Source: a bacterium
GTDB taxonomy: Bacteria > Zixibacteria > MSB-5A5 > GN15 > FEB-12
DNA length: 64,000 bases
NCBI GenBank assembly: GCA_043811375.1
Contig: JBDRNJ010000072.1
Location: 1 to 64,000 of the forward strand
Direction: 5' to 3'
Below are positions 1-64,000 of this stretch, piece after piece. Numbering within the stretch: the first letter of the stretch is position 1; each line of letters opens with the position of its first letter. The notes beneath the pieces were generated by a model, which was given only the letters and a program-made list of their open reading frames with translations, made no database searches and was not told the origin of the DNA. A program made the translations under genes and the position numbers.

Positions 1-159
1 GACCTGGCCACCCTCACCGACAATCGCTTCCTCGAACTCATCCAGGCATACAATAACACACCACGAAAATGTCTGGACTTTCTAACACCAGCAGAGATAT
101 TTTGGAATAACATGTTGCACTTCAAATTTGAATCCACCCCCCCTCCTGCGCGGGGATGA
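1..159 (+). mobile_element. 3' end of an IS30-family transposase (partial) with its right end
   Basis: Frame 1 reads DLATLTDNRFLELIQAYNNTPRKCLDFLTPAEIFWNNMLHFKFES..., matching the IS30 C-terminal motif N-x-x-PRK-x-L-x-x-x-TP-x-E. TGTTGCACTTCAAATTTGAATCCA (113-136) resembles IS30-family terminal inverted repeats. This ORF is missing from the supplied track because it is truncated. Confidence 0.85.
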
Positions 160-160
160 C
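137..160. repeat. REP-like palindrome (GTCA-tailed GC-rich hairpin) at the IS end
   Basis: The reverse complement is GTCATCCCCGCGCAGGAGGGGGGG, one stem mismatch from the widespread GTCATCCCCGCGnAnGCGGGG hairpin. Confidence 0.55.
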
Positions 161-223
161 GATGGTGTTGGTAATTGAGTGTTTCGACGATTGAGCATGA
201 TAGAACACTTTATCAACACCCTG

Positions 224-505
224 CTATAGTTGTCTGCGAATCAACCGGAACCGGGAACGCCTCGACAGCAGTCGCCTTTTTCTCAGGAGAGAGAATACCT
301 CCCACCAACTCACGGGAGCGACTTTTGAGAACCGGTTGGCCGCCCGTTTCATCTCCATGATCGTGGCAAAGGGGTCCTGCTGTACCAGTTGCAGGATGAT
401 GGTTTCCAGATCGGCGGTGGTCGGATCAACCGACTCCTCGGCCGGTAGTTGCTGTCGGCCAGAGGCAACCGCCACCTCCGGTTGATTCATGTTAACAACC
501 GTCAA
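224..505 (-). CDS. Small protein with a helical, basic, HTH-like C-terminal domain; probably the -1 frame extension of the upstream STAS gene
   Basis: LETIILQLVQQDPFATIMEM...VSWWEVFSLLRKRRL. TTG start without an obvious RBS. The frame stays open back through the A10 tract of the STAS gene. Confidence 0.6.
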   Translation of the reverse strand: MTVVNMNQPEVAVASGRQQLPAEESVDPTTADLETIILQLVQQDPFATIMEMKRAANRFSKVAPVSWWEVFSLLRKRRLLSRRSRFRLIRRQL

Positions 506-510
506 GTTGG

Positions 511-897
511 TTACCGATCTTTTTTTTTTGCCGTGGTACCGCCGGAGTTCAGGAAATCATCTCGAGCCTCGTCCACCGAACGGTACACCCTGAGAACTTT
601 GTCGAACTCCAGCAGTTCGTAGATCTCGTAAACGTTGCTGACCATGTTGGCCAGTTTGATGTCACCGCCATTGGCACGGATATCCCTGATATGTGATATG
701 AAAATCCCCCAGCCGGCAGAAGAGATATAATCCACTCCGGCCAGGTCCAGGACCATGCTGTAACGTTCCCGTTTCAACAGGGAATCGATGACTTCTTCCA
801 ACTCTGAAGCCGTAGTGGTGTCGATAACACCGTCAACACGCACCTCGGAGACCTTGTCCTGTTCGCTTTCCGCCAATGAGATTGATATGTTTTCCAT
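511..897 (-). CDS. STAS-domain anti-sigma factor antagonist (RsbV/SpoIIAA family)
   Basis: DGVIDTTTA...VLDLAGVDYISSAGWG retains the phosphorylatable Ser motif; also VYEIYELLEFDKV. Confidence 0.93.
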   Translation of the reverse strand: MENISISLAESEQDKVSEVRVDGVIDTTTASELEEVIDSLLKRERYSMVLDLAGVDYISSAGWGIFISHIRDIRANGGDIKLANMVSNVYEIYELLEFDKVLRVYRSVDEARDDFLNSGGTTAKKKDR

Positions 898-939
898 GTC
901 GCGATCAGTGCCGGGGTTAGAAACTATATCTATGGGATT

Positions 940-968
940 ATATTAACACCATTGCGGAGCGAAGGCAA
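940..968 (-). promoter_or_regulatory. Putative sigma70 promoter for the STAS gene
   Basis: Minus strand TTGCCT-N17-TAATAT with a TG extended -10, in the 88 bp intergenic gap. Confidence 0.4.
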
Positions 969-985
969 CAAAAAGATTGGAGCTG

Positions 986-3037
986 TCAACTACTTTGACG
1001 CCGCTTGGAATGGCTGCTCCCGACACCCCTGGTCTCGACACCGGTGGCGGACGGAGCGGCAGTCCGAGTGCCCGAGGAGACCTTCGCCGTTTGGACTCGC
1101 GCCACGATGAAAGTGAGGTCATCAGCCGGCTTGACAAAACCAGAGAAATCATCAAGCCGACTGACAATAGCTTTGCTGATGGTGGTGATTTTATGCCGGT
1201 GTAATATCTCGGCAGTAAACAACTGAGTCAGACGGTCCAGGCCGTACTGCTGTCCCTCCCGGTTGATCGTTTCGGTGATGCCGTCCGTGAATATCAGGAA
1301 AGCGTCGTCATCCTGGAGCGTAAATTTGGCTTCCTCCAGTCTTTCCTCAAAGCTCGTCCCCAGAGTCGTCGGCATACCCAGCGGCATTCCGGCCGGATTG
1401 ACCGGCGTCACTTCGTCCCCGGCAGCCCGGTACAGAAGCATCGGGTTGTGACCGGCCGAAACACAGTTCAGTTGACGCTCCGAGCTTTCGTAGATAGCCA
1501 GCATGACGGTGATAAACATTCCGGGCGGGATGTTTTCCTTGAAGTAGTCATTTACCTTGATCAGGATATCCCGAGCCGACACGGCGTTGGCGGCCTGTAT
1601 CTGTATAACCGTGCGCAGCATGGTCATCACCAGCGCGGCCGGCACACCCTTGCCGGAGACATCAGCCACCGCGATGCAGTAACGCTGGGGACCGGTGGCA
1701 AAAACATCGTAAAGATCGCCGCCGACGGTTGCCGCTGCTCGATAGTAGGCATCCAACTGAAGTCCCGGCACATCCGGCAATTGACGCGGCAGCAGGGTTT
1801 TCTGTATCTGGGAAGCCACTTCAATTTCCCGGGTCATTTTCTCTCGAGCAATGATGTTTTTACGGTCACGACTGAGGCGCGTCATAATCTCGTTGAATGC
1901 CTTCGAGATTTCAAAGAACTCCTCGGCTCCTTCCAGGGGCAATTCAGTTTCTAGATCGCCCGAAGCAAACCGTCGCACTCGTCGGGTGATTTTAACTATG
2001 GGTCGGACAAAGTAGTTCGACAGAAAGTAGGTCCCCAAAATACCGAACACCAGCAGGACCAGTATCAGAATAGCTATCTGCAAACGAGCGCGGGCCAGTT
2101 TGTCGTCGATCTCGGATGAAGAATAAGTGATATGCACCAGTCCGATCTGCCTGTCGCTGCTGCCTATGGGCGTGATCAGGTAGCTGCGTTGCCGGCTATC
2201 GTCGGGAAACCGATGGATATAGCGGGTTGAGTTGACATCCACAAAATCAGGCGCCTGATAGCGTTTACGGATATTGTGAATGTCTTCGGAATGGGCCAGA
2301 ATCAACCCGGCCGAATCGGTCAGCACGATCAACTGCAGCTCGGGATTGGATTGCATATAGCTGACAATCAGTTCGTCGAATTCAACGTCCGAACGGCGGT
2401 TGAGAATGTACCCGGCGGCCTGAGCGGCAACCGTCTGAGCCAGGGAATTAACGGTGTCATCCAGGTGACCATAGATATAGCGCGTGGTGCGATGATCGAT
2501 ATAGTAGAAAGCCACCCCGATAATAATCGACATAATCAGGAAGGTCCACACGGAGAACTTCATCCGCAGCGTCAGCAGCCGGCGCAGGAACGGGCGGCCT
2601 TCCGTACGAACTCCCTTTATCCGCTTGATCATGCGCAGTTCATTGAACCCCGCCGCCGAGATGTATTCCACCGAATCCATGATCTTCTGGATCATGTAGA
2701 ATCCCAGACCGCCTTTGCGACCCGAGGCCACCAACCGCTGAAGATCAATCCGTCCGGCGCCTTCCGCCTGAAAAGAACGGCCGGCATCAATCAGGGAGAA
2801 CACCAGCAATTTTCGGTAGACAACAATGCGCAGGCGGATGGTCCCCTTCTCGTACAGGTAGGCGTGGCGGATGATATTGGTAGCCCCTTCCTCAATGGCC
2901 AGCAGGACGGCGGTTATGTCACGGCGTGACATTCCGGCCGCGACGCAGCTTTCGCGAGCCGTACGCTGAATACTGTCGAGATACTTCTCTTCGGCAATAA
3001 ATTCGGCGTTGACTTCTTTTATCGGGCGACGAAACAT
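986..3037 (-). CDS. Membrane-bound fusion: RsbW-like Ser kinase (HATPase), 2 TM segments with periplasmic domain, HAMP, and SpoIIE/PP2C phosphatase
   Basis: N-terminal LAIEEGATNIIRHAY, DAG and GRKGGLG boxes; two hydrophobic segments; HAMP (RPIVKIT...EFFEISKAFNEI); PP2C motifs VGGDLYD, IAVADVSGKG, FTDGITE, DDLT. ATG at 3037 preferred over TTG at 3064. Confidence 0.9.
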   Translation of the reverse strand: MFRRPIKEVNAEFIAEEKYLDSIQRTARESCVAAGMSRRDITAVLLAIEEGATNIIRHAYLYEKGTIRLRIVVYRKLLVFSLIDAGRSFQAEGAGRIDLQRLVASGRKGGLGFYMIQKIMDSVEYISAAGFNELRMIKRIKGVRTEGRPFLRRLLTLRMKFSVWTFLIMSIIIGVAFYYIDHRTTRYIYGHLDDTVNSLAQTVAAQAAGYILNRRSDVEFDELIVSYMQSNPELQLIVLTDSAGLILAHSEDIHNIRKRYQAPDFVDVNSTRYIHRFPDDSRQRSYLITPIGSSDRQIGLVHITYSSSEIDDKLARARLQIAILILVLLVFGILGTYFLSNYFVRPIVKITRRVRRFASGDLETELPLEGAEEFFEISKAFNEIMTRLSRDRKNIIAREKMTREIEVASQIQKTLLPRQLPDVPGLQLDAYYRAAATVGGDLYDVFATGPQRYCIAVADVSGKGVPAALVMTMLRTVIQIQAANAVSARDILIKVNDYFKENIPPGMFITVMLAIYESSERQLNCVSAGHNPMLLYRAAGDEVTPVNPAGMPLGMPTTLGTSFEERLEEAKFTLQDDDAFLIFTDGITETINREGQQYGLDRLTQLFTAEILHRHKITTISKAIVSRLDDFSGFVKPADDLTFIVARVQTAKVSSGTRTAAPSATGVETRGVGSSHSKRRQSS

Positions 3038-3099
3038 TTGTACAATAGTAGTTTTGCCCGGCACCGGAATTCAACTAAAACGATGCGGCCGGCAAGTAA

Positions 3100-4932
3100 T
3101 CACTCAGATTTCTGCGACTGAAGTCGCAGCCGGGCCTGTTCCAGATTATCCCTGGTGCTGGTGCTGTTGGGGTATGCTTGCAGGACTTTTTCCCAGGCCT
3201 CAATCGCCTTCTGGTATTCCTTGTTGCGCATGTGGCGCAAACCCTCGAGGTACAGAGGCCAGACAGTCTTGTCTTTCTGAATTTCTTCCAATACGGGTGA
3301 CTGAGCCAGAGCCTGATCAATCCTGCGCAGGTATTCGGTGGCTATCGGCTCAGACGGATCAGCGGTCAGGACAGCCTGGAAATGTCGGCGTGACCGGACG
3401 TATTCTCCCTCCCGGTAGAGTTCCATGGCCCGGTTAAGCTGCTGGGCCATATCGAGATTCCGGGCTGTGCGTTGCCTGGCCTGGAGCGCCTCGACATGCG
3501 AGGAATCAAGTTCCAGAATCCTCGAATAGGACTCGATAGCCGTCAGGTACTGACCGTTACGCTCGGCAGCCTGGCCGATGTCAAGATTGTGCGCAATTTC
3601 AGACCTGACAGTATCTTCAATAGCGTCTTTAAGTGTCCGCGCCGACTTGTGTTCCGGCTCGATGTCCAGAACCAACTGCAGCATGTCCAGTGCAGCGGCA
3701 TAGTTATGTTTGGAAAGGAAACTGCGAGCCTGGCGAAGATGGTTATCGGCATTGCGGTTCAATTCTCGCTGCGTTTCCACCATCATCTGCTCGCGCTGGA
3801 GCAGAATCCGCCGGGCGTTTTCTATGCCTGTGATAGTGCCGATGATCTTCTGGTTACCTTCGTCGTGGGCCAGTGCTCGCTGGTAGTATGTCAGAGCGGA
3901 ATCCAGTTGGAACTGCCGGTAAAAGGCATCAGCCTTATCTCGGTAGAACACGAACTGGCGGAGCCGTTCGTCAGCCAGCAACTCCGAACCGCGGCGCTTA
4001 TCCTCCTGTTGCCGCCGGTTTCGGCGCTCATCCAGCGAGGAACCGATGAGGAATGACAACGAGAAGCGGTGGCTGTCATTAACGTATCCCAGTACCTTAT
4101 AGGCGTAGTCTATTTTCAATCGTCGGTGCTTGAGACCGGCGCCAAACGAGAAGTTGTCGCGATTGTACCCGGTTCTCAGGGAGTAACATTCGTCAAAGGA
4201 AATTTCCGCACCGGCGTGCACACGAGTGGCTCGTTTCTCGATCTTTTCGAGTTCAAACGAGCCGCTCAAGTCGATCCGGTTCGACAGACGCAACTGCTTG
4301 ATACCCAGTCCGCCGGTTACCGTCAACGGGGTTATCTCGTTTGTCCCTTCCAGTTTCAGCGAGGGAGGAATCATGTCCCGTATCATGATGCCGGCGATAA
4401 GTTGCCGACTCAGGTCGGCCGTCATGCCAAAATCCAGTCCGGCGCCGTAGTCAGAGTAGACATCGAGCTTCTGATTGACCACTTTGATACCCACCCCCAT
4501 TGCCAGACCGCCACGCAGGCGGCGGCCGTACGACAGCAGCATTTGCCAGGTTCCATAATCAAAGCTGCCGGTCTTGACAAAGCCAGAACGACGAGTGATA
4601 TCATCAACACCTACGCGCATGTATGCCAGTCCCACTCCACCATGATTCAGGAGGGGATATGCCCAACCGGCATAATCACTGGAGGCTCCTTCCAGCAAGA
4701 GCATACGCGACAACGATACCTCCTGATACCGCAGTGCCGCCAGTCCGGCCGGATTATAAAAGATAGCCGACGCATCATCGGCCAGCGACGTAAATCCGCC
4801 CCCCATCGCCAGCGACCGTGCTGAGACACCGACAGCAAATGGAGATTCATGTCCGGCGTCACCGGCTACCGCGACACCGGCCAGCCACAGAACCGCCATC
4901 ACTACCGAGAGGATGTTACGTCCGGGCAGCAT
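3100..4932 (-). CDS. PorV/PorQ-like outer-membrane beta-barrel with C-terminal TPR repeats
   Basis: Signal peptide; GVSARSLAMGG...DDASAIFYNPAGLA (FadL/PorV N-terminal motif); barrel ends in IDYAY...SHRFSL; then a coiled region and several TPR-like helices. Confidence 0.85.
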   Translation of the reverse strand: MLPGRNILSVVMAVLWLAGVAVAGDAGHESPFAVGVSARSLAMGGGFTSLADDASAIFYNPAGLAALRYQEVSLSRMLLLEGASSDYAGWAYPLLNHGGVGLAYMRVGVDDITRRSGFVKTGSFDYGTWQMLLSYGRRLRGGLAMGVGIKVVNQKLDVYSDYGAGLDFGMTADLSRQLIAGIMIRDMIPPSLKLEGTNEITPLTVTGGLGIKQLRLSNRIDLSGSFELEKIEKRATRVHAGAEISFDECYSLRTGYNRDNFSFGAGLKHRRLKIDYAYKVLGYVNDSHRFSLSFLIGSSLDERRNRRQQEDKRRGSELLADERLRQFVFYRDKADAFYRQFQLDSALTYYQRALAHDEGNQKIIGTITGIENARRILLQREQMMVETQRELNRNADNHLRQARSFLSKHNYAAALDMLQLVLDIEPEHKSARTLKDAIEDTVRSEIAHNLDIGQAAERNGQYLTAIESYSRILELDSSHVEALQARQRTARNLDMAQQLNRAMELYREGEYVRSRRHFQAVLTADPSEPIATEYLRRIDQALAQSPVLEEIQKDKTVWPLYLEGLRHMRNKEYQKAIEAWEKVLQAYPNSTSTRDNLEQARLRLQSQKSE

Positions 4933-7900
4933 CAGTGCACCACCGCTACTTTCGTCCGAGCCGTCTCACCGGTACGAACCAGTCTGACGACCGCGACATA
5001 TACACCATTCAATACTTCATAACCGGCATCGTTACGACCATCCCAGGTGACTTCATTCTCACCCAGCGTTGCCCCCGGCCCGCCAGCCGGCAGGTCTTGA
5101 GAATAAACCTCTTCCCCGCTGAGAGTAAATATTCTGAATTCCACCGGCGACAACTCGAGCAGTTCATAGGCAAAACGCAGGGGACCGTGCTCCGGATGGA
5201 AAGGATTGTTCTCCATTACGAACGATTCCTGCAGCCCGGCGCCGCGAGTCGAGTAGACCCGGGAAATGAGTTGCTCCCTCCCGTCGGGGGAGGTAACTGC
5301 TACCGGCTGTCCCGCCGCCGGGCCGTCGGCAAAACGCGCCGTTATATGATGACGTTCGAGTTCGATTCGGAACAATGACGGTACGGTTGTCGTGAAAGTC
5401 GCCACAAAGGCAATTGTCCGTTCCTGCAGAGGTTCGATCACGAAATCGGAAAAGACCATCCTCAAGACGGCTCCGTCAGCCGACGAGGTCGTTACCAACT
5501 GATCCTGCTCATAGCAGCCGGTTTTCGCCGGATCAACTAACTGTCCCACGTCAAGGAGTGCCCCGGTACCGCTCCTGAATACAATTTCAATTTCTTCCAC
5601 ACGGATGGCTGCCGCCGAGGTGCCGCCGAGGTTAGCCAGCCGGAGGCTGAACAATTCCCTGCTGCTGCCGGGGGAAATTAGATTGGAACCGGTTATCTCC
5701 GGATGAACATATAAATCAGCCGACAACGAAGCCACCTGCAGAGTGAAGGCAATAGACGTGTCGGATAGTATCGCCGGAAGGTTGGTGTTGGAGTCAACCG
5801 GCAGGTCGACAAGTGTGAAAACAAAGTTGGCCGTCGTGTCCACCAGCGGCGCCCGGAACAGAAAAATTTTATAAAGACCGGCCTCAATGGTCCCAATCAG
5901 CGGGTCTTCGATACCGAAATCGACACCACCCGTGGTCAGGCGAAAAGTCCCGACCGAAACGCCGGCCTGACCGGTATTGTGCATCTCCATAGTAAGATCA
6001 AAATCGTCCCCCTGGCCGACCAGACCGTTGGTCACCCCATGCAGCGCATAAGCCAGTTCGAGCCGGGCGGGAGTCTGTATCGTCACCAGGGCGAAATCGT
6101 CCAGCGGCTGTTCCTGTGTGACCTGGAGCGATGGGATGCTGACCCGGAATATCTCAGCGGCATTCGGCACCGGCGATGCTTCCACATCGAAGCGGGCCGT
6201 CAATGTATCGTAGGGGTCAATACCGGCTACTCCCAGTATCGGGTCAAACAGCGAGGAACCGTTAGTACTGAGATATAGATCGAATGGACCGATGACGGCG
6301 GCTGAGGTGAGATTGGCCAGCCGACATTCTATCTGAAATTGCTGACCGGTGTTCACCTTCGGCGCGTTGGGCGCCACCACCTCGACCTGGATAATTTTCA
6401 CTTCCGGCGGAGTCACTACCGACAGAGTTTCACCGGAGAAATCGGTCTCGAAAACAACCGTGTCGCCGGTGCCGGGAACGGTCAGATAGAGTGTCGCGGA
6501 GGCACGCAGGTCCACACCCAACTGGTCGGCAGGAATGAATACAGCCTCCGTTTCCATCAGATTCGCCCCCGAGTACAGTGAATCAATCGCTCCGACCAGA
6601 TTGGTGGCTACGGCAAAGCCGTCACCATCAAGGCGAAAACGAGTCTGCTCGATATTGATACCCAGAGGAAAATCATTGTCCAATTGCAGAAGAAACTCAA
6701 ACGATGCCGGCTCCCCGGCGTAAACGATGGTTGGAGACAGTGAACTGTCGACATAGCTAAGCTCGACGTTCACCAGCAGGAATAGAGAATCGGCGAAGGG
6801 GGTCGTTAACTGGAATTGCTGAGATCCGGAAGTCAGTCTATAGTCCATTATGACCGGGTACCAGCCGGGTCGCAGTCCGTTTGGGTCCGCAAACTGTATG
6901 GAAAGGTCACGGTACTTGATTACACTGCCGTCAAAAGAGTCGAAATTGACCGTACCATCGAAAAAGACCACATCGTCTCCATAAGGATTGACTACAGTCA
7001 GCTTCAGTGACGTCTGGTCAATCGGTCCGGTAAAAGCATCGGCGGCAACATCAAACGACAGGGCAAAGAGCTCTCCCGGCCAAACGGTGTCGGTTACGAA
7101 GGAACTAGCCACAACCTCAAACGACGGGGCCGAAATAACTGCAACAGTAATTTCTCTCCGGTCGGATGTCGTCAGCATTTGCCCGCCGATAGTGTACCCG
7201 GCACTCAATTCAACCGACAACACCACCTCTGTGAGACTCGCATCGAGAGCCGGCAGGTCCAGGTCAACGGTGTCGACAGCTCCGTGTGAATCCGGTTGGA
7301 AAGTAGCCGTCACCGTGTCATCCCCGGGCAGCAATATGACGGTAATGGTCGGCTCCCGGTCGGCCTGGTGCCGCCCGTTGTTCTGCACCACTACTCGAAC
7401 AGGATTTGTCTGGTAGGAACAGACCTGGCTGACGGGCTGTCCGGAAGTGTCGATAACGGCGATTATGTCATAGCCGCTAAAAGAGACTTCTGCCGGTTCC
7501 GAGATGATGTCACCAACAACGGCGCTGATCATCGCCACCGCCGAGCGCCCCTGGTAGGTCACTCCCAGCGGAAGCAGGTCGACAGCTCCCTCGTTCAGAT
7601 GAGCCGACTGGTCGATCAGGTTCGGGGTCAGCAAACCCTTATCAATGGTCAACAGAATCGGCTCCGTCTGAAGATCATGGTTGGTTCTCCGGTTTCCGAA
7701 GCGGTCGAAGAGGGTAATCCCGGCTGATCCCATCAGAGGATGTCCAACCACCTGATCGGGCTCGATAGCCAGAGCCAGCGACGCCAATTCTGCGGGAACT
7801 ACAGCAAACTCCTGCGAAGGGGCGGGGCCAGCTATCAATCTGCCCCGCTTGCTGAGTGCCAGTCCGTTCAGGTGATACTCGGTCGCAACAGTCGAATTCC

Positions 7901-8384
7901 CGATTACCTTCAGCCTGAGCTCTACCGTAACCGGCCAGGTGGCGGCCGCCGAGTCGGGACGAGGTCCGTCGTTACCGTGGCTTGTACGAAGAAAAATCGT
8001 CAGCAGGTTACCGTCGACCTCATAATGGTGAACTCGAAAGCTGAAATGGGGGCGTCCGTCGGAGATTTTTATCGAATCCAGAAGGCTAAGGTCAAAGCCA
8101 TCAGGGAACTCAAAAACCAGGCTGCCACCATGCAGAGCAAACAGGACCAGGGGAGGCAACCGGAAGCTGAGGAGATATTCGGAACTGTTACCGGCGATGG
8201 TGTCACCCGGGAATACAACAAAACTATCCAGGGGAACAAGACAACTTGAGTCAGAGAAGAAAATGTCAGGGCTGATATCCTGATCCGATACCTCCAACTG
8301 CTCGACGGAACTGACTGTGCCTATGGTGAAAACACCAAGAAAGACAGCAAGTCCCGTGATCCGAACAAACTTCGTAAATCTCAT
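4932..8384 (-). CDS. Large acidic, beta-rich secreted protein with a C-terminal FlgD-Ig/T9SS-like sorting domain
   Basis: Signal peptide; Ig-like composition; C-terminal NNPFHP...FRIFTLSGEEV...TWDGRNDAG...NGVY...KVAVVH. Its stop overlaps the start of the barrel gene. Confidence 0.8.
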   Translation of the reverse strand: MRFTKFVRITGLAVFLGVFTIGTVSSVEQLEVSDQDISPDIFFSDSSCLVPLDSFVVFPGDTIAGNSSEYLLSFRLPPLVLFALHGGSLVFEFPDGFDLSLLDSIKISDGRPHFSFRVHHYEVDGNLLTIFLRTSHGNDGPRPDSAAATWPVTVELRLKVIGNSTVATEYHLNGLALSKRGRLIAGPAPSQEFAVVPAELASLALAIEPDQVVGHPLMGSAGITLFDRFGNRRTNHDLQTEPILLTIDKGLLTPNLIDQSAHLNEGAVDLLPLGVTYQGRSAVAMISAVVGDIISEPAEVSFSGYDIIAVIDTSGQPVSQVCSYQTNPVRVVVQNNGRHQADREPTITVILLPGDDTVTATFQPDSHGAVDTVDLDLPALDASLTEVVLSVELSAGYTIGGQMLTTSDRREITVAVISAPSFEVVASSFVTDTVWPGELFALSFDVAADAFTGPIDQTSLKLTVVNPYGDDVVFFDGTVNFDSFDGSVIKYRDLSIQFADPNGLRPGWYPVIMDYRLTSGSQQFQLTTPFADSLFLLVNVELSYVDSSLSPTIVYAGEPASFEFLLQLDNDFPLGINIEQTRFRLDGDGFAVATNLVGAIDSLYSGANLMETEAVFIPADQLGVDLRASATLYLTVPGTGDTVVFETDFSGETLSVVTPPEVKIIQVEVVAPNAPKVNTGQQFQIECRLANLTSAAVIGPFDLYLSTNGSSLFDPILGVAGIDPYDTLTARFDVEASPVPNAAEIFRVSIPSLQVTQEQPLDDFALVTIQTPARLELAYALHGVTNGLVGQGDDFDLTMEMHNTGQAGVSVGTFRLTTGGVDFGIEDPLIGTIEAGLYKIFLFRAPLVDTTANFVFTLVDLPVDSNTNLPAILSDTSIAFTLQVASLSADLYVHPEITGSNLISPGSSRELFSLRLANLGGTSAAAIRVEEIEIVFRSGTGALLDVGQLVDPAKTGCYEQDQLVTTSSADGAVLRMVFSDFVIEPLQERTIAFVATFTTTVPSLFRIELERHHITARFADGPAAGQPVAVTSPDGREQLISRVYSTRGAGLQESFVMENNPFHPEHGPLRFAYELLELSPVEFRIFTLSGEEVYSQDLPAGGPGATLGENEVTWDGRNDAGYEVLNGVYVAVVRLVRTGETARTKVAVVH

Positions 8385-8438
8385 CGAACAGTAGTAACCC
8401 TGTTTTCAGGATAAGTATAACCAATCTGGTACAGAAGC

Positions 8439-8454
8439 AGCAAAGATAGTGCCC
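8439..8454 (-). promoter_or_regulatory. Putative sigma54 (-24/-12) promoter for the secreted protein/barrel/partner-switch operon
   Basis: Minus strand GGGCACTATCTTTGCT: GG-N10-GC with GGCAC and TTGCT, about 55 bp upstream of the ATG. Confidence 0.6.
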
Positions 8455-8763
8455 TCTACCGAGGATCACAAGCGATTTGTGCAGGTATGTACAGACTTTC
8501 ACTTCTGTAATTTCTTTTCTCCTTACCCGGTTGGATACAAAGGATTTAGCGTTGTTGTCCTCAATTGTCTTTATGAATGAAAGCAGGGTACTATAATTGT
8601 GATATAACCCTCACCGCCGGATCAGGGAAAATGTGCAAAAATGTTGCAGCGAGCGGCATACAGTTTGCATTTCAAGAACGCCCGATCGACACCAGGTACA
8701 ACCCGATGCCGATGTCCCGGAGAGTGTTCACCGCTCAGGGTGTGTGCTACAATGTGGTCGGGT

Positions 8764-9648
8764 CTAAGGGGAAATACTTTTTTCAGCAGCCGTTACCGTA
8801 TTGGACATCAACATGGCAATCGTCATCGGCCCGACGCCTCCGGGAACGGGAGTAATGAAGGCGGCCTTCTCAACGCAGGCATCAAAATCGACATCGCCCA
8901 CCAAACGGTATCCCTTCGGTGAGGAGTCGTCATCGACACGATTTACACCAACGTCGATAATCACCGAACCGGTCTTGATCATGTCCGCCGTTATAGTCAT
9001 CGGTCGACCGACGGCGGCAATCAAAATATCGGCCCGGCGGGTAATGTCCGGCAGATTATTCGACCGGGAATGAGCCACAGTCACGGTGGCATTGGCCATC
9101 GGAGCTTTTTGCATCAACATGGCCGCCAGCGGTTTGCCTACTATATTGGAGCGGCCGACAATGACTGCCTCGCGCCCGGAAGGGTCAATATCATAATGTT
9201 CCAGCAGCTTGATGATCCCATGCGGAGTGCACGGAAGCAGACCGGGACGGCCGATCAGCATCAACCCGACATTGTGCGGGTGAAATCCATCGACGTCCTT
9301 ATGAGGTAAGATAGTAAGTGTTACGGCCTCTTCGTCCATGTGTGACGGCAGCGGCGACTGAATCAGGATACCGTGTATCTGTGGGTTTTGATTTAATGAT
9401 GTAACGATATCAACCAACTCCGTCTGGGTGAGATCGGCCGGTTTCCTGATCACTTCCGAATGCAGTTCCAGTTTCCCGCACATCTTGATTTTGCTGTTGA
9501 CGTAGGTGGCCGAGGCGGGATCGTCGCCCACCAGCACCGCTGCCAGTCCCGGGATCACTCCCCTCTCTTTAAGAGACGCGATTCGGGGCTTGAGTCCGAT
9601 TCGTACTGTTTTCGCAACTTCCTTACCGTTAATGAGTTGTGCAATCAT
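8764..9648 (-). CDS. folD: Bifunctional methylenetetrahydrofolate dehydrogenase/cyclohydrolase
   Basis: KDVDGFHP, PCTP, GRSNIVGKP and TPVPGGVGPMTIAML motifs. Confidence 0.98.
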   Translation of the reverse strand: MIAQLINGKEVAKTVRIGLKPRIASLKERGVIPGLAAVLVGDDPASATYVNSKIKMCGKLELHSEVIRKPADLTQTELVDIVTSLNQNPQIHGILIQSPLPSHMDEEAVTLTILPHKDVDGFHPHNVGLMLIGRPGLLPCTPHGIIKLLEHYDIDPSGREAVIVGRSNIVGKPLAAMLMQKAPMANATVTVAHSRSNNLPDITRRADILIAAVGRPMTITADMIKTGSVIIDVGVNRVDDDSSPKGYRLVGDVDFDACVEKAAFITPVPGGVGPMTIAMLMSNTVTAAEKSISP

Positions 9649-9662
9649 TCTCAAGTATTTCT

Positions 9663-10490
9663 TTATATTTCGGGGGTGGTGGTGTCAGCCCTGAAATTCT
9701 CCGAGTCAAAATCCTCCCGGAAGCGTTCGATATGGTGTGCCCGGCCGTCGTCCGGATTGATCTTTAATATCACTCCGGATATCTTGATGTCCCCTCCGGC
9801 GGTGGTGAAACGTTTCGGCATACCGGTGAGAAACCGCTGCAGCGAGGGTTCCTTTTCCATTCCGATAATCGAATCATGGGCTCCGGTCATACCGGCGTCG
9901 CTAATATAAGCGGTCCCGCGACGGGAGATGCATTCGTCGGCGGTCTGTACATGGGTATGAGTGCCGATAATAGCCGAGACCTTGCCGTCCAGATGGTACA
10001 GCATGGCCTGTTTCTCCGAAGTAGCTTCTCCATGGAAGTCGACCACAATGATTTCCGTCTCCTTGCTCAGTGTGACCAGTTCCCGGTCGGCCACCTGGAA
10101 GGGACAGTCGATATCCTTCATATAGACCCGTCCCATCAGATTGAGGGTGGCGATTTTCCAGTTACCGATTTTCTCGACATAGGCGCCGGTGCCGGGCGCC
10201 CGGGAGGGATAATTGGCCGGTCGCAGCAGCTTGGGTCTATCGTCGAAGAACCTGACAATGTCGTAACGATCCCAGATGTGGTTGCCTGAAGTCTGAATAT
10301 CGATCCCATAGGAAAAGATTTTGCGGCACATCTCCGGTGTAATACCGAAGCCTCCGGCGGCATTTTCCACGTTGGCGATGACATAGTCGGCGGCATGTTT
10401 TCCCCGCAACGGTTTGATCATATGAGCCGTTGCCTGTCGCCCTGCTTTGCCGCAGATGTCGGCCACAAAAAGTATCGTTATCAGATCCAT
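9663..10490 (-). CDS. ymdB: YmdB-family metallophosphoesterase
   Basis: ANVENAAGG, TSGNHIWD, RPANYP, DFHGEATSEK, GTHTHVQTAD; directly downstream of rny. Start may be 10505. Confidence 0.93.
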   Translation of the reverse strand: MDLITILFVADICGKAGRQATAHMIKPLRGKHAADYVIANVENAAGGFGITPEMCRKIFSYGIDIQTSGNHIWDRYDIVRFFDDRPKLLRPANYPSRAPGTGAYVEKIGNWKIATLNLMGRVYMKDIDCPFQVADRELVTLSKETEIIVVDFHGEATSEKQAMLYHLDGKVSAIIGTHTHVQTADECISRRGTAYISDAGMTGAHDSIIGMEKEPSLQRFLTGMPKRFTTAGGDIKISGVILKINPDDGRAHHIERFREDFDSENFRADTTTPEI

Positions 10491-10532
10491 CAGGTCGGTC
10501 TCCAACTCGAGGGAGCAATCATCCCCATGGCG

Positions 10533-12098
10533 TCACTTGGCATATTCCGTGGCGCGTATCTCACGGACGACCGTCACTTTCACCTGCCCGGGGTACTGCA
10601 TTTCCTTTTCGATCTTCTCAGCAATGTCACCGGCCAGGACGGAACTGGCCAGATCGTCCAGGATCCGGTTTTCAACGATCACGCGCACTTCGCGGCCGGC
10701 CTGGATAGCGTACGCTTTGGACACACCTTTGAAGCTGTCGGCCAGTTCTTCCAGTTGCTGCAGACGTTTGATGTAAGCCTCGAGCGGTTCCCGCCGGGCT
10801 CCCGGACGAGCGCCGGAGATGGCATCAGCCGCCTGCACCAGAACCGGATAGGGACCGATCATGGGAACGTCGCCATGGTGAGCCTCGATGGCATTGATGA
10901 CTACCTCGCTCTCCTTAAAGCGTCGCATGAAGTCGGCGCCGATTTGAGTGTGAGTTCCCTCGGTTTCGCGATCAATAGCTTTTCCAACGTCATGCAACAG
11001 ACCACAGCGCTTGGCCAGCGCCCCGTCGAGTTCCAGTTCAGCCGCCATCAGACCGCACAGCATGGCCACTTCTTTGCAGTGGGCCAGCACGTTCTGACCG
11101 TAGGAGGTGCGGAAATGCAGCTTGCCCAGCATATTGACGATGTCGGCGTGCAAACCGTGGACTCCCAGTTCAAAACAGGCCTGCTCACCAGCCTCGCGGA
11201 CAATTACCTCCATCTCCTTGCCGGCTTTCTCGACGGCTTCCTCGATACGGGTAGGGTGAATGCGGCCGTCGGCAACCAGCTTCTCCAGTGCCATACGACC
11301 AATTTCACGCCGTACCGGGTCGTAGCCGGACAGAATAACCGCTTCCGGGGTATCATCAACAATCACGTCGATGCCGGTGGCCGTCTCAAAGGCTCGTATA
11401 TTACGGCCCTCACGGCCAATAATGCGGCCCTTCATTTCGTCGCCGGGAAGGTTGACCACGGAGACGGTCGACTCCACCGTATGATCGGCGGCACAGCGAT
11501 AGATCGATGAGATAATGATCTCCTTGGCTTCTTTGTCGGCGTCCCGCACAGACTGGTCCCTTATCTCCTTGATATAGGCGGCTGCTTCCACCTTGGCCGC
11601 ATTGACCATATTCTCCATCAGTTGTTTTTTGGCTTCTTCGGGGGTCATCTGGGCGATGCGTTGCAGCTTTTCATTCTGACTGCGGATAACCTCTTCCAGT
11701 TCCTCCTCTCGAAGAGTGATCCCCTTCTCACGCGTCTGTATGGATTTTTCGCGTCCAGCCATTTCGCGGTCACGATCCTGCAGGAAATCCAGCTTCTTTT
11801 CCGTGGAAGCTTGTCTCTCCTGAAGTCTCTTTTCGTCAGACTCCAGTTGGCGGCGTTTCTTTTCAGCCTCCCGTTCGACTTCACCTTTCCTCCGGAGCCA
11901 TTCCTCACGGGCTTCAAGGGTAGCTTCCTTTTTTCTAAGTTGGGCATCCTTTTTGGCCTCTTCCACCAGCCGGGTAGCTTCCTTTGCAGCGCCGCTCAAC
12001 CTGCGACTGGAAAGGCTGCGGGCCAGATACCAGGAGAGTAAGAATGATACCAGACCAACGACAATTGCTATCAGAATAAATATGACCAGATCATCCAT
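10533..12098 (-). CDS. rny: Ribonuclease Y
   Basis: N-terminal TM, coiled coil, KH domain (MKGRIIGREGRNIR) and HD domain (LLHDVGKA). GGAGG RBS precedes the ATG at 12098. Confidence 0.98.
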   Translation of the reverse strand: MDDLVIFILIAIVVGLVSFLLSWYLARSLSSRRLSGAAKEATRLVEEAKKDAQLRKKEATLEAREEWLRRKGEVEREAEKKRRQLESDEKRLQERQASTEKKLDFLQDRDREMAGREKSIQTREKGITLREEELEEVIRSQNEKLQRIAQMTPEEAKKQLMENMVNAAKVEAAAYIKEIRDQSVRDADKEAKEIIISSIYRCAADHTVESTVSVVNLPGDEMKGRIIGREGRNIRAFETATGIDVIVDDTPEAVILSGYDPVRREIGRMALEKLVADGRIHPTRIEEAVEKAGKEMEVIVREAGEQACFELGVHGLHADIVNMLGKLHFRTSYGQNVLAHCKEVAMLCGLMAAELELDGALAKRCGLLHDVGKAIDRETEGTHTQIGADFMRRFKESEVVINAIEAHHGDVPMIGPYPVLVQAADAISGARPGARREPLEAYIKRLQQLEELADSFKGVSKAYAIQAGREVRVIVENRILDDLASSVLAGDIAEKIEKEMQYPGQVKVTVVREIRATEYAK

Positions 12099-12189
12099 AG
12101 TGTCCTCCCATCCGACTAAAAATGCCGGATGCAGCATTTATGTGAAAACGCCGGAATAAAAAGACACCGAGCCTGAAAACGGCGATCCG

Positions 12190-12498
12190 TCAGGAACCGA
12201 CCGGCTCGTCGGCCAGGGCATCGTTGAGATTGGCCAGGACTCTATCCAGTGCTGAGTGAGCGTCTTGCTGAGCCGGATCGTCCAGTTCGGACTTCTCCAG
12301 CAGTTCGGATGCAATTGACATCGCTGCCAGAATAGCCACCTTGTCACGAGCCTGAATGCGGCCGACCCGGGCAGCTTCGTTCATCTTTGAATCGACATAT
12401 TCGGCGACGCGCACAATATGGGCAGGATCGTTTACCCCGGTAATGGGATAATCCTCGCCAAATATATGTACTACAACCTTGTTTTCATCAACACTCAC
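12190..12498 (-). CDS. zapA: Cell division protein ZapA
   Basis: V-x-IFGEDY...VAEYVDSKM...AILAAMSIASEL; conserved pheT-zapA-rny synteny. Confidence 0.9.
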   Translation of the reverse strand: MSVDENKVVVHIFGEDYPITGVNDPAHIVRVAEYVDSKMNEAARVGRIQARDKVAILAAMSIASELLEKSELDDPAQQDAHSALDRVLANLNDALADEPVGS

Positions 12499-12561
12499 AG
12501 ATGTCCGTCCCTATAACAGATACCAACGCCTGTGTCTTCTTATCCTGCTAACTTGTAACAA

Positions 12562-12590
12562 CTTATAAAGGCCGGCGAGCCTGTTGTCAA
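12562..12590 (-). promoter_or_regulatory. Sigma70 promoter for zapA-rny-ymdB-folD
   Basis: Minus strand TTGACA-N17-TATAAG. Confidence 0.65.
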
Positions 12591-12599
12591 CAAAAAAAC

Positions 12600-12845
12600 T
12601 CACCGGTGCAATTCCTCCAACTCATCCAGTTTGCTCATGACCGTCAGCAATCGACCCTTGAACTCCTCGGCTCGGTCACGGTGGTCAAGCTTCAATTGGC
12701 GATACTCCTTACTGATACCGGTCAGTTCGGCTTTCAGCGCTGCGTTCTCCTTTTTCAGAGTCGCCTTTTCGCGCTTAATCCGCTCCAGAAGGTCCAGTAC
12801 CTTCTCAGCTTTTTCAACCAATGATTCAAGTTTACCCGGCATCAC
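12600..12845 (-). CDS. ZapB-like coiled-coil protein
   Basis: About 80 aa, all coiled coil, between pheT and zapA. Confidence 0.7.
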   Translation of the reverse strand: MMPGKLESLVEKAEKVLDLLERIKREKATLKKENAALKAELTGISKEYRQLKLDHRDRAEEFKGRLLTVMSKLDELEELHR

Positions 12846-15229
12846 TATTTATCCCTGATCTCAGCATTAAACATTTTCTTCAGGGAGTCAACCACTTTCT
12901 GCTGCAACTCATCAACTTGTTCGCTTGATAGACTGCCCCGGCGTGAGCGGTAGACTATATTGACCGCCACTGATTTCAGTCCTTTCTCGATCTGCTCGCC
13001 GCAATAGACATCAAAAATCCGCACCGACTCGGCCGGATCGCCGGCCGCTTTTTTAACGGCAGCCACCAGTTCCCCGGCGCGCACCCCGGCAGCCACCAGT
13101 ATCGCCAAGTCGCGGGGCGCCGCGGGATACTGAGCCAGCGGTACAAACCGTATTGACTTACGGCCGTCGCGACTGAGACAGTCGAGTTCGATTTCAGCCA
13201 GGAAGACCGGCTGGTCTATATCGAGTTTATCAAGCAGCGCTGATGCCACCCGGCCGACGACACCGCAGGTTTGACCCTTCGACGAGACGCAGAAGGAAGT
13301 GGCGCGGTCAAGACAGGCTGCCTCACCCGGTTCGAAGCTGAAAGGCGGCCAGCGGAAATGATCGACCAGACGCTCGAGTCCACCCGTAACATCATAGAAA
13401 TCAAGTTTTCGCGGCTGTTGTCTCCAGCCGCTGGAAGTGGCGCCGGTAACGGCCAGCAATACCCGCAGCTTCTCCCGCCACCGGTCCTGTTCGTCCGGGG
13501 GAAAATAGACCTTGCCGACCTCAAACAGGCGCAAGTCGAGATTCCGGTGGGCGATATTATGTTTGATTACCGACAGGGCCGCCGGTATCAGCGAATTACG
13601 CACGATGTCAAGCTCCCGGGAAACCGAGTTAACCAGGCGCAATTGCGGTTCGTCCGGATTGACCTGCCGGCTCAGACCGCTCTCGGCCAGACCGTGACCC
13701 AGCATCTCGTCGAATCCGGCGCCGGTCAGAGTCCGCCGAAGGTCATTCAGGAAAACGTCAAGTTCGTGCCGGGGGGCATACAACGGACCGATATTGGTCA
13801 CCGCATCGGGAATGTTATCGTAACCTTCAATCCGGGCTACTTCCTCAATCAGGTCAATTTCGCGCCCTATATCCGGCCGGAAAGCAGGCACCGTCACCTG
13901 CAGCGGATCGGTGTCTTCCACGGTGAACTCAAGCCCGGTGAATATCTTTTTCATGCGTTCGCGTGAAATATCGGTACCCAGTACCTTGTTGCACCGTCCG
14001 GGACGAAAATCCACACGGACAGGTTCAATTTTTTTCGGGTAACAGTCGACCATACCCTGAAGCACTTCTCCCCCGCACAACTCCTGCAGGAGGAAAGCGG
14101 CCCGGTCGATAGCAAAAGGAATCCCGTTGGGGTCGGCGCCTTTCTCGAATCGCATCGATGATTCCGACACGGTTTCCAATCGGCGACGGCTTTTGCGAAT
14201 CACGGAGGGGTCGAAATAAGCGGCTTCCAGCAGCAACTCGGAAGTGCTGTCGTCAACCTCTGATTCCAGCCCACCCATAACACCGGCTGCCGCAACCGGC
14301 GCCTGGCCGTTGGTTATCAGCAGAACCTCGGGTGTCAATTCATGCTCACAGCCGTCGAGGGTTGTGAACTTCTCGCCCGACGTGGCCCGCCTTACGACTA
14401 CCTCGCGAGAACCAAAGCGGTCCAGGTCGAAGGCGTGCAGCGGGTGGCCGGTTTCCAGCATGACCAGGTTGGTGATATCGACCACGTTGGAGATCGGTCG
14501 AACTCCCGACATCAGCAGTTTCTTCTTCACCCACCAGGGTGACGGCGCCACCTTGGTGTTGCGAATCAGACGGGCGGCATAGCGGGGGCAGCCGTGAGGA
14601 TCTTCAGTGGTGACGGTGATATACTCGGCAGTCTTCTGCGATGACTCTCGCAGAGCGACCTCCGGCCGTCGTAAGGTGGTTCCGGCCAGGGCCGCCATGT
14701 CCCGTGCGATTCCTATGGCCGACATGGAATCGGCCCGGTTGGGAGTCAACTCAAAAGTAAGCATGTAGTCATGGAAATCAAGATACTCGACCAGCGGCGT
14801 CCCGACCGGGGCGTCATCATCAAGAACCAGGATTCCCGAATGATCCTGAGAAATTCCCAGTTCCCGCTCCGAGCAGATCATCGCCTGCGACTCAACTCCT
14901 CGAATACGGGTCTTTTTCATCTCAAAGCCCTCGGCCAGCCGGGTGCCGATCAGCGCCGCCGGGACTTTTTGACCGATAGCTACGTTGGGCGCACCACAGA
15001 CACTGTCAAGCGATTCGTTACCGATGTTCACTCGCGCCAGCCTGATCCTGGTGGCTCCCTCGATCGGCAGCAGATCGACAACTTCGCCGACGACCACCTT
15101 ATCCATGTAGCGATCAGCAGCTATGACCTCTTCGCAGGCCGTGCCGCACATGGTCAGTCTGCGTTCGGTTTCTTCAACCGACCAGTCCAGTCCGGTCAGC
15201 TCCTTCAACCAGTTGAACGATACTTTCAT
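12845..15229 (-). CDS. pheT: Phenylalanyl-tRNA synthetase beta subunit
   Basis: MKVSFNWLKE, VCGAPNV, ELTPNRAD, RFEKG, DLIEEVARIEGY and the C-terminal anticodon-binding domain. Confidence 0.98.
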   Translation of the reverse strand: MKVSFNWLKELTGLDWSVEETERRLTMCGTACEEVIAADRYMDKVVVGEVVDLLPIEGATRIRLARVNIGNESLDSVCGAPNVAIGQKVPAALIGTRLAEGFEMKKTRIRGVESQAMICSERELGISQDHSGILVLDDDAPVGTPLVEYLDFHDYMLTFELTPNRADSMSAIGIARDMAALAGTTLRRPEVALRESSQKTAEYITVTTEDPHGCPRYAARLIRNTKVAPSPWWVKKKLLMSGVRPISNVVDITNLVMLETGHPLHAFDLDRFGSREVVVRRATSGEKFTTLDGCEHELTPEVLLITNGQAPVAAAGVMGGLESEVDDSTSELLLEAAYFDPSVIRKSRRRLETVSESSMRFEKGADPNGIPFAIDRAAFLLQELCGGEVLQGMVDCYPKKIEPVRVDFRPGRCNKVLGTDISRERMKKIFTGLEFTVEDTDPLQVTVPAFRPDIGREIDLIEEVARIEGYDNIPDAVTNIGPLYAPRHELDVFLNDLRRTLTGAGFDEMLGHGLAESGLSRQVNPDEPQLRLVNSVSRELDIVRNSLIPAALSVIKHNIAHRNLDLRLFEVGKVYFPPDEQDRWREKLRVLLAVTGATSSGWRQQPRKLDFYDVTGGLERLVDHFRWPPFSFEPGEAACLDRATSFCVSSKGQTCGVVGRVASALLDKLDIDQPVFLAEIELDCLSRDGRKSIRFVPLAQYPAAPRDLAILVAAGVRAGELVAAVKKAAGDPAESVRIFDVYCGEQIEKGLKSVAVNIVYRSRRGSLSSEQVDELQQKVVDSLKKMFNAEIRDK

Positions 15230-15231
15230 GA

Positions 15232-16245
15232 CTATTCAAACTGCCTCAGGAAACGGACATTGCTATTGAAAAGCAGGCGGATATCGTCAATCCTATATTT
15301 AAGCATGGCAATTCGTTCCACCCCGATACCGAAGGCATAGCCGGTATAACGCTCGGGGTCATGCCCGGTTTTTTCAAGAACGGCGGGGTCAATCATGCCG
15401 CAGCCGAGAATTTCCAACCAGCCGGAGTGCTTGCACAATTGACAGCCTTCCCCCCGGCAGAGGAAACACTGTATATCGACTTCCACCGAAGGTTCGGTGA
15501 AGGGGAAATAGGAAGGACGAAACTTCAACTTTAGTCTCTCTCCGAAGAAGGACCGACAAAAAGCTACCAGGGCGCCCTTGAGGTCGGACATTGTCACCCC
15601 TTCATCGACCAGAAAACCATCGACCTGGTAAAACGAAATGTGTGACCGGGTGGAGATAGCCTCGTTGCGAAAACAGCGACCCGGTGTAATGATCTTGATG
15701 GGCGGTTTCCGTTTCTCAAGTTCGCGGGCCTGTACCGGAGTGGTGTGCGTCCGCATCAGGCGGCCACCTTCCACAAAAAGAGTATCCTGCATATCACGGG
15801 CGGGATGGTCAGGCGGGAAATTGAGAGCTTCGAAATTGTAGTAGTCGGTCTCAATGTCCGGACCGTAGGCAATCTCAAAGCCCATACCATAGAAAGTTAC
15901 GCACATCTCGTCAATGACCTGGTTGAGAATATGCACCACGCCGATACGCTGAGCGGTCCCCGGCAAAGTGGGGTCGAGACCGGCGGACTCCTGCCCGGCG
16001 GCAAGCCGTATTTGAGCCTGCTTAAGTTGCTGTTCTATGGCAGTCCGGCACTTGTTGGCTGCAGCTCCGACAGCTTTACGTTCTTCGAGCGAGAACTCCC
16101 TGAGGGACTTCAGGACTGCGGTGACTGAGCCTTTACGACCCAGATAAGCGACGCGCAGGTCATTGAGTGACTGAAGTGAATCGGCCTGATCTATTTGCTG
16201 CAGCGCCTCCTGCTGGATCTGCTCAACCTTTTGAGGAAGCGACAT
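15232..16245 (-). CDS. pheS: Phenylalanyl-tRNA synthetase alpha subunit
   Basis: HPARDMQDT, RTHTTPVQ, FPFTEPS, GYAFGIGVERIAML. Confidence 0.98.
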   Translation of the reverse strand: MSLPQKVEQIQQEALQQIDQADSLQSLNDLRVAYLGRKGSVTAVLKSLREFSLEERKAVGAAANKCRTAIEQQLKQAQIRLAAGQESAGLDPTLPGTAQRIGVVHILNQVIDEMCVTFYGMGFEIAYGPDIETDYYNFEALNFPPDHPARDMQDTLFVEGGRLMRTHTTPVQARELEKRKPPIKIITPGRCFRNEAISTRSHISFYQVDGFLVDEGVTMSDLKGALVAFCRSFFGERLKLKFRPSYFPFTEPSVEVDIQCFLCRGEGCQLCKHSGWLEILGCGMIDPAVLEKTGHDPERYTGYAFGIGVERIAMLKYRIDDIRLLFNSNVRFLRQFE

Positions 16246-16266
16246 GGGACAACTACCTGTTGTTGG

Positions 16267-16617
16267 TTAGTCGCCTGCGGCCATCTTAGCGATATTGGCA
16301 AATGTAGTCATATCGCGGGCGGCGATATCAGCCAGCATCTTGCGGTCGAGATTGACACCAGCTTTCTTCAAACCGGCCATCAAGGTCGAATAGTTGGTGC
16401 CGCATATTTTGGCGGCGGCAGAGATGCGTGTTATCCACAGCCTGCGAAACACTCGCTTCTTATTACGACGATCACGGTATGCGTATTTCAGCCCCTTGTT
16501 GACCGTTTCCAGGGCAGTTCGGTATAGTGCCCGCCGGGCATTGTAATTACCCCGGGCTTTTTTTAGCACTTTCTTGTGTCGCTGTCTGGCGGCCACCTTG
16601 TTTTTAACGCGCGGCAT
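16267..16617 (-). CDS. rplT: 50S ribosomal protein L20
   Basis: MPRVK...YAYRDRR...FRRLWITRI...DRKMLAD. Confidence 0.98.
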   Translation of the reverse strand: MPRVKNKVAARQRHKKVLKKARGNYNARRALYRTALETVNKGLKYAYRDRRNKKRVFRRLWITRISAAAKICGTNYSTLMAGLKKAGVNLDRKMLADIAARDMTTFANIAKMAAGD

Positions 16618-16760
16618 AGCTGGTAATCTCCTTCTTCAATTGTTGATCCGGGCCAGCCCACGATGGCTGACTACCGGTGGCTGCCGGACCATACCCGGTA
16701 ACCTTCACCGGTTCACATCTTATTGGAAGGCAACCGGTTCGGTCGACGATATCGCGACCT

Positions 16761-16955
16761 CTACTTGGGCAGCATACGCCCGACCCGCTTGGCATCGGCT
16801 TTGGATATCACCGTTGACTTGCGGAGCTGACGCTTACGTTTGGGACTCATCTTAGTCAGAATGTGAGTCCGATACGCCTTGAATCTTTTAAATTTGCCGG
16901 AGGCCGTCCGCTTAAAGCGTTTGGCGGCCCCCCGCAGAGTTTTCATCTTCGGCAT
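16761..16955 (-). CDS. rpmI: 50S ribosomal protein L35
   Basis: [15 protein letters not shown]...[22 protein letters not shown] before the ATG at 16955. Confidence 0.96.
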
Positions 16956-17592
16956 GGGTTTCCTCTGGTTGTGCGCTAACGGCATCAGGACTGTCGGTTT
17001 CAATCGCTGTCGGGCCGGAGTCATCCGGGTCCCTGGCAGCCTTCTCGGAATCCACGGACTGCCGACTCTTCTTGATAATCTCCGGTTTCGGGGACAGGAC
17101 CATCGTCATCTTGCGTCCGTCGAGCTTGGGAGGAATTTCGACAGACGAAATATCCGACAGGTCATTGGCTACACGATCCAGAATTTTCCGGCCGTACTCG
17201 GTGTAAGCCATTTCCCGTCCGCGGAACATAACAAACGTCTTGACCTTACTGCCGGTTTCGATAAACGACCGCACGTGCCTGGTTTTGAAGTTAAAATCGT
17301 GGTCGTCGATCTTGGGTCGGTAGCGCATCTCCTTCATTTGAAAGCTGTGCTGTTTCTTCTTGGCCGCCTTGTCCTTTTTGGACATTTCGTATTTATATTT
17401 GCCGTAATCAAGTATGCGGCACACCGGCGGGCGACTATTGGGAGCAACCTCGACCAGATCCAGGGCAAAGCCCTGAGCACGTTCCAGAGCTTCGATGGTG
17501 GGCAAAATACCGATCTGCTCACCACCCGGCCCGATCAGCCTGACCGGCGAGACCCGTACCTGGCGGTTAATCCGTAAATCCTTATTAGCTAT
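16912..17592 (-). CDS. infC: Translation initiation factor IF-3, ATA start
   Basis: AGGAGG-ATTTC-ATA GCT AAT AAG ([12 protein letters not shown]...VRLIG) is in frame with DLVEVAP...DYGKYKYE...FRGRE. Confidence 0.95.
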
Positions 17593-17604
17593 GAAATCCT
17601 CCTG

Positions 17605-19545
17605 CTAATCAGTTTCTTTACTATCGTTCAATCCCCGGCTGACTATTTCGGAATTCAGCCTGGTTAACGACTCATCCAGGGTCATGGCGCCGAGGTCTCC
17701 CCGACCGTGTTTGCGCACGGAAACCGTTTGGGCCTCGGCCTCTTTGGCACCGACAACAAACATATACGGCACCTTCTGAAGCTCGGCATCGCGAATCTTG
17801 GCGCCGACTTTCTCGGAGCGATCATCCAGAACCGCGCGAATGTCAGCCGTCTTCAGTTTATCGACTATTTGCCTCCCGTACTCATTGATACTATCGGTGA
17901 TGGGGAGGACCTTCACCTGCACCGGCGCCAGCCACAGCGGAAAACAGCCGGCGTAGTGCTCGATCAACAAACCGAAGAAACGCTCGATAGCTCCCAGGAG
18001 CGCCCGATGAATCATAAAGGGCCGCTTCTGTTGACCATCGGTATCAATATAATGAAGATCGAATCGTTCCGGCAAGGAAAAATCAAACTGAATCGTGGAA
18101 CATTGCCAACTGCGATTGAGGGCGTCTTTGATCTGTATATCGATTTTGGGACCGTAAAATGCCCCTTCTCCCTCGTCAATCTCATACGGCAGACCGGCCT
18201 GTTCGAGAGCAGTCTTAAGTCCGGCTTCAGCTCGCTCCCAGCTCTCATCATCGCCGATGGCTTTCTCTGGTCGGGTCGATAAAAAGATAGCGTAGTCATT
18301 GAACCCGAAGGATTTCAGTATGTGAACGCAGAAGTCCAGCAACCAGACGAGCTCTTGTTCCATTTTATCCTGGGTGACGAAATGGTGGGCGTCATCCTGG
18401 GTCAGGCCGCGAACCCGCAGCAACCCGTGCAAGACGCCGGCTCGCTCGTAGCGATAGACGGTGCCCAGTTCGGCCCAGCGAAGCGGCAGGTCCCGATACG
18501 ACCATAGCCGTGATTTGTACATGTGGATGTGGAAAGGGCAGTTCATCGGCTTGAGTTGATACTGGCGCTGATCCACTTCCAGGGCGCCGAACATGTTTTC
18601 ACTGAAGAAATCGTTATGACCACTGCGGTCCCACAATTCGCGGTGCGCTATGTGAGGGCTGTACACCAGTTCATAGCCGTACTTGAGATGCTCGCTCCGC
18701 CAGAAGTTCTCAATTTCATTTCTGACGCGGGCACCTTTGGGGAGCCACAGAATCAATCCGGCGCCGACATCCTCGGAGATCGTATACAGTTCCAGTTGCT
18801 TGCCTAAAACCCGGTGATCCCGCTTTTTTGCCTCTTCCAGGAGGCGCAGATGTTCTTCCAGCATCGCCTTTTTGGGGAAGGATATGCCGTAAATGCGCTG
18901 CAGCATCGGTCGCTTCTCATCACCGCGCCAGTAGGCGCCGGAGGAAGAAGTGAGTTTGAAGGCCTTGATCATGCCGGTGCGGGGCAGGTGCGGTCCGCGG
19001 CAAAGATCCTCAAACTCCGACTGTTGGTAGAACGTGACCCGGTCGTCGGGGATTTCTTCAAGCAATTCCACTTTGTAGGCATTGTCATGCCGGCGGTAGT
19101 AGTCGATAGCTTCCCGGCGCGACCTTTCGATACGACTGAAGGAGGCGTCGATCTTGATTATTTCCCCCATGCGCTTCTCAATACGCTCCAGGTCATCCGG
19201 GGAAAAAGGCTGGGGCACCTCGAAGTCGTAGTAGAAACCCTCCTCAATGGACGGACCGATAGCCGGTCGGGCTTGTGGAAACAACTCCAGCACGGCTTGA
19301 GCCATAACATGCGAGGTGGAGTGCCAGAAAACTTCTTTGCCCTCACGGTCATTAAAAGTCAGTATCCGAACCGCCGCATCATCGACGATATCAGCGTCAA
19401 GATCACGCACGACCCCAGCGACCTTCACCGCAACTGCCTCGCGGGCCAGGCGACCCGATACGGACCGGGCGACCTCACGGCCATCGGTTCCGGGCGGATA
19501 ACCCTTCACCGAGCCGTCAGGAAAAGTGACTTTGACTTCCGACAT
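17605..19545 (-). CDS. thrS: Threonyl-tRNA synthetase
   Basis: TGS domain, HSTSHVMA, DLCRGPH, KPMNCP, RVRGLTQDDAH, FYGPKID, IHRA. Confidence 0.99.
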   Translation of the reverse strand: MSEVKVTFPDGSVKGYPPGTDGREVARSVSGRLAREAVAVKVAGVVRDLDADIVDDAAVRILTFNDREGKEVFWHSTSHVMAQAVLELFPQARPAIGPSIEEGFYYDFEVPQPFSPDDLERIEKRMGEIIKIDASFSRIERSRREAIDYYRRHDNAYKVELLEEIPDDRVTFYQQSEFEDLCRGPHLPRTGMIKAFKLTSSSGAYWRGDEKRPMLQRIYGISFPKKAMLEEHLRLLEEAKKRDHRVLGKQLELYTISEDVGAGLILWLPKGARVRNEIENFWRSEHLKYGYELVYSPHIAHRELWDRSGHNDFFSENMFGALEVDQRQYQLKPMNCPFHIHMYKSRLWSYRDLPLRWAELGTVYRYERAGVLHGLLRVRGLTQDDAHHFVTQDKMEQELVWLLDFCVHILKSFGFNDYAIFLSTRPEKAIGDDESWERAEAGLKTALEQAGLPYEIDEGEGAFYGPKIDIQIKDALNRSWQCSTIQFDFSLPERFDLHYIDTDGQQKRPFMIHRALLGAIERFFGLLIEHYAGCFPLWLAPVQVKVLPITDSINEYGRQIVDKLKTADIRAVLDDRSEKVGAKIRDAELQKVPYMFVVGAKEAEAQTVSVRKHGRGDLGAMTLDESLTRLNSEIVSRGLNDSKETD

Positions 19546-19618
19546 CGTTTTATCAACCTAATTATAAAAGCGGTCCGTCGAGCCTGACAACCCGAACAGT
19601 AGCCGCTGTACAAACAAA

Positions 19619-19695
19619 TGGTGGGCGATACTGGAATTGAACCAGTGACCCCTTGCATGTCAAGCAAGTACTCTAACCAACTGAGCTAATCGCCC
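19619..19695 (-). tRNA. tRNA-Val(GAC) with encoded CCA
   Basis: GGGCGATTAGCTCAGTTGGTTAGAGTA CTTGC-TTGACAT-GCAAG GGGTCACTGGTTCAATTCCAGTATCGCCCACCA folds as a cloverleaf. Confidence 0.97.
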
Positions 19696-19743
19696 GACCG
19701 CTCGTTCGCCGCCGGGCGACGAACACCGCTAATGTAAGCCCTT

Positions 19744-19771
19744 AAAATACATTACCGGCGTGGAATGTCAA
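19744..19771 (-). promoter_or_regulatory. Putative sigma70 promoter for tRNA-Val and thrS
   Basis: Minus strand TTGACA-N16-TATTTT. Confidence 0.45.
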
Positions 19772-19958
19772 TGGCAATTTCCGGATCTTAAGGACCGCCA
19801 CCGGCTCACCCGGCGTAAACTGCTGCCGGTCTCGGTTCGGGTCGATGGCAGATGAACTTGCTTATTGGTCGGTTTCAGTATTTGCAGAACTGCATGCGAA
19901 GCCCTGATGTATACCCCGTGTAACACCTTACTGAACCCGTCGTTGGGATCGGCAACGG

Positions 19959-20843
19959 TCAGGTGATTCCCGCCATCTGCATAAAGGTTTCAGCCTTAAG
20001 ATATTCCTCGCGCAATGACACACCATAGCCGTCCAGATCATCCTCGGACATCTGCATATATTCCAGGATACCAGGCTGCAAAGAGCCGACCAGGTAAGCC
20101 CCTTCATCATCTAAGAAAGTTCTTTTGGCCAGGTAGTTGCCGATATGGACCAGATAGACCAGCGGGTCCTCTGAGTCTGCCAACTGCGGATAATGGTGAA
20201 AAGTAATGGCCTCTCCCAGCCTTTGCGGGAGTTTCCACTGAGTCGCCAGAAAACTTCCAATTTGAGCGTGCGTATACCCCAGCACCCTTTCCTCCAACTC
20301 GAAATCGGGTGAATTCTGATTTGACTGCCGCTCCTGCCGCAACCGGGCATTTTCCTCCGGCAGGAAGCAGAGGATAATCATTTTGCCGACATCATGCAGC
20401 AGCCCTGCCGAAAAACTCGAGTCCTGATCAACAATACCACGGCTCTGGACCTGCCGGGCCAGCAGGCGACAGGCAAAACCGCTGGCCAGGGAATGACGCC
20501 AGAATTTCTCCTGGGCTTCCTGGTCGATGTTCTTGCCCTTGAACATATCCAGCACCGATGCCGAAAGTACCAGATTCTTGATAGCTTCCAAACCGACAAT
20601 GACAACTGCCTGCTTGACGGAGTCCACTTCCCGCGAGAGGCCATAGAAAGCAGAATTGGTGAGTTTGAGCACCTTGACCGACATAGCCGGATCCTCGGCC
20701 AGGACGGCGGCGATCTGACCGGCGGACACACTGGGGTTATTGATCACCTTCTGAATTTGGTGAAAGACAATCGGAGGGGTGGGCAGATTCCGAATATTGG
20801 ATATGACTCGCTTGACTTTGTTATCTACCGTAGCAGTGGTCAT
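19959..20843 (-). CDS. HDOD-domain protein
   Basis: LPTPP...DPAMSVKVLKLTNSAFY...FWRHSL...AGLLHDVGK...HAQIG...WKLP...HH. Confidence 0.92.
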   Translation of the reverse strand: MTTATVDNKVKRVISNIRNLPTPPIVFHQIQKVINNPSVSAGQIAAVLAEDPAMSVKVLKLTNSAFYGLSREVDSVKQAVVIVGLEAIKNLVLSASVLDMFKGKNIDQEAQEKFWRHSLASGFACRLLARQVQSRGIVDQDSSFSAGLLHDVGKMIILCFLPEENARLRQERQSNQNSPDFELEERVLGYTHAQIGSFLATQWKLPQRLGEAITFHHYPQLADSEDPLVYLVHIGNYLAKRTFLDDEGAYLVGSLQPGILEYMQMSEDDLDGYGVSLREEYLKAETFMQMAGIT

Positions 20844-21166
20844 TGTTTACTTCTCTTGTCTTTAGCTGAAGGACTCTCAAACTCCGATGTCAGTCGGTCG
20901 GCTATTATTCCTTTGACGGTCGTGTGATCGTAGAAACCGGAATCGATACGACGTTGGACTTTCTCCAGTCGATCGCTGCCGTTGCCTGCCGGTCGGCATT
21001 CTCGTCGAGCCAGATCGGCCAGTTCGGCCAGTTTGAGTCTGGCGTTGTCGGAAATCTCAACCCGATCACCGGTCGGTTTTACAGCGTTTCCGGCAACGCT
21101 TTCCTGCCTGTCGCTTTCTACTCTGCCGAAATCCGGTTGTTCATTTCTGATTGGTCCTATTTCCAT
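20840..21166 (-). CDS. flgM: Anti-sigma28 factor FlgM (putative)
   Basis: DRVEIS and RLEKVQRRIDSGFY...IADRL motifs; flagellar context; internal ATG (MEIGP) preferred. Confidence 0.7.
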   Translation of the reverse strand: MEIGPIRNEQPDFGRVESDRQESVAGNAVKPTGDRVEISDNARLKLAELADLARRECRPAGNGSDRLEKVQRRIDSGFYDHTTVKGIIADRLTSEFESPSAKDKRSKQ

Positions 21167-21241
21167 CTTACTGCCACTTTCATCCCATGGTCGCCCGTCG
21201 CCGGTTTCTCCATCAACAAACCAGCGTCGCGCCGGCATCAG

Positions 21242-21694
21242 TTATTGTTTTCGATCAACGAATTGCGGTGAGGAATCAGCTTCATTAAGGTACTGTAGTA
21301 TCTTCTCACTGCTCTTGAGTTCTCCCAACTCCGTTTTGATTCGCTGGTAGCGATCCTTCAGATAATCTTCACATTCGGAAACAACGTTCATGTTTTTCTT
21401 AACCAATGTGACGATGCTGTTGGTGATCTTGCGCACTTCCGGCAGCACTGCCGCCATCTGGAAAGCCTGCGGGTGACGGCTCCTGAGCGCGATCACCTTC
21501 TCCTCCGATTTCTTGATCCGCAAGCGATGGCGCTCTATCTCGGCAAAAAGATCCAGCAGGTGTTCGTCGCTGTTGTACATAATAAGATCGCGCTGCTTGT
21601 CAAGCATGATATACAGCGACTGGTAAAACGAATACTCCTCCTTCAGGACGAACATCAATTCGCGTTCCACTTGTTTCAGGACTTCATAATCCAT
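21242..21694 (-). CDS. FlgN/FliT-like flagellar export chaperone
   Basis: Helical 150 aa protein with an LKEE...Y..L...L.KQRD pattern, in the fliT position after fliD-fliS. Confidence 0.55.
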   Translation of the reverse strand: MDYEVLKQVERELMFVLKEEYSFYQSLYIMLDKQRDLIMYNSDEHLLDLFAEIERHRLRIKKSEEKVIALRSRHPQAFQMAAVLPEVRKITNSIVTLVKKNMNVVSECEDYLKDRYQRIKTELGELKSSEKILQYLNEADSSPQFVDRKQ

Positions 21695-21706
21695 CAGGAA
21701 CCTTCC

Positions 21707-22132
21707 TTACCCGGAGTCGGAGAAGCAGCCGGCAGTTACAGCCGGAGCCGGTGCCGGCTCCGCATTCTCCTGCTGTTTCAGTTCAACCCAACCGGCTCGA
21801 ACATTACTCAATATAGTAATGTTATCGTCAATCACGGCCAAATCTTTGGTGGCCTCGGCCACACTGATCTGGTTGATGACGAAGGCATAGAGTTTGCCCA
21901 GATTGGCGGCCACTTCGCCGCCCTGATCGGGATCGAGGGTGGTGTACAGGTGAGTCACAAAGCGCCGTGCTTTCTGTAACTGCTCGTGCCCGGCACCGAG
22001 ATCACCGTCGTCGTAAAACTGACGGGCCGCACGAAAAGCGACGATGGCACCATCATAGACTGTGAGCAGGAGATCAAGCTGTGATTGACCGGAGATTGAC
22101 GCTGTCCTATAGGCGGATAGTTTGCCGTCCAT
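21707..22132 (-). CDS. fliS: Flagellin chaperone FliS
   Basis: AY...LLLTVYDGAI...LD.DQGGEVAANLGKLYAF...GWVEL. Confidence 0.93.
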   Translation of the reverse strand: MDGKLSAYRTASISGQSQLDLLLTVYDGAIVAFRAARQFYDDGDLGAGHEQLQKARRFVTHLYTTLDPDQGGEVAANLGKLYAFVINQISVAEATKDLAVIDDNITILSNVRAGWVELKQQENAEPAPAPAVTAGCFSDSG

Positions 22133-22153
22133 GCGTATTGGTTATCCTATTGC

Positions 22154-24499
22154 TTATGATGATTGTGAGTTGTTGAAACCCCAGTTGGCATTAAGCCCGG
22201 CCAATTGACTGGTCAGGAACGAACCGGTCGCCCCCAACTGTCCCAGAGCGGTTTCCATATCGTAGAACTTCCTCAGTAGTGATTCCCGTCGCATTTCCAG
22301 AAGTTCCGTCTGCTCATTGATGCGGGCTTGCAGAGTATCTATCTGACTCTGGCAGGCAGTCACTTTTCGATCAAAGAGACCTTCGCTGCTCCTGGTGAAA
22401 CTGTTAATCAGATCGGTCAGTTTGGCCGCCAGACCCTGCGTAACTGTGATAGTACCTTCGACTGCCGAAGTAACCTGGGAAGCATCAAGCGTAATTCTTA
22501 GCTTGAGACCGTCGGTGGTTTCATTGTCCTCTTTACCGGTCAGAAACTGACCCTTGCCTTCGGCTTCCTCGCCGTTGATGGTGCCGGCCACGTCATCACC
22601 GGTATGACCGGTACCGGTAGCTAAACCCAGAGCCGTATAGGCGGAATTACCGACAGATGTGACTAACTCCACTTTCGAGGTCGACCCATAGGCGGAGCTG
22701 ACGAGATTCAAATAGCCGGTACCTGAGCCGCTGTCGACCCATTCCACTGTTACTCCGCGATCGCCGATACTAGCGTCGGCATCTATCTTGTCCTGGATTT
22801 CACTGACCAACTCGCTGGAACTGCTGTAGGTTTTCTGCGCGAGCAGGATATCTTCGGAAGTCAACCCGTCGACGATCAGCTTAAGTTGGTTGTTGGTACT
22901 ATTGAGCGTCAGGGGAGTGGTGATCGGGTCCGTAATACCGGCGCCCTGGAACCAACCGGAGGTAGCGGCCTGAGTGATATCAACGGCATAGTTTTCGCCC
23001 GGTTTGCTCTCCACCGTCAAAGACATAAACTCGATGAAGGAACTGCTGGAGTTCCCGGAACTGGTGAACAGACGCACGACTTCATCGAGGTTATTATTCA
23101 GCGCCTCTTCCAGGCGACTGCTGGAGACAAGTGTCAAGGTGCCGTTGGCTGTGGTGTGGATGCCCAGCGCATACAGACTGCGATACTTGCCTTCAAGGCC
23201 ACTCACCGCGGAGGACAGCACCCCACGCAGAGAGTTCTGCATCATTCTGAGCGAAAAATCACCGTAAAGAACGCCGACTTCGTTAGTGTCCTGGTTCCAG
23301 GTATTCTGCTCGTCGATATAGTCCTGCACATCGTTATAACGGGTGATGAAATCGTTGATGGAACTCCTGACTCCGGACACGTCAAGATCGGTATTGATGG
23401 TGACCGTCTGCCCACTGACGGTTTCCCTGTGCAATGTCAACGACAAGCCGCCAATGAGACTGTCAAATCTGTTGTTTGTCGACGTGACGAGAATCGGCGA
23501 GCCACTGCCGCCGCTGGAACCAATACTGATACGGGCATCGGACGCCGCCTGAAGTATCGGCGAAAAAGTACCCACCTGGAAAGTGTCTCCGGCCGTGAGC
23601 GTGCCGGCGGCGAATGACAGCGTCAGGCCGTCGGAACCGGTGCCGGTGAGCGCTACTTCCGTATCAACCGCTGTTACATCAAAGGACCCGGAATCGGTAC
23701 CATCGGTCCAATTAATGGTGATGGTGTCGGTGCCGACTGTCTGTGAACCACTGCCGGCTACGCTGAAAGTGTATATTTTGTTTTGTGAGCCGGTGTAGGA
23801 AGCTGCAGCGCCCAGCGTAACCTGCGATGTTGAGCCGGCATCCATGCCAATCGTTTCCGGGCTGTCGAAGGACGAAGTGACAAAATCAAGATTGTTGCCA
23901 CCCGTGAGACTGGCCGTGATGCTGATACTGTTGGCGGCGCCGGTCTGGTTGGCCGACAGGACCAGTCGGTAGGGGTTGGCGGATGAGCCGTCGTTGATAA
24001 TCGTCGCCCGGACGCCGGCATCGGCGTCGTTGATAGCTTTTTTGATCCCCACCAGAGAGTTGTTCGCGGCATCAATAGTGATAGCCTGCGTAGATCCGCC
24101 GCCGATACTGAGGCTGATGATGCCGGTGCCGAAAGAAGCTAACGATTCATCACCGAACCCCTGACTGGCCAGTTGGTGATTGCGGGCCAGAGACAGGACT
24201 TCAATATCATAGGAGCCGGTACCGACCTTTCCGCTGACGGCTGCGCTCAGGACGGTTTCGTCGGAAACCTGAGCGGAGTATGACTCGAAGGTGCTGCTCC
24301 GTGAGAGCCTGGTGAGTTCTGAGTTCAGCGCCAGGAACTTTGCCTGCAGAGCCTGCAAGGCAGAGATACTGTTGGTCTTTTCCGACTGTTCCGTTTCGAG
24401 AAAGGCAATGTTACGCCGTTCGAAGGTCAGCAGAGCATCAACAATCTCAGCCGTGTTGAGGCCGGAGTTGATGCCGTCGATGGTATTTAAGCCCGGCAT
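22154..24499 (-). CDS. fliD: Flagellar filament cap protein FliD (long form)
   Basis: GINSGLNTAEIVDALL, GSYDIEVLSLA, DAGVRATIINDG, C-terminal KFYDMETALGQL. Confidence 0.95.
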   Translation of the reverse strand: MPGLNTIDGINSGLNTAEIVDALLTFERRNIAFLETEQSEKTNSISALQALQAKFLALNSELTRLSRSSTFESYSAQVSDETVLSAAVSGKVGTGSYDIEVLSLARNHQLASQGFGDESLASFGTGIISLSIGGGSTQAITIDAANNSLVGIKKAINDADAGVRATIINDGSSANPYRLVLSANQTGAANSISITASLTGGNNLDFVTSSFDSPETIGMDAGSTSQVTLGAAASYTGSQNKIYTFSVAGSGSQTVGTDTITINWTDGTDSGSFDVTAVDTEVALTGTGSDGLTLSFAAGTLTAGDTFQVGTFSPILQAASDARISIGSSGGSGSPILVTSTNNRFDSLIGGLSLTLHRETVSGQTVTINTDLDVSGVRSSINDFITRYNDVQDYIDEQNTWNQDTNEVGVLYGDFSLRMMQNSLRGVLSSAVSGLEGKYRSLYALGIHTTANGTLTLVSSSRLEEALNNNLDEVVRLFTSSGNSSSSFIEFMSLTVESKPGENYAVDITQAATSGWFQGAGITDPITTPLTLNSTNNQLKLIVDGLTSEDILLAQKTYSSSSELVSEIQDKIDADASIGDRGVTVEWVDSGSGTGYLNLVSSAYGSTSKVELVTSVGNSAYTALGLATGTGHTGDDVAGTINGEEAEGKGQFLTGKEDNETTDGLKLRITLDASQVTSAVEGTITVTQGLAAKLTDLINSFTRSSEGLFDRKVTACQSQIDTLQARINEQTELLEMRRESLLRKFYDMETALGQLGATGSFLTSQLAGLNANWGFNNSQSS

Positions 24500-24559
24500 G
24501 TTTACTCCTGTAAGCTACGACTCCTATGTCATTCTACCCATTAAGGTCCGGTTTTCATA

Positions 24560-24587
24560 CCCGGGGTAAGTGTTAGCCTCCCCCGGG
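24560..24587 (-). terminator. GC-rich hairpin between fliC and fliD (attenuator or mRNA stabiliser)
   Basis: CCCGGGG...CCCCGGG stem with no clear U tract. Confidence 0.4.
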
Positions 24588-24609
24588 ATTAGTTTAACGC
24601 TCTTCTCCC

Positions 24610-26790
24610 TTAGGCAAAGAGGGACAGAACGACCTGCGGCACCTGGTTGGCCTGTGCCAACATGGCAGTACCGGCCTGCAGCAGAATCTGGTACTTGGTG
24701 AACTCAGAAATCTCCTTGGCCATATCGGTGTCACGAATCATGGACTCCGAAGCCGTCAGGTTCTCGGCGGCAATCCGGAGGTTTCTCAGGTTGGATTCCA
24801 GGGTGTTTTTCTGGAAACTGCCGAGGGTACCACGGGTGCTGGAGACCTCGTTGATAGAGGCGTCAATGATCGACTGAGCATCCTGGGCACCCTGGACCGT
24901 GGTCACATCGATATTGGCCAGCGACGTGAACATGTTGCCGGCAAGGCTCCTGCCGAGGCTGGAGGAACTCATGTTCTGCATGCCGATCTTGGCTGTCTGA
25001 CCGACGTTGGCGCCGATCTGGAAAACCAGCGACTGGTCAGTGTTGCTGATCGTCTCAGTGCCACCCTGCGAAGTCAGGTCGTAGTTGACCGTCAATGACT
25101 CGCTGCGGGAAGCGTCGTAGATATTGGAGTTGATACCGGCCGTCACGGAAGTGGCCGGACCACCATCAAGACGAACATCAAACTTGGTCGCCTTTACGTC
25201 CAGCAGCAAGTTGCCGAGGTTGATACCGGTCTGACCATTGGAGATAGTCATGTCGATGGTTCCCCGTCCAGCCACACCTGAGGCAGCGTTGCCCAGGGTG
25301 ACGGTTCCCGTCGAACCCCACTTCACACCGGTAATGGAAGTGGTATAATTATCAAAGCTGACCAGGGCGTCGGTTCCGTTGGTGGCTATAGTGTCAGCAG
25401 TCAGTTTGAGCACGTGCTCCATATCACCGGTGTCTCCGCCGAAAGCGTTCAGCTTGAGCTTGTAGTCGGAACCTTCGTCAAGGGTGGCAAGCTGAATCTT
25501 GTCGGTGTCATACACGGTGGCGGCAATGTCGGATACGGCACCACCGTCGACGGCACCGAAGGCCGCCAGCAGAGCCGTGTCGATATCCGTCACCAGAGCG
25601 GACAGGGAAGTGTAAGTTGAAGGTCCGGCACCGACAGTTATCGTTTGCGTCACAGTGCTGTTGGTGACCGTGGTGGCAGTGAAACTCATTTGGTTATCAG
25701 AGACTCCACGCACGTTCTGAGAGGCAACGGTAAACTGGGCAGTGGCGGCAGTGGTGGAGGAAGCGTTAGTTTTCATTGAGTACTGGGCGCCGACATTGGC
25801 AGCCGAAAAAGTCAGGGAGTGGGCTGCACCGGCACCAGTGGCACTGGCCGTGATCCGTCCAGCCAGTTCAGTATTCAGGGAAAGCTGGGTGTTGAACTTG
25901 GCGGCGATCATCTGGGCATCATCATTCAGCGCGACAGCCACAGTAATGGTCTGCTCACCGGTGACGGCCTCGCCGTTTTCCTGGTAGTTGAACAACACGG
26001 TGTAGTTGCCAACATTTGAGGCGGTGGCCAGTGCCAGGACAGCGGCGGATGAAAGCGTGGCGGCAGTGGCGGTGGCATCAAGAGTCATGCCGGTACCCCA
26101 GGCGTCAGCCATAGTGATGGCACTGGAATGCTTCTTGGCCACGTCGGAAGCCTGCAGCACATCGAGATTGTGGATCGCCTCAGTCAGGTTGACGGGATCG
26201 CCGTCGGTGTTGGTAAGACTCAAACCGAGCGAGGTGGTGTTCAGGGTCGACGTGGCATCGGTGGTCTTGGTGGCACTGATTGAGTGCATACCGGTGCTCA
26301 GGCTCGAGTTCTTGATCGTGACAATCGAGCTGTTGGCACTGGTGATGGTGGCCACATTGGCTTTGGAGCCGTCCAGCAGTTTCTTGGTACCGAACTGAGT
26401 GTTGGAAGCGATACGATCAATAGTCTTGATCGCGTTGTCAATTTCAGCCTGGTCGGCAGCCAACTGGTCGGCATCGTTGAAGCCTTCGTTGGCGGCGTGG
26501 ATAGCCAGCTCTCTCATCGAAATCAACAGGTTGTTGAGCTCGTTGAGAGCACCCTCAGCGGTCTGGATCATGCTGACCGAACCTTCGGAGTTTTCGATAG
26601 CCTGGTTGAGACCGGCTATCTGCGCCCGGAACTGCTCGGAAATGACCAGACCGGCGGGGTTGTCAGAACCCTTGTTGATGCGGTAGCCAGAAGACAGCTT
26701 CTGCATCGAATTCGACAGCGCATTGGTAGTGTGCACCAGGTTGCGGTGCGCGTTGAGCGCTGCCAGGTTGTGGTTAATGCGAAGAGACAT
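24610..26790 (-). CDS. fliC: Flagellin (726 aa)
   Basis: MSLRINHNLAALNA...LSSGYRIN; C-terminal FQIGAN, ENLTASESMIRDTDMA, AMLAQAN. Confidence 0.98.
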   Translation of the reverse strand: MSLRINHNLAALNAHRNLVHTTNALSNSMQKLSSGYRINKGSDNPAGLVISEQFRAQIAGLNQAIENSEGSVSMIQTAEGALNELNNLLISMRELAIHAANEGFNDADQLAADQAEIDNAIKTIDRIASNTQFGTKKLLDGSKANVATITSANSSIVTIKNSSLSTGMHSISATKTTDATSTLNTTSLGLSLTNTDGDPVNLTEAIHNLDVLQASDVAKKHSSAITMADAWGTGMTLDATATAATLSSAAVLALATASNVGNYTVLFNYQENGEAVTGEQTITVAVALNDDAQMIAAKFNTQLSLNTELAGRITASATGAGAAHSLTFSAANVGAQYSMKTNASSTTAATAQFTVASQNVRGVSDNQMSFTATTVTNSTVTQTITVGAGPSTYTSLSALVTDIDTALLAAFGAVDGGAVSDIAATVYDTDKIQLATLDEGSDYKLKLNAFGGDTGDMEHVLKLTADTIATNGTDALVSFDNYTTSITGVKWGSTGTVTLGNAASGVAGRGTIDMTISNGQTGINLGNLLLDVKATKFDVRLDGGPATSVTAGINSNIYDASRSESLTVNYDLTSQGGTETISNTDQSLVFQIGANVGQTAKIGMQNMSSSSLGRSLAGNMFTSLANIDVTTVQGAQDAQSIIDASINEVSSTRGTLGSFQKNTLESNLRNLRIAAENLTASESMIRDTDMAKEISEFTKYQILLQAGTAMLAQANQVPQVVLSLFA

Positions 26791-26817
26791 GTGTTCACTC
26801 CTCCTTGAATTGCTTTA

Positions 26818-26833
26818 GGGGTATCCTTACCCC
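26818..26833 (-). promoter_or_regulatory. CsrA-binding hairpin in the flagellin 5' UTR
   Basis: GGGGTA-AGGA-TACCCC stem-loop just upstream of the SD AAGGAGGAG; csrA and fliW are in the cluster. Confidence 0.7.
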
Positions 26834-27003
26834 GTTCAGTTAGTTGGTTTCGTGATCAACATACGTCACTTCCCATGTTCGCTGACTCCTCACGGAGCCG
26901 TGGATCCAATCCGCATCGAGAGAAAGGCCGTTATTCAGTCCTCCTTTATATTAATCAAACGAGCATTTTACTCGATCCCTGACTAAAAGATATTCTAAGG
27001 TTT

Positions 27004-27030
27004 TAATCGGCAGATTAAATCACAACTTAA
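27004..27030 (-). promoter_or_regulatory. Sigma28 promoter of fliC
   Basis: Minus strand TTAAGTTG-N11-GCCGATTA, close to the consensus TAAAGTTT-N11-GCCGATAA. Confidence 0.8.
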
Positions 27031-27083
27031 CGGGTTGAGATGGGACTGCCGGGAGAAAAAACAAATGCGGAAAGCGTCTGTAA

Positions 27084-29792
27084 TCAGGCATTTCCGACCG
27101 GTATCGCCAACTCTGCCAGGCGCTTCTGGGCCGGTTCGAAACCGGCATCCAACTGGAGTACGCGTCGATAACCGATAATAGCCGAATCCCTATGTCCCAT
27201 ATTGAGATAGCACTCAGATAACCGGAAGAGCACCAGCGTATCATGGGGGTTGGATTGCAAGAATCTCTCATAAAAGGATATGGCTCGACTGTGGTTTCCG
27301 AGATTGACGTAGATATCACCAATTACGTGACAGATGTCATGCTGATCCGGGTCCAGATCGATATACTTCTCCAGATCGATGACAGCCTTCTCGAGCTCGC
27401 CCTGTCTGACCCTGGCCAGACCCAGGTTGCGGTAGACTACCGGTGGAACTGATGGTGCCTCAAGAGCTTGCAGGTAAGTCTCAATCGCCTCCGGCCAGTT
27501 CCCGGTCTTAAACCAGCAATTCCCCAGATCATTGAGGAGTTCACCATTGTCTCTTTCCGTTTCAAGCAGCTTTCGGTACATGTCGGCAGCTTCCTCGAAA
27601 CGACCCTGCTGAAAATATACCTGGGCTAAGCTATGCTGAGCCTTCTCACCCGAATCAGCCGAAACGGCCGCTTTTTCCAGCATTTCAACAGCCCGGTCGT
27701 TTTGACCGGTCTCCCCAAGAAAATTGCCATACCTGCTGAGGATTATTCCGTCGGTCGGGTTGATCTCAAGAGCGCGCCGATAGTATTGGTCTGCTCGGTC
27801 GTAATTCTTTCGCAGGAAACTGAGATCAGCCAATCCGAGCAGGGTCTGGTGTGACTTCTCATCCAATTCCAGTTGCTTTAAGAAACATCGCTCCGCTTCC
27901 TCGTAGTCGTGGTTGGACAGGTACATCCGGCCCAGACGAACACACACGTCCATAAAGTCAGGAGACAGATCGAATGTCCGGCGGTAATGTTCTCGAGCTT
28001 TCTGATGTTCACCGGTATATTCAGCAACCAGACCGAGTCCGTAATGAGCCCTCCGAAGGCTGGCCGGGTGAAGCAGTATGATATCGTCAGTCTCGCAGGT
28101 TTCATTATAGCTTGCCTGAACCTCAATGTACTTCTGGTAATAGTGTCCCGCCTTATCGAAAATTTGCTTCCTCAGGTAGATATGCCCCAGAAGAAGCAGG
28201 GCATCAAGATAGCCAGGCTTAATCTTCAGGACATCAAGGCAGTACCGTTCCGCCTGGTCGTATTCACAAAGAACAAAATGAATCCAGCCGAGTTGGTGGT
28301 GGGTCATAATGTGCAGGTGGCGATCAGGACCAACGTCAGGATGGGTCAACTGAAGCGCTCGGCCGGCGACCTCTTTGATCCTGGCGGCATTTTCAGGATG
28401 ATCTTCCACTCCCTCGCCGCGCAGCAGCTGGGCCAGGTTGAACAGAGCAAAAGCATTGTCGGGGTTTTGAGCTATCTGTTTCTCCAACAGTGCCTTGGAG
28501 CGAGCCATCTTGGCTTTCATTTTCTCCGGCGATAATCCGTAACCTAAGTGTTTCAGCCGGATTCCAGCCCGCATTATGGGCTGGTCCTCCGGCAGGATGG
28601 GGACATTGTGTACAATGCCCTCATACTTCAGACCGATTTCCCGTCTCCATAATCTGACTGAGGGCAAAAAGGTGACCTCTTCATCATTACCACTGTTCAT
28701 GTTAAAGATGTTTATGGAGACAATATTGAAATCATGTTGATTGAGAACTTTCCTGATGAGAGGAATATCTTCCTGATAGATGCGTTCATCGGCGTCTATG
28801 TACAAAATCCACTCGCAGGAGGCCTTGCTTAAAGAGTAGTTCCGATGTTTGGAGAAATTGCCCTCCCAGGGTTGGTGAAAGACACGGGCGCCGTAGGATT
28901 TGGCGATTTCAACAGTGCGATCGGTGGAACCGGTATCGACAATGATAAGCTCATCGATCCAGTCGCGTATGGACTCGAGGCATCCGGGCAGCAGTTCCTC
29001 TTCGTCTTTGACTATCATGCAGGCCGAGACAGTGGCTCTTTTCTCAAGGGAACGGGCCAGCAGACGCAACTCGTGAACCTGCCGACAATGGGACAAGCCA
29101 CGCTCGACAACTTCCCGGGCCTGATCGATTTTGTCTTCCTGTCTGAGCAGGATAGCCAGGTTGGCGTATGGCTGGTGGTTGCCGGAGTCGGCCTGGATTG
29201 ACTTTTCAAAGTACTGACGTGCCTCAGACAACTGACCCAACTCCTGGCAGGCAGCGGCCAGGATGTTGTACAACTGGGTGATATGGCGACCGGTAAAGCT
29301 GAAGTCGGGAGGCGGCAACTGACCCTGCTTGATTCTCTTATATAACGAAATAAAGCGCTCTGCCTCAGTTACCGTCCGGTCATATTCCTTCAGCGACAGA
29401 TAGAGATAGCTGAGCACAAAGTAAAAATCGAGAGAATCCGGGTATTCCTCAACTCCACGGTGCGCTGCCCTTTCGGCCTCAACGAACTGTCTCCGGTGGG
29501 CATGACCAAACGCCAGGAGCCGGTGGTAGTAACCCCGGGTGAACTTGTTCGGAAATGTGTAATCTTCGTTCAGGTCGCCAAGAACGTCAAGAATCTTTTC
29601 CTCAAGATCGTTTCTCAGGTAGTACTCGCCCAGTTCCAGACGCACCATCACATCGTCGGGGTTGGCTCGAACCGCAGTCAGCAGTACGTCCAAAGATGGT
29701 GATGAATCCTCCGGGGAAACCGATGGTTTGGCTGCACCGGCTTGTCGTTGCTGTCTGGTCCGTCGACGTTTTCCGGATGTGGATTTGCTCAT
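27084..29792 (-). CDS. TPR-GT2 glycosyltransferase-TPR protein, probably for flagellin glycosylation
   Basis: VSACMIVKDEE, IVDTGSTDRT, NFSKHRN, IDADE, HLGY, flanked by many TPRs; adjacent to fliC. Confidence 0.88.
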   Translation of the reverse strand: MSKSTSGKRRRTRQQRQAGAAKPSVSPEDSSPSLDVLLTAVRANPDDVMVRLELGEYYLRNDLEEKILDVLGDLNEDYTFPNKFTRGYYHRLLAFGHAHRRQFVEAERAAHRGVEEYPDSLDFYFVLSYLYLSLKEYDRTVTEAERFISLYKRIKQGQLPPPDFSFTGRHITQLYNILAAACQELGQLSEARQYFEKSIQADSGNHQPYANLAILLRQEDKIDQAREVVERGLSHCRQVHELRLLARSLEKRATVSACMIVKDEEELLPGCLESIRDWIDELIIVDTGSTDRTVEIAKSYGARVFHQPWEGNFSKHRNYSLSKASCEWILYIDADERIYQEDIPLIRKVLNQHDFNIVSINIFNMNSGNDEEVTFLPSVRLWRREIGLKYEGIVHNVPILPEDQPIMRAGIRLKHLGYGLSPEKMKAKMARSKALLEKQIAQNPDNAFALFNLAQLLRGEGVEDHPENAARIKEVAGRALQLTHPDVGPDRHLHIMTHHQLGWIHFVLCEYDQAERYCLDVLKIKPGYLDALLLLGHIYLRKQIFDKAGHYYQKYIEVQASYNETCETDDIILLHPASLRRAHYGLGLVAEYTGEHQKAREHYRRTFDLSPDFMDVCVRLGRMYLSNHDYEEAERCFLKQLELDEKSHQTLLGLADLSFLRKNYDRADQYYRRALEINPTDGIILSRYGNFLGETGQNDRAVEMLEKAAVSADSGEKAQHSLAQVYFQQGRFEEAADMYRKLLETERDNGELLNDLGNCWFKTGNWPEAIETYLQALEAPSVPPVVYRNLGLARVRQGELEKAVIDLEKYIDLDPDQHDICHVIGDIYVNLGNHSRAISFYERFLQSNPHDTLVLFRLSECYLNMGHRDSAIIGYRRVLQLDAGFEPAQKRLAELAIPVGNA

Positions 29793-29902
29793 TGGTTTCC
29801 TGCTTTATTCGGGGAGCGGTCGGTTGGACAGCCGGTAACTGGAGAGTGTCTCACAAGTCAATCATAAGAAGACGGTTTTCTCGCCACCCCGAGTGAAGAC
29901 CA

Positions 29903-30382
29903 TCAAACCCCAACCAGTTCTTCTTTCGGTGTCGTTTCCGGTGCTGTTTGAAGAGCTTCGGTTATCAGGTGTTTGACCTGGTAGTCGGAATTGACCAGCA
30001 CCAGTTGTTTGGCTCGGCGGTTGTCGGTGTTGATCACTATCGGACCCTGAAGATTGGCGGTCATCCGAGAGGGATCCTCCGGTATGGTAACGACAACGTA
30101 GGTTTCAATCACGTCAGTCCGGGAGATTTCCAGCTCGGCCAACTCCTGGGGATGCACTTCTATCCGATACTCGGGGAAAATCACCAGTGGGTTGACCACC
30201 ACAAAAGCCACCACCGGATCCTCGACCGACTGCAGCCAGATAAACGGCAGGAATTCCTCCATTTCTATCAGGCAAAACCGGCCGAGTCGTTCAAAACCCA
30301 ATATCGGCTTCTGCATCCGGATCAGTTTCTCATCCGGAATCTGAATTTCTCCAAATCGCGTGGTCTGTACTTGCATATGCAT
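29903..30382 (-). CDS. fliW: Flagellar assembly factor FliW
   Basis: TTRFGEI, ILGFE, WLQS, MTANLQGPIVIN, AKQLVL. Confidence 0.95.
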   Translation of the reverse strand: MHMQVQTTRFGEIQIPDEKLIRMQKPILGFERLGRFCLIEMEEFLPFIWLQSVEDPVVAFVVVNPLVIFPEYRIEVHPQELAELEISRTDVIETYVVVTIPEDPSRMTANLQGPIVINTDNRRAKQLVLVNSDYQVKHLITEALQTAPETTPKEELVGV

Positions 30383-30398
30383 TGTCCCCTGTGGTTAC

Positions 30399-32318
30399 TT
30401 ATCTCAAAAATTCCAATAACGTCGGTTGTATAATCTTGGCGCTGGCCATCAAAGAAGCCCGGTAGCTGTTTTCATAAGTGGCCAAATCGGTTATCAGTTT
30501 GCTGATGTCGGCATCTTCAACTTCACTAAGCAGTTTCGTGAAACTCATGTCGAGATCGATTAATCGAGACTGGGTACCCTCCAGCCTGAGCGCCCTGGCG
30601 CCGACGGTAGCCCGGCGGTTCAGCAGGTGCTGCATGGCGTCATCAAGATTCTGCAACAGCAGGCCGGTACCTTCCTGGTCATTGTTGCGCAGGGCATTCA
30701 CCATTACCAGCATCGAGCCCATCATGTCGCTGGAACCGAAAATCCCCAGCTCCTTGGCCACCCGACCACCCGACACGTCTTCGATAGTCAACGACTGCGT
30801 AGTGTCGTTGTTGACGATCTGAATACCGGTACCGTCCGGGTTTATTGAGGCCGTGATATTCAGTCCCGAGTTGTTGAAGGCATCAATAATATCCTGGACG
30901 GTGTTTATAGCCGGATTGGACAGGTCAATAAGGCGATTATCACTTCCCTGCCAGACAGCGATGGTACTCAGGTCAAAACCGCTGCCGGCGTTAAGGTCGG
31001 CAACACTGGCAGTCGTCTGCAACAAGGGGTTCAGGTCAGCGCCGGCGAAATCCCCGGAAAAATAACCCAGGATACCCAGATCGACGGCAGTGGTGCCGGT
31101 CGTTTCGTCTATTTTGAATGAGACGGTCGGCTCCAGGTCGCTCCCGTTCAGGGTGGGGTTGACGGCGCCCAGTATACCCAGGCCGAAAGCGGTGTTCTCC
31201 GTTACAGCCATCTCCTCGATACTCAGGCCCAGCGGCACGCCGTTGGCGTCGATAATGTCCAGACCGGTGCCGGTGCCGTTGATCTGCATAGTCACATTTG
31301 CCACTCCCTGAGCCGCCAACTGGGTATTGAAGGCGTTTACAACGTCACCGATGGTGGCGGCACCGGACAAATCTACTTCGACGCTGATAGCCCCACCGTC
31401 GGTCACCAGAATACTGCCCGGTTGAAGATCAACGCCGGTTCCGTTATTAAGCTTGTTCAGAGCGGTAACGTTGGTGATCAGACCATCCGGGGTCGTATCC
31501 AGCAGCAGATTGTTCTTTTCCAGGCCGATGGTGGCCTGCAGGTTGGTGATGCCGTCGGCCGCCAGTTGGGCGTTAATCGTGGTCAGGACGTCATTAATAT
31601 CGATCGCGGCGCTGATGTCGATAGTGGAGACGATGCCCCGATTCTGATCGGTAATAGTAAAAGTGCCGGGAGCCTGATCGACCCCCTGTCCGCCCTGCAG
31701 GTCCGCCAGCAGCGTCGAAGAGATGATGCCTACATTCAGATCGGCGCTCTGGCCCAGAACCGTCAGAGATGACAGGAATACATCCTGCGCGGTGACGTTG
31801 ACCGCCATCCGCGACGTGGCGTCTACCTGAAAGTCGATCTGACCCTGGTCGCCGGCATAGGTGACGCCGTTGGCGGACGCCACCAGAGCCTCGGTGTTGG
31901 TGCGGAAACCGGAGAACATGTAGCGCCCTTCCAGTTCACTGTTGCCCAACTGGATAAGCCGTTCGAAGATTGATTCAATTTCGTTGGCCGAGCCTTCCCG
32001 CGCTACAGCATCATAGATACCATTAGACATGGCGATCCCGATCTCCTTGGCCGACGAGACCAGGTTCTTGAGATCGGCCAGAATGCTGTCATACGACTGC
32101 AGCCAGGTTTGACCCTGGGAAATGTTGCTGCGGTACTGTTCATTCTTCTTCAGTTCGGTGCGGTAGATAAGGTCCCGCTGGGTGCCGATGGGGTCATCAG
32201 AGGGCACGTTGATACGACGCCCGGTGGAAATCTGGGTTTGTTTGTCCAGGAAACGCCGAATAGATCGCTGCATATTGAAAACAACGCGATCACTGATCAT
32301 GCTGTTGGTAATTCGCAT
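30399..32318 (-). CDS. flgL: Hook-associated protein 3 FlgL (long form)
   Basis: MRITNSM...STGRRINVPSDDP...GRYMFSGF; C-terminal EDADI...IIQPTLLEFLR. Confidence 0.95.
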   Translation of the reverse strand: MRITNSMISDRVVFNMQRSIRRFLDKQTQISTGRRINVPSDDPIGTQRDLIYRTELKKNEQYRSNISQGQTWLQSYDSILADLKNLVSSAKEIGIAMSNGIYDAVAREGSANEIESIFERLIQLGNSELEGRYMFSGFRTNTEALVASANGVTYAGDQGQIDFQVDATSRMAVNVTAQDVFLSSLTVLGQSADLNVGIISSTLLADLQGGQGVDQAPGTFTITDQNRGIVSTIDISAAIDINDVLTTINAQLAADGITNLQATIGLEKNNLLLDTTPDGLITNVTALNKLNNGTGVDLQPGSILVTDGGAISVEVDLSGAATIGDVVNAFNTQLAAQGVANVTMQINGTGTGLDIIDANGVPLGLSIEEMAVTENTAFGLGILGAVNPTLNGSDLEPTVSFKIDETTGTTAVDLGILGYFSGDFAGADLNPLLQTTASVADLNAGSGFDLSTIAVWQGSDNRLIDLSNPAINTVQDIIDAFNNSGLNITASINPDGTGIQIVNNDTTQSLTIEDVSGGRVAKELGIFGSSDMMGSMLVMVNALRNNDQEGTGLLLQNLDDAMQHLLNRRATVGARALRLEGTQSRLIDLDMSFTKLLSEVEDADISKLITDLATYENSYRASLMASAKIIQPTLLEFLR

Positions 32319-32344
32319 CTGTCAACTCCCTACCACAGCTTGCC

Positions 32345-32686
32345 TTAGCTTCCTTGAGGCCGTCTGTCATCCCGGCCGGAAGGCCGGTTGCCTCGCCGGG
32401 GTTTACTTTTGTAATCAATCCGGGTCATCTTGTTCGGGTCGTCTGGTTTGCCCTTAATCTTATCCTTCAGAAGTTTGACCATACTGACCAAATCTCCCTT
32501 GATCGATTTTGAGGCCTTGCGATTTTCCTGCTGGATCTTAACATAAATCTCTTCCCGGTGAACGACTATATCCGAGGGAGCATCAATTCCCAGACGCACC
32601 TGGCGTCCGTGAACGCCCAGCACGGAGACCTTGATACTGTCTCCGATGGTAATTGATTCACCCAACCTCCGTGTCAGTATGAGCAC
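32345..32686 (-). CDS. csrA: Carbon storage regulator CsrA with an extended C-terminus
   Basis: [16 protein letters not shown]...VRLGIDAP...VHREEIY. Confidence 0.96.
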
Positions 32687-32728
32687 ACTACCCTCCGTGG
32701 TACTTGTGTTAGCGGCGTTTCCCAGCGC

Positions 32729-34123
32729 CTATCGGCCTACTATACCCATTCTAAGAATCACCGTATCCAAAGCCTCATCCATGACAGTGATGATTCTGGC
32801 GGCAGCGTCATAAGCATGCTGGGATTTCACCAAATTGGTCATTTCTTCATCCAAGGAAACACCCTGAACCGACTGTCGGGCATTATATACCTGGTGTACC
32901 AACAGTTCACTATTTTCGGAAAACGATCTGGCCTGGTATGCTTCCACTCCCAACCGGCCTACCACGCTGTTATAATAGTTATTGAGCGTGGAAGTGTTGT
33001 TTTCCATGATTTTCTGGTTGCGCAGAGTCTGTATTGCCAGAGCGACGGAATTGTCGCCCACTTCCCCGGTTCCGGAGGCAGCGATCCTGGCTGTATCGTT
33101 CTCCACAATCGGATTCAGTCGGATATTGGCAGCATCAGTATAGTTGGCGTCAAAGAAATTATTGCCGGTACTTCCATCCAGGCCGTAACCGGCGCTGTGG
33201 AGAGAATTGACCCGCTGTACCAGTTCCTGCACGATGTTGTTGAGTTCGTTCTGGTAACGTGGTATGAGGATGTCACGGGTATCCATCAGCCCCTTAATCT
33301 GACCGTTGTTGTTGGTGATGGTGATAGTGCTGTTCCCCAGGAGCAACCGATGCCCGATGGTGCCATCCCCCGTAAACGTCTCAGAAGTTATCGTAGTGGT
33401 ATCAGGTCCGTCAACGATTCCCATCGCGCCTATATACACTGTCAATTCGCCATTGTCCTGTTCGAGCGTGTTGACATCGACCAGCAGAGCCAGTTCATCG
33501 ACCAGCCGGTCACGGATATCGCGCAGATCGTTGGCCCGATTACCTCCCAACTCCTGCATCTTAACCTGATTGTTGAGTAGAGCGATTTCAGCCGACAGGC
33601 GGTTGACATCGTTGACCATAGCGACCATATCGGAGTCGGTCGCTTCCTGCAGAGTCGACAACTGGTTGGCCATCTGGTGAAATCGGCTGGTTAACAGGTT
33701 GGTATACTCCAGCACCGCTACCCGATGGCTGGTGGAACTGGGATTGGTAGAGAGGTCGGACCAAGCATCCCAGAAATCGTTGATGAGATCCGACAGGGTG
33801 TTGTCGTTGGGTTCGCCGAAAAGGGCCTCGACCTGGTAGAGTATCTTATCCTTGTAGGACCACTGTCCCAGCGCCTTGGTCTCCCGGCGGTATTGCTCAC
33901 CGAGAAAGAGGTCGCGCACGTGCCTGATATCAGTTGCTTCAACACCGGAGCCGATGGCACCGATCGTGTTGAACTCAGGCCGGGTGGACGTAATACGCAC
34001 CCGCTGGCGGCTGTAACCGGGAGTATCTACGTTGGCAATATTGTGGCCGATGGTTTGCAGATAAATCTGGTGTGTCAGCAGAGCCCGTTTACCCAGTTCA
34101 ATCGTCTGGAACAATCCCGCCAT
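32729..34123 (-). CDS. flgK: Hook-associated protein 1 FlgK
   Basis: GHNIANVDTPGYSRQ; NDLRDIRD; GVSLDEEMTNL...AYDAAARII. Confidence 0.96.
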   Translation of the reverse strand: MAGLFQTIELGKRALLTHQIYLQTIGHNIANVDTPGYSRQRVRITSTRPEFNTIGAIGSGVEATDIRHVRDLFLGEQYRRETKALGQWSYKDKILYQVEALFGEPNDNTLSDLINDFWDAWSDLSTNPSSTSHRVAVLEYTNLLTSRFHQMANQLSTLQEATDSDMVAMVNDVNRLSAEIALLNNQVKMQELGGNRANDLRDIRDRLVDELALLVDVNTLEQDNGELTVYIGAMGIVDGPDTTTITSETFTGDGTIGHRLLLGNSTITITNNNGQIKGLMDTRDILIPRYQNELNNIVQELVQRVNSLHSAGYGLDGSTGNNFFDANYTDAANIRLNPIVENDTARIAASGTGEVGDNSVALAIQTLRNQKIMENNTSTLNNYYNSVVGRLGVEAYQARSFSENSELLVHQVYNARQSVQGVSLDEEMTNLVKSQHAYDAAARIITVMDEALDTVILRMGIVGR

Positions 34124-34605
34124 CAGACTCTCCTGTCCACGGCCACATTAGCCGACACCGGAACCGTCCCGGCGCGGGCGTAGGCACCATCGGGTGTGTG
34201 TAACTTAGCCAGTTGCTTCATCGTTTTGGCGATGTACTCTCGGGACCGGTTCAGCAGCACGGCATTCTGATTGCGAACGTGCAACATCTTGTCATTGAGA
34301 CTGAGGATGGTGTCACGCAGACGGGACAACCGGTCGGATCGATTGCTATCAACCATATCCAGCAGCCGGGTCACGCTGAGATCACCCTCGACCGCGTTGG
34401 CCACCTTGATCTCTTCAATCAGTTGTTCTCGCTGCCGACTCAGAATGCGGCTCTCTATCATTTTTTCACGCTGAAGTTCCGTCACTTGATTGAGTCCTTC
34501 GACGTCATTGGCCACCAGCATCCGCTGCTGTTGCTCAAGCAATTCAAGGAACGACTCAAAGAGAGCCGCTTCCTTGCCCAGAATGTGAATCAATTTTTCT
34601 ACCAT
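34123..34605 (-). CDS. flgN: Flagellar export chaperone FlgN
   Basis: Helical pattern L..E...LLE.Q...L...D; N..LL..S; directly upstream of flgK. Confidence 0.85.
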   Translation of the reverse strand: MVEKLIHILGKEAALFESFLELLEQQQRMLVANDVEGLNQVTELQREKMIESRILSRQREQLIEEIKVANAVEGDLSVTRLLDMVDSNRSDRLSRLRDTILSLNDKMLHVRNQNAVLLNRSREYIAKTMKQLAKLHTPDGAYARAGTVPVSANVAVDRRV

Positions 34606-34638
34606 GTTGGCTCGCTTCCGATTGCGGGCATATCAATT

Positions 34639-34666
34639 TTATCGGATAGTTGTCATGCGATCTTTA
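34639..34666 (-). promoter_or_regulatory. Putative internal sigma28 promoter for flgN-flgK-csrA-flgL-fliW
   Basis: Minus strand TAAA-N16-TCCGATAA in the last codons of flgJ. Confidence 0.55.
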
Positions 34667-35589
34667 GCCTCGTTAGACACGTCTCGGTGGCGTAATGCGA
34701 GGCGATTCATCACTCGGTCAATATACTCGGTTGTTTCCTTAAACGGCGGCACGCCCTGGTAATGCTGAACACGCCCCGGTCCGGCATTGTAAGCGGCCAG
34801 GGCCAGTTTCAGGTCACCAAAACGATCCAGCAGACGTTTGAGATAGCGGCTGCCGGCCAGAATGTTCTCCCGGGGATCAAATGGCCGAGTCACACTATAA
34901 TCCTGTATTGTGGAATCAGTCAGTTGCATGAGACCTTTGGCCCCGGCGTGGGAGACAGCTCGCGGGTTGCCGCTGGATTCTGTCTCGATAACGGCGCAAA
35001 TGAGGGCAGAGTCCAGTGATGTCTCGCCGGCGGCTTCATCTATAATACTGCCGTATCGGGCCATAACGGGATCCGATCGGTCCCGGGGTGCTTGCGCCCG
35101 AGGCGGCAGAGCTGCCGGATGATGCCGTGAGATCGAAAGTGGCGAAGCCATCGGCAGCGGGATATCCGGTCGCCGGCGCCCCAGCGGGATAGCCCGTGGT
35201 GGCGGCGCCTTTAATGATTTGATGGCCGCTTCCGGTTCCTGCCCGTGCTGCCGCTCCAGTACCTGCTCCATAGAATGGTAGAGGATTTCGGCGATTGAAC
35301 TGTTGCCGGATCCGGACATTTTTCGGGCCAGTTCCATGTCGAACATTTGCGTGAAAGTTTCTTTGCCCAGGTCACCCGAGAGAGCGCCCTGTTTCGACAG
35401 ATCGCTTTTGGGAATCGTCTGGCGCATAGTCTTGAGCATCTCGTACATGAACAGCGATTCGAACTCCGCTGCGGCCCGCCGCAGCCGCTGTTTCTCCGAG
35501 GCCAGACCACCCCGGCCGGAGCCTTTGAGTTTCTCCAGGTCCGATTGAGGGTAGACTCCCACGGTGGCTTTGGATACCGGGTAAGACAT
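34639..35589 (-). CDS. flgJ: FlgJ rod-binding domain fused to an SLT-type lytic transglycosylase
   Basis: LRRAAAEFESLF...MLKTMR...MFD.ELA; C-terminal ETESSGNPRAVS.AGAKGLMQL and ALAAYNAGPG. Confidence 0.85.
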   Translation of the reverse strand: MSYPVSKATVGVYPQSDLEKLKGSGRGGLASEKQRLRRAAAEFESLFMYEMLKTMRQTIPKSDLSKQGALSGDLGKETFTQMFDMELARKMSGSGNSSIAEILYHSMEQVLERQHGQEPEAAIKSLKAPPPRAIPLGRRRPDIPLPMASPLSISRHHPAALPPRAQAPRDRSDPVMARYGSIIDEAAGETSLDSALICAVIETESSGNPRAVSHAGAKGLMQLTDSTIQDYSVTRPFDPRENILAGSRYLKRLLDRFGDLKLALAAYNAGPGRVQHYQGVPPFKETTEYIDRVMNRLALRHRDVSNEAKDRMTTIR

Positions 35590-36722
35590 CAGAGTATAAT
35601 CAGCTCCGCTCTGAGGGCACCCACCTGTTTGAGAGCCTGGAAGATGGCAATGATGTCACGTGGCGTGGCCCCGATCCGGTTCATCGCTTTGGCAATATCA
35701 GCCAGATACACTGACCGTTCTAAGTGTACCACCCGTGCCATCTCATCGGTTACCGTGATCCGCGACTCGGAAGTTACGACCGTTTCGCCGGCGGAAAACG
35801 GCTGCGGCTGCGATATGACGGGGGTGGACCTGATGTCGACCGTTATAGTGCCGTGAGCCACCGCTACCGGCTCGATGGTCACATGCTGCCCGGCTACGAT
35901 GGTACCGGTCTTCTCGTTGATAACCACCCGGGCGCTGTTGTCCGGCACCACCTGAAGCAGTCCTATATCGGAAATGAACTTCATCCGCGTAGTAGGATGA
36001 GACAACGAATCCGGAACCATTATCCGGATAGCGCCGCCATCGATGGGATAAGCCATCAGCCCGTACTTGATGTTGATTCGTTCAGCGATGCGATGGGCAG
36101 TCGTGGGATCGGGATTGTGCAGTGAAAGATAAAACTCCCGGTAGGTATCCTCGGGTGTCGGCAGCGCACCGGTGATCTTGCCGCCACCCGGCACCCGACC
36201 GACCAGAGTGTAATTGTTGACGATTTTATTGTCGTCCACCTGAATATTGAAACCGCCGATGGAAACCGGTCCCTGGGCAACAGCGTATACAACCCCGTCC
36301 GGGCCGGACAGCGGCGTCAGCAGCAGAGTGCCGCCCTGCAGCGAGCCGGCGTCGCCCACGGATGAGACGGTGACGTCAAAATAGGCGCCGTCCGTTTGAT
36401 GACTGGATATGCGCGCCGTAACGATTACCGCAGCAACATTCTTAACCTTGACCTTGTCGGCCTCGACTGTCAGCCCCATGCGTTCCATCATATTGACCAG
36501 TGACTGCACTGTAAACTGTGTGCCGGTGCCGTCACCGGTGCCGTCCAGACCGATTATCAAGCCATAACCGACCAGGTCAACTTCCTGCTTGTTCTGGAAA
36601 GAACAGATGTCCTTAACCCTGACTTTACCGGCGTGAAGGGAAGTACCGAGAGTGACCAGGATGATCAGCACCAGCACCCAACGCCACCAGATGCGACCGG
36701 TTCTAATGGTAATAGTTGACAT
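35589..36722 (-). CDS. flgI: Flagellar P-ring protein
   Basis: RVKDI, LVGYGLIIGLDGTGD, KNVAAVIVTA, SLQGGTLL, INEKTGTIV, GALRAEL. Confidence 0.97.
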   Translation of the reverse strand: MSTITIRTGRIWWRWVLVLIILVTLGTSLHAGKVRVKDICSFQNKQEVDLVGYGLIIGLDGTGDGTGTQFTVQSLVNMMERMGLTVEADKVKVKNVAAVIVTARISSHQTDGAYFDVTVSSVGDAGSLQGGTLLLTPLSGPDGVVYAVAQGPVSIGGFNIQVDDNKIVNNYTLVGRVPGGGKITGALPTPEDTYREFYLSLHNPDPTTAHRIAERINIKYGLMAYPIDGGAIRIMVPDSLSHPTTRMKFISDIGLLQVVPDNSARVVINEKTGTIVAGQHVTIEPVAVAHGTITVDIRSTPVISQPQPFSAGETVVTSESRITVTDEMARVVHLERSVYLADIAKAMNRIGATPRDIIAIFQALKQVGALRAELIIL

Positions 36723-36731
36723 ACTATTCTC

Positions 36732-37337
36732 CTAAAAAAGCCAGCTTAAGAAACGGGATATGGGTCCCGGTCGGGAACTGGTGCTGGCGTTGCCCTTACC
36801 CGAGTAATGGATTTCAGCATCGGCAATCAGGTAAGAATCGATAGTGTTTTGCGGCGTTACATCTTTTTGCCTGACAACACCGGCCAGGTTAAGTGTCTCC
36901 CGGTCACCGGAGAGACCGATAGTACGGGAGCCTTCGATAATGAGATCACCACTTGGTTTGACCGCCACCACTGTTACCGACATCCTGGCTCGCAGGCTGC
37001 CGTTGCGGATATTCTCACCCTTGCCGTCATGCGAACCCTTGGTGCTGCCGTCGGCGCCAAACAATGGCAGGAAATCCAAGGGACCGACACCCGGGCCTCC
37101 TTTGGCGGAGAACTTGGACGTTTTTTCGGTCTTGGTTTCCACCTTCTGGGACGCCTGGTTCTGCTCATAGATAAGCACGGTTAGAATATCACCGACCTTG
37201 TGGGCCTTGATATCCGTGAACAACGACTGGTTCTGCCCGAAATCCTGGCCCTGCGTTCTCATTGATAGGAACGGCAACAACAACAGTATCAACAGTACTA
37301 TCAGCGCGGTTTTGTATCTCATTTCTGCACCTTTCAT
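36732..37337 (-). CDS. flgH: Flagellar L-ring protein
   Basis: SLFTDIKAHKVGDILTV, GDLIIEG, GVVR..DV...NTI.S..IADA.I.YSGKG. Confidence 0.93.
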   Translation of the reverse strand: MKGAEMRYKTALIVLLILLLLPFLSMRTQGQDFGQNQSLFTDIKAHKVGDILTVLIYEQNQASQKVETKTEKTSKFSAKGGPGVGPLDFLPLFGADGSTKGSHDGKGENIRNGSLRARMSVTVVAVKPSGDLIIEGSRTIGLSGDRETLNLAGVVRQKDVTPQNTIDSYLIADAEIHYSGKGNASTSSRPGPISRFLSWLF

Positions 37338-37349
37338 CAGACTGACGGC

Positions 37350-38042
37350 TTAGCGGTCGACCGCCACCACGGTTTCATCGACCACCCGGGCTACAATAAT
37401 TTTTCCCGACTGTCTGTTTTTCACTTTGACATATTCCCCGGCTATCCCCGCTTGCAGGGCCACCCCGGCCACAGTAATGCGGAACAGATCATCGACGTAG
37501 ACGATGGATACTTCCCTCCCGGCCTCGATATCGGGCACCGGCTCAACGGCACCGGTGGTGAGGATGGTACCCCGGCGAAGATTGCGCCTGGCCCGGAAGC
37601 CGTCGATTTCGGACAGTGTCCGCAGAGGTGTCTCATTCAGAGAGGTGACGTCCATACGCCTGATAGTCAGGCATTGCCCGGTCAGCAACTGGCGGTTTCT
37701 GATCTTGTCGGCAGCCACCAGGACATCGGCGAATTTCTTTATACGCAGCCGCACCTGTCCGCTCTCTATGACCCGCCCGTCGTCTTTGACATCAACCATG
37801 ACGGTAAACAGCCCCAATGGTTCTTTGGGCGTCAGCGGGCGGATGATGATATCATCCGACTCGATGTCGACTGATTTCAAGCGACAGGAGAGAACTTCGA
37901 CGGCATAGGCATTGGTATCCAGATCGTACATAGCGGCCAGCCTGCCGGTAATGGCCTGTTCACAGGTAGCCGCCTGCGGCGACTCGCCCGAAACCAGGAG
38001 CGCCACTACAACCGTTAGCAAAACCGCCAGATAGTTTTTCAT
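37350..38042 (-). CDS. flgA: P-ring formation chaperone FlgA
   Basis: Signal peptide, SAF-like region, G.ALQAG..GEYVKVKN..SGKII. Confidence 0.9.
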   Translation of the reverse strand: MKNYLAVLLTVVVALLVSGESPQAATCEQAITGRLAAMYDLDTNAYAVEVLSCRLKSVDIESDDIIIRPLTPKEPLGLFTVMVDVKDDGRVIESGQVRLRIKKFADVLVAADKIRNRQLLTGQCLTIRRMDVTSLNETPLRTLSEIDGFRARRNLRRGTILTTGAVEPVPDIEAGREVSIVYVDDLFRITVAGVALQAGIAGEYVKVKNRQSGKIIVARVVDETVVAVDR

Positions 38043-38049
38043 GGTATCG

Positions 38050-38838
38050 TTACCTCTTGAGATTGTTGGCGATGCCGGCCATGTCGTCGGCGGTCTGAAT
38101 AGCCTTGGAGTTCATTTCGTACGACCGCTGGGCGACGATCATGTTTACCATTTCATCGATGACCTTGACGTTGGACGTTTCCAGGGCACCCTGATCGATC
38201 TGCCCCATACCGCTCTGGGTCGGGACATCGGTGATAGGGTCTCCGGAAGCCCCAGTAGGCATCAACAGATTGTGTCCGATAGCCATCAGTCCGGCCGGAT
38301 TCACAAAACGGGCCAGTTCGATCTGTCCGATCTGGGTCGGCTCATCCTGCCCGACCAGCAGCACCTCAATCACACCGTCGCTGCCTACGGATACCGCCGT
38401 GGCATCCTCGGGTATGGTCAACTCCGGTAACATAAAGTAGCCGTCGCTGGTTACTACCCGGCCATCGGCCGACAGTTTGAAAGCGCCGTCCCTGGTGTAG
38501 GCGGTAGTGCCGTCGGGATACTGAACCTGGAAGAACCCATCGCCACTGATGGCCAGGTCCAGCGGATTGCCGGTGGGCATCAGGGTACCTCCGGAGAAAT
38601 GCCTGACAGTGGAGCTGGCCCGGGTCCCGTAACCGATAGCCAGACCGGTCGGCAGTTCCGAACCAACCGCCGTGGCGCTTCCGGCACGACGATAATTCTG
38701 GTATAAAACATCCTGAAACTCCACCTTGCTTCTTTTGAAACCGGTGGTGTTCACGTTGGCCAGATTGTTGGCGATATTGTCCACATTCATCTGCTGCGCC
38801 AGCATACCTGACGCCGCAGTTCGCATAGCTTTGAGCAT
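38050..38838 (-). CDS. flgG: Distal rod protein FlgG
   Basis: IANNLANVNTTGFK, FQDVLYQ, TGNPLDLAI.G.GFF, LETSNV, QRSYEMNSKAIQTAD. Confidence 0.97.
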   Translation of the reverse strand: MLKAMRTAASGMLAQQMNVDNIANNLANVNTTGFKRSKVEFQDVLYQNYRRAGSATAVGSELPTGLAIGYGTRASSTVRHFSGGTLMPTGNPLDLAISGDGFFQVQYPDGTTAYTRDGAFKLSADGRVVTSDGYFMLPELTIPEDATAVSVGSDGVIEVLLVGQDEPTQIGQIELARFVNPAGLMAIGHNLLMPTGASGDPITDVPTQSGMGQIDQGALETSNVKVIDEMVNMIVAQRSYEMNSKAIQTADDMAGIANNLKR

Positions 38839-38865
38839 GGCTTCTCCAAATCAAAAGCGCTTATG

Positions 38866-39597
38866 TCAGCCCGTCTTGCCGACGCGCTGGAACAGATGTT
38901 CCAGCGACCGGTCCTGGGCTTGCAGGGCGCGTGAGTTTGCCTCGTAAGCGCGGAAAGAGACAATCATTTCGATCATCTCCCCCACGACATCAACGTTAGA
39001 CGCCTCCAGGTATCCCTGGCGGATTTCAGCCTGGGTTACCGGTATCAGTTCCACACCTTCGGGAACCAGAAAAAGCGAGTTGCCTATTTTATTCAGACTT
39101 TGCAGGTCATCGACGGTCACCGGTACGATACGCCCGACCGCAGATCCATCGACCTCCACTCCACCCGACTGATCCACCGTCACCTTACCGTTGCCTGCCT
39201 CAATCGGCCCTCCTTCCCCCAGCAGAAAAGCACCACCGGGAAAAACCATGAACCCCTCATTGTTTATTGTAAAGGAACCGGATCGAGTCAGAGCCTGGGT
39301 ACCGTCAGCAAGTTCGAGCGTAAAAAATCCATCGCCGTCGATGGCCAAGTCCAGCGGATTGCCGGTCTTGTCAAAGGTACCGGAAGCAAAATCCGTGTAG
39401 GTCTCATTGACCATCGGCTGATGCCAGTCGGTCCGGGTGGGTATCAGTTTTTTCTCTGCCCGGCTGAGTTCTTTGGTGAAAAGCATGTCGCGCTTATATC
39501 CGGGAGTGCTGACGTTAGATATATTGTGAGCCGTCAGTTCCTGTTTCTTGATCCGGGGCAACATTCCCGAGGCCGATGTATACAAACCCTTAATCAT
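38866..39597 (-). CDS. flgF: Proximal rod protein FlgF
   Basis: MIKGLYTSASGM, HNISNVSTPGYK, TGNPLDLAI, GYLEASNV; GGAGG RBS before ATG 39597. Confidence 0.88.
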   Translation of the reverse strand: MIKGLYTSASGMLPRIKKQELTAHNISNVSTPGYKRDMLFTKELSRAEKKLIPTRTDWHQPMVNETYTDFASGTFDKTGNPLDLAIDGDGFFTLELADGTQALTRSGSFTINNEGFMVFPGGAFLLGEGGPIEAGNGKVTVDQSGGVEVDGSAVGRIVPVTVDDLQSLNKIGNSLFLVPEGVELIPVTQAEIRQGYLEASNVDVVGEMIEMIVSFRAYEANSRALQAQDRSLEHLFQRVGKTG

Positions 39598-39619
39598 GGT
39601 ATCCTCCGCCGACAGATAA

Positions 39620-39635
39620 AGCATGGGCTGTGCCA
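39620..39635 (-). promoter_or_regulatory. Sigma54 promoter of the flgF operon
   Basis: Minus strand TGGCACAGCCCATGCT (GG-N10-GC). Confidence 0.7.
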
Positions 39636-39736
39636 ACAATCTCGGGGTCGCCGGAAGTGACGAAATACCAAGTTGTTACGGATATTATTCGGGGCCGCTT
39701 CGAACCCGGGGGGATTATTAAAAGGAAACTATTTCT

Positions 39737-40012
39737 TCAGACCCTGGGATATTTTTTCATTGGTCCGGGGGGGGGTGCCGTGGATTTGTCGGATACTACC
39801 GATTTCTTCAAATTGGCGTGCCGGGCGCGGGTTTTGTCGATCAATCGGTCAACTGCTTCATTAAAACGGCTCTCACTGTAGAACTCTCCGTTGGATTGCT
39901 GGTACAAAGGACAGTCGGCTTTGTAGCCGAAGCATTTCAGTTCTTCGGCCAGATAGCAAGCCTTCAGGTAAACACAGCGTTCGGACCTTTTGCAGATCGA
40001 CTCGCGGTTCAT
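39737..40012 (-). CDS. Small Cys-rich hypothetical protein
   Basis: MNRESICKRSERCVYLKACYLAEELKCFGYKADCPLY...: five Cys followed by a helix. It is the most plausible ORF in this gap. Confidence 0.55.
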   Translation of the reverse strand: MNRESICKRSERCVYLKACYLAEELKCFGYKADCPLYQQSNGEFYSESRFNEAVDRLIDKTRARHANLKKSVVSDKSTAPPPGPMKKYPRV

Positions 40013-40312
40013 AGTCGGCATTATCGGCAACTGACGCCGTCCGGATGAGTCCCCCGGGGATCACAATTCGGTGATCGTGGGTAATCCGCTTGCAGGCAAG
40101 ACTGAATTGAAGTGCATACGTAAGGAGTGAAGCTAAAAAACCTGTTGCTTTCCGACGGCGCAAACCTTATATTTCCGAGGATCAAAGAAGCGTACTATCA
40201 AGTACTTACAGAAGCGTCTCCGGACGCACTCTGATATTTGACAGATTTTCAGTATTCCTGTCGAGACAGCATCTTATTTGCTTAAAAACAGGTTTGTTGT
40301 ACAAGAGGTAAT

Positions 40313-41077
40313 TTGATGCACACAAGAATGTTTTTTATCACCGGTGCCCTTCTGATAATGTCACTGGTCCCCTGCTGGGGTCAGACATTGATCGAAGATC
40401 CCGGAAATCCTGACTGGGTAATGGTGGATTCGGCCATAGTATCCAAGTCCGGACCTGGTTTGGTGGCGATCGATTTTGTCAATGATGAGTCCCTGGCTGG
40501 AATCGAAATAACGTTGATCTTCGACTCACCCGACCTGACCATAGACTCGATTTCGTTTGCCGCATCCAGGGTGGAATATGCCACAGTCAAGGGATTCATG
40601 ACCAGCGACAGTACCATCACGGTTTACTGTTTCCCCATTTCCGAGGAACAACTGATTGCTCCCGGTACCGGATTGTTCGGGACCTTGTACTTCTCCTACC
40701 CGCCTTCAATCGACGACCAGGTGGTCATAATTGACACTTTCACGATAATCAACGGCGACATTGAGTACTCCACAACATTTTCCGATTCGATATCCAATGT
40801 CTTCAAACCGCAATTTCAGAAAGGCTATCTTGACATCCAGGGCGGCAGTAGTTGTTGCATCGGTAATCGTGGTAATGTAGACGGCAGCCCGGACGATGTC
40901 ATCAGTGTGGGCGACCTGACCTATCTGGTAGCCTATCTCTTCCAGGGCGGAGCTCCCCCGCCATGTATGCCGGAGGGCAATGTCGATGGCGATGAACTGG
41001 GTGTGGTCGTCGGAGACCTGACGTACCTGGTGGCTTATCTGTTCCAGGGAGGAGCAAACCCGCCCTTGTGCCCCTGA
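40313..41077 (+). CDS. Secreted protein with a cohesin-like domain and a C-terminal dockerin-like domain
   Basis: Signal peptide; beta-sandwich region (NDESLAGIEITL.FDS...DSISF..SR); CCIGNRGNVDG...GDLTYLVAYLFQGG..PPC duplicated. Confidence 0.8.
   Translation: MMHTRMFFITGALLIMSLVPCWGQTLIEDPGNPDWVMVDSAIVSKSGPGLVAIDFVNDESLAGIEITLIFDSPDLTIDSISFAASRVEYATVKGFMTSDSTITVYCFPISEEQLIAPGTGLFGTLYFSYPPSIDDQVVIIDTFTIINGDIEYSTTFSDSISNVFKPQFQKGYLDIQGGSSCCIGNRGNVDGSPDDVISVGDLTYLVAYLFQGGAPPPCMPEGNVDGDELGVVVGDLTYLVAYLFQGGANPPLCP
40871..41074 (+). repeat. Duplicated dockerin-like Ca-binding repeat
   Basis: GNVDG...VGDLTYLVAYLFQGGA.PP occurs twice and is also visible at the DNA level. Confidence 0.85.
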
Positions 41078-41128
41078 AATCGATGAGTATTGTTGCCCCC
41101 TGCCGTCATTAGCCAACCGGTACTTCCC

Positions 41129-41575
41129 TTATCCCTCTTTCAGCCGGAAGCTGTTGATCGCTATCTCATCGTTTTCCTTGGTGGTCAACATCCGGACCTT
41201 CTCATCAAAGTGTCGACGACGACGATCTCTCAGTTTTTCAAAAACCTTACGCTCTTTTGAGGCCTTCAGTAAAGCCTGGTGTTTTTCACCGGCCATCTTC
41301 TGAAAAGCCCGTAAAAGCTCATCACCGGCCAGCAAGTCTCTTTTGAGTTTATTGACGTAGCGGGCATGGATGAGCATCCCCGCCACCGACAGCCGGTCGC
41401 TCAGCCGATGGCGTTGCCGATCTATCGTGTCCAGTTTGTGTCGGCTGACCTCCCCCTGACGCCGCCGTTGATCGTAGACTTGCTTCAGGGCAGTGGCGTG
41501 TTCCTTCTGCTTCTCTCTTTCGATATGCTCTTTAGCTTTGAGTAAAACCTGAAGACGAAACCGGAACTTTTTCAT
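41129..41575 (-). CDS. fliJ: Flagellar export protein FliJ
   Basis: MKKFRFRLQVLL...ERKVFEKLR...KENDEIA; follows fliI. Confidence 0.92.
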   Translation of the reverse strand: MKKFRFRLQVLLKAKEHIEREKQKEHATALKQVYDQRRRQGEVSRHKLDTIDRQRHRLSDRLSVAGMLIHARYVNKLKRDLLAGDELLRAFQKMAGEKHQALLKASKERKVFEKLRDRRRRHFDEKVRMLTTKENDEIAINSFRLKEG

Positions 41576-41579
41576 CGGT

Positions 41580-42920
41580 TCAGTCCGTTTCGGTCACGGT
41601 TGAATCGTCGGCCATGATGGCCTGCAATTGCTCAAATGATTCGGAGTATTGGGCTTGTTCGTCGATCCCCTGTCGGAAGAAGGCATTGATGGCGTCTATC
41701 TTTGAAATGGCTCGATCTATACGAGGATTGGATCCCTTGACGTAGGCGCCGATGTTAATGAGGTCTTCGGCTTCACGGTAGACCGAAACCAATTCGCGCA
41801 GTTCTCCGGCCAGAGCAACTTCTTCGGGTGTGCACACTTCCACCATCAACCGGCTGATGGAATCAAGAATATCGACGGCCGGGTACTGGTTGAGTGATGC
41901 CAGCCGTCGCGAGAGTGTCACGTGTCCGTCCAGTATCGATCTGACGGCATCGGAAATCGGTTCGTTGAGATCATCACCTTCCACCAGCACCGTGTACAGG
42001 CCGGTTATGGAACCGACATCGTTCTGTCCGGCTCGTTCCAGCAGACGCGGCAGCATCGCAAACACCGACGGCGTGTATCCTTTGGTGGTGGGCGGTTCAC
42101 CGATGGCAATGCCGATTTCTCTCTGGGCCATGGCGATTCGGGTCAGGGAGTCCATCAGCAGCATCACATCCATTCCCTGATCACGAAAGTATTCGGCGAT
42201 AGCGGTAGCTACCTGAGCGCCTTTAATGCGAATCAATGAGGGTTGATCGGAAGTAACGGCCACAACCACCGTCTTCTTCATGCCTGCCGTTCCCAGATCG
42301 GACTCGATAAATTCTCGCACTTCCCGTCCCCGTTCACCCACCAGAGCAACGACGTTGACATCAGCCGAGGATCCGCGGGCCATCATGCCCAGCATAACCG
42401 ACTTGCCCACTCCCGAACCGGAGAAGATGCCCATTCGCTGCCCCTTGCCCACGGCCGCGGTCAGATCGACAGCCCTGATACCGGTGCGGAGGGCCTGAGT
42501 GATGCGCCGTCTTTTCAGGGCCGGGATGGGGTCGGCGTTGATGGGTCGCGTCACGTTTGTCAAAATCGCCCCCCGGTCATCGATCGGTTGCCCCAGGCCG
42601 CCGAGAATCCGGCCGATCAGTTCTTGTCCGACGGGGATACGCAGTTGCTCCGATGTCGAGGTGACAATAGCTCCCGGTGTAATGCCGGTAATCGATCCCA
42701 ACGGCATCAACAGAAGACGGTCATCGCGAAAACCAACCACTTCGGCCCGGATCCGGGCACCGGTGTCGTGGTTCTCGATGTTGCACAGACGACCTATTGA
42801 AACGGCCGGACCGGCTGATTCGATAACCAGCCCCACCACCTGCGTAACCTTGCCGAAATGGGTAACAGTGCGGGCATTCCTGATACGCTCGGCATAGACA
42901 TCGTAGGCAACCAGACTCAC
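41580..42920 (-). CDS. fliI: Flagellar export ATPase FliI
   Basis: GQRMGIFSGSGVGKS, GERGREVREF, MDSLTR, GEPPTTKGY, RSILDGH. Confidence 0.97.
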   Translation of the reverse strand: MSLVAYDVYAERIRNARTVTHFGKVTQVVGLVIESAGPAVSIGRLCNIENHDTGARIRAEVVGFRDDRLLLMPLGSITGITPGAIVTSTSEQLRIPVGQELIGRILGGLGQPIDDRGAILTNVTRPINADPIPALKRRRITQALRTGIRAVDLTAAVGKGQRMGIFSGSGVGKSVMLGMMARGSSADVNVVALVGERGREVREFIESDLGTAGMKKTVVVAVTSDQPSLIRIKGAQVATAIAEYFRDQGMDVMLLMDSLTRIAMAQREIGIAIGEPPTTKGYTPSVFAMLPRLLERAGQNDVGSITGLYTVLVEGDDLNEPISDAVRSILDGHVTLSRRLASLNQYPAVDILDSISRLMVEVCTPEEVALAGELRELVSVYREAEDLINIGAYVKGSNPRIDRAISKIDAINAFFRQGIDEQAQYSESFEQLQAIMADDSTVTETD

Positions 42921-43630
42921 TACTGTTCCTCATCGGAGAGAATCGTTTCCTCAATAACCTCCAGCTGCGAATCCAGGCGGGCGTCGATATCACCGGTCGG
43001 GGTTTCGATCAGGCAGCCGCCATGGCGAACCCGCGGATCAGCTTCGATCTTGATTTCCTTGATCATCGCCGAACCGGCCATGAATTGATCGATATTCTGC
43101 TCAACCATCGGCAGGTGATCGGGATTGACCTTGATCCTCAGGTGTGAGCGGTCAATCAGGGTATCGATGACACCGCTGATCATGGTCAGGGTCACATCGG
43201 GATCGACCGCAACAGCATCGAAAGTCACTTTACGGCTGATCTGTATGACCAGCTCGAGTATTTTTTGTTTGGCTTGCTGCAACAGTATCTCGCGCTGTTT
43301 CACGGCGTCCCTGATGGCCTGATCGAACTGTTTCAGCACTTCTTCCGCTTCAGTCCGACCTTCAGCTCGGCCCCGGTCATATCCTCTGCGATTGCCTTCA
43401 TCGAGACCGTCCTGACGCTCCTTCAGTCTCTCCTGCCGGTGCACCTGGTCGATCTTGAAGACTTCCTGAATCGGAATCAGTTTGGCGCCGTCAGCATTGG
43501 TGATGACTGAAACCATCGGGAATATCTCCCCCAGCCGGTGTTCCGCCCGACTTTCTCTGTCGAAATCGAGTTGCTTGGCGCCGATGTACACGGTCGGCGC
43601 CGTTGAGCTGTGTCGAATGAGTTTAGACAA
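42920..43630 (-). CDS. fliH: Flagellar assembly protein FliH
   Basis: GxxxG repeats, IKVNP.H, GGCLIETPTGDIDARLDSQL. Confidence 0.9.
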   Translation of the reverse strand: MSKLIRHSSTAPTVYIGAKQLDFDRESRAEHRLGEIFPMVSVITNADGAKLIPIQEVFKIDQVHRQERLKERQDGLDEGNRRGYDRGRAEGRTEAEEVLKQFDQAIRDAVKQREILLQQAKQKILELVIQISRKVTFDAVAVDPDVTLTMISGVIDTLIDRSHLRIKVNPDHLPMVEQNIDQFMAGSAMIKEIKIEADPRVRHGGCLIETPTGDIDARLDSQLEVIEETILSDEEQ

Positions 43631-44633
43631 TTATTTCCTCTTTGCCGCCCCGTCCGGAGATAATGATCTGACCCTCTTCCTCCAGGCGGCGTACCGATTC
43701 CACGATGCGGCCCTGAGCGGCCTCGACGTCGGACAGACGTGTTGGTCCCATGAATTCCATTTCCTCGCGAATCATTACCGCCACCCTCTCGGAGACATTG
43801 GCAAAGATTTTGCCTTTGACATCATCGCTGGCAGCCTTAAGCGCAATAGCCAGATCCTTGGTCTCGACGTCCTTCAACAGGCGTTGTATGGAACGATCAT
43901 CCAGCAGTATGATGTCTTCAAAGACAAACATCATGTTCTTGATCTCAGCGGCCAGATCCGGGTCCTCCGCTTCCAGCGACTGCAGGATGTTTTTCTCAGC
44001 CGTGGCGTCAATCAGGTTCAGTATCTCGGCCACTGCTTTGGCGCCGCCGGAAGCCGTGACGCCGGCTCCTATCGATGCTTCAAAGTGACTCTGCAGCGTC
44101 TGCTCGATTTCCCGCAAAATCTCCGGAGCGATTTTCTCCATAGTGGCGATTCGCAAGGATACTTCCGCCTGAAGCTCCGGGGTCAGTTCCGACAACACCG
44201 CGGCTGCATGCTGGGGTGATAATTGAGTCAGAATAAGCGAGATAGTCTGGGGGTGCTCATTCTGCAGGAAACTCGTCAGTTGTTTGGGGTCGATGTCTTT
44301 CAGCAGGGAAAAACCACTGGACTTGATGACTGACTCCAGACGGTTCATGATTTCACGGGCTTTTGCCCGGCCGACGGCGCTCTCCAGTACCTGTCGGGCG
44401 AAATCGATACCACCCTGGGAGATGTACTGCCGGGCCATAAAGATCTGGTAGCATTCGTCAATAACCTTCTCTTCCACCTCCGGTTGTACATCACGCAGAT
44501 TGGCGATCTCGATAGCGATGCGTTCCATGTCATTTTCGGGCAGCCCCTTCATGACGTGGGCCGACACTTCTGAGCCAAAAGCTACCAGCGCTACGGCGGC
44601 CTTTTGAACCGCTGTCATTTCTTCGTATTTCAT
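43623..44633 (-). CDS. fliG: Motor switch protein FliG
   Basis: QKAAV, GGIDFA, EHPQTI, GG...AEILN, MFVFED, DVEAAQ. Confidence 0.97.
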   Translation of the reverse strand: MKYEEMTAVQKAAVALVAFGSEVSAHVMKGLPENDMERIAIEIANLRDVQPEVEEKVIDECYQIFMARQYISQGGIDFARQVLESAVGRAKAREIMNRLESVIKSSGFSLLKDIDPKQLTSFLQNEHPQTISLILTQLSPQHAAAVLSELTPELQAEVSLRIATMEKIAPEILREIEQTLQSHFEASIGAGVTASGGAKAVAEILNLIDATAEKNILQSLEAEDPDLAAEIKNMMFVFEDIILLDDRSIQRLLKDVETKDLAIALKAASDDVKGKIFANVSERVAVMIREEMEFMGPTRLSDVEAAQGRIVESVRRLEEEGQIIISGRGGKEEIIV

Positions 44634-44638
44634 GGTAC

Positions 44639-46219
44639 CTACTCAGACATCATGGTCTTGATTACGCGGGTGATTTCTTCCGGATCCTTCTCGGCCGTTT
44701 TCTGCATTTCATCAACCAGCCGCGGTTTACGGTTTCCCGGGACAATCCGAGGGAGTGGCTCCGGTTCCGGCTCCGGTTCCGGCGCCATGGTTTTCGCCAC
44801 CGGCCGAGACGGCGGCAGCAGTTGAGACAAGGCACCGAATAATTTCTTCGATTTCTTCTTCAGATAAAAGAGGGCCAATGCAATCAGAAGGACGTAGCCT
44901 ATCTTGCGGGCAACCTCGAGGTAGAAATCACGCTGGTACATGCTGTCCAGCACGTCTCTCTCCTGTTCGAGGTTTTGCCGATCAAAAGGAATGTTGACCA
45001 TTTCGATCTGGTCGTTGCGCTGCTGGTCGAACCCCACCGCGTTCTTGACGATAGCAGCCAGGCGATCGAGATCCTCCTGGGTTCGCGGTTGATAGACCTG
45101 AATGGTACTGCCGTCCTCACCTTCCACCGGCGCATAGACGCCGTCGACGAGCACGGCTACCGAGAGTCGGTCAATGTTACCCACAGCGTTGACAATGTGT
45201 TCGACGGTCTTGTTAAGTTCGTAGTTGGTGACCACCGTTTCCGAAGCGTCTTCCTGCTGGCTTTCGTTGGCTTCTTCCGCTTTGTCAGAGGAAGTATTGG
45301 ATGACTTGACCCGTTCCTCGCTGCGAATCGAGGGAGTGTTGGGGTCATACATTTCAGAAGTTCTCTCCAATTGCTGGAAGTCCAGGTCGGCCGTTACTCG
45401 AATGACGGCGGTCCCGTTCCCCAGAACGTCATCCAGCATCGTCTGGGCTTTGCTCTCCAGATACTTCTCCACCAACTGGCGGACCTCCAGTTGGTTGGAG
45501 CTGAGACCGGCCATGACATCGGCGCTGCGTCCCGAAGAAAGGAGGTTGCCGTCATAGTCGACAATGGTAATTTTATCCGGCTGGAGTCCTTCCACCGACG
45601 AGGCAACCAGATGAGTGATGCCGGCAATCTTCTGCCGGGAAAGCTCACTATGGCTCTTGAACTTCAGCACCACCGATGCCGTGGGTTCTAGCTGGTCCTG
45701 TTTGAACAGCCGGTCCTTGGGCATGACTATGTGGACACGAGCGGCGCTGACCTCGTTGAGCTGCATGATCGTGCGCGTCAACTCACCCTCCAGAGCCCGT
45801 CGGAAGTTGAGATTGAGCAGGAAATCGGTCATACCCAGATTGTTCTGGTCAAACACGGAGTAGCCGACACTTCCGGAACGTGGCAGCCCCTCAGCCGCCA
45901 GCGAGATGCGTGTTTTGTATACCTCATCGGAAGGCACCGAGATGGTGCCGCCGCCATCGCTCAACTGGAAAGGAATACGGCTTTCATTAAGGTAGGCAAT
46001 AACCTCGCCGGCTTCAGTGTTGTCCAGATTGGAATAGAGTCGGGAATAGGTTATGTCATTAACCCAGCCGACCGCAAAAAAGGCTCCGGCTATGATGCCG
46101 GTAACAACACCAAGCAGCATCATCACCTGACTGGGTGTCATTCGGCCGACATACTCAGCAATGTTCTTGAAAAAAACCTTGAATTTATCCATATCAAATC
46201 CTATTTGCTGACTGACCAT
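44639..46219 (-). CDS. fliF: MS-ring protein FliF
   Basis: GYSVFD...GMTDF...RALEGEL.RTI, ARVHIV.P, ASVVL, RLSVAVLVDG; two TM segments. Start may be 46192. Confidence 0.96.
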   Translation of the reverse strand: MVSQQIGFDMDKFKVFFKNIAEYVGRMTPSQVMMLLGVVTGIIAGAFFAVGWVNDITYSRLYSNLDNTEAGEVIAYLNESRIPFQLSDGGGTISVPSDEVYKTRISLAAEGLPRSGSVGYSVFDQNNLGMTDFLLNLNFRRALEGELTRTIMQLNEVSAARVHIVMPKDRLFKQDQLEPTASVVLKFKSHSELSRQKIAGITHLVASSVEGLQPDKITIVDYDGNLLSSGRSADVMAGLSSNQLEVRQLVEKYLESKAQTMLDDVLGNGTAVIRVTADLDFQQLERTSEMYDPNTPSIRSEERVKSSNTSSDKAEEANESQQEDASETVVTNYELNKTVEHIVNAVGNIDRLSVAVLVDGVYAPVEGEDGSTIQVYQPRTQEDLDRLAAIVKNAVGFDQQRNDQIEMVNIPFDRQNLEQERDVLDSMYQRDFYLEVARKIGYVLLIALALFYLKKKSKKLFGALSQLLPPSRPVAKTMAPEPEPEPEPLPRIVPGNRKPRLVDEMQKTAEKDPEEITRVIKTMMSE

Positions 46220-46249
46220 CCATGGTCACATCACCCACGCCGTCTCTAT

Positions 46250-46570
46250 TTACAGCGGCATGCGTAACATCTCGTTGTAAGCATTCACAATTTTGTTACG
46301 TATCTCCAACAGCAGATCGGTCGCCAGACCGGCCTGCTCGGCCTTGATCATCACCTGATGCAGTTCCACCGGGTCACCGGCCAGAAACGCCTGCTGTATC
46401 TGACTCGACTCCTGATGCAAATCATCAACTGAGTGCACCAGTTTCGAAAGTAGATCGTTAAAACTACCCTGGAGGCGTGTGTCCGGCGACACCTCTTCCG
46501 ACGGCTTCAGCCCGACTTGCTGCGCCAGACCGGGCACCAGGCGGTTTACATTGGTTAGCGGTAAACTCAT
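46250..46570 (-). CDS. fliE: Hook-basal body protein FliE
   Basis: SF.DLL...LHQVMIKAEQA...EIRNKIVNAYNEMLRM. Confidence 0.93.
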   Translation of the reverse strand: MSLPLTNVNRLVPGLAQQVGLKPSEEVSPDTRLQGSFNDLLSKLVHSVDDLHQESSQIQQAFLAGDPVELHQVMIKAEQAGLATDLLLEIRNKIVNAYNEMLRMPL

Positions 46571-46572
46571 TT

Positions 46573-46902
46573 TCAGACCTTGACATCCACGATGCGACCT
46601 ACCAGGGTCGTTTCCCCGGCGGTATCGGCCTGTTTCATATAGCCGGGTCCAAAGCGGGCCGGGTCATTGAAGCGTCGAAATAAAAGATCCAGAGCTTGAC
46701 GCTCCTCCGTTGTCAGCAGATCAGCGTAATCGCCGCTGGGCGGCTTCACGGCCAGACGGGAGGTTGATTCCGCCGACTGCGGTGCGATAGTGATTTTCTC
46801 ATCAGCCATGGACGGACCGGCTGAGCCGATTGCCGTCTCGGCAGGTCTGTCCCGTCGTTCCAGTTGCTGGTACGACTGAATAGCTACGGGATTGATCTTC
46901 AT
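46573..46902 (-). CDS. Hypothetical protein inserted between flgC and fliE
   Basis: AAGGA RBS, tight spacing to both neighbours, C-terminal GRIVDVKV. Confidence 0.7.
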   Translation of the reverse strand: MKINPVAIQSYQQLERRDRPAETAIGSAGPSMADEKITIAPQSAESTSRLAVKPPSGDYADLLTTEERQALDLLFRRFNDPARFGPGYMKQADTAGETTLVGRIVDVKV

Positions 46903-46921
46903 CCGTTAGTCCTTACCTTTG

Positions 46922-47416
46922 TTATATTTCCAATGCATCTTTGGCCATTTTCTTGGCGGCTGAGATCGCCACCGTGTTGGCTTCATAAGCTCTTGAGGCC
47001 GCCATCATGTCGACCATCTCCGTGACTACCTCAACGTCCGGCATCTTCACGTAACCTTCCCCATCCGCCTGAGGATGTGATGGATCGTAAATCAGCCGGA
47101 AACTCGATTCCGGATCGACGATCTCCCGTCCGGTCACAGTCGAGAGGTCAACGCTCTCACTACTACGGTGTACGGTTCCGGAGAGGTGCCGGCGGCTGGT
47201 GCGCGACAGTCGCGTCCCGGCCTGCTTCACCAGGGAATTGAAGGTTCCTTTCAGCTTGTTTTCGCCGGCCAGCACTCGCTTGCGTCGGTAGGGTCCACCC
47301 TCTTTGGTTTCCGTGGTTTCCGCGTTAGCGATGTTTTGAGCTACGGTGTTCAACCGTTTTCGCTGTAACGACAGTCCTTGTGAAGAAATCTCCATTGCGC
47401 TCAATATTCCCGCCAT
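46922..47416 (-). CDS. flgC: Rod protein FlgC
   Basis: AQNIANAETT...GGPYRRK; YDPSHPQAD..GYV.MP; EMVDMMAASRAYEAN. Confidence 0.96.
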   Translation of the reverse strand: MAGILSAMEISSQGLSLQRKRLNTVAQNIANAETTETKEGGPYRRKRVLAGENKLKGTFNSLVKQAGTRLSRTSRRHLSGTVHRSSESVDLSTVTGREIVDPESSFRLIYDPSHPQADGEGYVKMPDVEVVTEMVDMMAASRAYEANTVAISAAKKMAKDALEI

Positions 47417-47426
47417 AGTTCAACCT

Positions 47427-47843
47427 CTATCTGCTGGTTATCGCTTTTCTGAGCCCGTCCAGTTTTCTTTGCAGTAAAAGGGCTCCGGCCGAGAACAATA
47501 ACTCGTTTTGGGAAAGCGTGGAAACTTCGCGGTCAATATCGACCGAATTCATCTCTCCCTCGGCGACCCCGGTTCGATGCACCCGGGGCGGTTTAAGCTG
47601 ATGCTGACCGGTAGGAAGGTGGTCAGGATGAGACACTGATCCCACCAGGCGACTGGACTGACCGGTCATTTTCTCAAATTCAGCCTTGAAATCAATGTCC
47701 TGGCGGCGGTAACCGGGGGTGGAGGCATTGGCGATATTGCCGCTGACCAGTTTATGGCGAAATGCGGCCAGGTCAAGATACTTGCCGAAATTCGGCACGC
47801 CGATCCGTTGAAACACAAATTCCGTCAGTTTATTGCTCATCAA
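47427..47843 (-). CDS. flgB: Rod protein FlgB
   Basis: NIANASTPGYRRQDIDF; NSVDIDRE. Confidence 0.94.
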   Translation of the reverse strand: MMSNKLTEFVFQRIGVPNFGKYLDLAAFRHKLVSGNIANASTPGYRRQDIDFKAEFEKMTGQSSRLVGSVSHPDHLPTGQHQLKPPRVHRTGVAEGEMNSVDIDREVSTLSQNELLFSAGALLLQRKLDGLRKAITSR

Positions 47844-47877
47844 ACATACTCACCGATAGTTCTCCGCTGCATTGTTA

Positions 47878-47893
47878 AGCAAGTGTGATGCCA
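47878..47893 (-). promoter_or_regulatory. Sigma54 promoter of the flgB operon
   Basis: Minus strand TGGCATCACACTTGCT, near consensus. Confidence 0.85.
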
Positions 47894-48012
47894 TAGCGGA
47901 ACTATGACCGGGCAGTCATTGTGAGACAGGAGTTTACGCGGTCAAAGAGAGTTGGGCCGGTAAATGCGAATCCGATACGGGGGAAAGGTTTTCCAACCGG
48001 TGCCGGAACGAA

Positions 48013-48756
48013 TTACTCGTTGTTCGCCAGATCGTACAGTTGCGATGACGGTTCTTTCAGGGACAGTTCCCTGGTCAACACCACCAAGTCGACGCGCCGG
48101 TTTTGAGCCCGGTTTTCGATGGAATTGTTGGGACGGATGGGACGGAATTTGCCGTAGCCGAGTGCTGAGATGCGACCGGGCGACAACTCGTGATAGCTGA
48201 TGAAGTAGCGCACCACTTCCGTAGCCCGGGCGGAGGAAAGCTCCCAGTTGGAGGGATACTGAGTAGTACTGATGGGGCGGTCGTCAGTATGTCCTTCCAC
48301 TCTGATATGGTTGGGCATCGACTTGACTCTCTCGTATATAAGGTCCAGTATCTCTATCGACTGCGGTTGCAGTTTGGCGGAACCTTCATTGAAGAGCGCC
48401 TTCTCCAGAATATGCACCACCAATCCGCGTTCGGTTACTTCGGTACGGACATCTTCCTGGCGGTTGAGTTGTTTGAATCTCTCATCTATCTGGGATTGAA
48501 GCATTCGCAGATTGCCCAGCCTGAGCAGCCCGTGACCGTTTTCAGATTGTTCCTCTTCGAACGGCAGGACGCTTTCTCCCCCTTTGAGAATACCGTGCAG
48601 CGCCTCGGCTACCTTACCGAATTTCTTGGCATCGATCTGTGACATGGAGTACATGACCACGAAAAATGCCAGCAAGAGCGTGATCAGGTCAGCATAGGTC
48701 AGCAGCCAGCGCCCCTCATCTTCATTGGCATCGTCGCGAAGGCGTTTGCGGCGCAT
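48013..48756 (-). CDS. motB: Stator protein MotB
   Basis: WLLTYADLITLLLAFFVVMYS; OmpA-like EGHTD, NWELSSARA, NRRVD. Confidence 0.96.
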   Translation of the reverse strand: MRRKRLRDDANEDEGRWLLTYADLITLLLAFFVVMYSMSQIDAKKFGKVAEALHGILKGGESVLPFEEEQSENGHGLLRLGNLRMLQSQIDERFKQLNRQEDVRTEVTERGLVVHILEKALFNEGSAKLQPQSIEILDLIYERVKSMPNHIRVEGHTDDRPISTTQYPSNWELSSARATEVVRYFISYHELSPGRISALGYGKFRPIRPNNSIENRAQNRRVDLVVLTRELSLKEPSSQLYDLANNE

Positions 48757-48760
48757 CTAT

Positions 48761-49525
48761 TTAGCCCTCGTAACGGCGGTGGCTGGGAGCAATAAATGCC
48801 AACATGCGAGTGCGAACATAACGCGGATTCTCTCCCGATTGCATGGCTGTGATACCTTCCAGAACCAGTTCCAGGTGGGCAATCTCTTCATCGTGTCGCA
48901 TTTTCAACTTGTCCGACACCGGTAGAAAAAAGAGATTGGCAAGCCCAACCCCCCACAAGGTGGCAATAAAGGCACTGGCAATACGGGTGGCCATGGCAGA
49001 AGCATCGCTAACGTTTCCAAAGGCATGAATCAAGGCCAGCACGGTGCCGAGGATACCCATCGTAGGCGCAAAGCCACCGGCTTTCCTGAAGAAGATTATC
49101 CCTCGATTGTGACGCTCTTCGATATATGCAATTTCAGTCTCGAGGATATCACGCAATGCGGCTATTTCGGTACCGTCAATTACCAATTGAATGGCTTTCT
49201 TGAAAAACGGGTCGGTAATCTGCTTGAGGTCCTCTTCAAGTCCGAGAATGCCCTGGCGGCGCGCTTTCTCGGCCAGCCTGACGATGACATCGATGGATTC
49301 GTTATAGGGACGTGACTTGCCGAATGCGGCCACCTTCAGGTAATGAGGAATCTGCACCACGGTCTGAATCGACGTTGTGACCGTGGTGGCACCCAGCGTG
49401 CCGCCTATCACGATTAGAACGGGGGCGGTAAGAAACAGTGCTTCGAGCTGCCCACCCTCGAGAATGAAGGCACCTCCGACAGCACTAAAAGCCACTATGA
49501 GTCCGATAAACGTTGCTAAATCCAC
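48761..49525 (-). CDS. motA: Stator protein MotA
   Basis: IVIGGT, ARRQGILGLE, APTMGILGTV, AFIATLWGV..AN, GENP. Confidence 0.96.
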   Translation of the reverse strand: MDLATFIGLIVAFSAVGGAFILEGGQLEALFLTAPVLIVIGGTLGATTVTTSIQTVVQIPHYLKVAAFGKSRPYNESIDVIVRLAEKARRQGILGLEEDLKQITDPFFKKAIQLVIDGTEIAALRDILETEIAYIEERHNRGIIFFRKAGGFAPTMGILGTVLALIHAFGNVSDASAMATRIASAFIATLWGVGLANLFFLPVSDKLKMRHDEEIAHLELVLEGITAMQSGENPRYVRTRMLAFIAPSHRRYEG

Positions 49526-49592
49526 CGCGCTGAATATCCTGTGCCGCTATAGAATTATCATCCCGGAGCCTGAATAAAGCCTCTCCCTTTTG

Positions 49593-49619
49593 TTATCGGC
49601 AAGCCTGTTCAAATATCAA
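49593..49619 (-). promoter_or_regulatory. Sigma28 promoter of motAB
   Basis: Minus strand TTGA-N15-GCCGATAA. Confidence 0.65.
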
Positions 49620-49671
49620 GCAATCTGAGACGCTGCCGGCAGTGAGGAAACTCTAATTTGACGGGCCGGAG

Positions 49672-51021
49672 CTAACCCTGGTTAAGCTGGTACTCGGCGA
49701 GCTTGTTTCTTATCGTCCGCGCAGTAACACCAAGAGCCTCGGCGGCCTTGGTTTTGTTGCCGTTGAACTTCTCGAGAGTCTTCAGAATAAGGTATCTATT
49801 GCCGTCTTCCAGTTTCATGGGCACCTTCAGCGGCGGCAGGTCGTCGGCTATGGGACCCAGAGCCAGGTCGGTGGGGAAATCATCCTCAGTCAGTTGCTGG
49901 TCTCCACTGGTAACTACCGCTCGTTCGACCAGGTTCTCAAGCTCCCGGACATTACCGGGCCAGTGGTATTTCATCAGGAGTCGCATGGCGGTCTGGTCAA
50001 TCCCGCTGATATTTTTATCATTCTCCCGGTTGTACTTATCAATGAAATGCTGAACCAACAGCGGGATGTCTTCCTTACGCTCTTCCAGGGTCGTCAGATG
50101 GATGGGAATTACGTTCAACCGGTAGAACAGGTCCTCACGGAAACGGCCCTTGCTGATCGCTTCCTTGAGATTGCGATTGGAGGTGGCTATCAGACGGATA
50201 TCCACCTTGATTGTCGCACTGGAACCGATCCGCTCAAACTCTCTTTCCTGTATTACGCGCAGCAGCTTGGATTGCAGATTCAGCGGCATCTCGGAGATTT
50301 CATCCAGCAGCAAGGTGCCGCCATCGGCCAATTCGAAACGCCCCCGGTTGGTTTTCTTGGCGTCGGTAAAAGCGCCTTTTTCGTATCCGAACAACTCCGC
50401 CTCGACCAGATTCTCAGGGAGGGCCGCACAATTGAGCTTGATAAACGGTCCTCCCTGACGATTGGAGGTGTAATGGATGGCACGCGCCACCAGTTCCTTA
50501 CCGGTACCCGAAGTGCCGGTAATCATTATCGTAGAGCGGGCGTCGGCAACCGACCGGATGAGATCAAAGACGGCTTTCATCACCTGGGATTTGCCGATCA
50601 GGTTCTGGAAACTATGCCTGACATCCTGGCGCAGCGTCTCGTTTTCAGCCCGCAGGCGCAGTATTTCGCTGACTCGTGTCAGAACGTGCTCCACGGTTTC
50701 CGGCATGATCGGCTTGAGCAGAAAATCGTAGGCTCCCATTTTGATGGCTCTGACCGCCGTCTCGACAGTTCCATAAGCCGTAATCACGATCACTTGGGTC
50801 TGGGGGCTGTTCTCTCTGATGCTCTTAAGCAACTGCAGACCGGTCATTTCCTGCATCTTAAGGTCAGTCAGGACAATGTCGAACTGCTGTTGTTTGAATT
50901 TGTCCATAGCCTCTTCGCCTGAATAGGCAGCACTGCATTCATAGCCGGCACGAGTAATCGTCTCCACCAGCACTTCACTCACCAGAGTATCATCATCTAC
51001 CACTAAAACAGCATATCTCAT
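49672..51021 (-). CDS. Sigma54-dependent response regulator (FlrC/FleR/FlgR-like)
   Basis: REC domain, GTSGTGKE, ELFGYEKGAFTDA, LLLDEI, FREDLFYRLNV, WPGNVRELEN, Fis-type HTH. Confidence 0.93.
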   Translation of the reverse strand: MRYAVLVVDDDTLVSEVLVETITRAGYECSAAYSGEEAMDKFKQQQFDIVLTDLKMQEMTGLQLLKSIRENSPQTQVIVITAYGTVETAVRAIKMGAYDFLLKPIMPETVEHVLTRVSEILRLRAENETLRQDVRHSFQNLIGKSQVMKAVFDLIRSVADARSTIMITGTSGTGKELVARAIHYTSNRQGGPFIKLNCAALPENLVEAELFGYEKGAFTDAKKTNRGRFELADGGTLLLDEISEMPLNLQSKLLRVIQEREFERIGSSATIKVDIRLIATSNRNLKEAISKGRFREDLFYRLNVIPIHLTTLEERKEDIPLLVQHFIDKYNRENDKNISGIDQTAMRLLMKYHWPGNVRELENLVERAVVTSGDQQLTEDDFPTDLALGPIADDLPPLKVPMKLEDGNRYLILKTLEKFNGNKTKAAEALGVTARTIRNKLAEYQLNQG

Positions 51022-52358
51022 GTTGCTTGCTCCCTGATCGCATGGTCAATTCGGGCCGGTAAGAGCAGGTGTATGACGGCTCCGCCGGCAGGACCGTTAT
51101 CAGCAGTGATGTCTCCCCCATGGGCTTTCATTATCTTCCAGGCCACCGCCAATCCCAGGCCGTTGCCCTCTTTGCTCATAGTAAAAAACGGTGCAAAGAT
51201 ACGGTCGAGATGTTCCGGGCTGATACCGGGACCATTATCGGTAATAGTTGTCTCGACAACGGTTTCATCCAGTCCCAGAAGGATTTGATCACTATAGTGG
51301 GACGCGGCCGTCTCCCGTGACAGACAGCGATAGCGGACCTCTATGACACCACCCTCGCCACCGGCATCGACGGCGTTCAGCAAGACATTAAACAGCACCT
51401 GGCGAATGAGCAGGCGGTCCAGTTGAAGATTGAATCCGATCGGCACCGCCTCGGGGTTACCGTACAACCGGATGGTCGTGTCCTTGATCCGGTCAGAAAA
51501 CTCCCGTCGAAATTGCTCGAGAGTCGCCCGCAGGAACTCATCGTAGACCACCTGGGTTCGGTTGACTTCCTCCAGGCGCGTATAATTGAGCAGCGTGGTG
51601 ACGGTTTCGTTGAGGTTGTTGACTCCCTCTATAATCCTGCCGGCCAGTTTCTTTCTGGGATCGGTCGGGGCCAGCTCTTTTTCCAGCAGAGAGGCAAAAC
51701 CGACAATTCCCGACAGGGGATTACGAACTTCATGGGCGATAGTCGCCGCCATCTCGCCCAGCGCGGCCAGCGTGTTCAGCCGGGCGACTTCCTGCTCCAG
51801 CTTCTTGATTTTTGTAAGATCCTGAAACACTTCCACGGCACCGATCGATCGACCCAGGTCATCGGACAGCACCGCGGTTGAAACCGACAGATACAGCCTG
51901 GTGCCGTCGGCCAACTTGATTGCTTTTTCGATGGAGGCAACTTCCCGACCACTTTCGGCGGCCCGCATAGCGTTGGCATCGGCGGGAGTACCCGGCGTGA
52001 CGACATTACGATAGCGCTGTCCGAGAGCATCGTCGGTGGAAATACTCAGAATCAGGGAAGCGGCCGGGTTAAAATGAGTAATGCGGCCATTCTGGTCAAC
52101 GGCAATAACACCAGCCGAAATGGAGTTGAGAATTCCGTTGAGAAATCCGGTGGCGGCCAGGTTGCGCCGGGTAAGTTTGACCAATTGGCTATTGGCCTCA
52201 GCCAGTTTCTCATTCTGCCGGGAGGATTCCTCCTGCAACTCGAGATAGCGCCGCTGCAGTGAATTGATGACGCGATCAAAAGAGGCGTAGGACTCGGTGA
52301 ACCTGGTTACCGCATCCTTGTTAATTTCTTCGTCGAATACTGCCCGATCATCATCCAT
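51018..52358 (-). CDS. Cytoplasmic PAS histidine kinase (FlrB/FleS/FlgS-like)
   Basis: No TM segment; coiled coil, PAS, H-box IAHEVRNPL, N, G1 and G2 boxes; overlaps the regulator start. Confidence 0.92.
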   Translation of the reverse strand: MDDDRAVFDEEINKDAVTRFTESYASFDRVINSLQRRYLELQEESSRQNEKLAEANSQLVKLTRRNLAATGFLNGILNSISAGVIAVDQNGRITHFNPAASLILSISTDDALGQRYRNVVTPGTPADANAMRAAESGREVASIEKAIKLADGTRLYLSVSTAVLSDDLGRSIGAVEVFQDLTKIKKLEQEVARLNTLAALGEMAATIAHEVRNPLSGIVGFASLLEKELAPTDPRKKLAGRIIEGVNNLNETVTTLLNYTRLEEVNRTQVVYDEFLRATLEQFRREFSDRIKDTTIRLYGNPEAVPIGFNLQLDRLLIRQVLFNVLLNAVDAGGEGGVIEVRYRCLSRETAASHYSDQILLGLDETVVETTITDNGPGISPEHLDRIFAPFFTMSKEGNGLGLAVAWKIMKAHGGDITADNGPAGGAVIHLLLPARIDHAIREQAT

Positions 52359-52426
52359 GACACATCTTTACCATCCTGATCGGGAATTTCAGTACTGATC
52401 AGATGTGATTCAACAAAAACTTTAGC

Positions 52427-53551
52427 TCAGAAGTAACTTACGACCTCGCCGGCGATGTTATCCAGCGAGGCAACATGGTCAGCCAGATTGGCTTCAATGA
52501 CTGCCCGGGGCATACCGTAGACAATGCAGGTCTGCTCATTCTGGGCAATAACCACCCCCCCTTTGTCCTTGAGCTTCTTCAGACCGACCACCCCGTTGCT
52601 GCCCATACCGGTCAGGATGACACCCATACCGGTAGCTCCACAGACGTCGGCGACAGAGTCCATCAGGATGTCCACACAGGGATGGTACAGCGTTTCCGCC
52701 GGACAGGGCGACACCTCGACATAAACCCTGGTGCCTCTCTTTTTGACAGTCATGTGTTTGCCGCCGGGGGCAATCAGCACGGTACCGGCCTCGGCCGGTT
52801 CACCGTGGGTTGCTTCCCTAACATTCAATAGCGACATACCGTCCAGACGCTCGGCCAGTGACTTGGTAAAGGCCGGCGGCATGTGCTGGGCAATCACGAC
52901 CGGAACCGGCAGGTTTCGAGGCAACCGTGGAATGATCGCCTGCAGGGCGGGGGGGCCCCCGGTTGACGAGCCAATGCCGATCATTCTGACCAGATGGCTT
53001 TTCCTGCGCCTGGCCACCGCCGGAGGTAGGCTGCCGGTCCTTTTGGCACCGGAGCTACCGGAGATCCTCCGAGTACCGGATGTTGCCGTTTGGGTAAACC
53101 GTCGCTGACTGAACCTCGCCATTAATATGTGACGGCGGTGGACTATATCCTTGATCTTGGCCACCAGTTCGTCCTTGATCTTGACAATGTCAAGACTCAC
53201 ATATGATAACTGCTTGGGGATGAAATCGACCGCCCCCATTTCCAGCGCCTCAAGCGTAGCCTGAGCACCGTCAGTTGTCAGAGAAGAAACCATCATTACC
53301 GGCACCGGGTCGGTTGTCATTATTTGTCGCAGTGCCGTCAGGCCGTCCATACGCGGCATCTCAATGTCCATGGTGACCAGGTCAGGCTTGAGCAGCCTGG
53401 CCTTCTCAACGCCTTCGGATCCGTCCCGGGCGGTGCCGATTACCTTGATTTCGGGATCGGACTCCAGCATCATGCTCAGGGCTTTGCGCATGAAAGCGGA
53501 ATCATCAACGACCAGAATGCCGATTTGCTTGGACGATGGTGATTCCACCAC
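52427..53551 (-). CDS. cheB: Chemotaxis methylesterase CheB (REC plus esterase domain)
   Basis: VVDDSAFMR, MDIEMP, IGSSTGGP, QHMP, APGG.H, LTGMGSNG, VYGMP. Confidence 0.95.
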   Translation of the reverse strand: MVESPSSKQIGILVVDDSAFMRKALSMMLESDPEIKVIGTARDGSEGVEKARLLKPDLVTMDIEMPRMDGLTALRQIMTTDPVPVMMVSSLTTDGAQATLEALEMGAVDFIPKQLSYVSLDIVKIKDELVAKIKDIVHRRHILMARFSQRRFTQTATSGTRRISGSSGAKRTGSLPPAVARRRKSHLVRMIGIGSSTGGPPALQAIIPRLPRNLPVPVVIAQHMPPAFTKSLAERLDGMSLLNVREATHGEPAEAGTVLIAPGGKHMTVKKRGTRVYVEVSPCPAETLYHPCVDILMDSVADVCGATGMGVILTGMGSNGVVGLKKLKDKGGVVIAQNEQTCIVYGMPRAVIEANLADHVASLDNIAGEVVSYF

Positions 53552-53565
53552 GATTTTATATCCTT

Positions 53566-55326
53566 TTAGCTGAGTTTTCGTGCAATGCTGAACAGGCCGA
53601 TCAGATCGACAATCAGACGGATGCGTCCATCCCCAAGGATGGTGCCCCCGGCGATGCCCTCGGTAGTTCCCAGGTAATTGCCGAGCGATTTGATGACCAC
53701 TTCTTCCTGTCCCAGAAAGCGGTCAACAACCAGGCCCAGTTTCTTTTCCGCCAATCCAACCACTACTATGTACGGTTTTTCAGTGAGAACAAATCCGGCC
53801 TGGCTGGTTTTCAGTACTTCCACCAGGTTGATGACGGGAATGATCTCATCGCGCAATCGCAGAACCGGTCGCTGGTTGATGTAGGAGACATCCGACTGCT
53901 GTGTCTTGACCGTTTCCAGCACCGAAGACAGCGGCAGGATAAAAACTTCGTCGTCACAATCAACCAGCAGACCCTGGATTATGGCCAGCGTAAGCGCGAG
54001 TTTGATGGTGACGGTAGTGCCGACATCTCTTTCCGACTCCAGTTCTATCAATCCGTTCAGCTTTTCGATATTGGAACGGACGACATCCATCCCGACTCCC
54101 CGCCCGGAGACGTCGGTAACCTTCTTAGCGGTGGAGAACCCGGCCCCGAAAATAAACCTGAAAACATCGCGGTCGGGCATTTTTTCGACATCCGCTTTGG
54201 TCGCCAATCCCCGCTCTACGGCCTTGGTGCGGATAGCCGCTACATCCAGACCCCGGCCATCGTCGGTGATCTTGATAACAATATTGGAACCTTCCTGGCT
54301 CGCGGCCAGATGGACAGTACCGGTCGGCGGCTTGCCCCTGGCTGTCCGTTCATCCGGCGTTTCCAGGCCGTGACCGCATGAGTTTCTGATAATATGTACC
54401 AGGGGATCGCCGATTTCCTCGATTATGGATTTGTCCAGTTCGGTGCTTTCGCCGGACAGTTTCAGTTGGATTTGTTTGCCGGAGTCTCGCGCCAGGTCGC
54501 GTACTAATCGTGGAAAACGACCGAACACTTTCCCGATCGGGAGCATACGCATTTTCATGACAGCCATTTGCAGCTCAGTGGTGATGAAATTTACGGCCGT
54601 GACCGATTGGTTTAGCTGATCCAGTTCGTGCTCACCTTCGTGTTCGGAGTTGAGCTTGTTGGCGCTCTGTACCAAGCTGTTGCGTCCAAGAACCAGTTCA
54701 CCCATCATGTTCATCAGCATATCCAGGCGGTCGACATCGACCCGGATCGTCTGTCCGGCGGCGGGACGTTTCGATGGCCCGGATAGTTGTGGTGCAACCG
54801 GTTTTTCTGCCGTTGTGCCGGTGGTTGTGACCGGTGCCGGGGGCGTTTCCGGAGGCGGGTTCTGCAACTCGTCCGGTTCATCCTCACCGGACGGCGCTTC
54901 TTTCGCCGCGGCACCCTCCTGGCTGGTTATGCTAGCCATCAAACGATTCAATATGCCGGTCAAATCAATTTCCTCACCGCTGCCAGAGCGCACGTGCTCC
55001 AGCAATTCCTTCAGCAAGTCCAGCGCTTCCAACAGGACATCCATGATATCCGGTGTTACGACCATCTCGGACTTGCGCAGCTTGTTGAGCACGTCCTCCA
55101 TCCTGTGCGACAGGGTGGTGACCTGCTCAAAGCCGAGGAAACTGGAGGTGCCCTTTATCGTGTGGGCGGCGCGAAATATCTCATTGAGCAGATCCGGATC
55201 GTCCGGTAACGATTCCAGTTTGACGAAGTTGGTATCAAGTGATGCAATCAGTTCGTCGGCTTCCACCAGGAAATCCTGGATGATTTCCTGCATCTCGTCC
55301 AGTTGCGTATCAACTTCGTTCGACAT
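53566..55326 (-). CDS. cheA: Chemotaxis histidine kinase CheA without a P2 domain
   Basis: Hpt FRAAHTIKG, TIRVDVDRLD, DDGRG, GFSTA...SGRGVGMDVV, C-terminal CheW-like P5 domain. Confidence 0.96.
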   Translation of the reverse strand: MSNEVDTQLDEMQEIIQDFLVEADELIASLDTNFVKLESLPDDPDLLNEIFRAAHTIKGTSSFLGFEQVTTLSHRMEDVLNKLRKSEMVVTPDIMDVLLEALDLLKELLEHVRSGSGEEIDLTGILNRLMASITSQEGAAAKEAPSGEDEPDELQNPPPETPPAPVTTTGTTAEKPVAPQLSGPSKRPAAGQTIRVDVDRLDMLMNMMGELVLGRNSLVQSANKLNSEHEGEHELDQLNQSVTAVNFITTELQMAVMKMRMLPIGKVFGRFPRLVRDLARDSGKQIQLKLSGESTELDKSIIEEIGDPLVHIIRNSCGHGLETPDERTARGKPPTGTVHLAASQEGSNIVIKITDDGRGLDVAAIRTKAVERGLATKADVEKMPDRDVFRFIFGAGFSTAKKVTDVSGRGVGMDVVRSNIEKLNGLIELESERDVGTTVTIKLALTLAIIQGLLVDCDDEVFILPLSSVLETVKTQQSDVSYINQRPVLRLRDEIIPVINLVEVLKTSQAGFVLTEKPYIVVVGLAEKKLGLVVDRFLGQEEVVIKSLGNYLGTTEGIAGGTILGDGRIRLIVDLIGLFSIARKLS

Positions 55327-55335
55327 ACCGCCCCG

Positions 55336-55941
55336 TTAACTTTTGCTCTTCCGGGAAACCAGGTCGTCGATTTCGGCTTGATCCGTTTTCTTGTTGAACA
55401 TGTCGGCGTTGGGGTCAAATGATCTTACTCGTCTGTTCTTCCGATCTCCGATCGATTCGGGGAAGTCCGTCTTCTGATCATGCAGGACAATCACAACCCG
55501 GCCCAGTTTATCCTGCACGTCCTCCAACAGTGATGTCGCGTGCGACATTTGCTGCGAAGTAATGTCCTGGAACTGCAGAGCATCCATGATGGTGTAAGCA
55601 TCGTTAACGGTCGTGGAAGCCTTCTGGGTCAGATCATCAACGATCGTACCCAAATCGGCAACACCCAGGTCGGCCGTGAGTTCCTTGATCCGATTCAATC
55701 CCTGGATCACTTCTTCCTCTCGCTGCGTTATCTGCTCAATCTTGTCGAGCATCTGGTGAGCGGCCACCTCGGTCTGTTCATTGATTTTGTCGAGTTGTTC
55801 GGTGGCCATGGGCACTTTTTTATTGGATTCGGCAAGCGGATTTTTCAACTCTCGGAACTTGTCTACGACGTCACGGATGGATTCAGCCAGTTCCTGAATC
55901 TCATTCTGGATTTTCGTTGGGAAATCATTTTTATCGGGCAT
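55336..55941 (-). CDS. cheZ: CheZ-like CheY phosphatase
   Basis: QL..INEQTE.AA, ALQFQDITSQQ (DxxxQ motif), C-terminal QAEIDDL helix. Confidence 0.82.
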   Translation of the reverse strand: MPDKNDFPTKIQNEIQELAESIRDVVDKFRELKNPLAESNKKVPMATEQLDKINEQTEVAAHQMLDKIEQITQREEEVIQGLNRIKELTADLGVADLGTIVDDLTQKASTTVNDAYTIMDALQFQDITSQQMSHATSLLEDVQDKLGRVVIVLHDQKTDFPESIGDRKNRRVRSFDPNADMFNKKTDQAEIDDLVSRKSKS

Positions 55942-55968
55942 AATCGCCTCCTATCGACCAGCTTCTCA

Positions 55969-56343
55969 TCAACCGGCCAGGACTTGTTCAATCTTCTGTA
56001 TTAGTGTGTCCGGGGTGAACGGTTTAACAATGTAGTTGTTAACCCCGGCCTTCAGCGCTTCCACGATGTCATCCTTTACGGAACGCGTCGTTACCATCAG
56101 GATGGGCATGTCTTTGTACTGGGCATCGGATCGTATCTTCGTCACGAAAGTCAGACCATCCATTTCCGGCATATTCCAGTCGGTGATAATGAAGTTAAAC
56201 TTTTCCACTTTCAGCTTAGCCAATGCGTCCTTGCCGTCGGTGGCTTCCATGACATCATTGAAGCCTGCTCTCTTGAGCGTGTTGACGATAATCCGCCGCA
56301 TTGTAGGACTATCATCAACCGCCAGAATCTTGAGATCAGCCAT
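55969..56343 (-). CDS. cheY: Chemotaxis response regulator CheY
   Basis: VDDSPTMRRI, TDWNMPEMDG, PILMVT, YIVKPFT. Confidence 0.93.
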   Translation of the reverse strand: MADLKILAVDDSPTMRRIIVNTLKRAGFNDVMEATDGKDALAKLKVEKFNFIITDWNMPEMDGLTFVTKIRSDAQYKDMPILMVTTRSVKDDIVEALKAGVNNYIVKPFTPDTLIQKIEQVLAG

Positions 56344-56372
56344 GCTGCCTCCATATATCCGCGAATTTCATT

Positions 56373-56744
56373 TTATTTCAGGAACTTTGAGACTTCATTC
56401 AAAAGAACGGAAGACTTAAAAGGCTTAACCAAGTAGGCTGTGGCGCCCACCTCTAAACCTCTCTGACGATCCTCCTCTTCCGCTTCCGACGTAAGGATGA
56501 TGATAGGTGTCCTCTGATGCTGCGCGTTCTGGCGCAGGGTCTGAATCAGTCCGTATCCGTCGAGGTTCGGCATGTTCAGATCGGTAATCACCAGGTTGAC
56601 ACCGTCCGGCATGTTTGACACCTTTTCAACGGCATCCATCCCGTCGCGGGCGGTCACTACGTTGTATCCTCCGTTTTTCAACGAGAAGGAGACAAACTTG
56701 ACCACTGTCGGTGAATCATCAACAACCAAGATTGTCTGTGTCAT
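56373..56744 (-). CDS. Second CheY-like single-domain response regulator
   Basis: VVDDS, TDLNMPNLDG, PIIILTSE, YLVKPF. Confidence 0.9.
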   Translation of the reverse strand: MTQTILVVDDSPTVVKFVSFSLKNGGYNVVTARDGMDAVEKVSNMPDGVNLVITDLNMPNLDGYGLIQTLRQNAQHQRTPIIILTSEAEEEDRQRGLEVGATAYLVKPFKSSVLLNEVSKFLK

Positions 56745-56772
56745 ACCAGATACCCTGTATGTTTTAAGTGCC

Positions 56773-57762
56773 CTATTTCTTCACTGTCATCGGCCTGATC
56801 TTACTCAGTAGGTCCATAGCCCGCCGCGCACCCAGTGAAGCCGATGTTTCCGACGCTGCAACTGCTCCGGCGAACCCGATTACTGGTTTGTCGTCGGCAG
56901 TAGACGCAACCTCTTTGTGGTAGACCAGAGCGTTTTTGAAATACACCAGTTTGAAAGCCTTCGAAATACCATGCAGCGTCTCCGAATGACCGATATAGAG
57001 ATACCCTCCCGGTGCCAGAGCATTGAAGAACCCCCGGACCAACTGCTTCTTCACTTCATCCGAGAAATAGATCATCACGTTGCGGCAGAAGATGACGTCG
57101 AAATTCGAGTGCATCGTTACCTTGCGTGGGTCATTGAGATTCAGGTGCGAAAACCTGACCAGTGCCTTGACCTGGGGGTTGATATGATAGAGTTCACCTG
57201 ACTTAGTGAAAAACCGGTTCAACCGAGTGGGGTTGACATTACGCAGGGTAAGTCCGTTGTATTCGCCCTTGCGGGCTTTCTGCAAGACCTTTTCGGAAAT
57301 GTCGTTGGCGATTATTTCCACGTTCCATTCCGTCAGGGAGGGCAGCTTTTCCAGGACGATCATCGCCAGCGTGTATGGTTCCTCACCGGTGGAACAGCCG
57401 GCCGACCAGATGCGCAGACTCTTGATCCCCCGACCATTCTGTTTGTTCATCACTAACAGGGGCAGCACTTCATCTGAAAACGACAGAAGCTGCGGTTCGT
57501 TGCGGTAGAAGCTGGTCTCGTTGGTGGTTATGAGATTCATCAGTTGGTGGAATTCCTTCATGGAGGAATCATACTTGACATGGTAGAAATAGTCCCGGCA
57601 GCTCTTGATTCCCAATTCGGCCATTCTCTTGATTAACCTGTTTTTCACCAGGTACATCTTGTTTTCAGCGAAGAAGATACCGCATTTTTCGTGAATGAAG
57701 TCGCGAATCATCACGAATTCTTCGTGTGTCATTTCCGGTTCTTCGACTAGATTTGTCAGCAT
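56773..57762 (-). CDS. cheR: Chemotaxis methyltransferase CheR with a C-terminal tail
   Basis: TTNETSFYR, IWSAGCSTGEEPY, FDVIFCRNVMIYF, GHSE. Confidence 0.96.
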   Translation of the reverse strand: MLTNLVEEPEMTHEEFVMIRDFIHEKCGIFFAENKMYLVKNRLIKRMAELGIKSCRDYFYHVKYDSSMKEFHQLMNLITTNETSFYRNEPQLLSFSDEVLPLLVMNKQNGRGIKSLRIWSAGCSTGEEPYTLAMIVLEKLPSLTEWNVEIIANDISEKVLQKARKGEYNGLTLRNVNPTRLNRFFTKSGELYHINPQVKALVRFSHLNLNDPRKVTMHSNFDVIFCRNVMIYFSDEVKKQLVRGFFNALAPGGYLYIGHSETLHGISKAFKLVYFKNALVYHKEVASTADDKPVIGFAGAVAASETSASLGARRAMDLLSKIRPMTVKK

Positions 57763-57834
57763 GTATCACCCCCGTAGAAACAGCCCCAGTACTTCCTAAT
57801 GGTCAAGAGACACCGTGTTGTCATAACCGATTGC

Positions 57835-58233
57835 TCAATCGTCTCCGTCAAACCCAGTTTCCTTTTCCTGAACCTTGGTTTGAATGACCTTGTAAAGTTT
57901 GTTGATATTGAAGGGTTTGGTAATGTAGTCCGTAACCCGGCAGCGCAGAGCCGTTACAGCCGAGTCGACCGACGGGTAGCCGGTCATCAGGACCACCGGT
58001 ATGTCGGGATATGACTGTTGCATTTCGCTGGTCAGTGTTAATCCGTCCATCTGTGGCATCCTGATGTCGGTCAGGACAAGGTCAATCTTTCTTGATTGCA
58101 GTATCTGGAGAGCTTTTTCGCCGTCTTCAGCGATAGCGATATCCCAGCCGTGTCCGTGAAAGAAATCATACAGCAAGTCTCGGATCAACAGCTCATCATC
58201 CACAACAAGTATCGAGGGTGTATTCAATGTCAT
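57835..58233 (-). CDS. Single-domain response regulator
   Basis: VVDDE, TDIRMP, MTGY, YITKPF; ATGA overlap with the HEAT gene. Confidence 0.9.
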   Translation of the reverse strand: MTLNTPSILVVDDELLIRDLLYDFFHGHGWDIAIAEDGEKALQILQSRKIDLVLTDIRMPQMDGLTLTSEMQQSYPDIPVVLMTGYPSVDSAVTALRCRVTDYITKPFNINKLYKVIQTKVQEKETGFDGDD

Positions 58234-60134
58234 TCTCCCTCAAGGCTGGTGACGGCCATCTCCACGGCCTTGGTAATATCGCTGTTCTTCTCGTCTTGCA
58301 GCCCCTTAATATCCGGCAGGACCTGCCGGCATCCCATCTGAGACAGCGCCTTGATGGCGGCTATCTTGAGGATATCCTGATCATTCTTTAGAAACGGCAG
58401 CAGTAAATCAGCGTGTTTGCTCTGACCTAGGCTGCCGATGGCGGTGATGGCATGATAGCAAACCCAGACATCCTCATCGTCGAGAAGAAACCTGATGTCC
58501 GGAATTGCATCTTCTCCGCGCAATGTAATCAGCGCCGTCACGGCCGCCTTGCGCACCCCGGTGTTTTCATCGTTAAGAGCCAGTGACAACAGCTTGACAT
58601 CGGGGACCTGGCCGATTCTGGCCAGCGAGTTGATAGCCGACTTGCGTACCTCCGGTTCGGGATGATTGACGGCCTTCAACAATGGTTCCACGACCTCGGT
58701 TTCACCGATCATGCCCAGGGCCGTAACCGCCAGACGTTGTTTCTCGGCGTCCTGATGGTAGAGATCGGCGGTGAACTTAGCCACCACCCTGGGTCCGCCG
58801 GCCACTACCAGGGCACCCATAGCCGCTTCGCGCACGTCGACGTACTTGTCCTCCAGCCCCCTGAAAAGAATGTCCGTATCTTCTTCGGTGCACAGCCAGC
58901 CGAGGGCGCCGAAGGCTGCGGCGCGCACATGACCGACCTCGTCGGAGGCTAGTCTTTTCAGAACCTCAGAAGTCTCGACAATTCCGGACAAGCCCAGGGT
59001 ATGGGCAATTTTCCGCCGGATTTCAGGATCGGGATCATCGACAAAGTCAGTCAGCCTGACGGCGATTTCATGGTCAGTAAATCCGCGCAGGATTTCCAGC
59101 AGCACCAGCTTGGTATGCGACGATGCCCGGGGAAACATCTTAAGAATCGGCTCGGTGGCGTTAGGTCCGATTTGTTCGATAATTTCGGAAACATGTTTAA
59201 GCGTTTCCTCATCAACAAAATCCAACACTTCCAGCAGAGATTTCATAACATCCCGGCCGTACCAGTTCGTGAGACGGGAGAGCGTGAAGTCGGTGATTTT
59301 GGAATTGCGGCTTTTGATGCCGTCGAAGAGAAAGTCAGAAAACTTGTCCAGCGGCAGATCACAGTCAATCTTACCGCCGTGTCTGATACTGATATCTATA
59401 ATCGCCGTGAGAGCTGCCTCGGCAATAGTTCTATCCTCATGATCGAGATATGCCAGCAGTTTTTCGATCGAATTCTTAAGGCCGATATTGCCGATAGCTT
59501 CGATGGCGGCATACAGGATCACCGGATCATCGGTCTTGAGGAAACCGAACAGCATATCCAGGCTGGACGGATCGCCGATCTTCCCCAGAGCCTCAATAAC
59601 CTGCAGACGTGAGTCCTCACAGCGCTGGTAAGCGGCTACCAGTTCAGAAATCGCTTTGGAAGAGCCGATTTCACCCAGTGCCTCAGCAGCCGAGCAGACA
59701 ACGTTGTCATTTTCGTCCGAGAGACTTTTGCACAGCGGTTTGACGGCTGACTCATCTTTAATGAGCCCCAGCACGTCCACTACGAACTTGCGTACATCGG
59801 GATCGTCGCTTTCCAGGGCTTCAACCAGGGACTGAATCGCCGGGGCACCAATACGAACCAGTATCTCGGCGGCCAGGTTGCGTGTTCCGATGTCCCCGTG
59901 GGCGAGAAAACGGATCAGTAACTGGGAAACAATTTCCCCCTGCATTTTCCCCAGAACGTCGGCCGCTAATTCCCTGATACCCAGATCGGTGTCTTCCAGC
60001 GCCAGTACCAGCCCGGCTACGGCCTCATCCTCGGTGTACCGGCCCAGCTCCTTGACCGCCTCCTCGCGTTCGTAAAAGTCCGGCGACTGCAGGTTTGTCA
60101 ACAGTTGTCCGATGCGCTCGATTACATTACTCAT
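58230..60134 (-). CDS. HEAT/PBS-lyase-like repeat protein
   Basis: Many repeats of L...L.D.D..VR..A..ALG.IG along the whole length. Confidence 0.92.
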   Translation of the reverse strand: MSNVIERIGQLLTNLQSPDFYEREEAVKELGRYTEDEAVAGLVLALEDTDLGIRELAADVLGKMQGEIVSQLLIRFLAHGDIGTRNLAAEILVRIGAPAIQSLVEALESDDPDVRKFVVDVLGLIKDESAVKPLCKSLSDENDNVVCSAAEALGEIGSSKAISELVAAYQRCEDSRLQVIEALGKIGDPSSLDMLFGFLKTDDPVILYAAIEAIGNIGLKNSIEKLLAYLDHEDRTIAEAALTAIIDISIRHGGKIDCDLPLDKFSDFLFDGIKSRNSKITDFTLSRLTNWYGRDVMKSLLEVLDFVDEETLKHVSEIIEQIGPNATEPILKMFPRASSHTKLVLLEILRGFTDHEIAVRLTDFVDDPDPEIRRKIAHTLGLSGIVETSEVLKRLASDEVGHVRAAAFGALGWLCTEEDTDILFRGLEDKYVDVREAAMGALVVAGGPRVVAKFTADLYHQDAEKQRLAVTALGMIGETEVVEPLLKAVNHPEPEVRKSAINSLARIGQVPDVKLLSLALNDENTGVRKAAVTALITLRGEDAIPDIRFLLDDEDVWVCYHAITAIGSLGQSKHADLLLPFLKNDQDILKIAAIKALSQMGCRQVLPDIKGLQDEKNSDITKAVEMAVTSLEGE

Positions 60135-60175
60135 ATATCAACCCCTTGTCTGTCAATTGATCAGGCACACCGGGA

Positions 60176-60538
60176 TCAGCCGGCGGCGACAGCCTGGTAG
60201 GAATTGAGTGCTTCCTGTTCGGTAGCATATATCTCAAAGATGTGCGACAGCTGCGTGATCTCAAATATCTCCTGCACATAACTGGCCAGGTTCGACAGCG
60301 TCAGGCGACCCTTGCGCAGACGAATCTCCTTCATCATCGATACCAGGGAACCTAACCCGGAGCTGTTGATAAACTCGACATCAGCAAGGTTCAGGTGGAT
60401 TGCTGTTTTCTCCTTTTCGAACAACTGTTTGACCTGTTCCTTGAGTGCGGAACCGGTGGCCAGATCCAGCCGGCCTTTGAGGTTTAGAATGGATACGTTG
60501 GCTTCTTCTCTGACATTGATTTCCATGGTTTCCTCCAC
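60176..60538 (-). CDS. STAS anti-sigma factor antagonist
   Basis: LKGRLD...NLADVEFINSSGLG...VQEIFEITQL. Confidence 0.93.
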   Translation of the reverse strand: MEETMEINVREEANVSILNLKGRLDLATGSALKEQVKQLFEKEKTAIHLNLADVEFINSSGLGSLVSMMKEIRLRKGRLTLSNLASYVQEIFEITQLSHIFEIYATEQEALNSYQAVAAG

Positions 60539-60544
60539 ATTCAG

Positions 60545-60979
60545 CTATGTATGGTGACTAATATTCTCTTTTGTCTCGGTTAGTTCGAACTTGAGCGTGA
60601 CCTTCAGTCCGCTATCCGGCGTTTCCGTGAATCTAAGGTCGGCAGCGTAATGCTGCATAATATCCACACCACGTCCCCCCTCTGATAGCACGGATGCGGG
60701 TTGTCGGTTCTCGATTCGTTCAAGTCCATCCTGACCCTGGTCAATAATATCGGCAGATAGATCGTTCTCATTTATATGCAGAATCAGTTTAATCTCTTTG
60801 TGGGGGTCACGCCGGTTGCCATGCACCAGGGCGTTGGTAAACGCCTCCGACACCGCCAGCAGGATGTGGTTGCGCAACTCATCCGTTATTCGGTTGGTCT
60901 CCAGGATTACCATCACTTCATCGAGCATCTGGTCTTCAGAATCCGAAACCGAAGGATAAGTGTGTTCGTAATGCGGCAT
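60545..60979 (-). CDS. RsbW/SpoIIAB-like anti-sigma factor Ser kinase
   Basis: LAVSEAFTNALVHGN, DQG, EGGRGV; GAAGTGA RBS-like sequence before ATG 60979. Confidence 0.9.
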   Translation of the reverse strand: MPHYEHTYPSVSDSEDQMLDEVMVILETNRITDELRNHILLAVSEAFTNALVHGNRRDPHKEIKLILHINENDLSADIIDQGQDGLERIENRQPASVLSEGGRGVDIMQHYAADLRFTETPDSGLKVTLKFELTETKENISHHT

Positions 60980-60981
60980 GA

Positions 60982-62280
60982 TCACTTCACCTTGACCTGA
61001 AGGATAGTGAAATCGTCCTGCATGTCTTCGGAGGCTCCCTCGGCAAACCGGTCGACCCATTCTTTGACCTTGTGACAGAACTCCTTGGGGGATAGCCCGA
61101 TTTCGGAGGTAAACACCTGCTCTGCCCGCTCTCGACCGAAAAGGTTGTTGTCGGCGTCGGCAGCTTCGGTCAGACCATCCGTGAACAGAAACAGCCTGTC
61201 GCCGGAGGCTAACCGACGCTGTCCCTGTTTGAACACAAAGCCAGCGAACTGGCCAACGATCGGTCCCCCCACGGCCAGTTCACAGACGGTCTGCTTCTCC
61301 TCATCCCAGAAAAGCCCCGGCAGGTGCCCGGCGTTACAGAACGTCAGAGTCGTGTTCTCAAGGTCGAATTTGGCGAAGAACAGCGTGACAAACATCTCGC
61401 GTTCCTTAATGATCGAATCGGCCAACAGGTCGTTGAGCCTGGCGACCAGGTCGGCGACCTCAATCTCGGGATTGGTCGCCAACAGGGAACTGATGATTCC
61501 GGATGCGGCCGACATCACCAGGGCCGCCGGCACACCTTTGTTGGAAACATCACCCAGAACCACCACAAAACGGTGGTCGTCCAACCTGAGAATGTCATAG
61601 AAATCGCCACCTACTTCGCGGGCCGGAAAGTAAACGGCGCCGATCTCTGTCCCCGCTATGGCATCAATATCCTGCGGAAGGATTGTCTCCTGAATCTGGC
61701 GGGCAATCGCCATCTCCTGTTCCATCTTCTGCTGCGTGAGCTTGTGCTTGATGAGGATCGAGTTGTCGATTGCGACGGCCACGAAATTCAGCAACATCTC
61801 CAGGCATTCCTGGTCCTCTTCGCCATAACTGCCACCCTCGGCTTTGTTGATAATCAGCAGTACACCGTGGCAGCGGTCGGACGTTTGAATGGGCACGCTG
61901 ATAATCGATTGGATGGACAAACCGCTGTCGTCCTTGATTTCCAAATCGTTGAGAATAACTGTCTGGTGGTTCTGGTAGCAGTAGCCGGCAAGATCCAGGT
62001 CATCCCGGTACATCAGCGACCGGGCAAACTCCCCGTTGACACCCCAACTGATTTTGACCTTCAACTGATCGTTCTCATGCAGCATTATCAGACCGACTTC
62101 GCCGTCAACCAGCCTTATGGCCATATCCATCACCACCGACAGGACGGCATTGATCTCATGTATAGACGTAATGACGGTCCCCATGGTCGCCAGGTCGCGC
62201 AACTCAGCCTTCTTGGCTTCCAGTCGAGATTCCAACTCTTCGAGGTGGTCACTCGTATCGGTATTTGTACAAACAGTCAT
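60982..62280 (-). CDS. GAF plus SpoIIE/PP2C phosphatase (RsbU-like)
   Basis: GAF (SIISVPI...GVLLIINK...VAVAIDN), EVGGDFYD, GDVSNKG, FTDGLTEA, DDFT. Confidence 0.92.
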   Translation of the reverse strand: MTVCTNTDTSDHLEELESRLEAKKAELRDLATMGTVITSIHEINAVLSVVMDMAIRLVDGEVGLIMLHENDQLKVKISWGVNGEFARSLMYRDDLDLAGYCYQNHQTVILNDLEIKDDSGLSIQSIISVPIQTSDRCHGVLLIINKAEGGSYGEEDQECLEMLLNFVAVAIDNSILIKHKLTQQKMEQEMAIARQIQETILPQDIDAIAGTEIGAVYFPAREVGGDFYDILRLDDHRFVVVLGDVSNKGVPAALVMSAASGIISSLLATNPEIEVADLVARLNDLLADSIIKEREMFVTLFFAKFDLENTTLTFCNAGHLPGLFWDEEKQTVCELAVGGPIVGQFAGFVFKQGQRRLASGDRLFLFTDGLTEAADADNNLFGRERAEQVFTSEIGLSPKEFCHKVKEWVDRFAEGASEDMQDDFTILQVKVK

Positions 62281-62346
62281 ACATTAGATGTATCGGTCTG
62301 AAACGTTGATTTTTTGAGCAGAAACCGGGTAACGGCGGGAAAAGGG

Positions 62347-63660
62347 CTACTTTCTGCGGAATTTCACACGGAAAGGAACACCCTCAAAACCGTACTCCCG
62401 CCGAATCTGGTTGGAGAGAAAGGCAATGTAGGACTTGTCGATCAAGGTAGGACGGTTGGCAAAGAAAACAAACGTCGGCGGCGCCACTTCCGTTTGCGCC
62501 ACATAGTTGATCTTGATGTATTTGCCCTGACGGGCCGGTGGCTGCCGGCGTCGCAGAACCTTCTGCAGAAATTCGTTCAGTTCCGAAGTGACGATACGTT
62601 TTCTGGCTTCATGATAGACTGCCGAGGCTATAGACATCGCTTTAGCCACCCGCTGCCCCGTCAGGGCTGAAACGTAAATCACCGGCAGGTGGGCATACCG
62701 GGCCAGGATGGCATTGATCGCCTTGGTGTAACGATCGGCGGTATTGGGGTCCTTCTCGACCAGGTCCCACTTGTTGACCGCCATAAGAGCCGAACGACGG
62801 GCACCGAAGACCTGGTCCAATATACGGCGATCCTGGGTCGTCAGACCATCAACGGCGTCAACCAGAACGATAGCCACATCGCAGCCATCGATAGCCCGGA
62901 CAGTGCGCAGGGAGGTGTAGAACTCGACGTTTTCCCAAATCTTGTATTTCCGGCGCAGGCCCGCCGTATCGACCAGGACGTAGTCCTGACCGTCCATCTC
63001 CCAGGGCGTATCCACGGCATCCCGTGTGGTACCGGCTATCGGCGTGACCAGCAGGCGCGGCTGCCCGACCAGCACATTTATGAATGAGGACTTGCCGACA
63101 TTGGGACGACCCACCAGCGCCACTCGGATAGTGCTGCCGCTATCGTCATCAGCAGCCTCTTGCCGCGGCAAACAGTTCACCAACTTGTCCAGCAGATCCC
63201 CCACTCCAAGGCCGACTCTCGCCGACACCGCGATCGGGTCGCCGATCCCCAGGGCGAGAAACTGGTACACCTCGCTTTCATCCTGGTCGCTGTCAACCTT
63301 GTTGGCCACCAGCAGGCATTTTTTGCCCGATTGCTGCAGACGCCGGGCGATCTGCCGATCGGTGGTATCCAGGCCCACCTTGGTATCGACGAGAAACAGG
63401 ACCAGTTCGGATTCGTTGACGGCAAACTCGGTCTGGTCGTGGATAAGTTGCTCCATCAGGTCATCCGAATCGGGCGCCATGCCGCCGGTGTCGACCAGGC
63501 GAAAACTGGTGCCGGTCCAGTCACAGACGGCATAGTTGCGATCGCGAGTGATCCCCGGCCGTTCGTGCACCACAGCCAACTGCCTTTGCAGCATACGGTT
63601 GAACAACGATGATTTGCCGACGTTGGGGCGGCCCACTATGGCCACCGTGGCCAGTTTCAC
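62347..63660 (-). CDS. der: Ribosome biogenesis GTPase Der
   Basis: Two GRPNVGKSS P-loops, TRD, DTGG/DTAG, NKVD/NKWD, C-terminal KH-like domain. Confidence 0.97.
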   Translation of the reverse strand: MKLATVAIVGRPNVGKSSLFNRMLQRQLAVVHERPGITRDRNYAVCDWTGTSFRLVDTGGMAPDSDDLMEQLIHDQTEFAVNESELVLFLVDTKVGLDTTDRQIARRLQQSGKKCLLVANKVDSDQDESEVYQFLALGIGDPIAVSARVGLGVGDLLDKLVNCLPRQEAADDDSGSTIRVALVGRPNVGKSSFINVLVGQPRLLVTPIAGTTRDAVDTPWEMDGQDYVLVDTAGLRRKYKIWENVEFYTSLRTVRAIDGCDVAIVLVDAVDGLTTQDRRILDQVFGARRSALMAVNKWDLVEKDPNTADRYTKAINAILARYAHLPVIYVSALTGQRVAKAMSIASAVYHEARKRIVTSELNEFLQKVLRRRQPPARQGKYIKINYVAQTEVAPPTFVFFANRPTLIDKSYIAFLSNQIRREYGFEGVPFRVKFRRK

Positions 63661-64000
63661 GCGAAAACCTCCCTGATTGTCCGGGCCAGATCATAATGAC
63701 CGATCCGTACTTCCCGCCCCAGTTCAGCCTGAAACTCCGACAGCGACATGTCATCCAGAAAGAGCTGATCGGCATTGAGACAATTCGGCGGCAATACCAC
63801 CAGATCGAACTCACCGGCAACCGGTCGTGCCTTAGCCAGCAGATCGCGTCCGGTCAGCAGGCCGGAAACCGTCACTGTCTTACCCCAAAAACGGTTGTCA
63901 ACCGGACGGACGGACAGATTCAGATCGAGGTTCCGGTGAATCCAGGACATGATTCCCCTGTTAAACAGTGATTCGGCCGACCTGCCGGTAAGAAAAAGCA
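63657..64000 (-). CDS. C-terminal part of a DUF512/radical-SAM-like protein (truncated by the window edge)
   Basis: V.NRFWG..VTVSGLLTGRDL...FLDD; the frame is open to the window edge; commonly found upstream of der. Confidence 0.78.
   Translation of the reverse strand, partial: LFLTGRSAESLFNRGIMSWIHRNLDLNLSVRPVDNRFWGKTVTVSGLLTGRDLLAKARPVAGEFDLVVLPPNCLNADQLFLDDMSLSEFQAELGREVRIGHYDLARTIREVFA

Follow-up and report, generated by a model that had tools for sequence, protein, structure and literature searches.

A gene cluster of the Zixibacteria, lying near one end of a 64,000-nucleotide stretch of contig JBDRNJ010000072.1 (the window), is read here as encoding a relay across the cell envelope, with a probability that we put at roughly 55%. 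At the cell surface an Ig-chain protein secreted by the T9SS (the cargo) would be held by a PorV-family barrel of its own, the periplasmic TPR arm of the barrel is predicted to dock on the Cache domain of an inner-membrane serine kinase/phosphatase (KP), and this contact would set the phosphorylation of a STAS protein or a STAS-HTH form of it. The arm may be moved by load, by a bound ligand or simply by the cargo occupying its barrel, and HAMP would flip KP between kinase and phosphatase; we infer the direction of the signal, its ligand and its output. The four genes reported by a first-pass annotation (cargo, barrel-TPR, KP and STAS) are all on the minus strand, at the positions first given, according to the ORF calls in the window.

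The barrel-TPR protein (3100..4932, minus strand, 610 aa) has a barrel at residues ~30-297 with an NPA plug and a helical/TPR arm at 300-609, which includes a conserved tip (545-606). It scored 109.9 bits against the PorV_fam profile NF033709 (cut-off 90), plus TPRs, and did not qualify as PorV proper, with 24.2 bits against the equivalog NF033710 (cut-off 250). An AF2 model (pLDDT 90.3) has 14 strands and an N-terminal plug and was matched best by the PorV folds 8gl6_F and 6h3i_F. The periplasmic location proposed earlier for the TPRs is favoured by this 14-strand model and by stand-alone TPR forms with signal-peptide-like N-termini. A FadL-like importer passing a hydrophobic substrate along the TPRs to Cache would suit the conserved NPA plug and the FadL folds ranked third and lower, and a similar role, as nutrient importers, has been proposed for Treponema pallidum TP0548, TP0859 and TP0865, FadL-like 14-stranded NPA-plug barrels with periplasmic helical/TPR tails; the accessible part of that source mentions no link to CTD cargo or a phospho-switch (PMC8407342). 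Such an importer is very improbable, since PorV is better by both profile and fold, and the gene abuts that of a CTD protein and seems to decay once that is lost.

The cargo (4932..8384, minus strand, 1150 aa) is a chain of Ig-like beta-sandwiches with a hydrophobic N-terminus that resembles a Sec signal peptide by hydropathy, and an atypical T9SS-type CTD. The description of its tail as CTD-like held for the motifs (NPF..P, WDG, GVY and K.AVV) but not for the type A CTD profile TIGR04183, since the cargo is absent from the 36 matches in the genome; the cargo of one relative reached 21.3 against a cut-off of 23. Residues 1081-1133 gave 25.2 bits with FlgD_ig, under the cut-off of 27, and there were weak matches to the C-termini of PorU and PorZ. 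The AF2 model (pLDDT 88.3) is almost entirely beta, Foldseek returned tandem-Ig proteins only (query TM at most 0.15), and sequence and fold searches gave weak Ig, S-layer and FlgD matches and tandem-Ig folds but no specific homologue. No ligand-binding or enzymatic domain was recognisable.

The T9SS core genes SprA and PorU, a check suggested at the outset, are present above cut-off. Together with a 14-stranded PorV-family barrel gene beside that of a CTD protein, this resembles the PorV and PorP/SprF shuttles as described in the available portions of the literature (PMC5562754, PMC12618676; PDB 6H3I_F, 8GL6_F), but the barrel here has in addition a periplasmic TPR arm of 310 residues that is predicted to contact an inner-membrane sensor; moreover, the CTD is atypical, and the motor proteins GldL and GldM and the ring protein GldN had no match in the genome, nor in the control genomes. 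The pairing of the barrel with a cognate cargo is favoured indirectly by the genes, which adjoin or overlap; the barrel ATG overlaps the cargo stop by one base (TGATG), the geometry of the translational coupling claimed earlier. Where the cargo is lost the barrel appears from its sequence to decay: in family f1, barrel identity to that of the window is 50% with cargo (41 loci) compared with 26-28% in six cargo-less barrels, and KP identity is steady at 61-63%. Covariation between CTD and barrel (63 pairs, effective number 50) showed nothing clear, the top pairs being scattered and including periplasmic turns.

Linkage of the cargo/barrel pair with the kinase-phosphatase/STAS pair, as first reported for this one locus, extended across the class and to loci outside it. 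A TPR gene lies directly 5' of KP in 78 of the 79 genomes with enough flank, and the barrel is found in 66 of these and the cargo in 64. The cargo is linked in 36/39 genomes of the order and in 28/40 of other orders, where the upstream genes are different. A metagenome scan gave 80 loci, six with a full-length KP; barrel-TPR precedes KP in all six, with CTD cargo in 4/5 that had flank. Three metagenome loci with a downstream STAS had no cyclase and no wza, and one mapped among the other 74 (L190) has a split kinase and phosphatase without a barrel. In two protein searches, Zixibacteria saturated the best 120 matches listed. Gene-order inertia, with two unrelated modules as chance neighbours, is hardly credible: housekeeping gene order in the flanks is likewise conserved within the order, there are internal promoter-like sites, and one genome (G246) has cargo-barrel and KP on different contigs, but the linkage holds where flanks differ, co-loss is nested, neighbouring genes from cargo to STAS have overlapping stops and starts in family f7, and complex modelling and covariation tie the modules together.

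Losses were informative as to what each part may do. The cargo was lost in at least three lineages in which TPR and KP persist, so that the sensor pair would work without it and outside-in signalling is not the sole possible job of the system. A stand-alone TPR was retained before KP in 12/79 genomes, which fall into two or more distinct lineages of the KP tree, and 15/16 genomes of the stand-alone-TPR lineages had no cargo match anywhere. In lineages without KP neither the TPR tip (0/39 genomes) nor the cargo (0/39) was detected, in searches that scored 12-48 candidates per genome and included some incomplete genomes. Loss of the T9SS as the cause of cargo loss was ruled out by the presence of SprA in 33/33 genomes overall, including all 16 KP-less genomes tested. 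The 12 genomes with TPR and KP and neither barrel nor cargo, and a sigma70-like site belonging to KP itself, would fit a working unit of TPR and KP in which the TPR is a modulator in the periplasm in the manner of YfiR, barrel and cargo are a tether or co-regulated, and no signal crosses the outer membrane. This is unlikely given that the barrel fusion is kept in 66/79 genomes and 6/6 outside loci and that the cargo is missing from KP-less lineages.

The predicted link from TPR to sensor has three partly independent supports in gene order, a complex model and covariation; since one set of alignments went into both the model and the covariation analysis, these two are not independent. The TPR-KP model scored 0.66 and the best of three controls 0.00, a mark reached by 116/157 solved pairs compared with 2/215 mismatched pairs. 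Contact agreement between runs was at least 84% and partner pLDDT at least 79. The TPR tip (~548-600) is predicted by model and covariation to lie on the membrane-distal SDVEFDE loop of the sensor (225-234) and on residues 262-266, which favours the earlier suggestion that the TPRs contact the sensor's periplasmic domain; interface residues are conserved above average. R569-D230, within this predicted interface, ranked first of 33,222 inter-protein covarying pairs, and six of the top 20 pairs were interface-by-interface compared with 0.09 expected, but within the order alone the rank of R569-D230 was 2890, and it is a few deep splits that carry the covariation. It is rather unlikely that the relay is a secretion monitor, reading barrel occupancy or cargo export (or a periplasmic CTD) rather than an outside cue and tuning adhesin and polysaccharide production. 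The same anatomy and a cargo devoid of recognisable ligand-binding or enzymatic domains would serve it, and PorA-PorY/PorX-SigP, where T9SS cargo feeds an inner-membrane sensor, is a precedent; in the available part of that source, however, the histidine kinase is bound in the periplasm by the CTD of PorA (PMC12152298), whereas here the predicted contact is between the barrel arm and a serine kinase/phosphatase, and the cargo, ~850 to 2600 aa long among relatives with a variable N-terminus, varies as a surface probe or adhesin would.

KP (986..3064, minus strand, 692 aa) runs from an RsbW-type serine kinase through a TM segment, a periplasmic sCache, a second TM segment and HAMP to a PP2C phosphatase, and is found in 234/285 genomes of the phylum. 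Its true start is likely the ATG at 3037, where relatives begin. The domains recognised were HATPase_c_2 (24-147), sCache_3_2 (205-325), HAMP and SpoIIE, and hydrophobic segments at 164-182 and 330-348 enclose sCache_3_2, in agreement with the two-TM periplasmic sensor first described. E59, N63, D93, G95, GGLG118-121, D450, D468, D594 and D648/649 are at least 98% conserved in 106 sequences; the kinase, the PP2C metal ligands and the STAS serine of the proposed partner switch are all intact. Next to KP or STAS the mapped loci, in which neighbouring genes are partly annotated, showed no recognisable alternative sigma factor, and a distant partner is possible. In Krumholzibacteria-named proteins KP and STAS form one fused chain. 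In families f5, f9, f16 and f17 and locus L186, KP ends in a paired HTH tail and a gene for a ParA/Soj ATPase comes after it, as would suit an inside-out positioning device in which KP, the transposase-like tail and ParA place or release the adhesin-barrel and STAS phosphorylation is a timer; this is quite improbable, for the order of the window has neither tail nor ParA, yet all other parts persist. No plasmid match to a long KP relative was found.

The STAS protein (511..897, minus strand, 128 aa) is of the RsbV/SypA type with an invariant YISSAGWG (S59/S60). A fifth conserved ORF (505-224), missed at first together with a GAF-GGDEF/wza/wzc continuation, encodes an HTH-like domain (224..505, minus strand), the C-terminal half of STAS-HTH. 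The ORF was ruled out as spurious because it is conserved and fused to STAS, in 45/86 sequences. A run of ten A residues at the end of STAS (520..529, minus strand), from which the -1 frame is open into the HTH ORF, is likely a slippage site joining the two. In families f1 and f4 all 30 of 30 STAS genes have a run of A9-11, with the frame split in 19 and kept in 11. This ruled out an assembly error confined to the present genome, where there are six runs of at least 10 in 3.56 Mb; homopolymer errors may still affect which copies read in frame. A further 45 STAS genes are in-frame HTH fusions that have no run as long as 8. The HTH-like domain matched HTH_Tnp_Tc3_2 weakly in 25/61 members, and its profile had no significant match in PDB (best E 0.096).

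Only 56/77 loci have STAS and KP less than or equal to 1.4 kb apart, and STAS is unlinked from KP in four families, but relocated STAS-HTH still adjoins a cyclase in 13/18 loci; in family f3 (five loci) STAS is apart from the cyclase, behind an NtrC-like gene, and in one genome (G083) STAS-cyclase-wza is present but KP had no match. The cyclase has an intact GG(D/E)EF with RxxD. In this genome the continuation, GAF-GGDEF, wza and wzc, is on contig C48, and a multi-copy repeat (1..160) that we take to be IS30-like lies at the contig end between it and the cluster. The travel of Zixibacteria STAS with a diguanylate cyclase and wza/wzc resembles SiaC-SiaD and SypA, and by analogy with SiaC and SiaD unphosphorylated STAS would activate the neighbouring cyclase and Wza/Wzc polysaccharide export. 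In this phylum the output probably lies beyond STAS, either in the cyclase with polysaccharide export or in the HTH linked to STAS, and STAS-HTH made by slippage may add a DNA-binding output.

The sigma54-like promoter proposed earlier stood in part. The candidate -24/-12 motif (GG-N10-GC, 8440..8454, minus strand) lies 55 nt 5' of the cargo ATG, and GGCAY-N5-TTGC precedes the cargo gene in 33/36 genomes of the order (background ~0.008 per 420 nt) but in 0/25 genomes of other orders; as a single site it is not above chance, with 65 window matches at two mismatches against 60 expected. RpoN is encoded in the genome, and none of 75 genome-wide motif matches lies directly 5' of the cyclase or wza on C48. 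A candidate sigma70-like site (TTGAAT-18-TACTAT, 3045..3074, minus strand), 7 nt 5' of ATG 3037, is possibly a leaderless internal promoter of KP, and sites at this position occur in 28/80 loci compared with 7.1 expected from shuffles. Another (TTGCCT-17-TAATAT, 940..968, minus strand) lies 5' of STAS, where sites of at least 9 bits occur in 13/56 loci compared with 3.5 expected; such sites are also enriched 5' of the cyclase gene, and some relatives have hairpin-T runs 3' of the barrel gene. A generic promoter/terminator scan gave a chance-level result. The internal sites argue against one obligatory transcript and, with the hairpin-T runs, suggest separate ones, so that the single sigma54 operon is weakened, as it is by the order-specific motif and the unlinked STAS.

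FecA-FecR-FecI TonB-dependent signalling controls an inner-membrane signalling protein from the outer membrane through periplasmic contact, as does YfiBNR, which ends in c-di-GMP. Unlike these, the cluster has no homologous outer-membrane or periplasmic part and no ECF sigma factor, and a serine partner switch stands between sensor and output; TonB-dependent receptor, anti-sigma factor and ECF sigma factor domains were absent from the five window genes. Closer in its enzymes is SypE/SypA of Vibrio fischeri, with serine kinase and phosphatase in one chain, a STAS substrate as downstream output, a polysaccharide locus alongside and, in the accessible parts of the sources, no sigma factor shown; but SypE is soluble with a central REC (PMC10120452, PMC3610818), whereas KP has TM-sCache-TM-HAMP in its place, is preceded by a barrel-TPR partner and would act on STAS-HTH. 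SiaABCD of Pseudomonas aeruginosa shares a two-TM HAMP-PP2C sensor, an opposing kinase and a small switch protein beside a diguanylate cyclase; SiaA was the best NCBIfam match of KP at 81.6 bits, below the equivalog cut-off of 700, and a relative's cyclase gave 139 with SiaD, below 290. Here, however, kinase and phosphatase are fused, STAS has a serine in place of SiaC T68, the cyclase is TM-GAF-GGDEF, and the portions of the SiaABCD sources available describe no outer-membrane component within siaABCD (PMC7647112, PMC8457831). No description of such a surface-to-cytoplasm system was found in the literature searched, mostly outside subscription journals. Tentatively, and with somewhat less than even confidence, the cluster may stand for a separate class of cell-surface signalling, spread over Zixibacteria, Krumholzibacteriota, Calditrichota and probably further phyla. 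The receptor in this class would be the T9SS shuttle-type barrel itself, with a giant Ig-chain adhesin held outside the cell; its TPR arm would span the periplasm and directly switch a one-chain serine kinase/phosphatase, and slippage would give a dual STAS/STAS-HTH output.

The predicted interface around R569-D230 can be approached with two soluble recombinant domains though the organism is uncultured, and natural losses, from the full set through barrel without cargo and TPR only to nothing, form a ready-made deletion series for comparison. The established roles of PorV-family barrels are those of shuttle and anchor; one that is physically linked to an inner-membrane sensor would add signalling to them. 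If true, the relay would give switches of the SypE/SiaA type, about whose natural signals little is known, an input, and would suggest how little-studied phyla sense surfaces ahead of c-di-GMP and polysaccharide export.

Four consecutive genes lie on the minus strand at 8384-4932, 4932-3100, 3064-986 and 897-511, the co-directional set reported in the first-pass annotation, and are joined by a fifth ORF at 505-224 on the same strand. Profile searches recovered each of the parts named there: a weak FlgD_ig/CTD tail on the large first protein (the cargo), a PorV-family barrel above cut-off with TPRs in addition, an RsbW-kinase/sCache/HAMP/PP2C fusion (KP) and a STAS protein. The catalytic residues of kinase, PP2C and STAS are nearly invariant. 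The cargo was modelled as a chain of beta-sandwiches (pLDDT 88.3, pTM 0.44), with tandem-Ig proteins as its sole fold matches. For the barrel protein AlphaFold2 gave a model (pLDDT 90.3, pTM 0.58) in which, by our own reading of the secondary structure, 14 wall strands at 70-296 are followed by helices up to 609; the top fold matches were the PorV chains 8gl6_F and 6h3i_F, with FadL ranking behind. A barrel with an even number of strands leaves its tail in the periplasm, and the TPR tail of this predicted 14-stranded barrel would therefore be periplasmic, as had been proposed.

The genome carrying the window (G000, 95% complete) encodes SprA, PorU and rpoN and has 35 type A CTD matches above cut-off. 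A search for T9SS core genes had been suggested; SprA and PorU were found, but GldL, GldM and GldN gave no match in G000, nor did the same searches give one in control genomes. SprA was above cut-off in 33/33 Zixibacteria tested, and with GldL/M/N undetected in G000 a motor-less or divergent T9SS is possible. The cargo CTD ends in K.AVV, the common CTD ending of the same genome being of the RKMLLLK type, and two other G000 proteins with a cargo-like ending also directly precede PorV paralogues. At C8:14394-18134, C6:67313-71967 and C21:62240-69013 of G000, other PorV-like barrels directly follow atypical K.AVI-type CTD proteins and a 955-aa barrel-like ORF comes after porU.

KP was present in 234 of 285 genomes of the phylum; most of its named relatives bear a Zixibacteria label and some records bear others. 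Gene order was mapped in 80 genomes, 40 from the window's own order and 40 from other orders, among which kin are not independent. Upstream of KP a TPR-bearing gene adjoined in 78 of the 79 genomes with enough DNA, a barrel in 66 and a cargo in 64. The genes upstream of the cluster are not the same from one order to another, so that this linkage of cargo and barrel to KP, which had been predicted, is not merely gene-order inertia. It extends to metagenome loci: of six with a full-length KP, only one (L186) bearing a taxon name, all had a barrel-TPR gene directly upstream, and a CTD cargo was present in 4 of the 5 with flank. The linkage of KP to STAS stood in part, with STAS within 1.4 kb downstream in 56 of 77 genomes with enough DNA but moved away from KP in other loci. 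A GAF-GGDEF cyclase lay within 3.5 kb in 56 of the 77, shorter cyclases (e.g. at L065) being below the score limit used. In one genome (G246) KP is on one contig and the cargo-barrel pair on another. Outside the phylum the KP architecture forms many 50% clusters, the few with a taxon name being Krumholzibacteria and Calditrichia, and some of these relatives have two or three STAS domains fused to KP. The housekeeping run pheST-zapB-zapA-rny-ymdB-folD (12190-12600 and 8764-16245, minus strand) lies upstream and is conserved inside the order. A KP paralogue at C53:5161-6591 of G000 has the TM-Cache-HAMP region in common, is without the kinase and recurs in many genomes.

Natural deletions occur: a stand-alone TPR protein alone precedes KP in 12 genomes, with signal-peptide-like N-termini in those whose sequence was inspected, and in six further loci the barrel is decayed and the cargo gone. 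Barrel identity in these six is 26-28%, as against 50% with cargo, with KP steady near 61%; TPR tip identity falls to 43% from 62%. The cargo was lost at least three times on the KP tree (FastTree, midpoint root). Among the limited candidates scored per genome, KP-less lineages had neither TPR tip (0/39) nor cargo (0/39), SprA nonetheless being present, and a STAS orthologue was not found in 13/16 of their genomes. Two genomes (G019 and G270) have a TPR tip at a contig end and no KP match.

The TPRs had been proposed to contact the periplasmic domain of the sensor. A complex modelled from the C-terminal 226 residues of the barrel-TPR protein and KP 186-332 scored 0.66, the best of three controls reaching 0.00; a score at this level was attained by 116/157 solved and 2/215 mismatched pairs, a calibration that is roughly applicable, own alignments having been used. 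Contact agreement between runs was at least 84% and partner pLDDT at least 79, and the model supports a putative binding of the TPR arm to the sensor's periplasmic region. The interface residues exceed the mean level of conservation (p 0.00015 and 0.006 if columns are taken as independent). The highest mutual-information pair between the two proteins is R569-D230, the 105 rows including R/D 81 times, Q/A 8 and Q/S 5, with Q/D (2) and R/Y (1) as exceptions. This signal stems from other orders and is gone inside the window's order alone; therefore few events lie behind it. The covariation also overlaps with the input seen by the complex model.

An operon behind a sigma54-like promoter had been envisaged. 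The motif does precede the cargo, in 33/36 genomes of the order and 0/25 in others, but internal sigma70-like sites make a single transcript less likely. With an approximate matrix, such sites were found at a leaderless position before KP in 28/80 (7.1 expected), before STAS in 13/56 (3.5 expected) and before the cyclase in 29/56 (3.2 expected), with no enrichment before folD or ymdB; the score was also elevated before the cargo (15/60, 3.8 expected). Gene junctions overlap throughout in family f7. Judged from sequence, several promoters are likelier than one transcript. A TTGACA-17-TATATT site lies immediately before the cyclase gene on contig C48. The window also holds a minus-strand flagellar/chemotaxis region at about 19959-57762 (fliD, 781 aa; flagellin, 726 aa; flgKL, flgI, fliI, fliF and a motB-like gene); this region includes a sigma54-dependent response regulator and a kinase at 49672-52358, a candidate activator for sigma54 promoters. 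At 58230-62280 (minus) lies a second partner-switch set of PP2C (432 aa), a 171-aa ORF of RsbW size and STAS (120 aa), which heads a chemotaxis cluster with cheR, cheA and cheB.

An A10 run in STAS at 529-520 is followed by an HTH ORF in the open -1 frame. A run of A9-11 occurs in 30/30 STAS genes of families f1 and f4, 45 other STAS genes are plain in-frame fusions to the HTH, and G000 has just six runs of length 10 or more; one STAS gene would likely yield two products. The genes that follow the cluster in Zixibacteria encode a TM-GAF-GGDEF cyclase whose GG(D/E)EF and RxxD are intact, Wza, a chain-length protein, a TPR protein, a tyrosine autokinase and a polysaccharide deacetylase. In G000 the cyclase-wza block begins near the end of C48, and multi-copy repeat sequence is present at the ends of both C48 and C72, the contig whose first 64 kb form the window; that the block adjoins the cluster in this genome is an inference. 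The repeat (window 1-160 and the C48 end) is IS-like with REP-like palindromes, occurs at many contig ends and is presumably IS30-like. STAS relocated from KP still precedes the cyclase in 13/18 loci, and in the other five (family f3, L164-L168) STAS-HTH follows an NtrC-like regulator and is itself followed by a CTD protein of 1245 aa. No cyclase was found in the metagenome loci outside the phylum, so a cyclase/polysaccharide output is at best lineage-specific. KP of several other families carries two transposase-like HTHs at its C-terminus, with ParA next. This paired tail is present at L124-L141, L162, L163 and L186, where in most an overlapping ParA/Soj ATPase comes after it; by eye, the STAS HTH resembles the second HTH of this tail.

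YfiBNR and TonB-dependent surface signalling are among the nearest signalling precedents. So is PorA-PorY (PMC12152298). By analogy with the PorV and PorP shuttles and their cognate cargo, as described in PMC5562754 and PMC12618676, the cargo-barrel pair may work alike. TPR-tailed barrels have been described from Treponema (PMC8407342), and they resemble Atlas clusters from several phyla. The retention of STAS beside the cyclase after moving from KP parallels SiaC-SiaD (PMC8457831, PMC7647112) and SypE-SypA (PMC10120452, PMC3610818; review PMC8256260). The system itself falls within none of SypE, SiaABCD, PorV proper or TonB-dependent signalling. The signalling chain had not been recognised as described, and the literature searched, supplementary material aside, likewise held no description of this wiring. 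The cluster is read, at slightly better than even odds (about 0.55), as predicted trans-envelope signalling in which known parts are joined in an undescribed wiring.

Follow-up and report, generated by a model that had tools for sequence, protein, structure and literature searches.

An A10 run in a STAS gene of uncultured Zixibacteria is a conserved site of apparent recoding between forms with and without an HTH-like tail

Background

Why should a gene for a small STAS protein end in a run of ten adenines exactly where its reading frame gives way to a second open frame? This question is raised by the first locus of a 64,000-nucleotide stretch of a zixibacterial genome (positions 1 to 64,000 of contig JBDRNJ010000072.1, assembly GCA_043811375.1), which is called the window here. 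The original prediction, made from the letters of the window, proposed that recoding at the run makes a minor form of the STAS protein with an HTH-like extension, and that this form could supply the output missing from a partner switch without a sigma factor. In this report we compare the locus across the phylum, model the tail, and weigh the mechanisms by which one gene could give both products.

Results

Reading frames at the A10 run

The STAS gene (511..897, minus strand) in its default reading specifies a short isoform of 128 aa, whose C-terminal end, ...AKKKDR, is followed by a TAA stop (511..513, minus strand) 6 nt past a tract of ten A's (520-529, minus strand; the plus strand reads T10). 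The predicted end of the gene and the predicted tract were thus found on the coding strand, and so was a -1 frame that is open into an ORF of 93 aa: the tail frame (-1 with respect to STAS) has 110 codons from stop to stop, between 556 and 224, and therefore crosses the run and contains the 93-aa ORF; the conserved helical tail that it encodes measures 72 aa. The third frame ends at another TAA (492..494, minus strand), which is used with A9 or A12 and gives a product of 134-135 aa. When products were computed by tract length, A10 gave 128 aa, A11 gave 224 aa and A9 gave 134 aa; one extra A joins STAS to the tail. The 93-aa ORF begins at a TTG at 505, which had been called a weak start, and because the close strains X1 and X3 have CTG at that place, this TTG is not a conserved start.

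The A10 run is not an assembly slip. Neither A11 nor A8, the lengths that would have pointed to an assembly error, was seen: contigs of close strains, from three sequencing runs in three studies, extend across the tract with no gap (X1 230-999, X3 482-750, X8 429-577), and a metagenome locus with 96% STAS identity (L205) has the same A10 and the same -1 split. This comparison is of contigs, which drop rare length variants, and it covers part of the substitution rows, with no gap row at the run. Homopolymer overcalls are possible in this assembly generally, because the run in its dnaX gene is A11, against A10 in most relatives, and splits the frame, whereas all 23 other dnaX loci with a run are in frame.

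The STAS protein and its neighbors

The product of 511..897 is of the anti-sigma-factor-antagonist type (Pfam STAS, E 2e-18; TIGR00377 above the cut-off), and it matches TM1442, SpoIIAA and RsbV at E values of 1e-8 to 1e-7. It has the features of SpoIIAA/RsbV-type antagonists, namely the STAS fold and a conserved serine. Ser59 and Ser60 of a YISSAG motif (718..723, minus strand) are both invariant in 71 fused proteins, and ISSA or VSSA is found in 152 of 156 STAS rows. Ser60, which we take to be equivalent to the phosphorylated serine of SpoIIAA, is likely the phospho-acceptor. Upstream lies a gene for a membrane protein (986..3064, minus strand) that combines an RsbW-type kinase, Cache, HAMP and a SpoIIE/PP2C phosphatase, and that is likely both the writer and the eraser of the STAS phosphate; it is preceded by genes for a TPR protein and a large FlgD_ig protein. 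A (C/G)TTGC motif (964..969, minus strand) lies 50-90 nt before the STAS start, after a T-run, in 75 of 95 loci of the family to which the window belongs (f1), compared with 2-7 in control windows, and may be an internal promoter element or a candidate binding site for the tail. A scan for sigma-70 consensus promoters upstream of STAS found none.

In relatives, the gene downstream encodes a membrane GGDEF protein (93 of 96 f1 loci and 18 of 18 loci of a second family, f4, among those with enough flank), and polysaccharide-export genes come next. In this genome the GGDEF ortholog starts at the end of contig C48. This membrane diguanylate cyclase, whose gene follows directly in relatives, is likely another output of the switch, which the original prediction took to lack one. 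The genome has 20 Sigma70_r4 matches, none of them on contigs C72 or C48, and no sigma factor was found in the locus, although a sigma partner is possibly encoded elsewhere in the genome.

The tail and the GGDEF gene are parted in this genome by the end of an IS30-like element in a REP-like hairpin (1..200, plus strand), which is antisense to the operon and whose other end lies on C48 (L252:2300-2440) with HTH_38. The piece on the window side (1..200) had no Pfam or NCBIfam match, and its IS30 likeness is our assumption. The element breaks the assembly. It is absent from the strain contigs X1, X5 and X8, and the strain contigs join the tail and the GGDEF gene directly; its insertion may affect the expression of the cyclase and polysaccharide genes. 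A second partner-switch cluster is located in the window at 56773-62280 (minus strand), with a STAS gene at 60176-60538; its other members are presumably a SpoIIE-type phosphatase, an RsbW-like kinase, a HEAT-repeat protein, a receiver and a CheR-like gene.

The tail

In the tail frame, the run is followed by a linker (425..519, minus strand) that is predicted to be disordered and that starts with a moderately conserved VTxLTVVD/E-like peptide, the codons of which carry the off-frame stops. The rest of the frame (224..424, minus strand) encodes a predicted four-helix tail, which consists of a three-helix HTH without a wing and an Arg-rich last helix. A DPF motif and an Arg are invariant and WW is near-invariant, and the last helix has an invariant Arg and a near-invariant Phe. 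A model built from 141 tails (pLDDT 87) has helices at residues 7-22, 28-38, 46-55 and 61-71 and no strands; at the level of the fold, it agrees with the HTH-like tail and the basic helical C-terminus that had been predicted. In a model of a natural fusion (L065), STAS and the tail are separate domains, and linker residues 121-159 have pLDDT below 50.

In similarity searches, Pfam HTH_Tnp_Tc3_2 matched 71 of 141 tail members at E <= 0.1 (best 7.5e-6), whereas the tail of the window alone had no Pfam or NCBIfam match, and a PDB sequence search with the tail profile gave best E values of only 0.34 and 0.9. Structure searches, including the Foldseek check proposed with the original prediction, returned mostly HTH proteins, all of them weak (the PAX6 paired domain, FapR and Lrp); the top Foldseek match was the PAX6 paired domain at E 1.3, and with VIA-align (best Z 7.4) no solved fold stood out (Z <8). 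An ESM Atlas search with the tail gave unnamed clusters at 0.89-0.90, which serve as leads only. The tail profile had 115 matches among 1.8 billion representatives, and the 29 that were scanned included 9 STAS fusions and 12 multi-HTH proteins (HTH_28/HTH_32 or HTH_21 type), with weak matches to tandem HTH_28/HTH_32 proteins. The fusions that carried a name were "STAS domain" or "anti-sigma antagonist" proteins. There is thus fair support for a predicted HTH fold, and the tail may well bind DNA. In four proteins weakly related to the tail (P0093, P0102, P0108 and P0112), tandem transposase-like HTH repeats are fused to family-2 glycosyltransferases, and it is possible that this type of HTH is recurrently linked to polysaccharide loci.

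Conservation of the run

Of 61 near relatives, 52 have the tail, as do 219 of 285 genomes of the phylum. We examined 159 of the 221 matching loci, from 158 genomes; the other 62 comprised weaker matches, among them 5 in f1 and 7 in f4, and one at a contig edge. Family f1 contributed 98 loci and f4 contributed 19, and because the genomes are related, the locus counts are not independent. A run of A9-11 at STAS residue 120-127 was present in every one of the 117 loci from these two families of uncultured Zixibacteria (A10 in 97, A9 in 18 and A11 in 2). The tail was in frame with STAS in 40 of these loci, in the -1 frame in 71 and in the +1 frame in 6. The relatives therefore keep an A-run at the same out-of-frame junction, as recoding would lead one to expect, and within f1 and f4 we saw neither fusions without a run nor tails that were always independent with their own RBS. 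The long form is the default product in the 40 in-frame loci, and its description as a minor form is therefore not borne out. All 42 loci of f2, f3, f5, f10, f17, f19 and f20 are in-frame fusions whose longest run is at most A7, and natural in-frame STAS-tail fusions amount to 82 of the 159 loci. The run starts in codon phases 2, 1 and 0 in 83, 26 and 8 of the 117 loci, respectively, and therefore its nucleotide length is kept but its codon phase is not.

Frame states are mixed within 8 of 56 genera. For genera g43, g4 and g58, the flip is one of A10 versus A9, whereas in g24 and g30 the states differ through bases beside an unchanged A10. Since A10 is the modal length in fused (39/40), -1 (54/71) and +1 (4/6) loci alike, the state is mostly not set by the length of the run. 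Some genera are wholly split (g60, 5/5; g12, 4/4; g10, 4/4). On a quick tree of STAS and the tail core (156 rows; L005, L062 and L158 were omitted as truncated), 24 changes of frame state are needed against a minimum of 3, while the run itself needs one change, the run-bearing rows being one side of a branch (59-row subset, support 84, not starred). Each of the six +1 loci is a separate tip. One of them, L089, groups with another genus, and genome G157 holds two copies of the locus, L089 and L145; L089 is probably a bin contamination. In 80 metagenome loci, partly from the same contigs, all 24 frame-shifted loci have A9-10, and the remainder are 17 fusions with the run, 35 fusions without it, 3 loci without the tail and a separate case, L191, whose linker contains an in-frame stop.

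Long A/T runs are rare in the 3.56-Mb genome, with 6 of at least 10 nt and 25 of at least 9 nt, and on the sense strand of long ORFs there are fewer A9+ runs than codon resampling predicts (9 against ~29). Chance therefore does not account for a run in all 117 loci. Three of the six longest A/T runs stand at frame junctions, namely those of STAS, dnaX and mnmE. The dnaX gene (C8:5846-7586, L251) is split at its A11 with the tau tail in the +1 frame, so that tau would depend on slippage here unless the assembly has one A too many. Over the loci compared (L251, L253-L282), the gamma/tau junction carries A9-11 in 24 of 30 loci, and both off-frame stops lie within 45 nt in 22 of those 24. In mnmE (C50:3840-3849, L309), an A10 lies just past the likely start codon, the coding frame is -1, and no in-frame ATG or GTG is nearby; an A9-10 between the start codon and a -1 coding frame was found in 5 of 19 f1 genomes, including this one, and in none of 11 others.

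Selection on both products

Stops in both non-tail frames occur at most 45 nt after the run in 111 of 117 loci, compared with 7 of 42 tractless loci and 7-54 of ~115 at control positions. Among fused run-bearing loci, such dual stops are present in 39 of 40, against 14.7 expected when codons are resampled with the tail-frame amino acids fixed. Counted per genus, they are present in 52 of 56, against 22.1 expected under the same synonymous resampling. For the tail core, dN/dS is 0.135 where it is split, 0.131 where it is fused with the run and 0.117 in tractless loci (8, 8 and 7 disjoint within-genus pairs, respectively, some of them near saturation), and for STAS it is 0.04-0.05. Judged by these ratios, the tail is under purifying selection where it is split, as it is where it is fused. 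In a fused genome the run serves only to make the short form, and in a split genome only to make the long one, so that selection likely acts on both products.

Signals for other ways of making the tail were sought around the run. An ATG in the linker is present in only 14 of 71 -1 loci, 31 of the 71 have no ATG, GTG or TTG there at all, and start codons are equally frequent in fused loci. An independent start or translational coupling of the tail was rejected, as no start codon is conserved. The use of SD sequences looks low in these organisms (13 of 135 STAS starts), and therefore a missing SD before the tail says little. No conserved SD-like site was found near the run (41 of 117 loci, inside the control range of 7-48), nor a conserved hairpin at it (mean z of -0.14 downstream and +0.20 upstream, 55 genera); a downstream z of -2 or less occurs in 3 of 55 genera over 50 nt and in 7 of 55 over 80 nt, and the window alone has a z of -2.5 over 80 nt.

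Outgroup loci

In families with tractless fusions, the genetic surroundings differ from those of the window. A gene for an orphan ATPase of the ParA/MinD family abuts the fusion, directly before it, in 24 of 24 loci of f5, f10 and f17. In three such loci that were read at length, L283 (f17), L284 (f10) and L285 (f5), the kinase/phosphatase has 940-969 aa and an acidic tail; two of the three kinases were scanned and carry an extra transposase-like paired HTH, and one of the three weakly matches the tail profile. Both the ATPase and the kinase paired HTH are absent from the locus of the window. The link between the ATPase and the run is not strict, because f2 (2 loci) lacks both. ParA as an obligatory partner of the tail was rejected, since the tail persists in f1-f4 without an adjacent ATPase and 41 genomes give only matches of 31-36%, which are probably chromosomal Soj. 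In f3 (L286), a tractless STAS-HTH gene is located after a gene for a sigma-54 activator, which is the upstream gene in 4 rows, and before a subtilase gene; a conserved motif upstream presumably resembles a sigma-54 promoter.

Discussion

The central claim of the original prediction, that two isoforms arise by recoding at the A-run, is supported by the conservation of the run in 117 of 117 loci, by the natural fusions in 82 of 159 loci and by the purifying selection on the split tail. We give a probability of about 0.7 to the reading that every cell makes STAS as well as STAS-HTH through transcriptional slippage of the dnaX type on the A10 run. The RNA:DNA hybrid of 9-10 bp would realign on the A-run, mostly adding A's, and mixed mRNAs would result. 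With the allele of the window, the unslipped message would give the 128-aa protein and a message with one extra A the 224-aa protein, and in relatives whose default reading is the fusion, it is the short form that this slip would give. The serine that is the presumed target of the upstream membrane kinase/phosphatase is present in both forms. A role for the short form would be to compete for this enzyme or to act on the neighboring diguanylate cyclase, whose gene precedes those for polysaccharide export, and the long form would plausibly add a nucleic-acid-binding output, by analogy with CapS.

The length of the run (9-10 nt in 115 of 117 loci and never under 9) fits the polymerase, because polymerase slippage is efficient at 9 A/T and the hybrid is 9-10 bp (excerpt of PMC5009743), while sliding of the ribosome is robust at A11 and slight at A9-10 (excerpt of PMC4363877). 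Mixed shift directions among orthologs are a published sign of transcriptional realignment (excerpt of PMC3711429), and a conserved run of at least 9, more than one shift direction and stops in both unproductive frames are all present here. Several points count against the polymerase. The bias of 71 to 6 toward -1 also fits -1 ribosomal frameshifting, a heptamer, A_AAA_AAA (as in the window) or A_AAA_AAG, lies inside every run, and in a series of poly(A) tracts of up to 8, the E. coli polymerase, which favors poly(T), did not rescue deletions (excerpt of PMC6260861). In addition, the six +1 loci could be errors or transient alleles, because all are separate tips and L089 may be a contamination.

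A shift by the ribosome, either -1 programmed frameshifting on A_AAA_AAA/G or sliding on AAA codons, would yield the same two proteins from a uniform mRNA. It would explain why 71 of the 77 split loci are -1 and why G directly follows the run in 110 of 117 loci, and in fused loci a -1 shift also ends early (stop at a median of 32 nt). We nevertheless regard it as unlikely, because a heptamer needs 7 nt, yet all runs have at least 9; the phase is free; and neither an SD nor a hairpin is conserved. In fused loci, the frame that cannot be reached by a -1 shift also stops early (40 of 40 against 28.3 expected), and 6 of the 77 split loci need +1, though errors may be among these. The genome has two tRNA-Lys(CUU) genes, and tRNA-Lys(CUU) should weaken shifting on A_AAA_AAG. 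Other considerations come from work elsewhere: A_AAA_AAG is among the best motifs in E. coli and stimulators of -1 frameshifting are not universal in bacteria (excerpts of PMC4066793), but sliding is slight at A9-10 (excerpt of PMC4363877). Of the two routes named in the original prediction, polymerase slippage is thus favored over -1 ribosomal frameshifting, since no run is shorter than 9, the phase is free and no SD or hairpin is conserved.

Replication slippage could turn the tail ON or OFF in sub-populations, with one form per cell, and in g43, g4 and g58 the states do differ simply by A10 versus A9. Regulators of surface polysaccharides are typical targets of phase variation. However, A10 is modal in fused, -1 and +1 loci, the states in g24 and g30 differ beside an unchanged A10, and genera g60, g12 and g10 are wholly split with undiminished selection on the tail. 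The genome has MutS, the close-strain contigs match at the run without an indel (rare variants would be hidden in contigs), and the same A10 design occurs in dnaX, where two products are needed in one cell, which argues for slippage at the level of expression; phase variation of the DNA is accordingly improbable. It is still harder to maintain that the long fusion is the sole functional product and that the run is a mutational hot spot at which slippage rescues shifted alleles. All 42 tractless loci of seven families are fused, and endosymbionts are known to use slippage on poly(A) for rescue (excerpt of PMC5009743), but all 40 in-frame f1 and f4 loci have the run in spite of the genome-wide depletion of A9+ runs, and they keep synonymous choices that place both off-frame stops (39 of 40 against 14.7). 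Because the in-frame loci retain the run together with these stops, there appears to be selection for the short product. Two separate genes, one for STAS and one for a small HTH protein with its own or a coupled start, or else an assembly artefact, are the least probable. Gene callers do give many stand-alone tails of 56-115 aa, and the low SD use (13/135) makes a missing SD uninformative; however, the linker has an ATG in only 14 of 71 -1 loci and no ATG, GTG or TTG in 31 of them, the TTG at 505 is CTG in close strains, the run would be left unexplained, and independent assemblies agree.

Transcriptional slippage can also be placed, tentatively, in a wider account drawn from comparison of the loci. 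The ancestor would have had a fixed STAS-HTH fusion together with an ATPase of the ParA/MinD type, and its kinase would have carried a paired HTH. Along with the loss of this HTH and of the ATPase, one lineage would have gained the run, so that A10 slippage became an isoform dial that replaces the lost parts and makes a DNA-binding regulator along with a tailless competitor. If this account, which we consider doubtful at present, is true, the default frame is an evolvable setting of a ratio, which splits a membrane signal between transcription and c-di-GMP control of surface polysaccharide. More generally, the locus suggests a route to transcriptional output in a sigma-less partner switch. It is an unusually clean case, since a single site is represented by more than 100 natural alleles in three default frames and is absent from an outgroup, and it makes testable how slippage sets isoform ratios and why the length of the run settles at 9-10. 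Database entries for most of the family wrongly show two ORFs in place of this gene.

Read from the sequences, this is a real, conserved recoding site. The literature searched contained no such case in a STAS or partner-switching protein, no recoding of a STAS gene and no recoding in Zixibacteria, with most subscription papers outside its scope, and the list of conserved, productive recoding in non-mobile bacterial genes is a short one. "STAS" and "anti-sigma" are absent from the main text and two supplementary files of PMC3711429, the third file of which may list further clusters. The closest parallel in design is dnaX. The Thermus thermophilus gene has stops in both non-zero frames (excerpt of PMC5009743), and there is a cluster of two-ORF dnaX genes with 10 A's (A10 cluster, Antonov et al. 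2013, excerpt of PMC3711429); as in these, an A9-10 lies in an interdomain linker with stops nearby in both other frames, the short and long products share their N-terminus, and either form can be the default reading. Unlike dnaX, the gene with this predicted slippage encodes a signaling STAS protein and not a subunit of the replisome, and within this one gene family close relatives repeatedly differ in their default frame.

Other systems resemble the locus in its parts. CapS, of the CapK-CapS pair, is a repressor that binds DNA as a phosphorylation-sensitive homodimer and has a winged HTH (ArsR/MarR-like) directly after STAS (excerpt of PMC13373217), whereas the tail described here lacks strands, is set off from STAS by a disordered linker of 40 residues and shows a weak likeness to HTHs of the transposase/paired type; the kinase is a membrane sensor fused to a phosphatase, and the context is polysaccharide export, not immunity. 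Lacking a wing and having a different kinase and context, the protein is not a CapS, and neither "frameshift" nor "slippage" occurs in the main text of the CapS paper. With regard to signaling, Pseudomonas HsbR/HsbA/HsbD and SiaABCD are switches of the same type with a diguanylate cyclase as neighbor. Vibrio fischeri SypE/SypA is similar in that a dual kinase/phosphatase acts on a STAS protein and that the polysaccharide/biofilm locus has no sigma factor next to these genes (excerpt of PMC8256260). SypA consists of STAS only, while the enzyme described here has two sensor parts (Cache and HAMP) that are membrane-flanked, and the STAS gene appears to be recoded into two forms. Finally, as with Shigella mxiE and spa13, slippage would yield an extended regulator from a gene that does not belong to a mobile element; those genes belong to other protein families and their extended product is needed, whereas here both forms appear to be selected (excerpt of PMC5009743).
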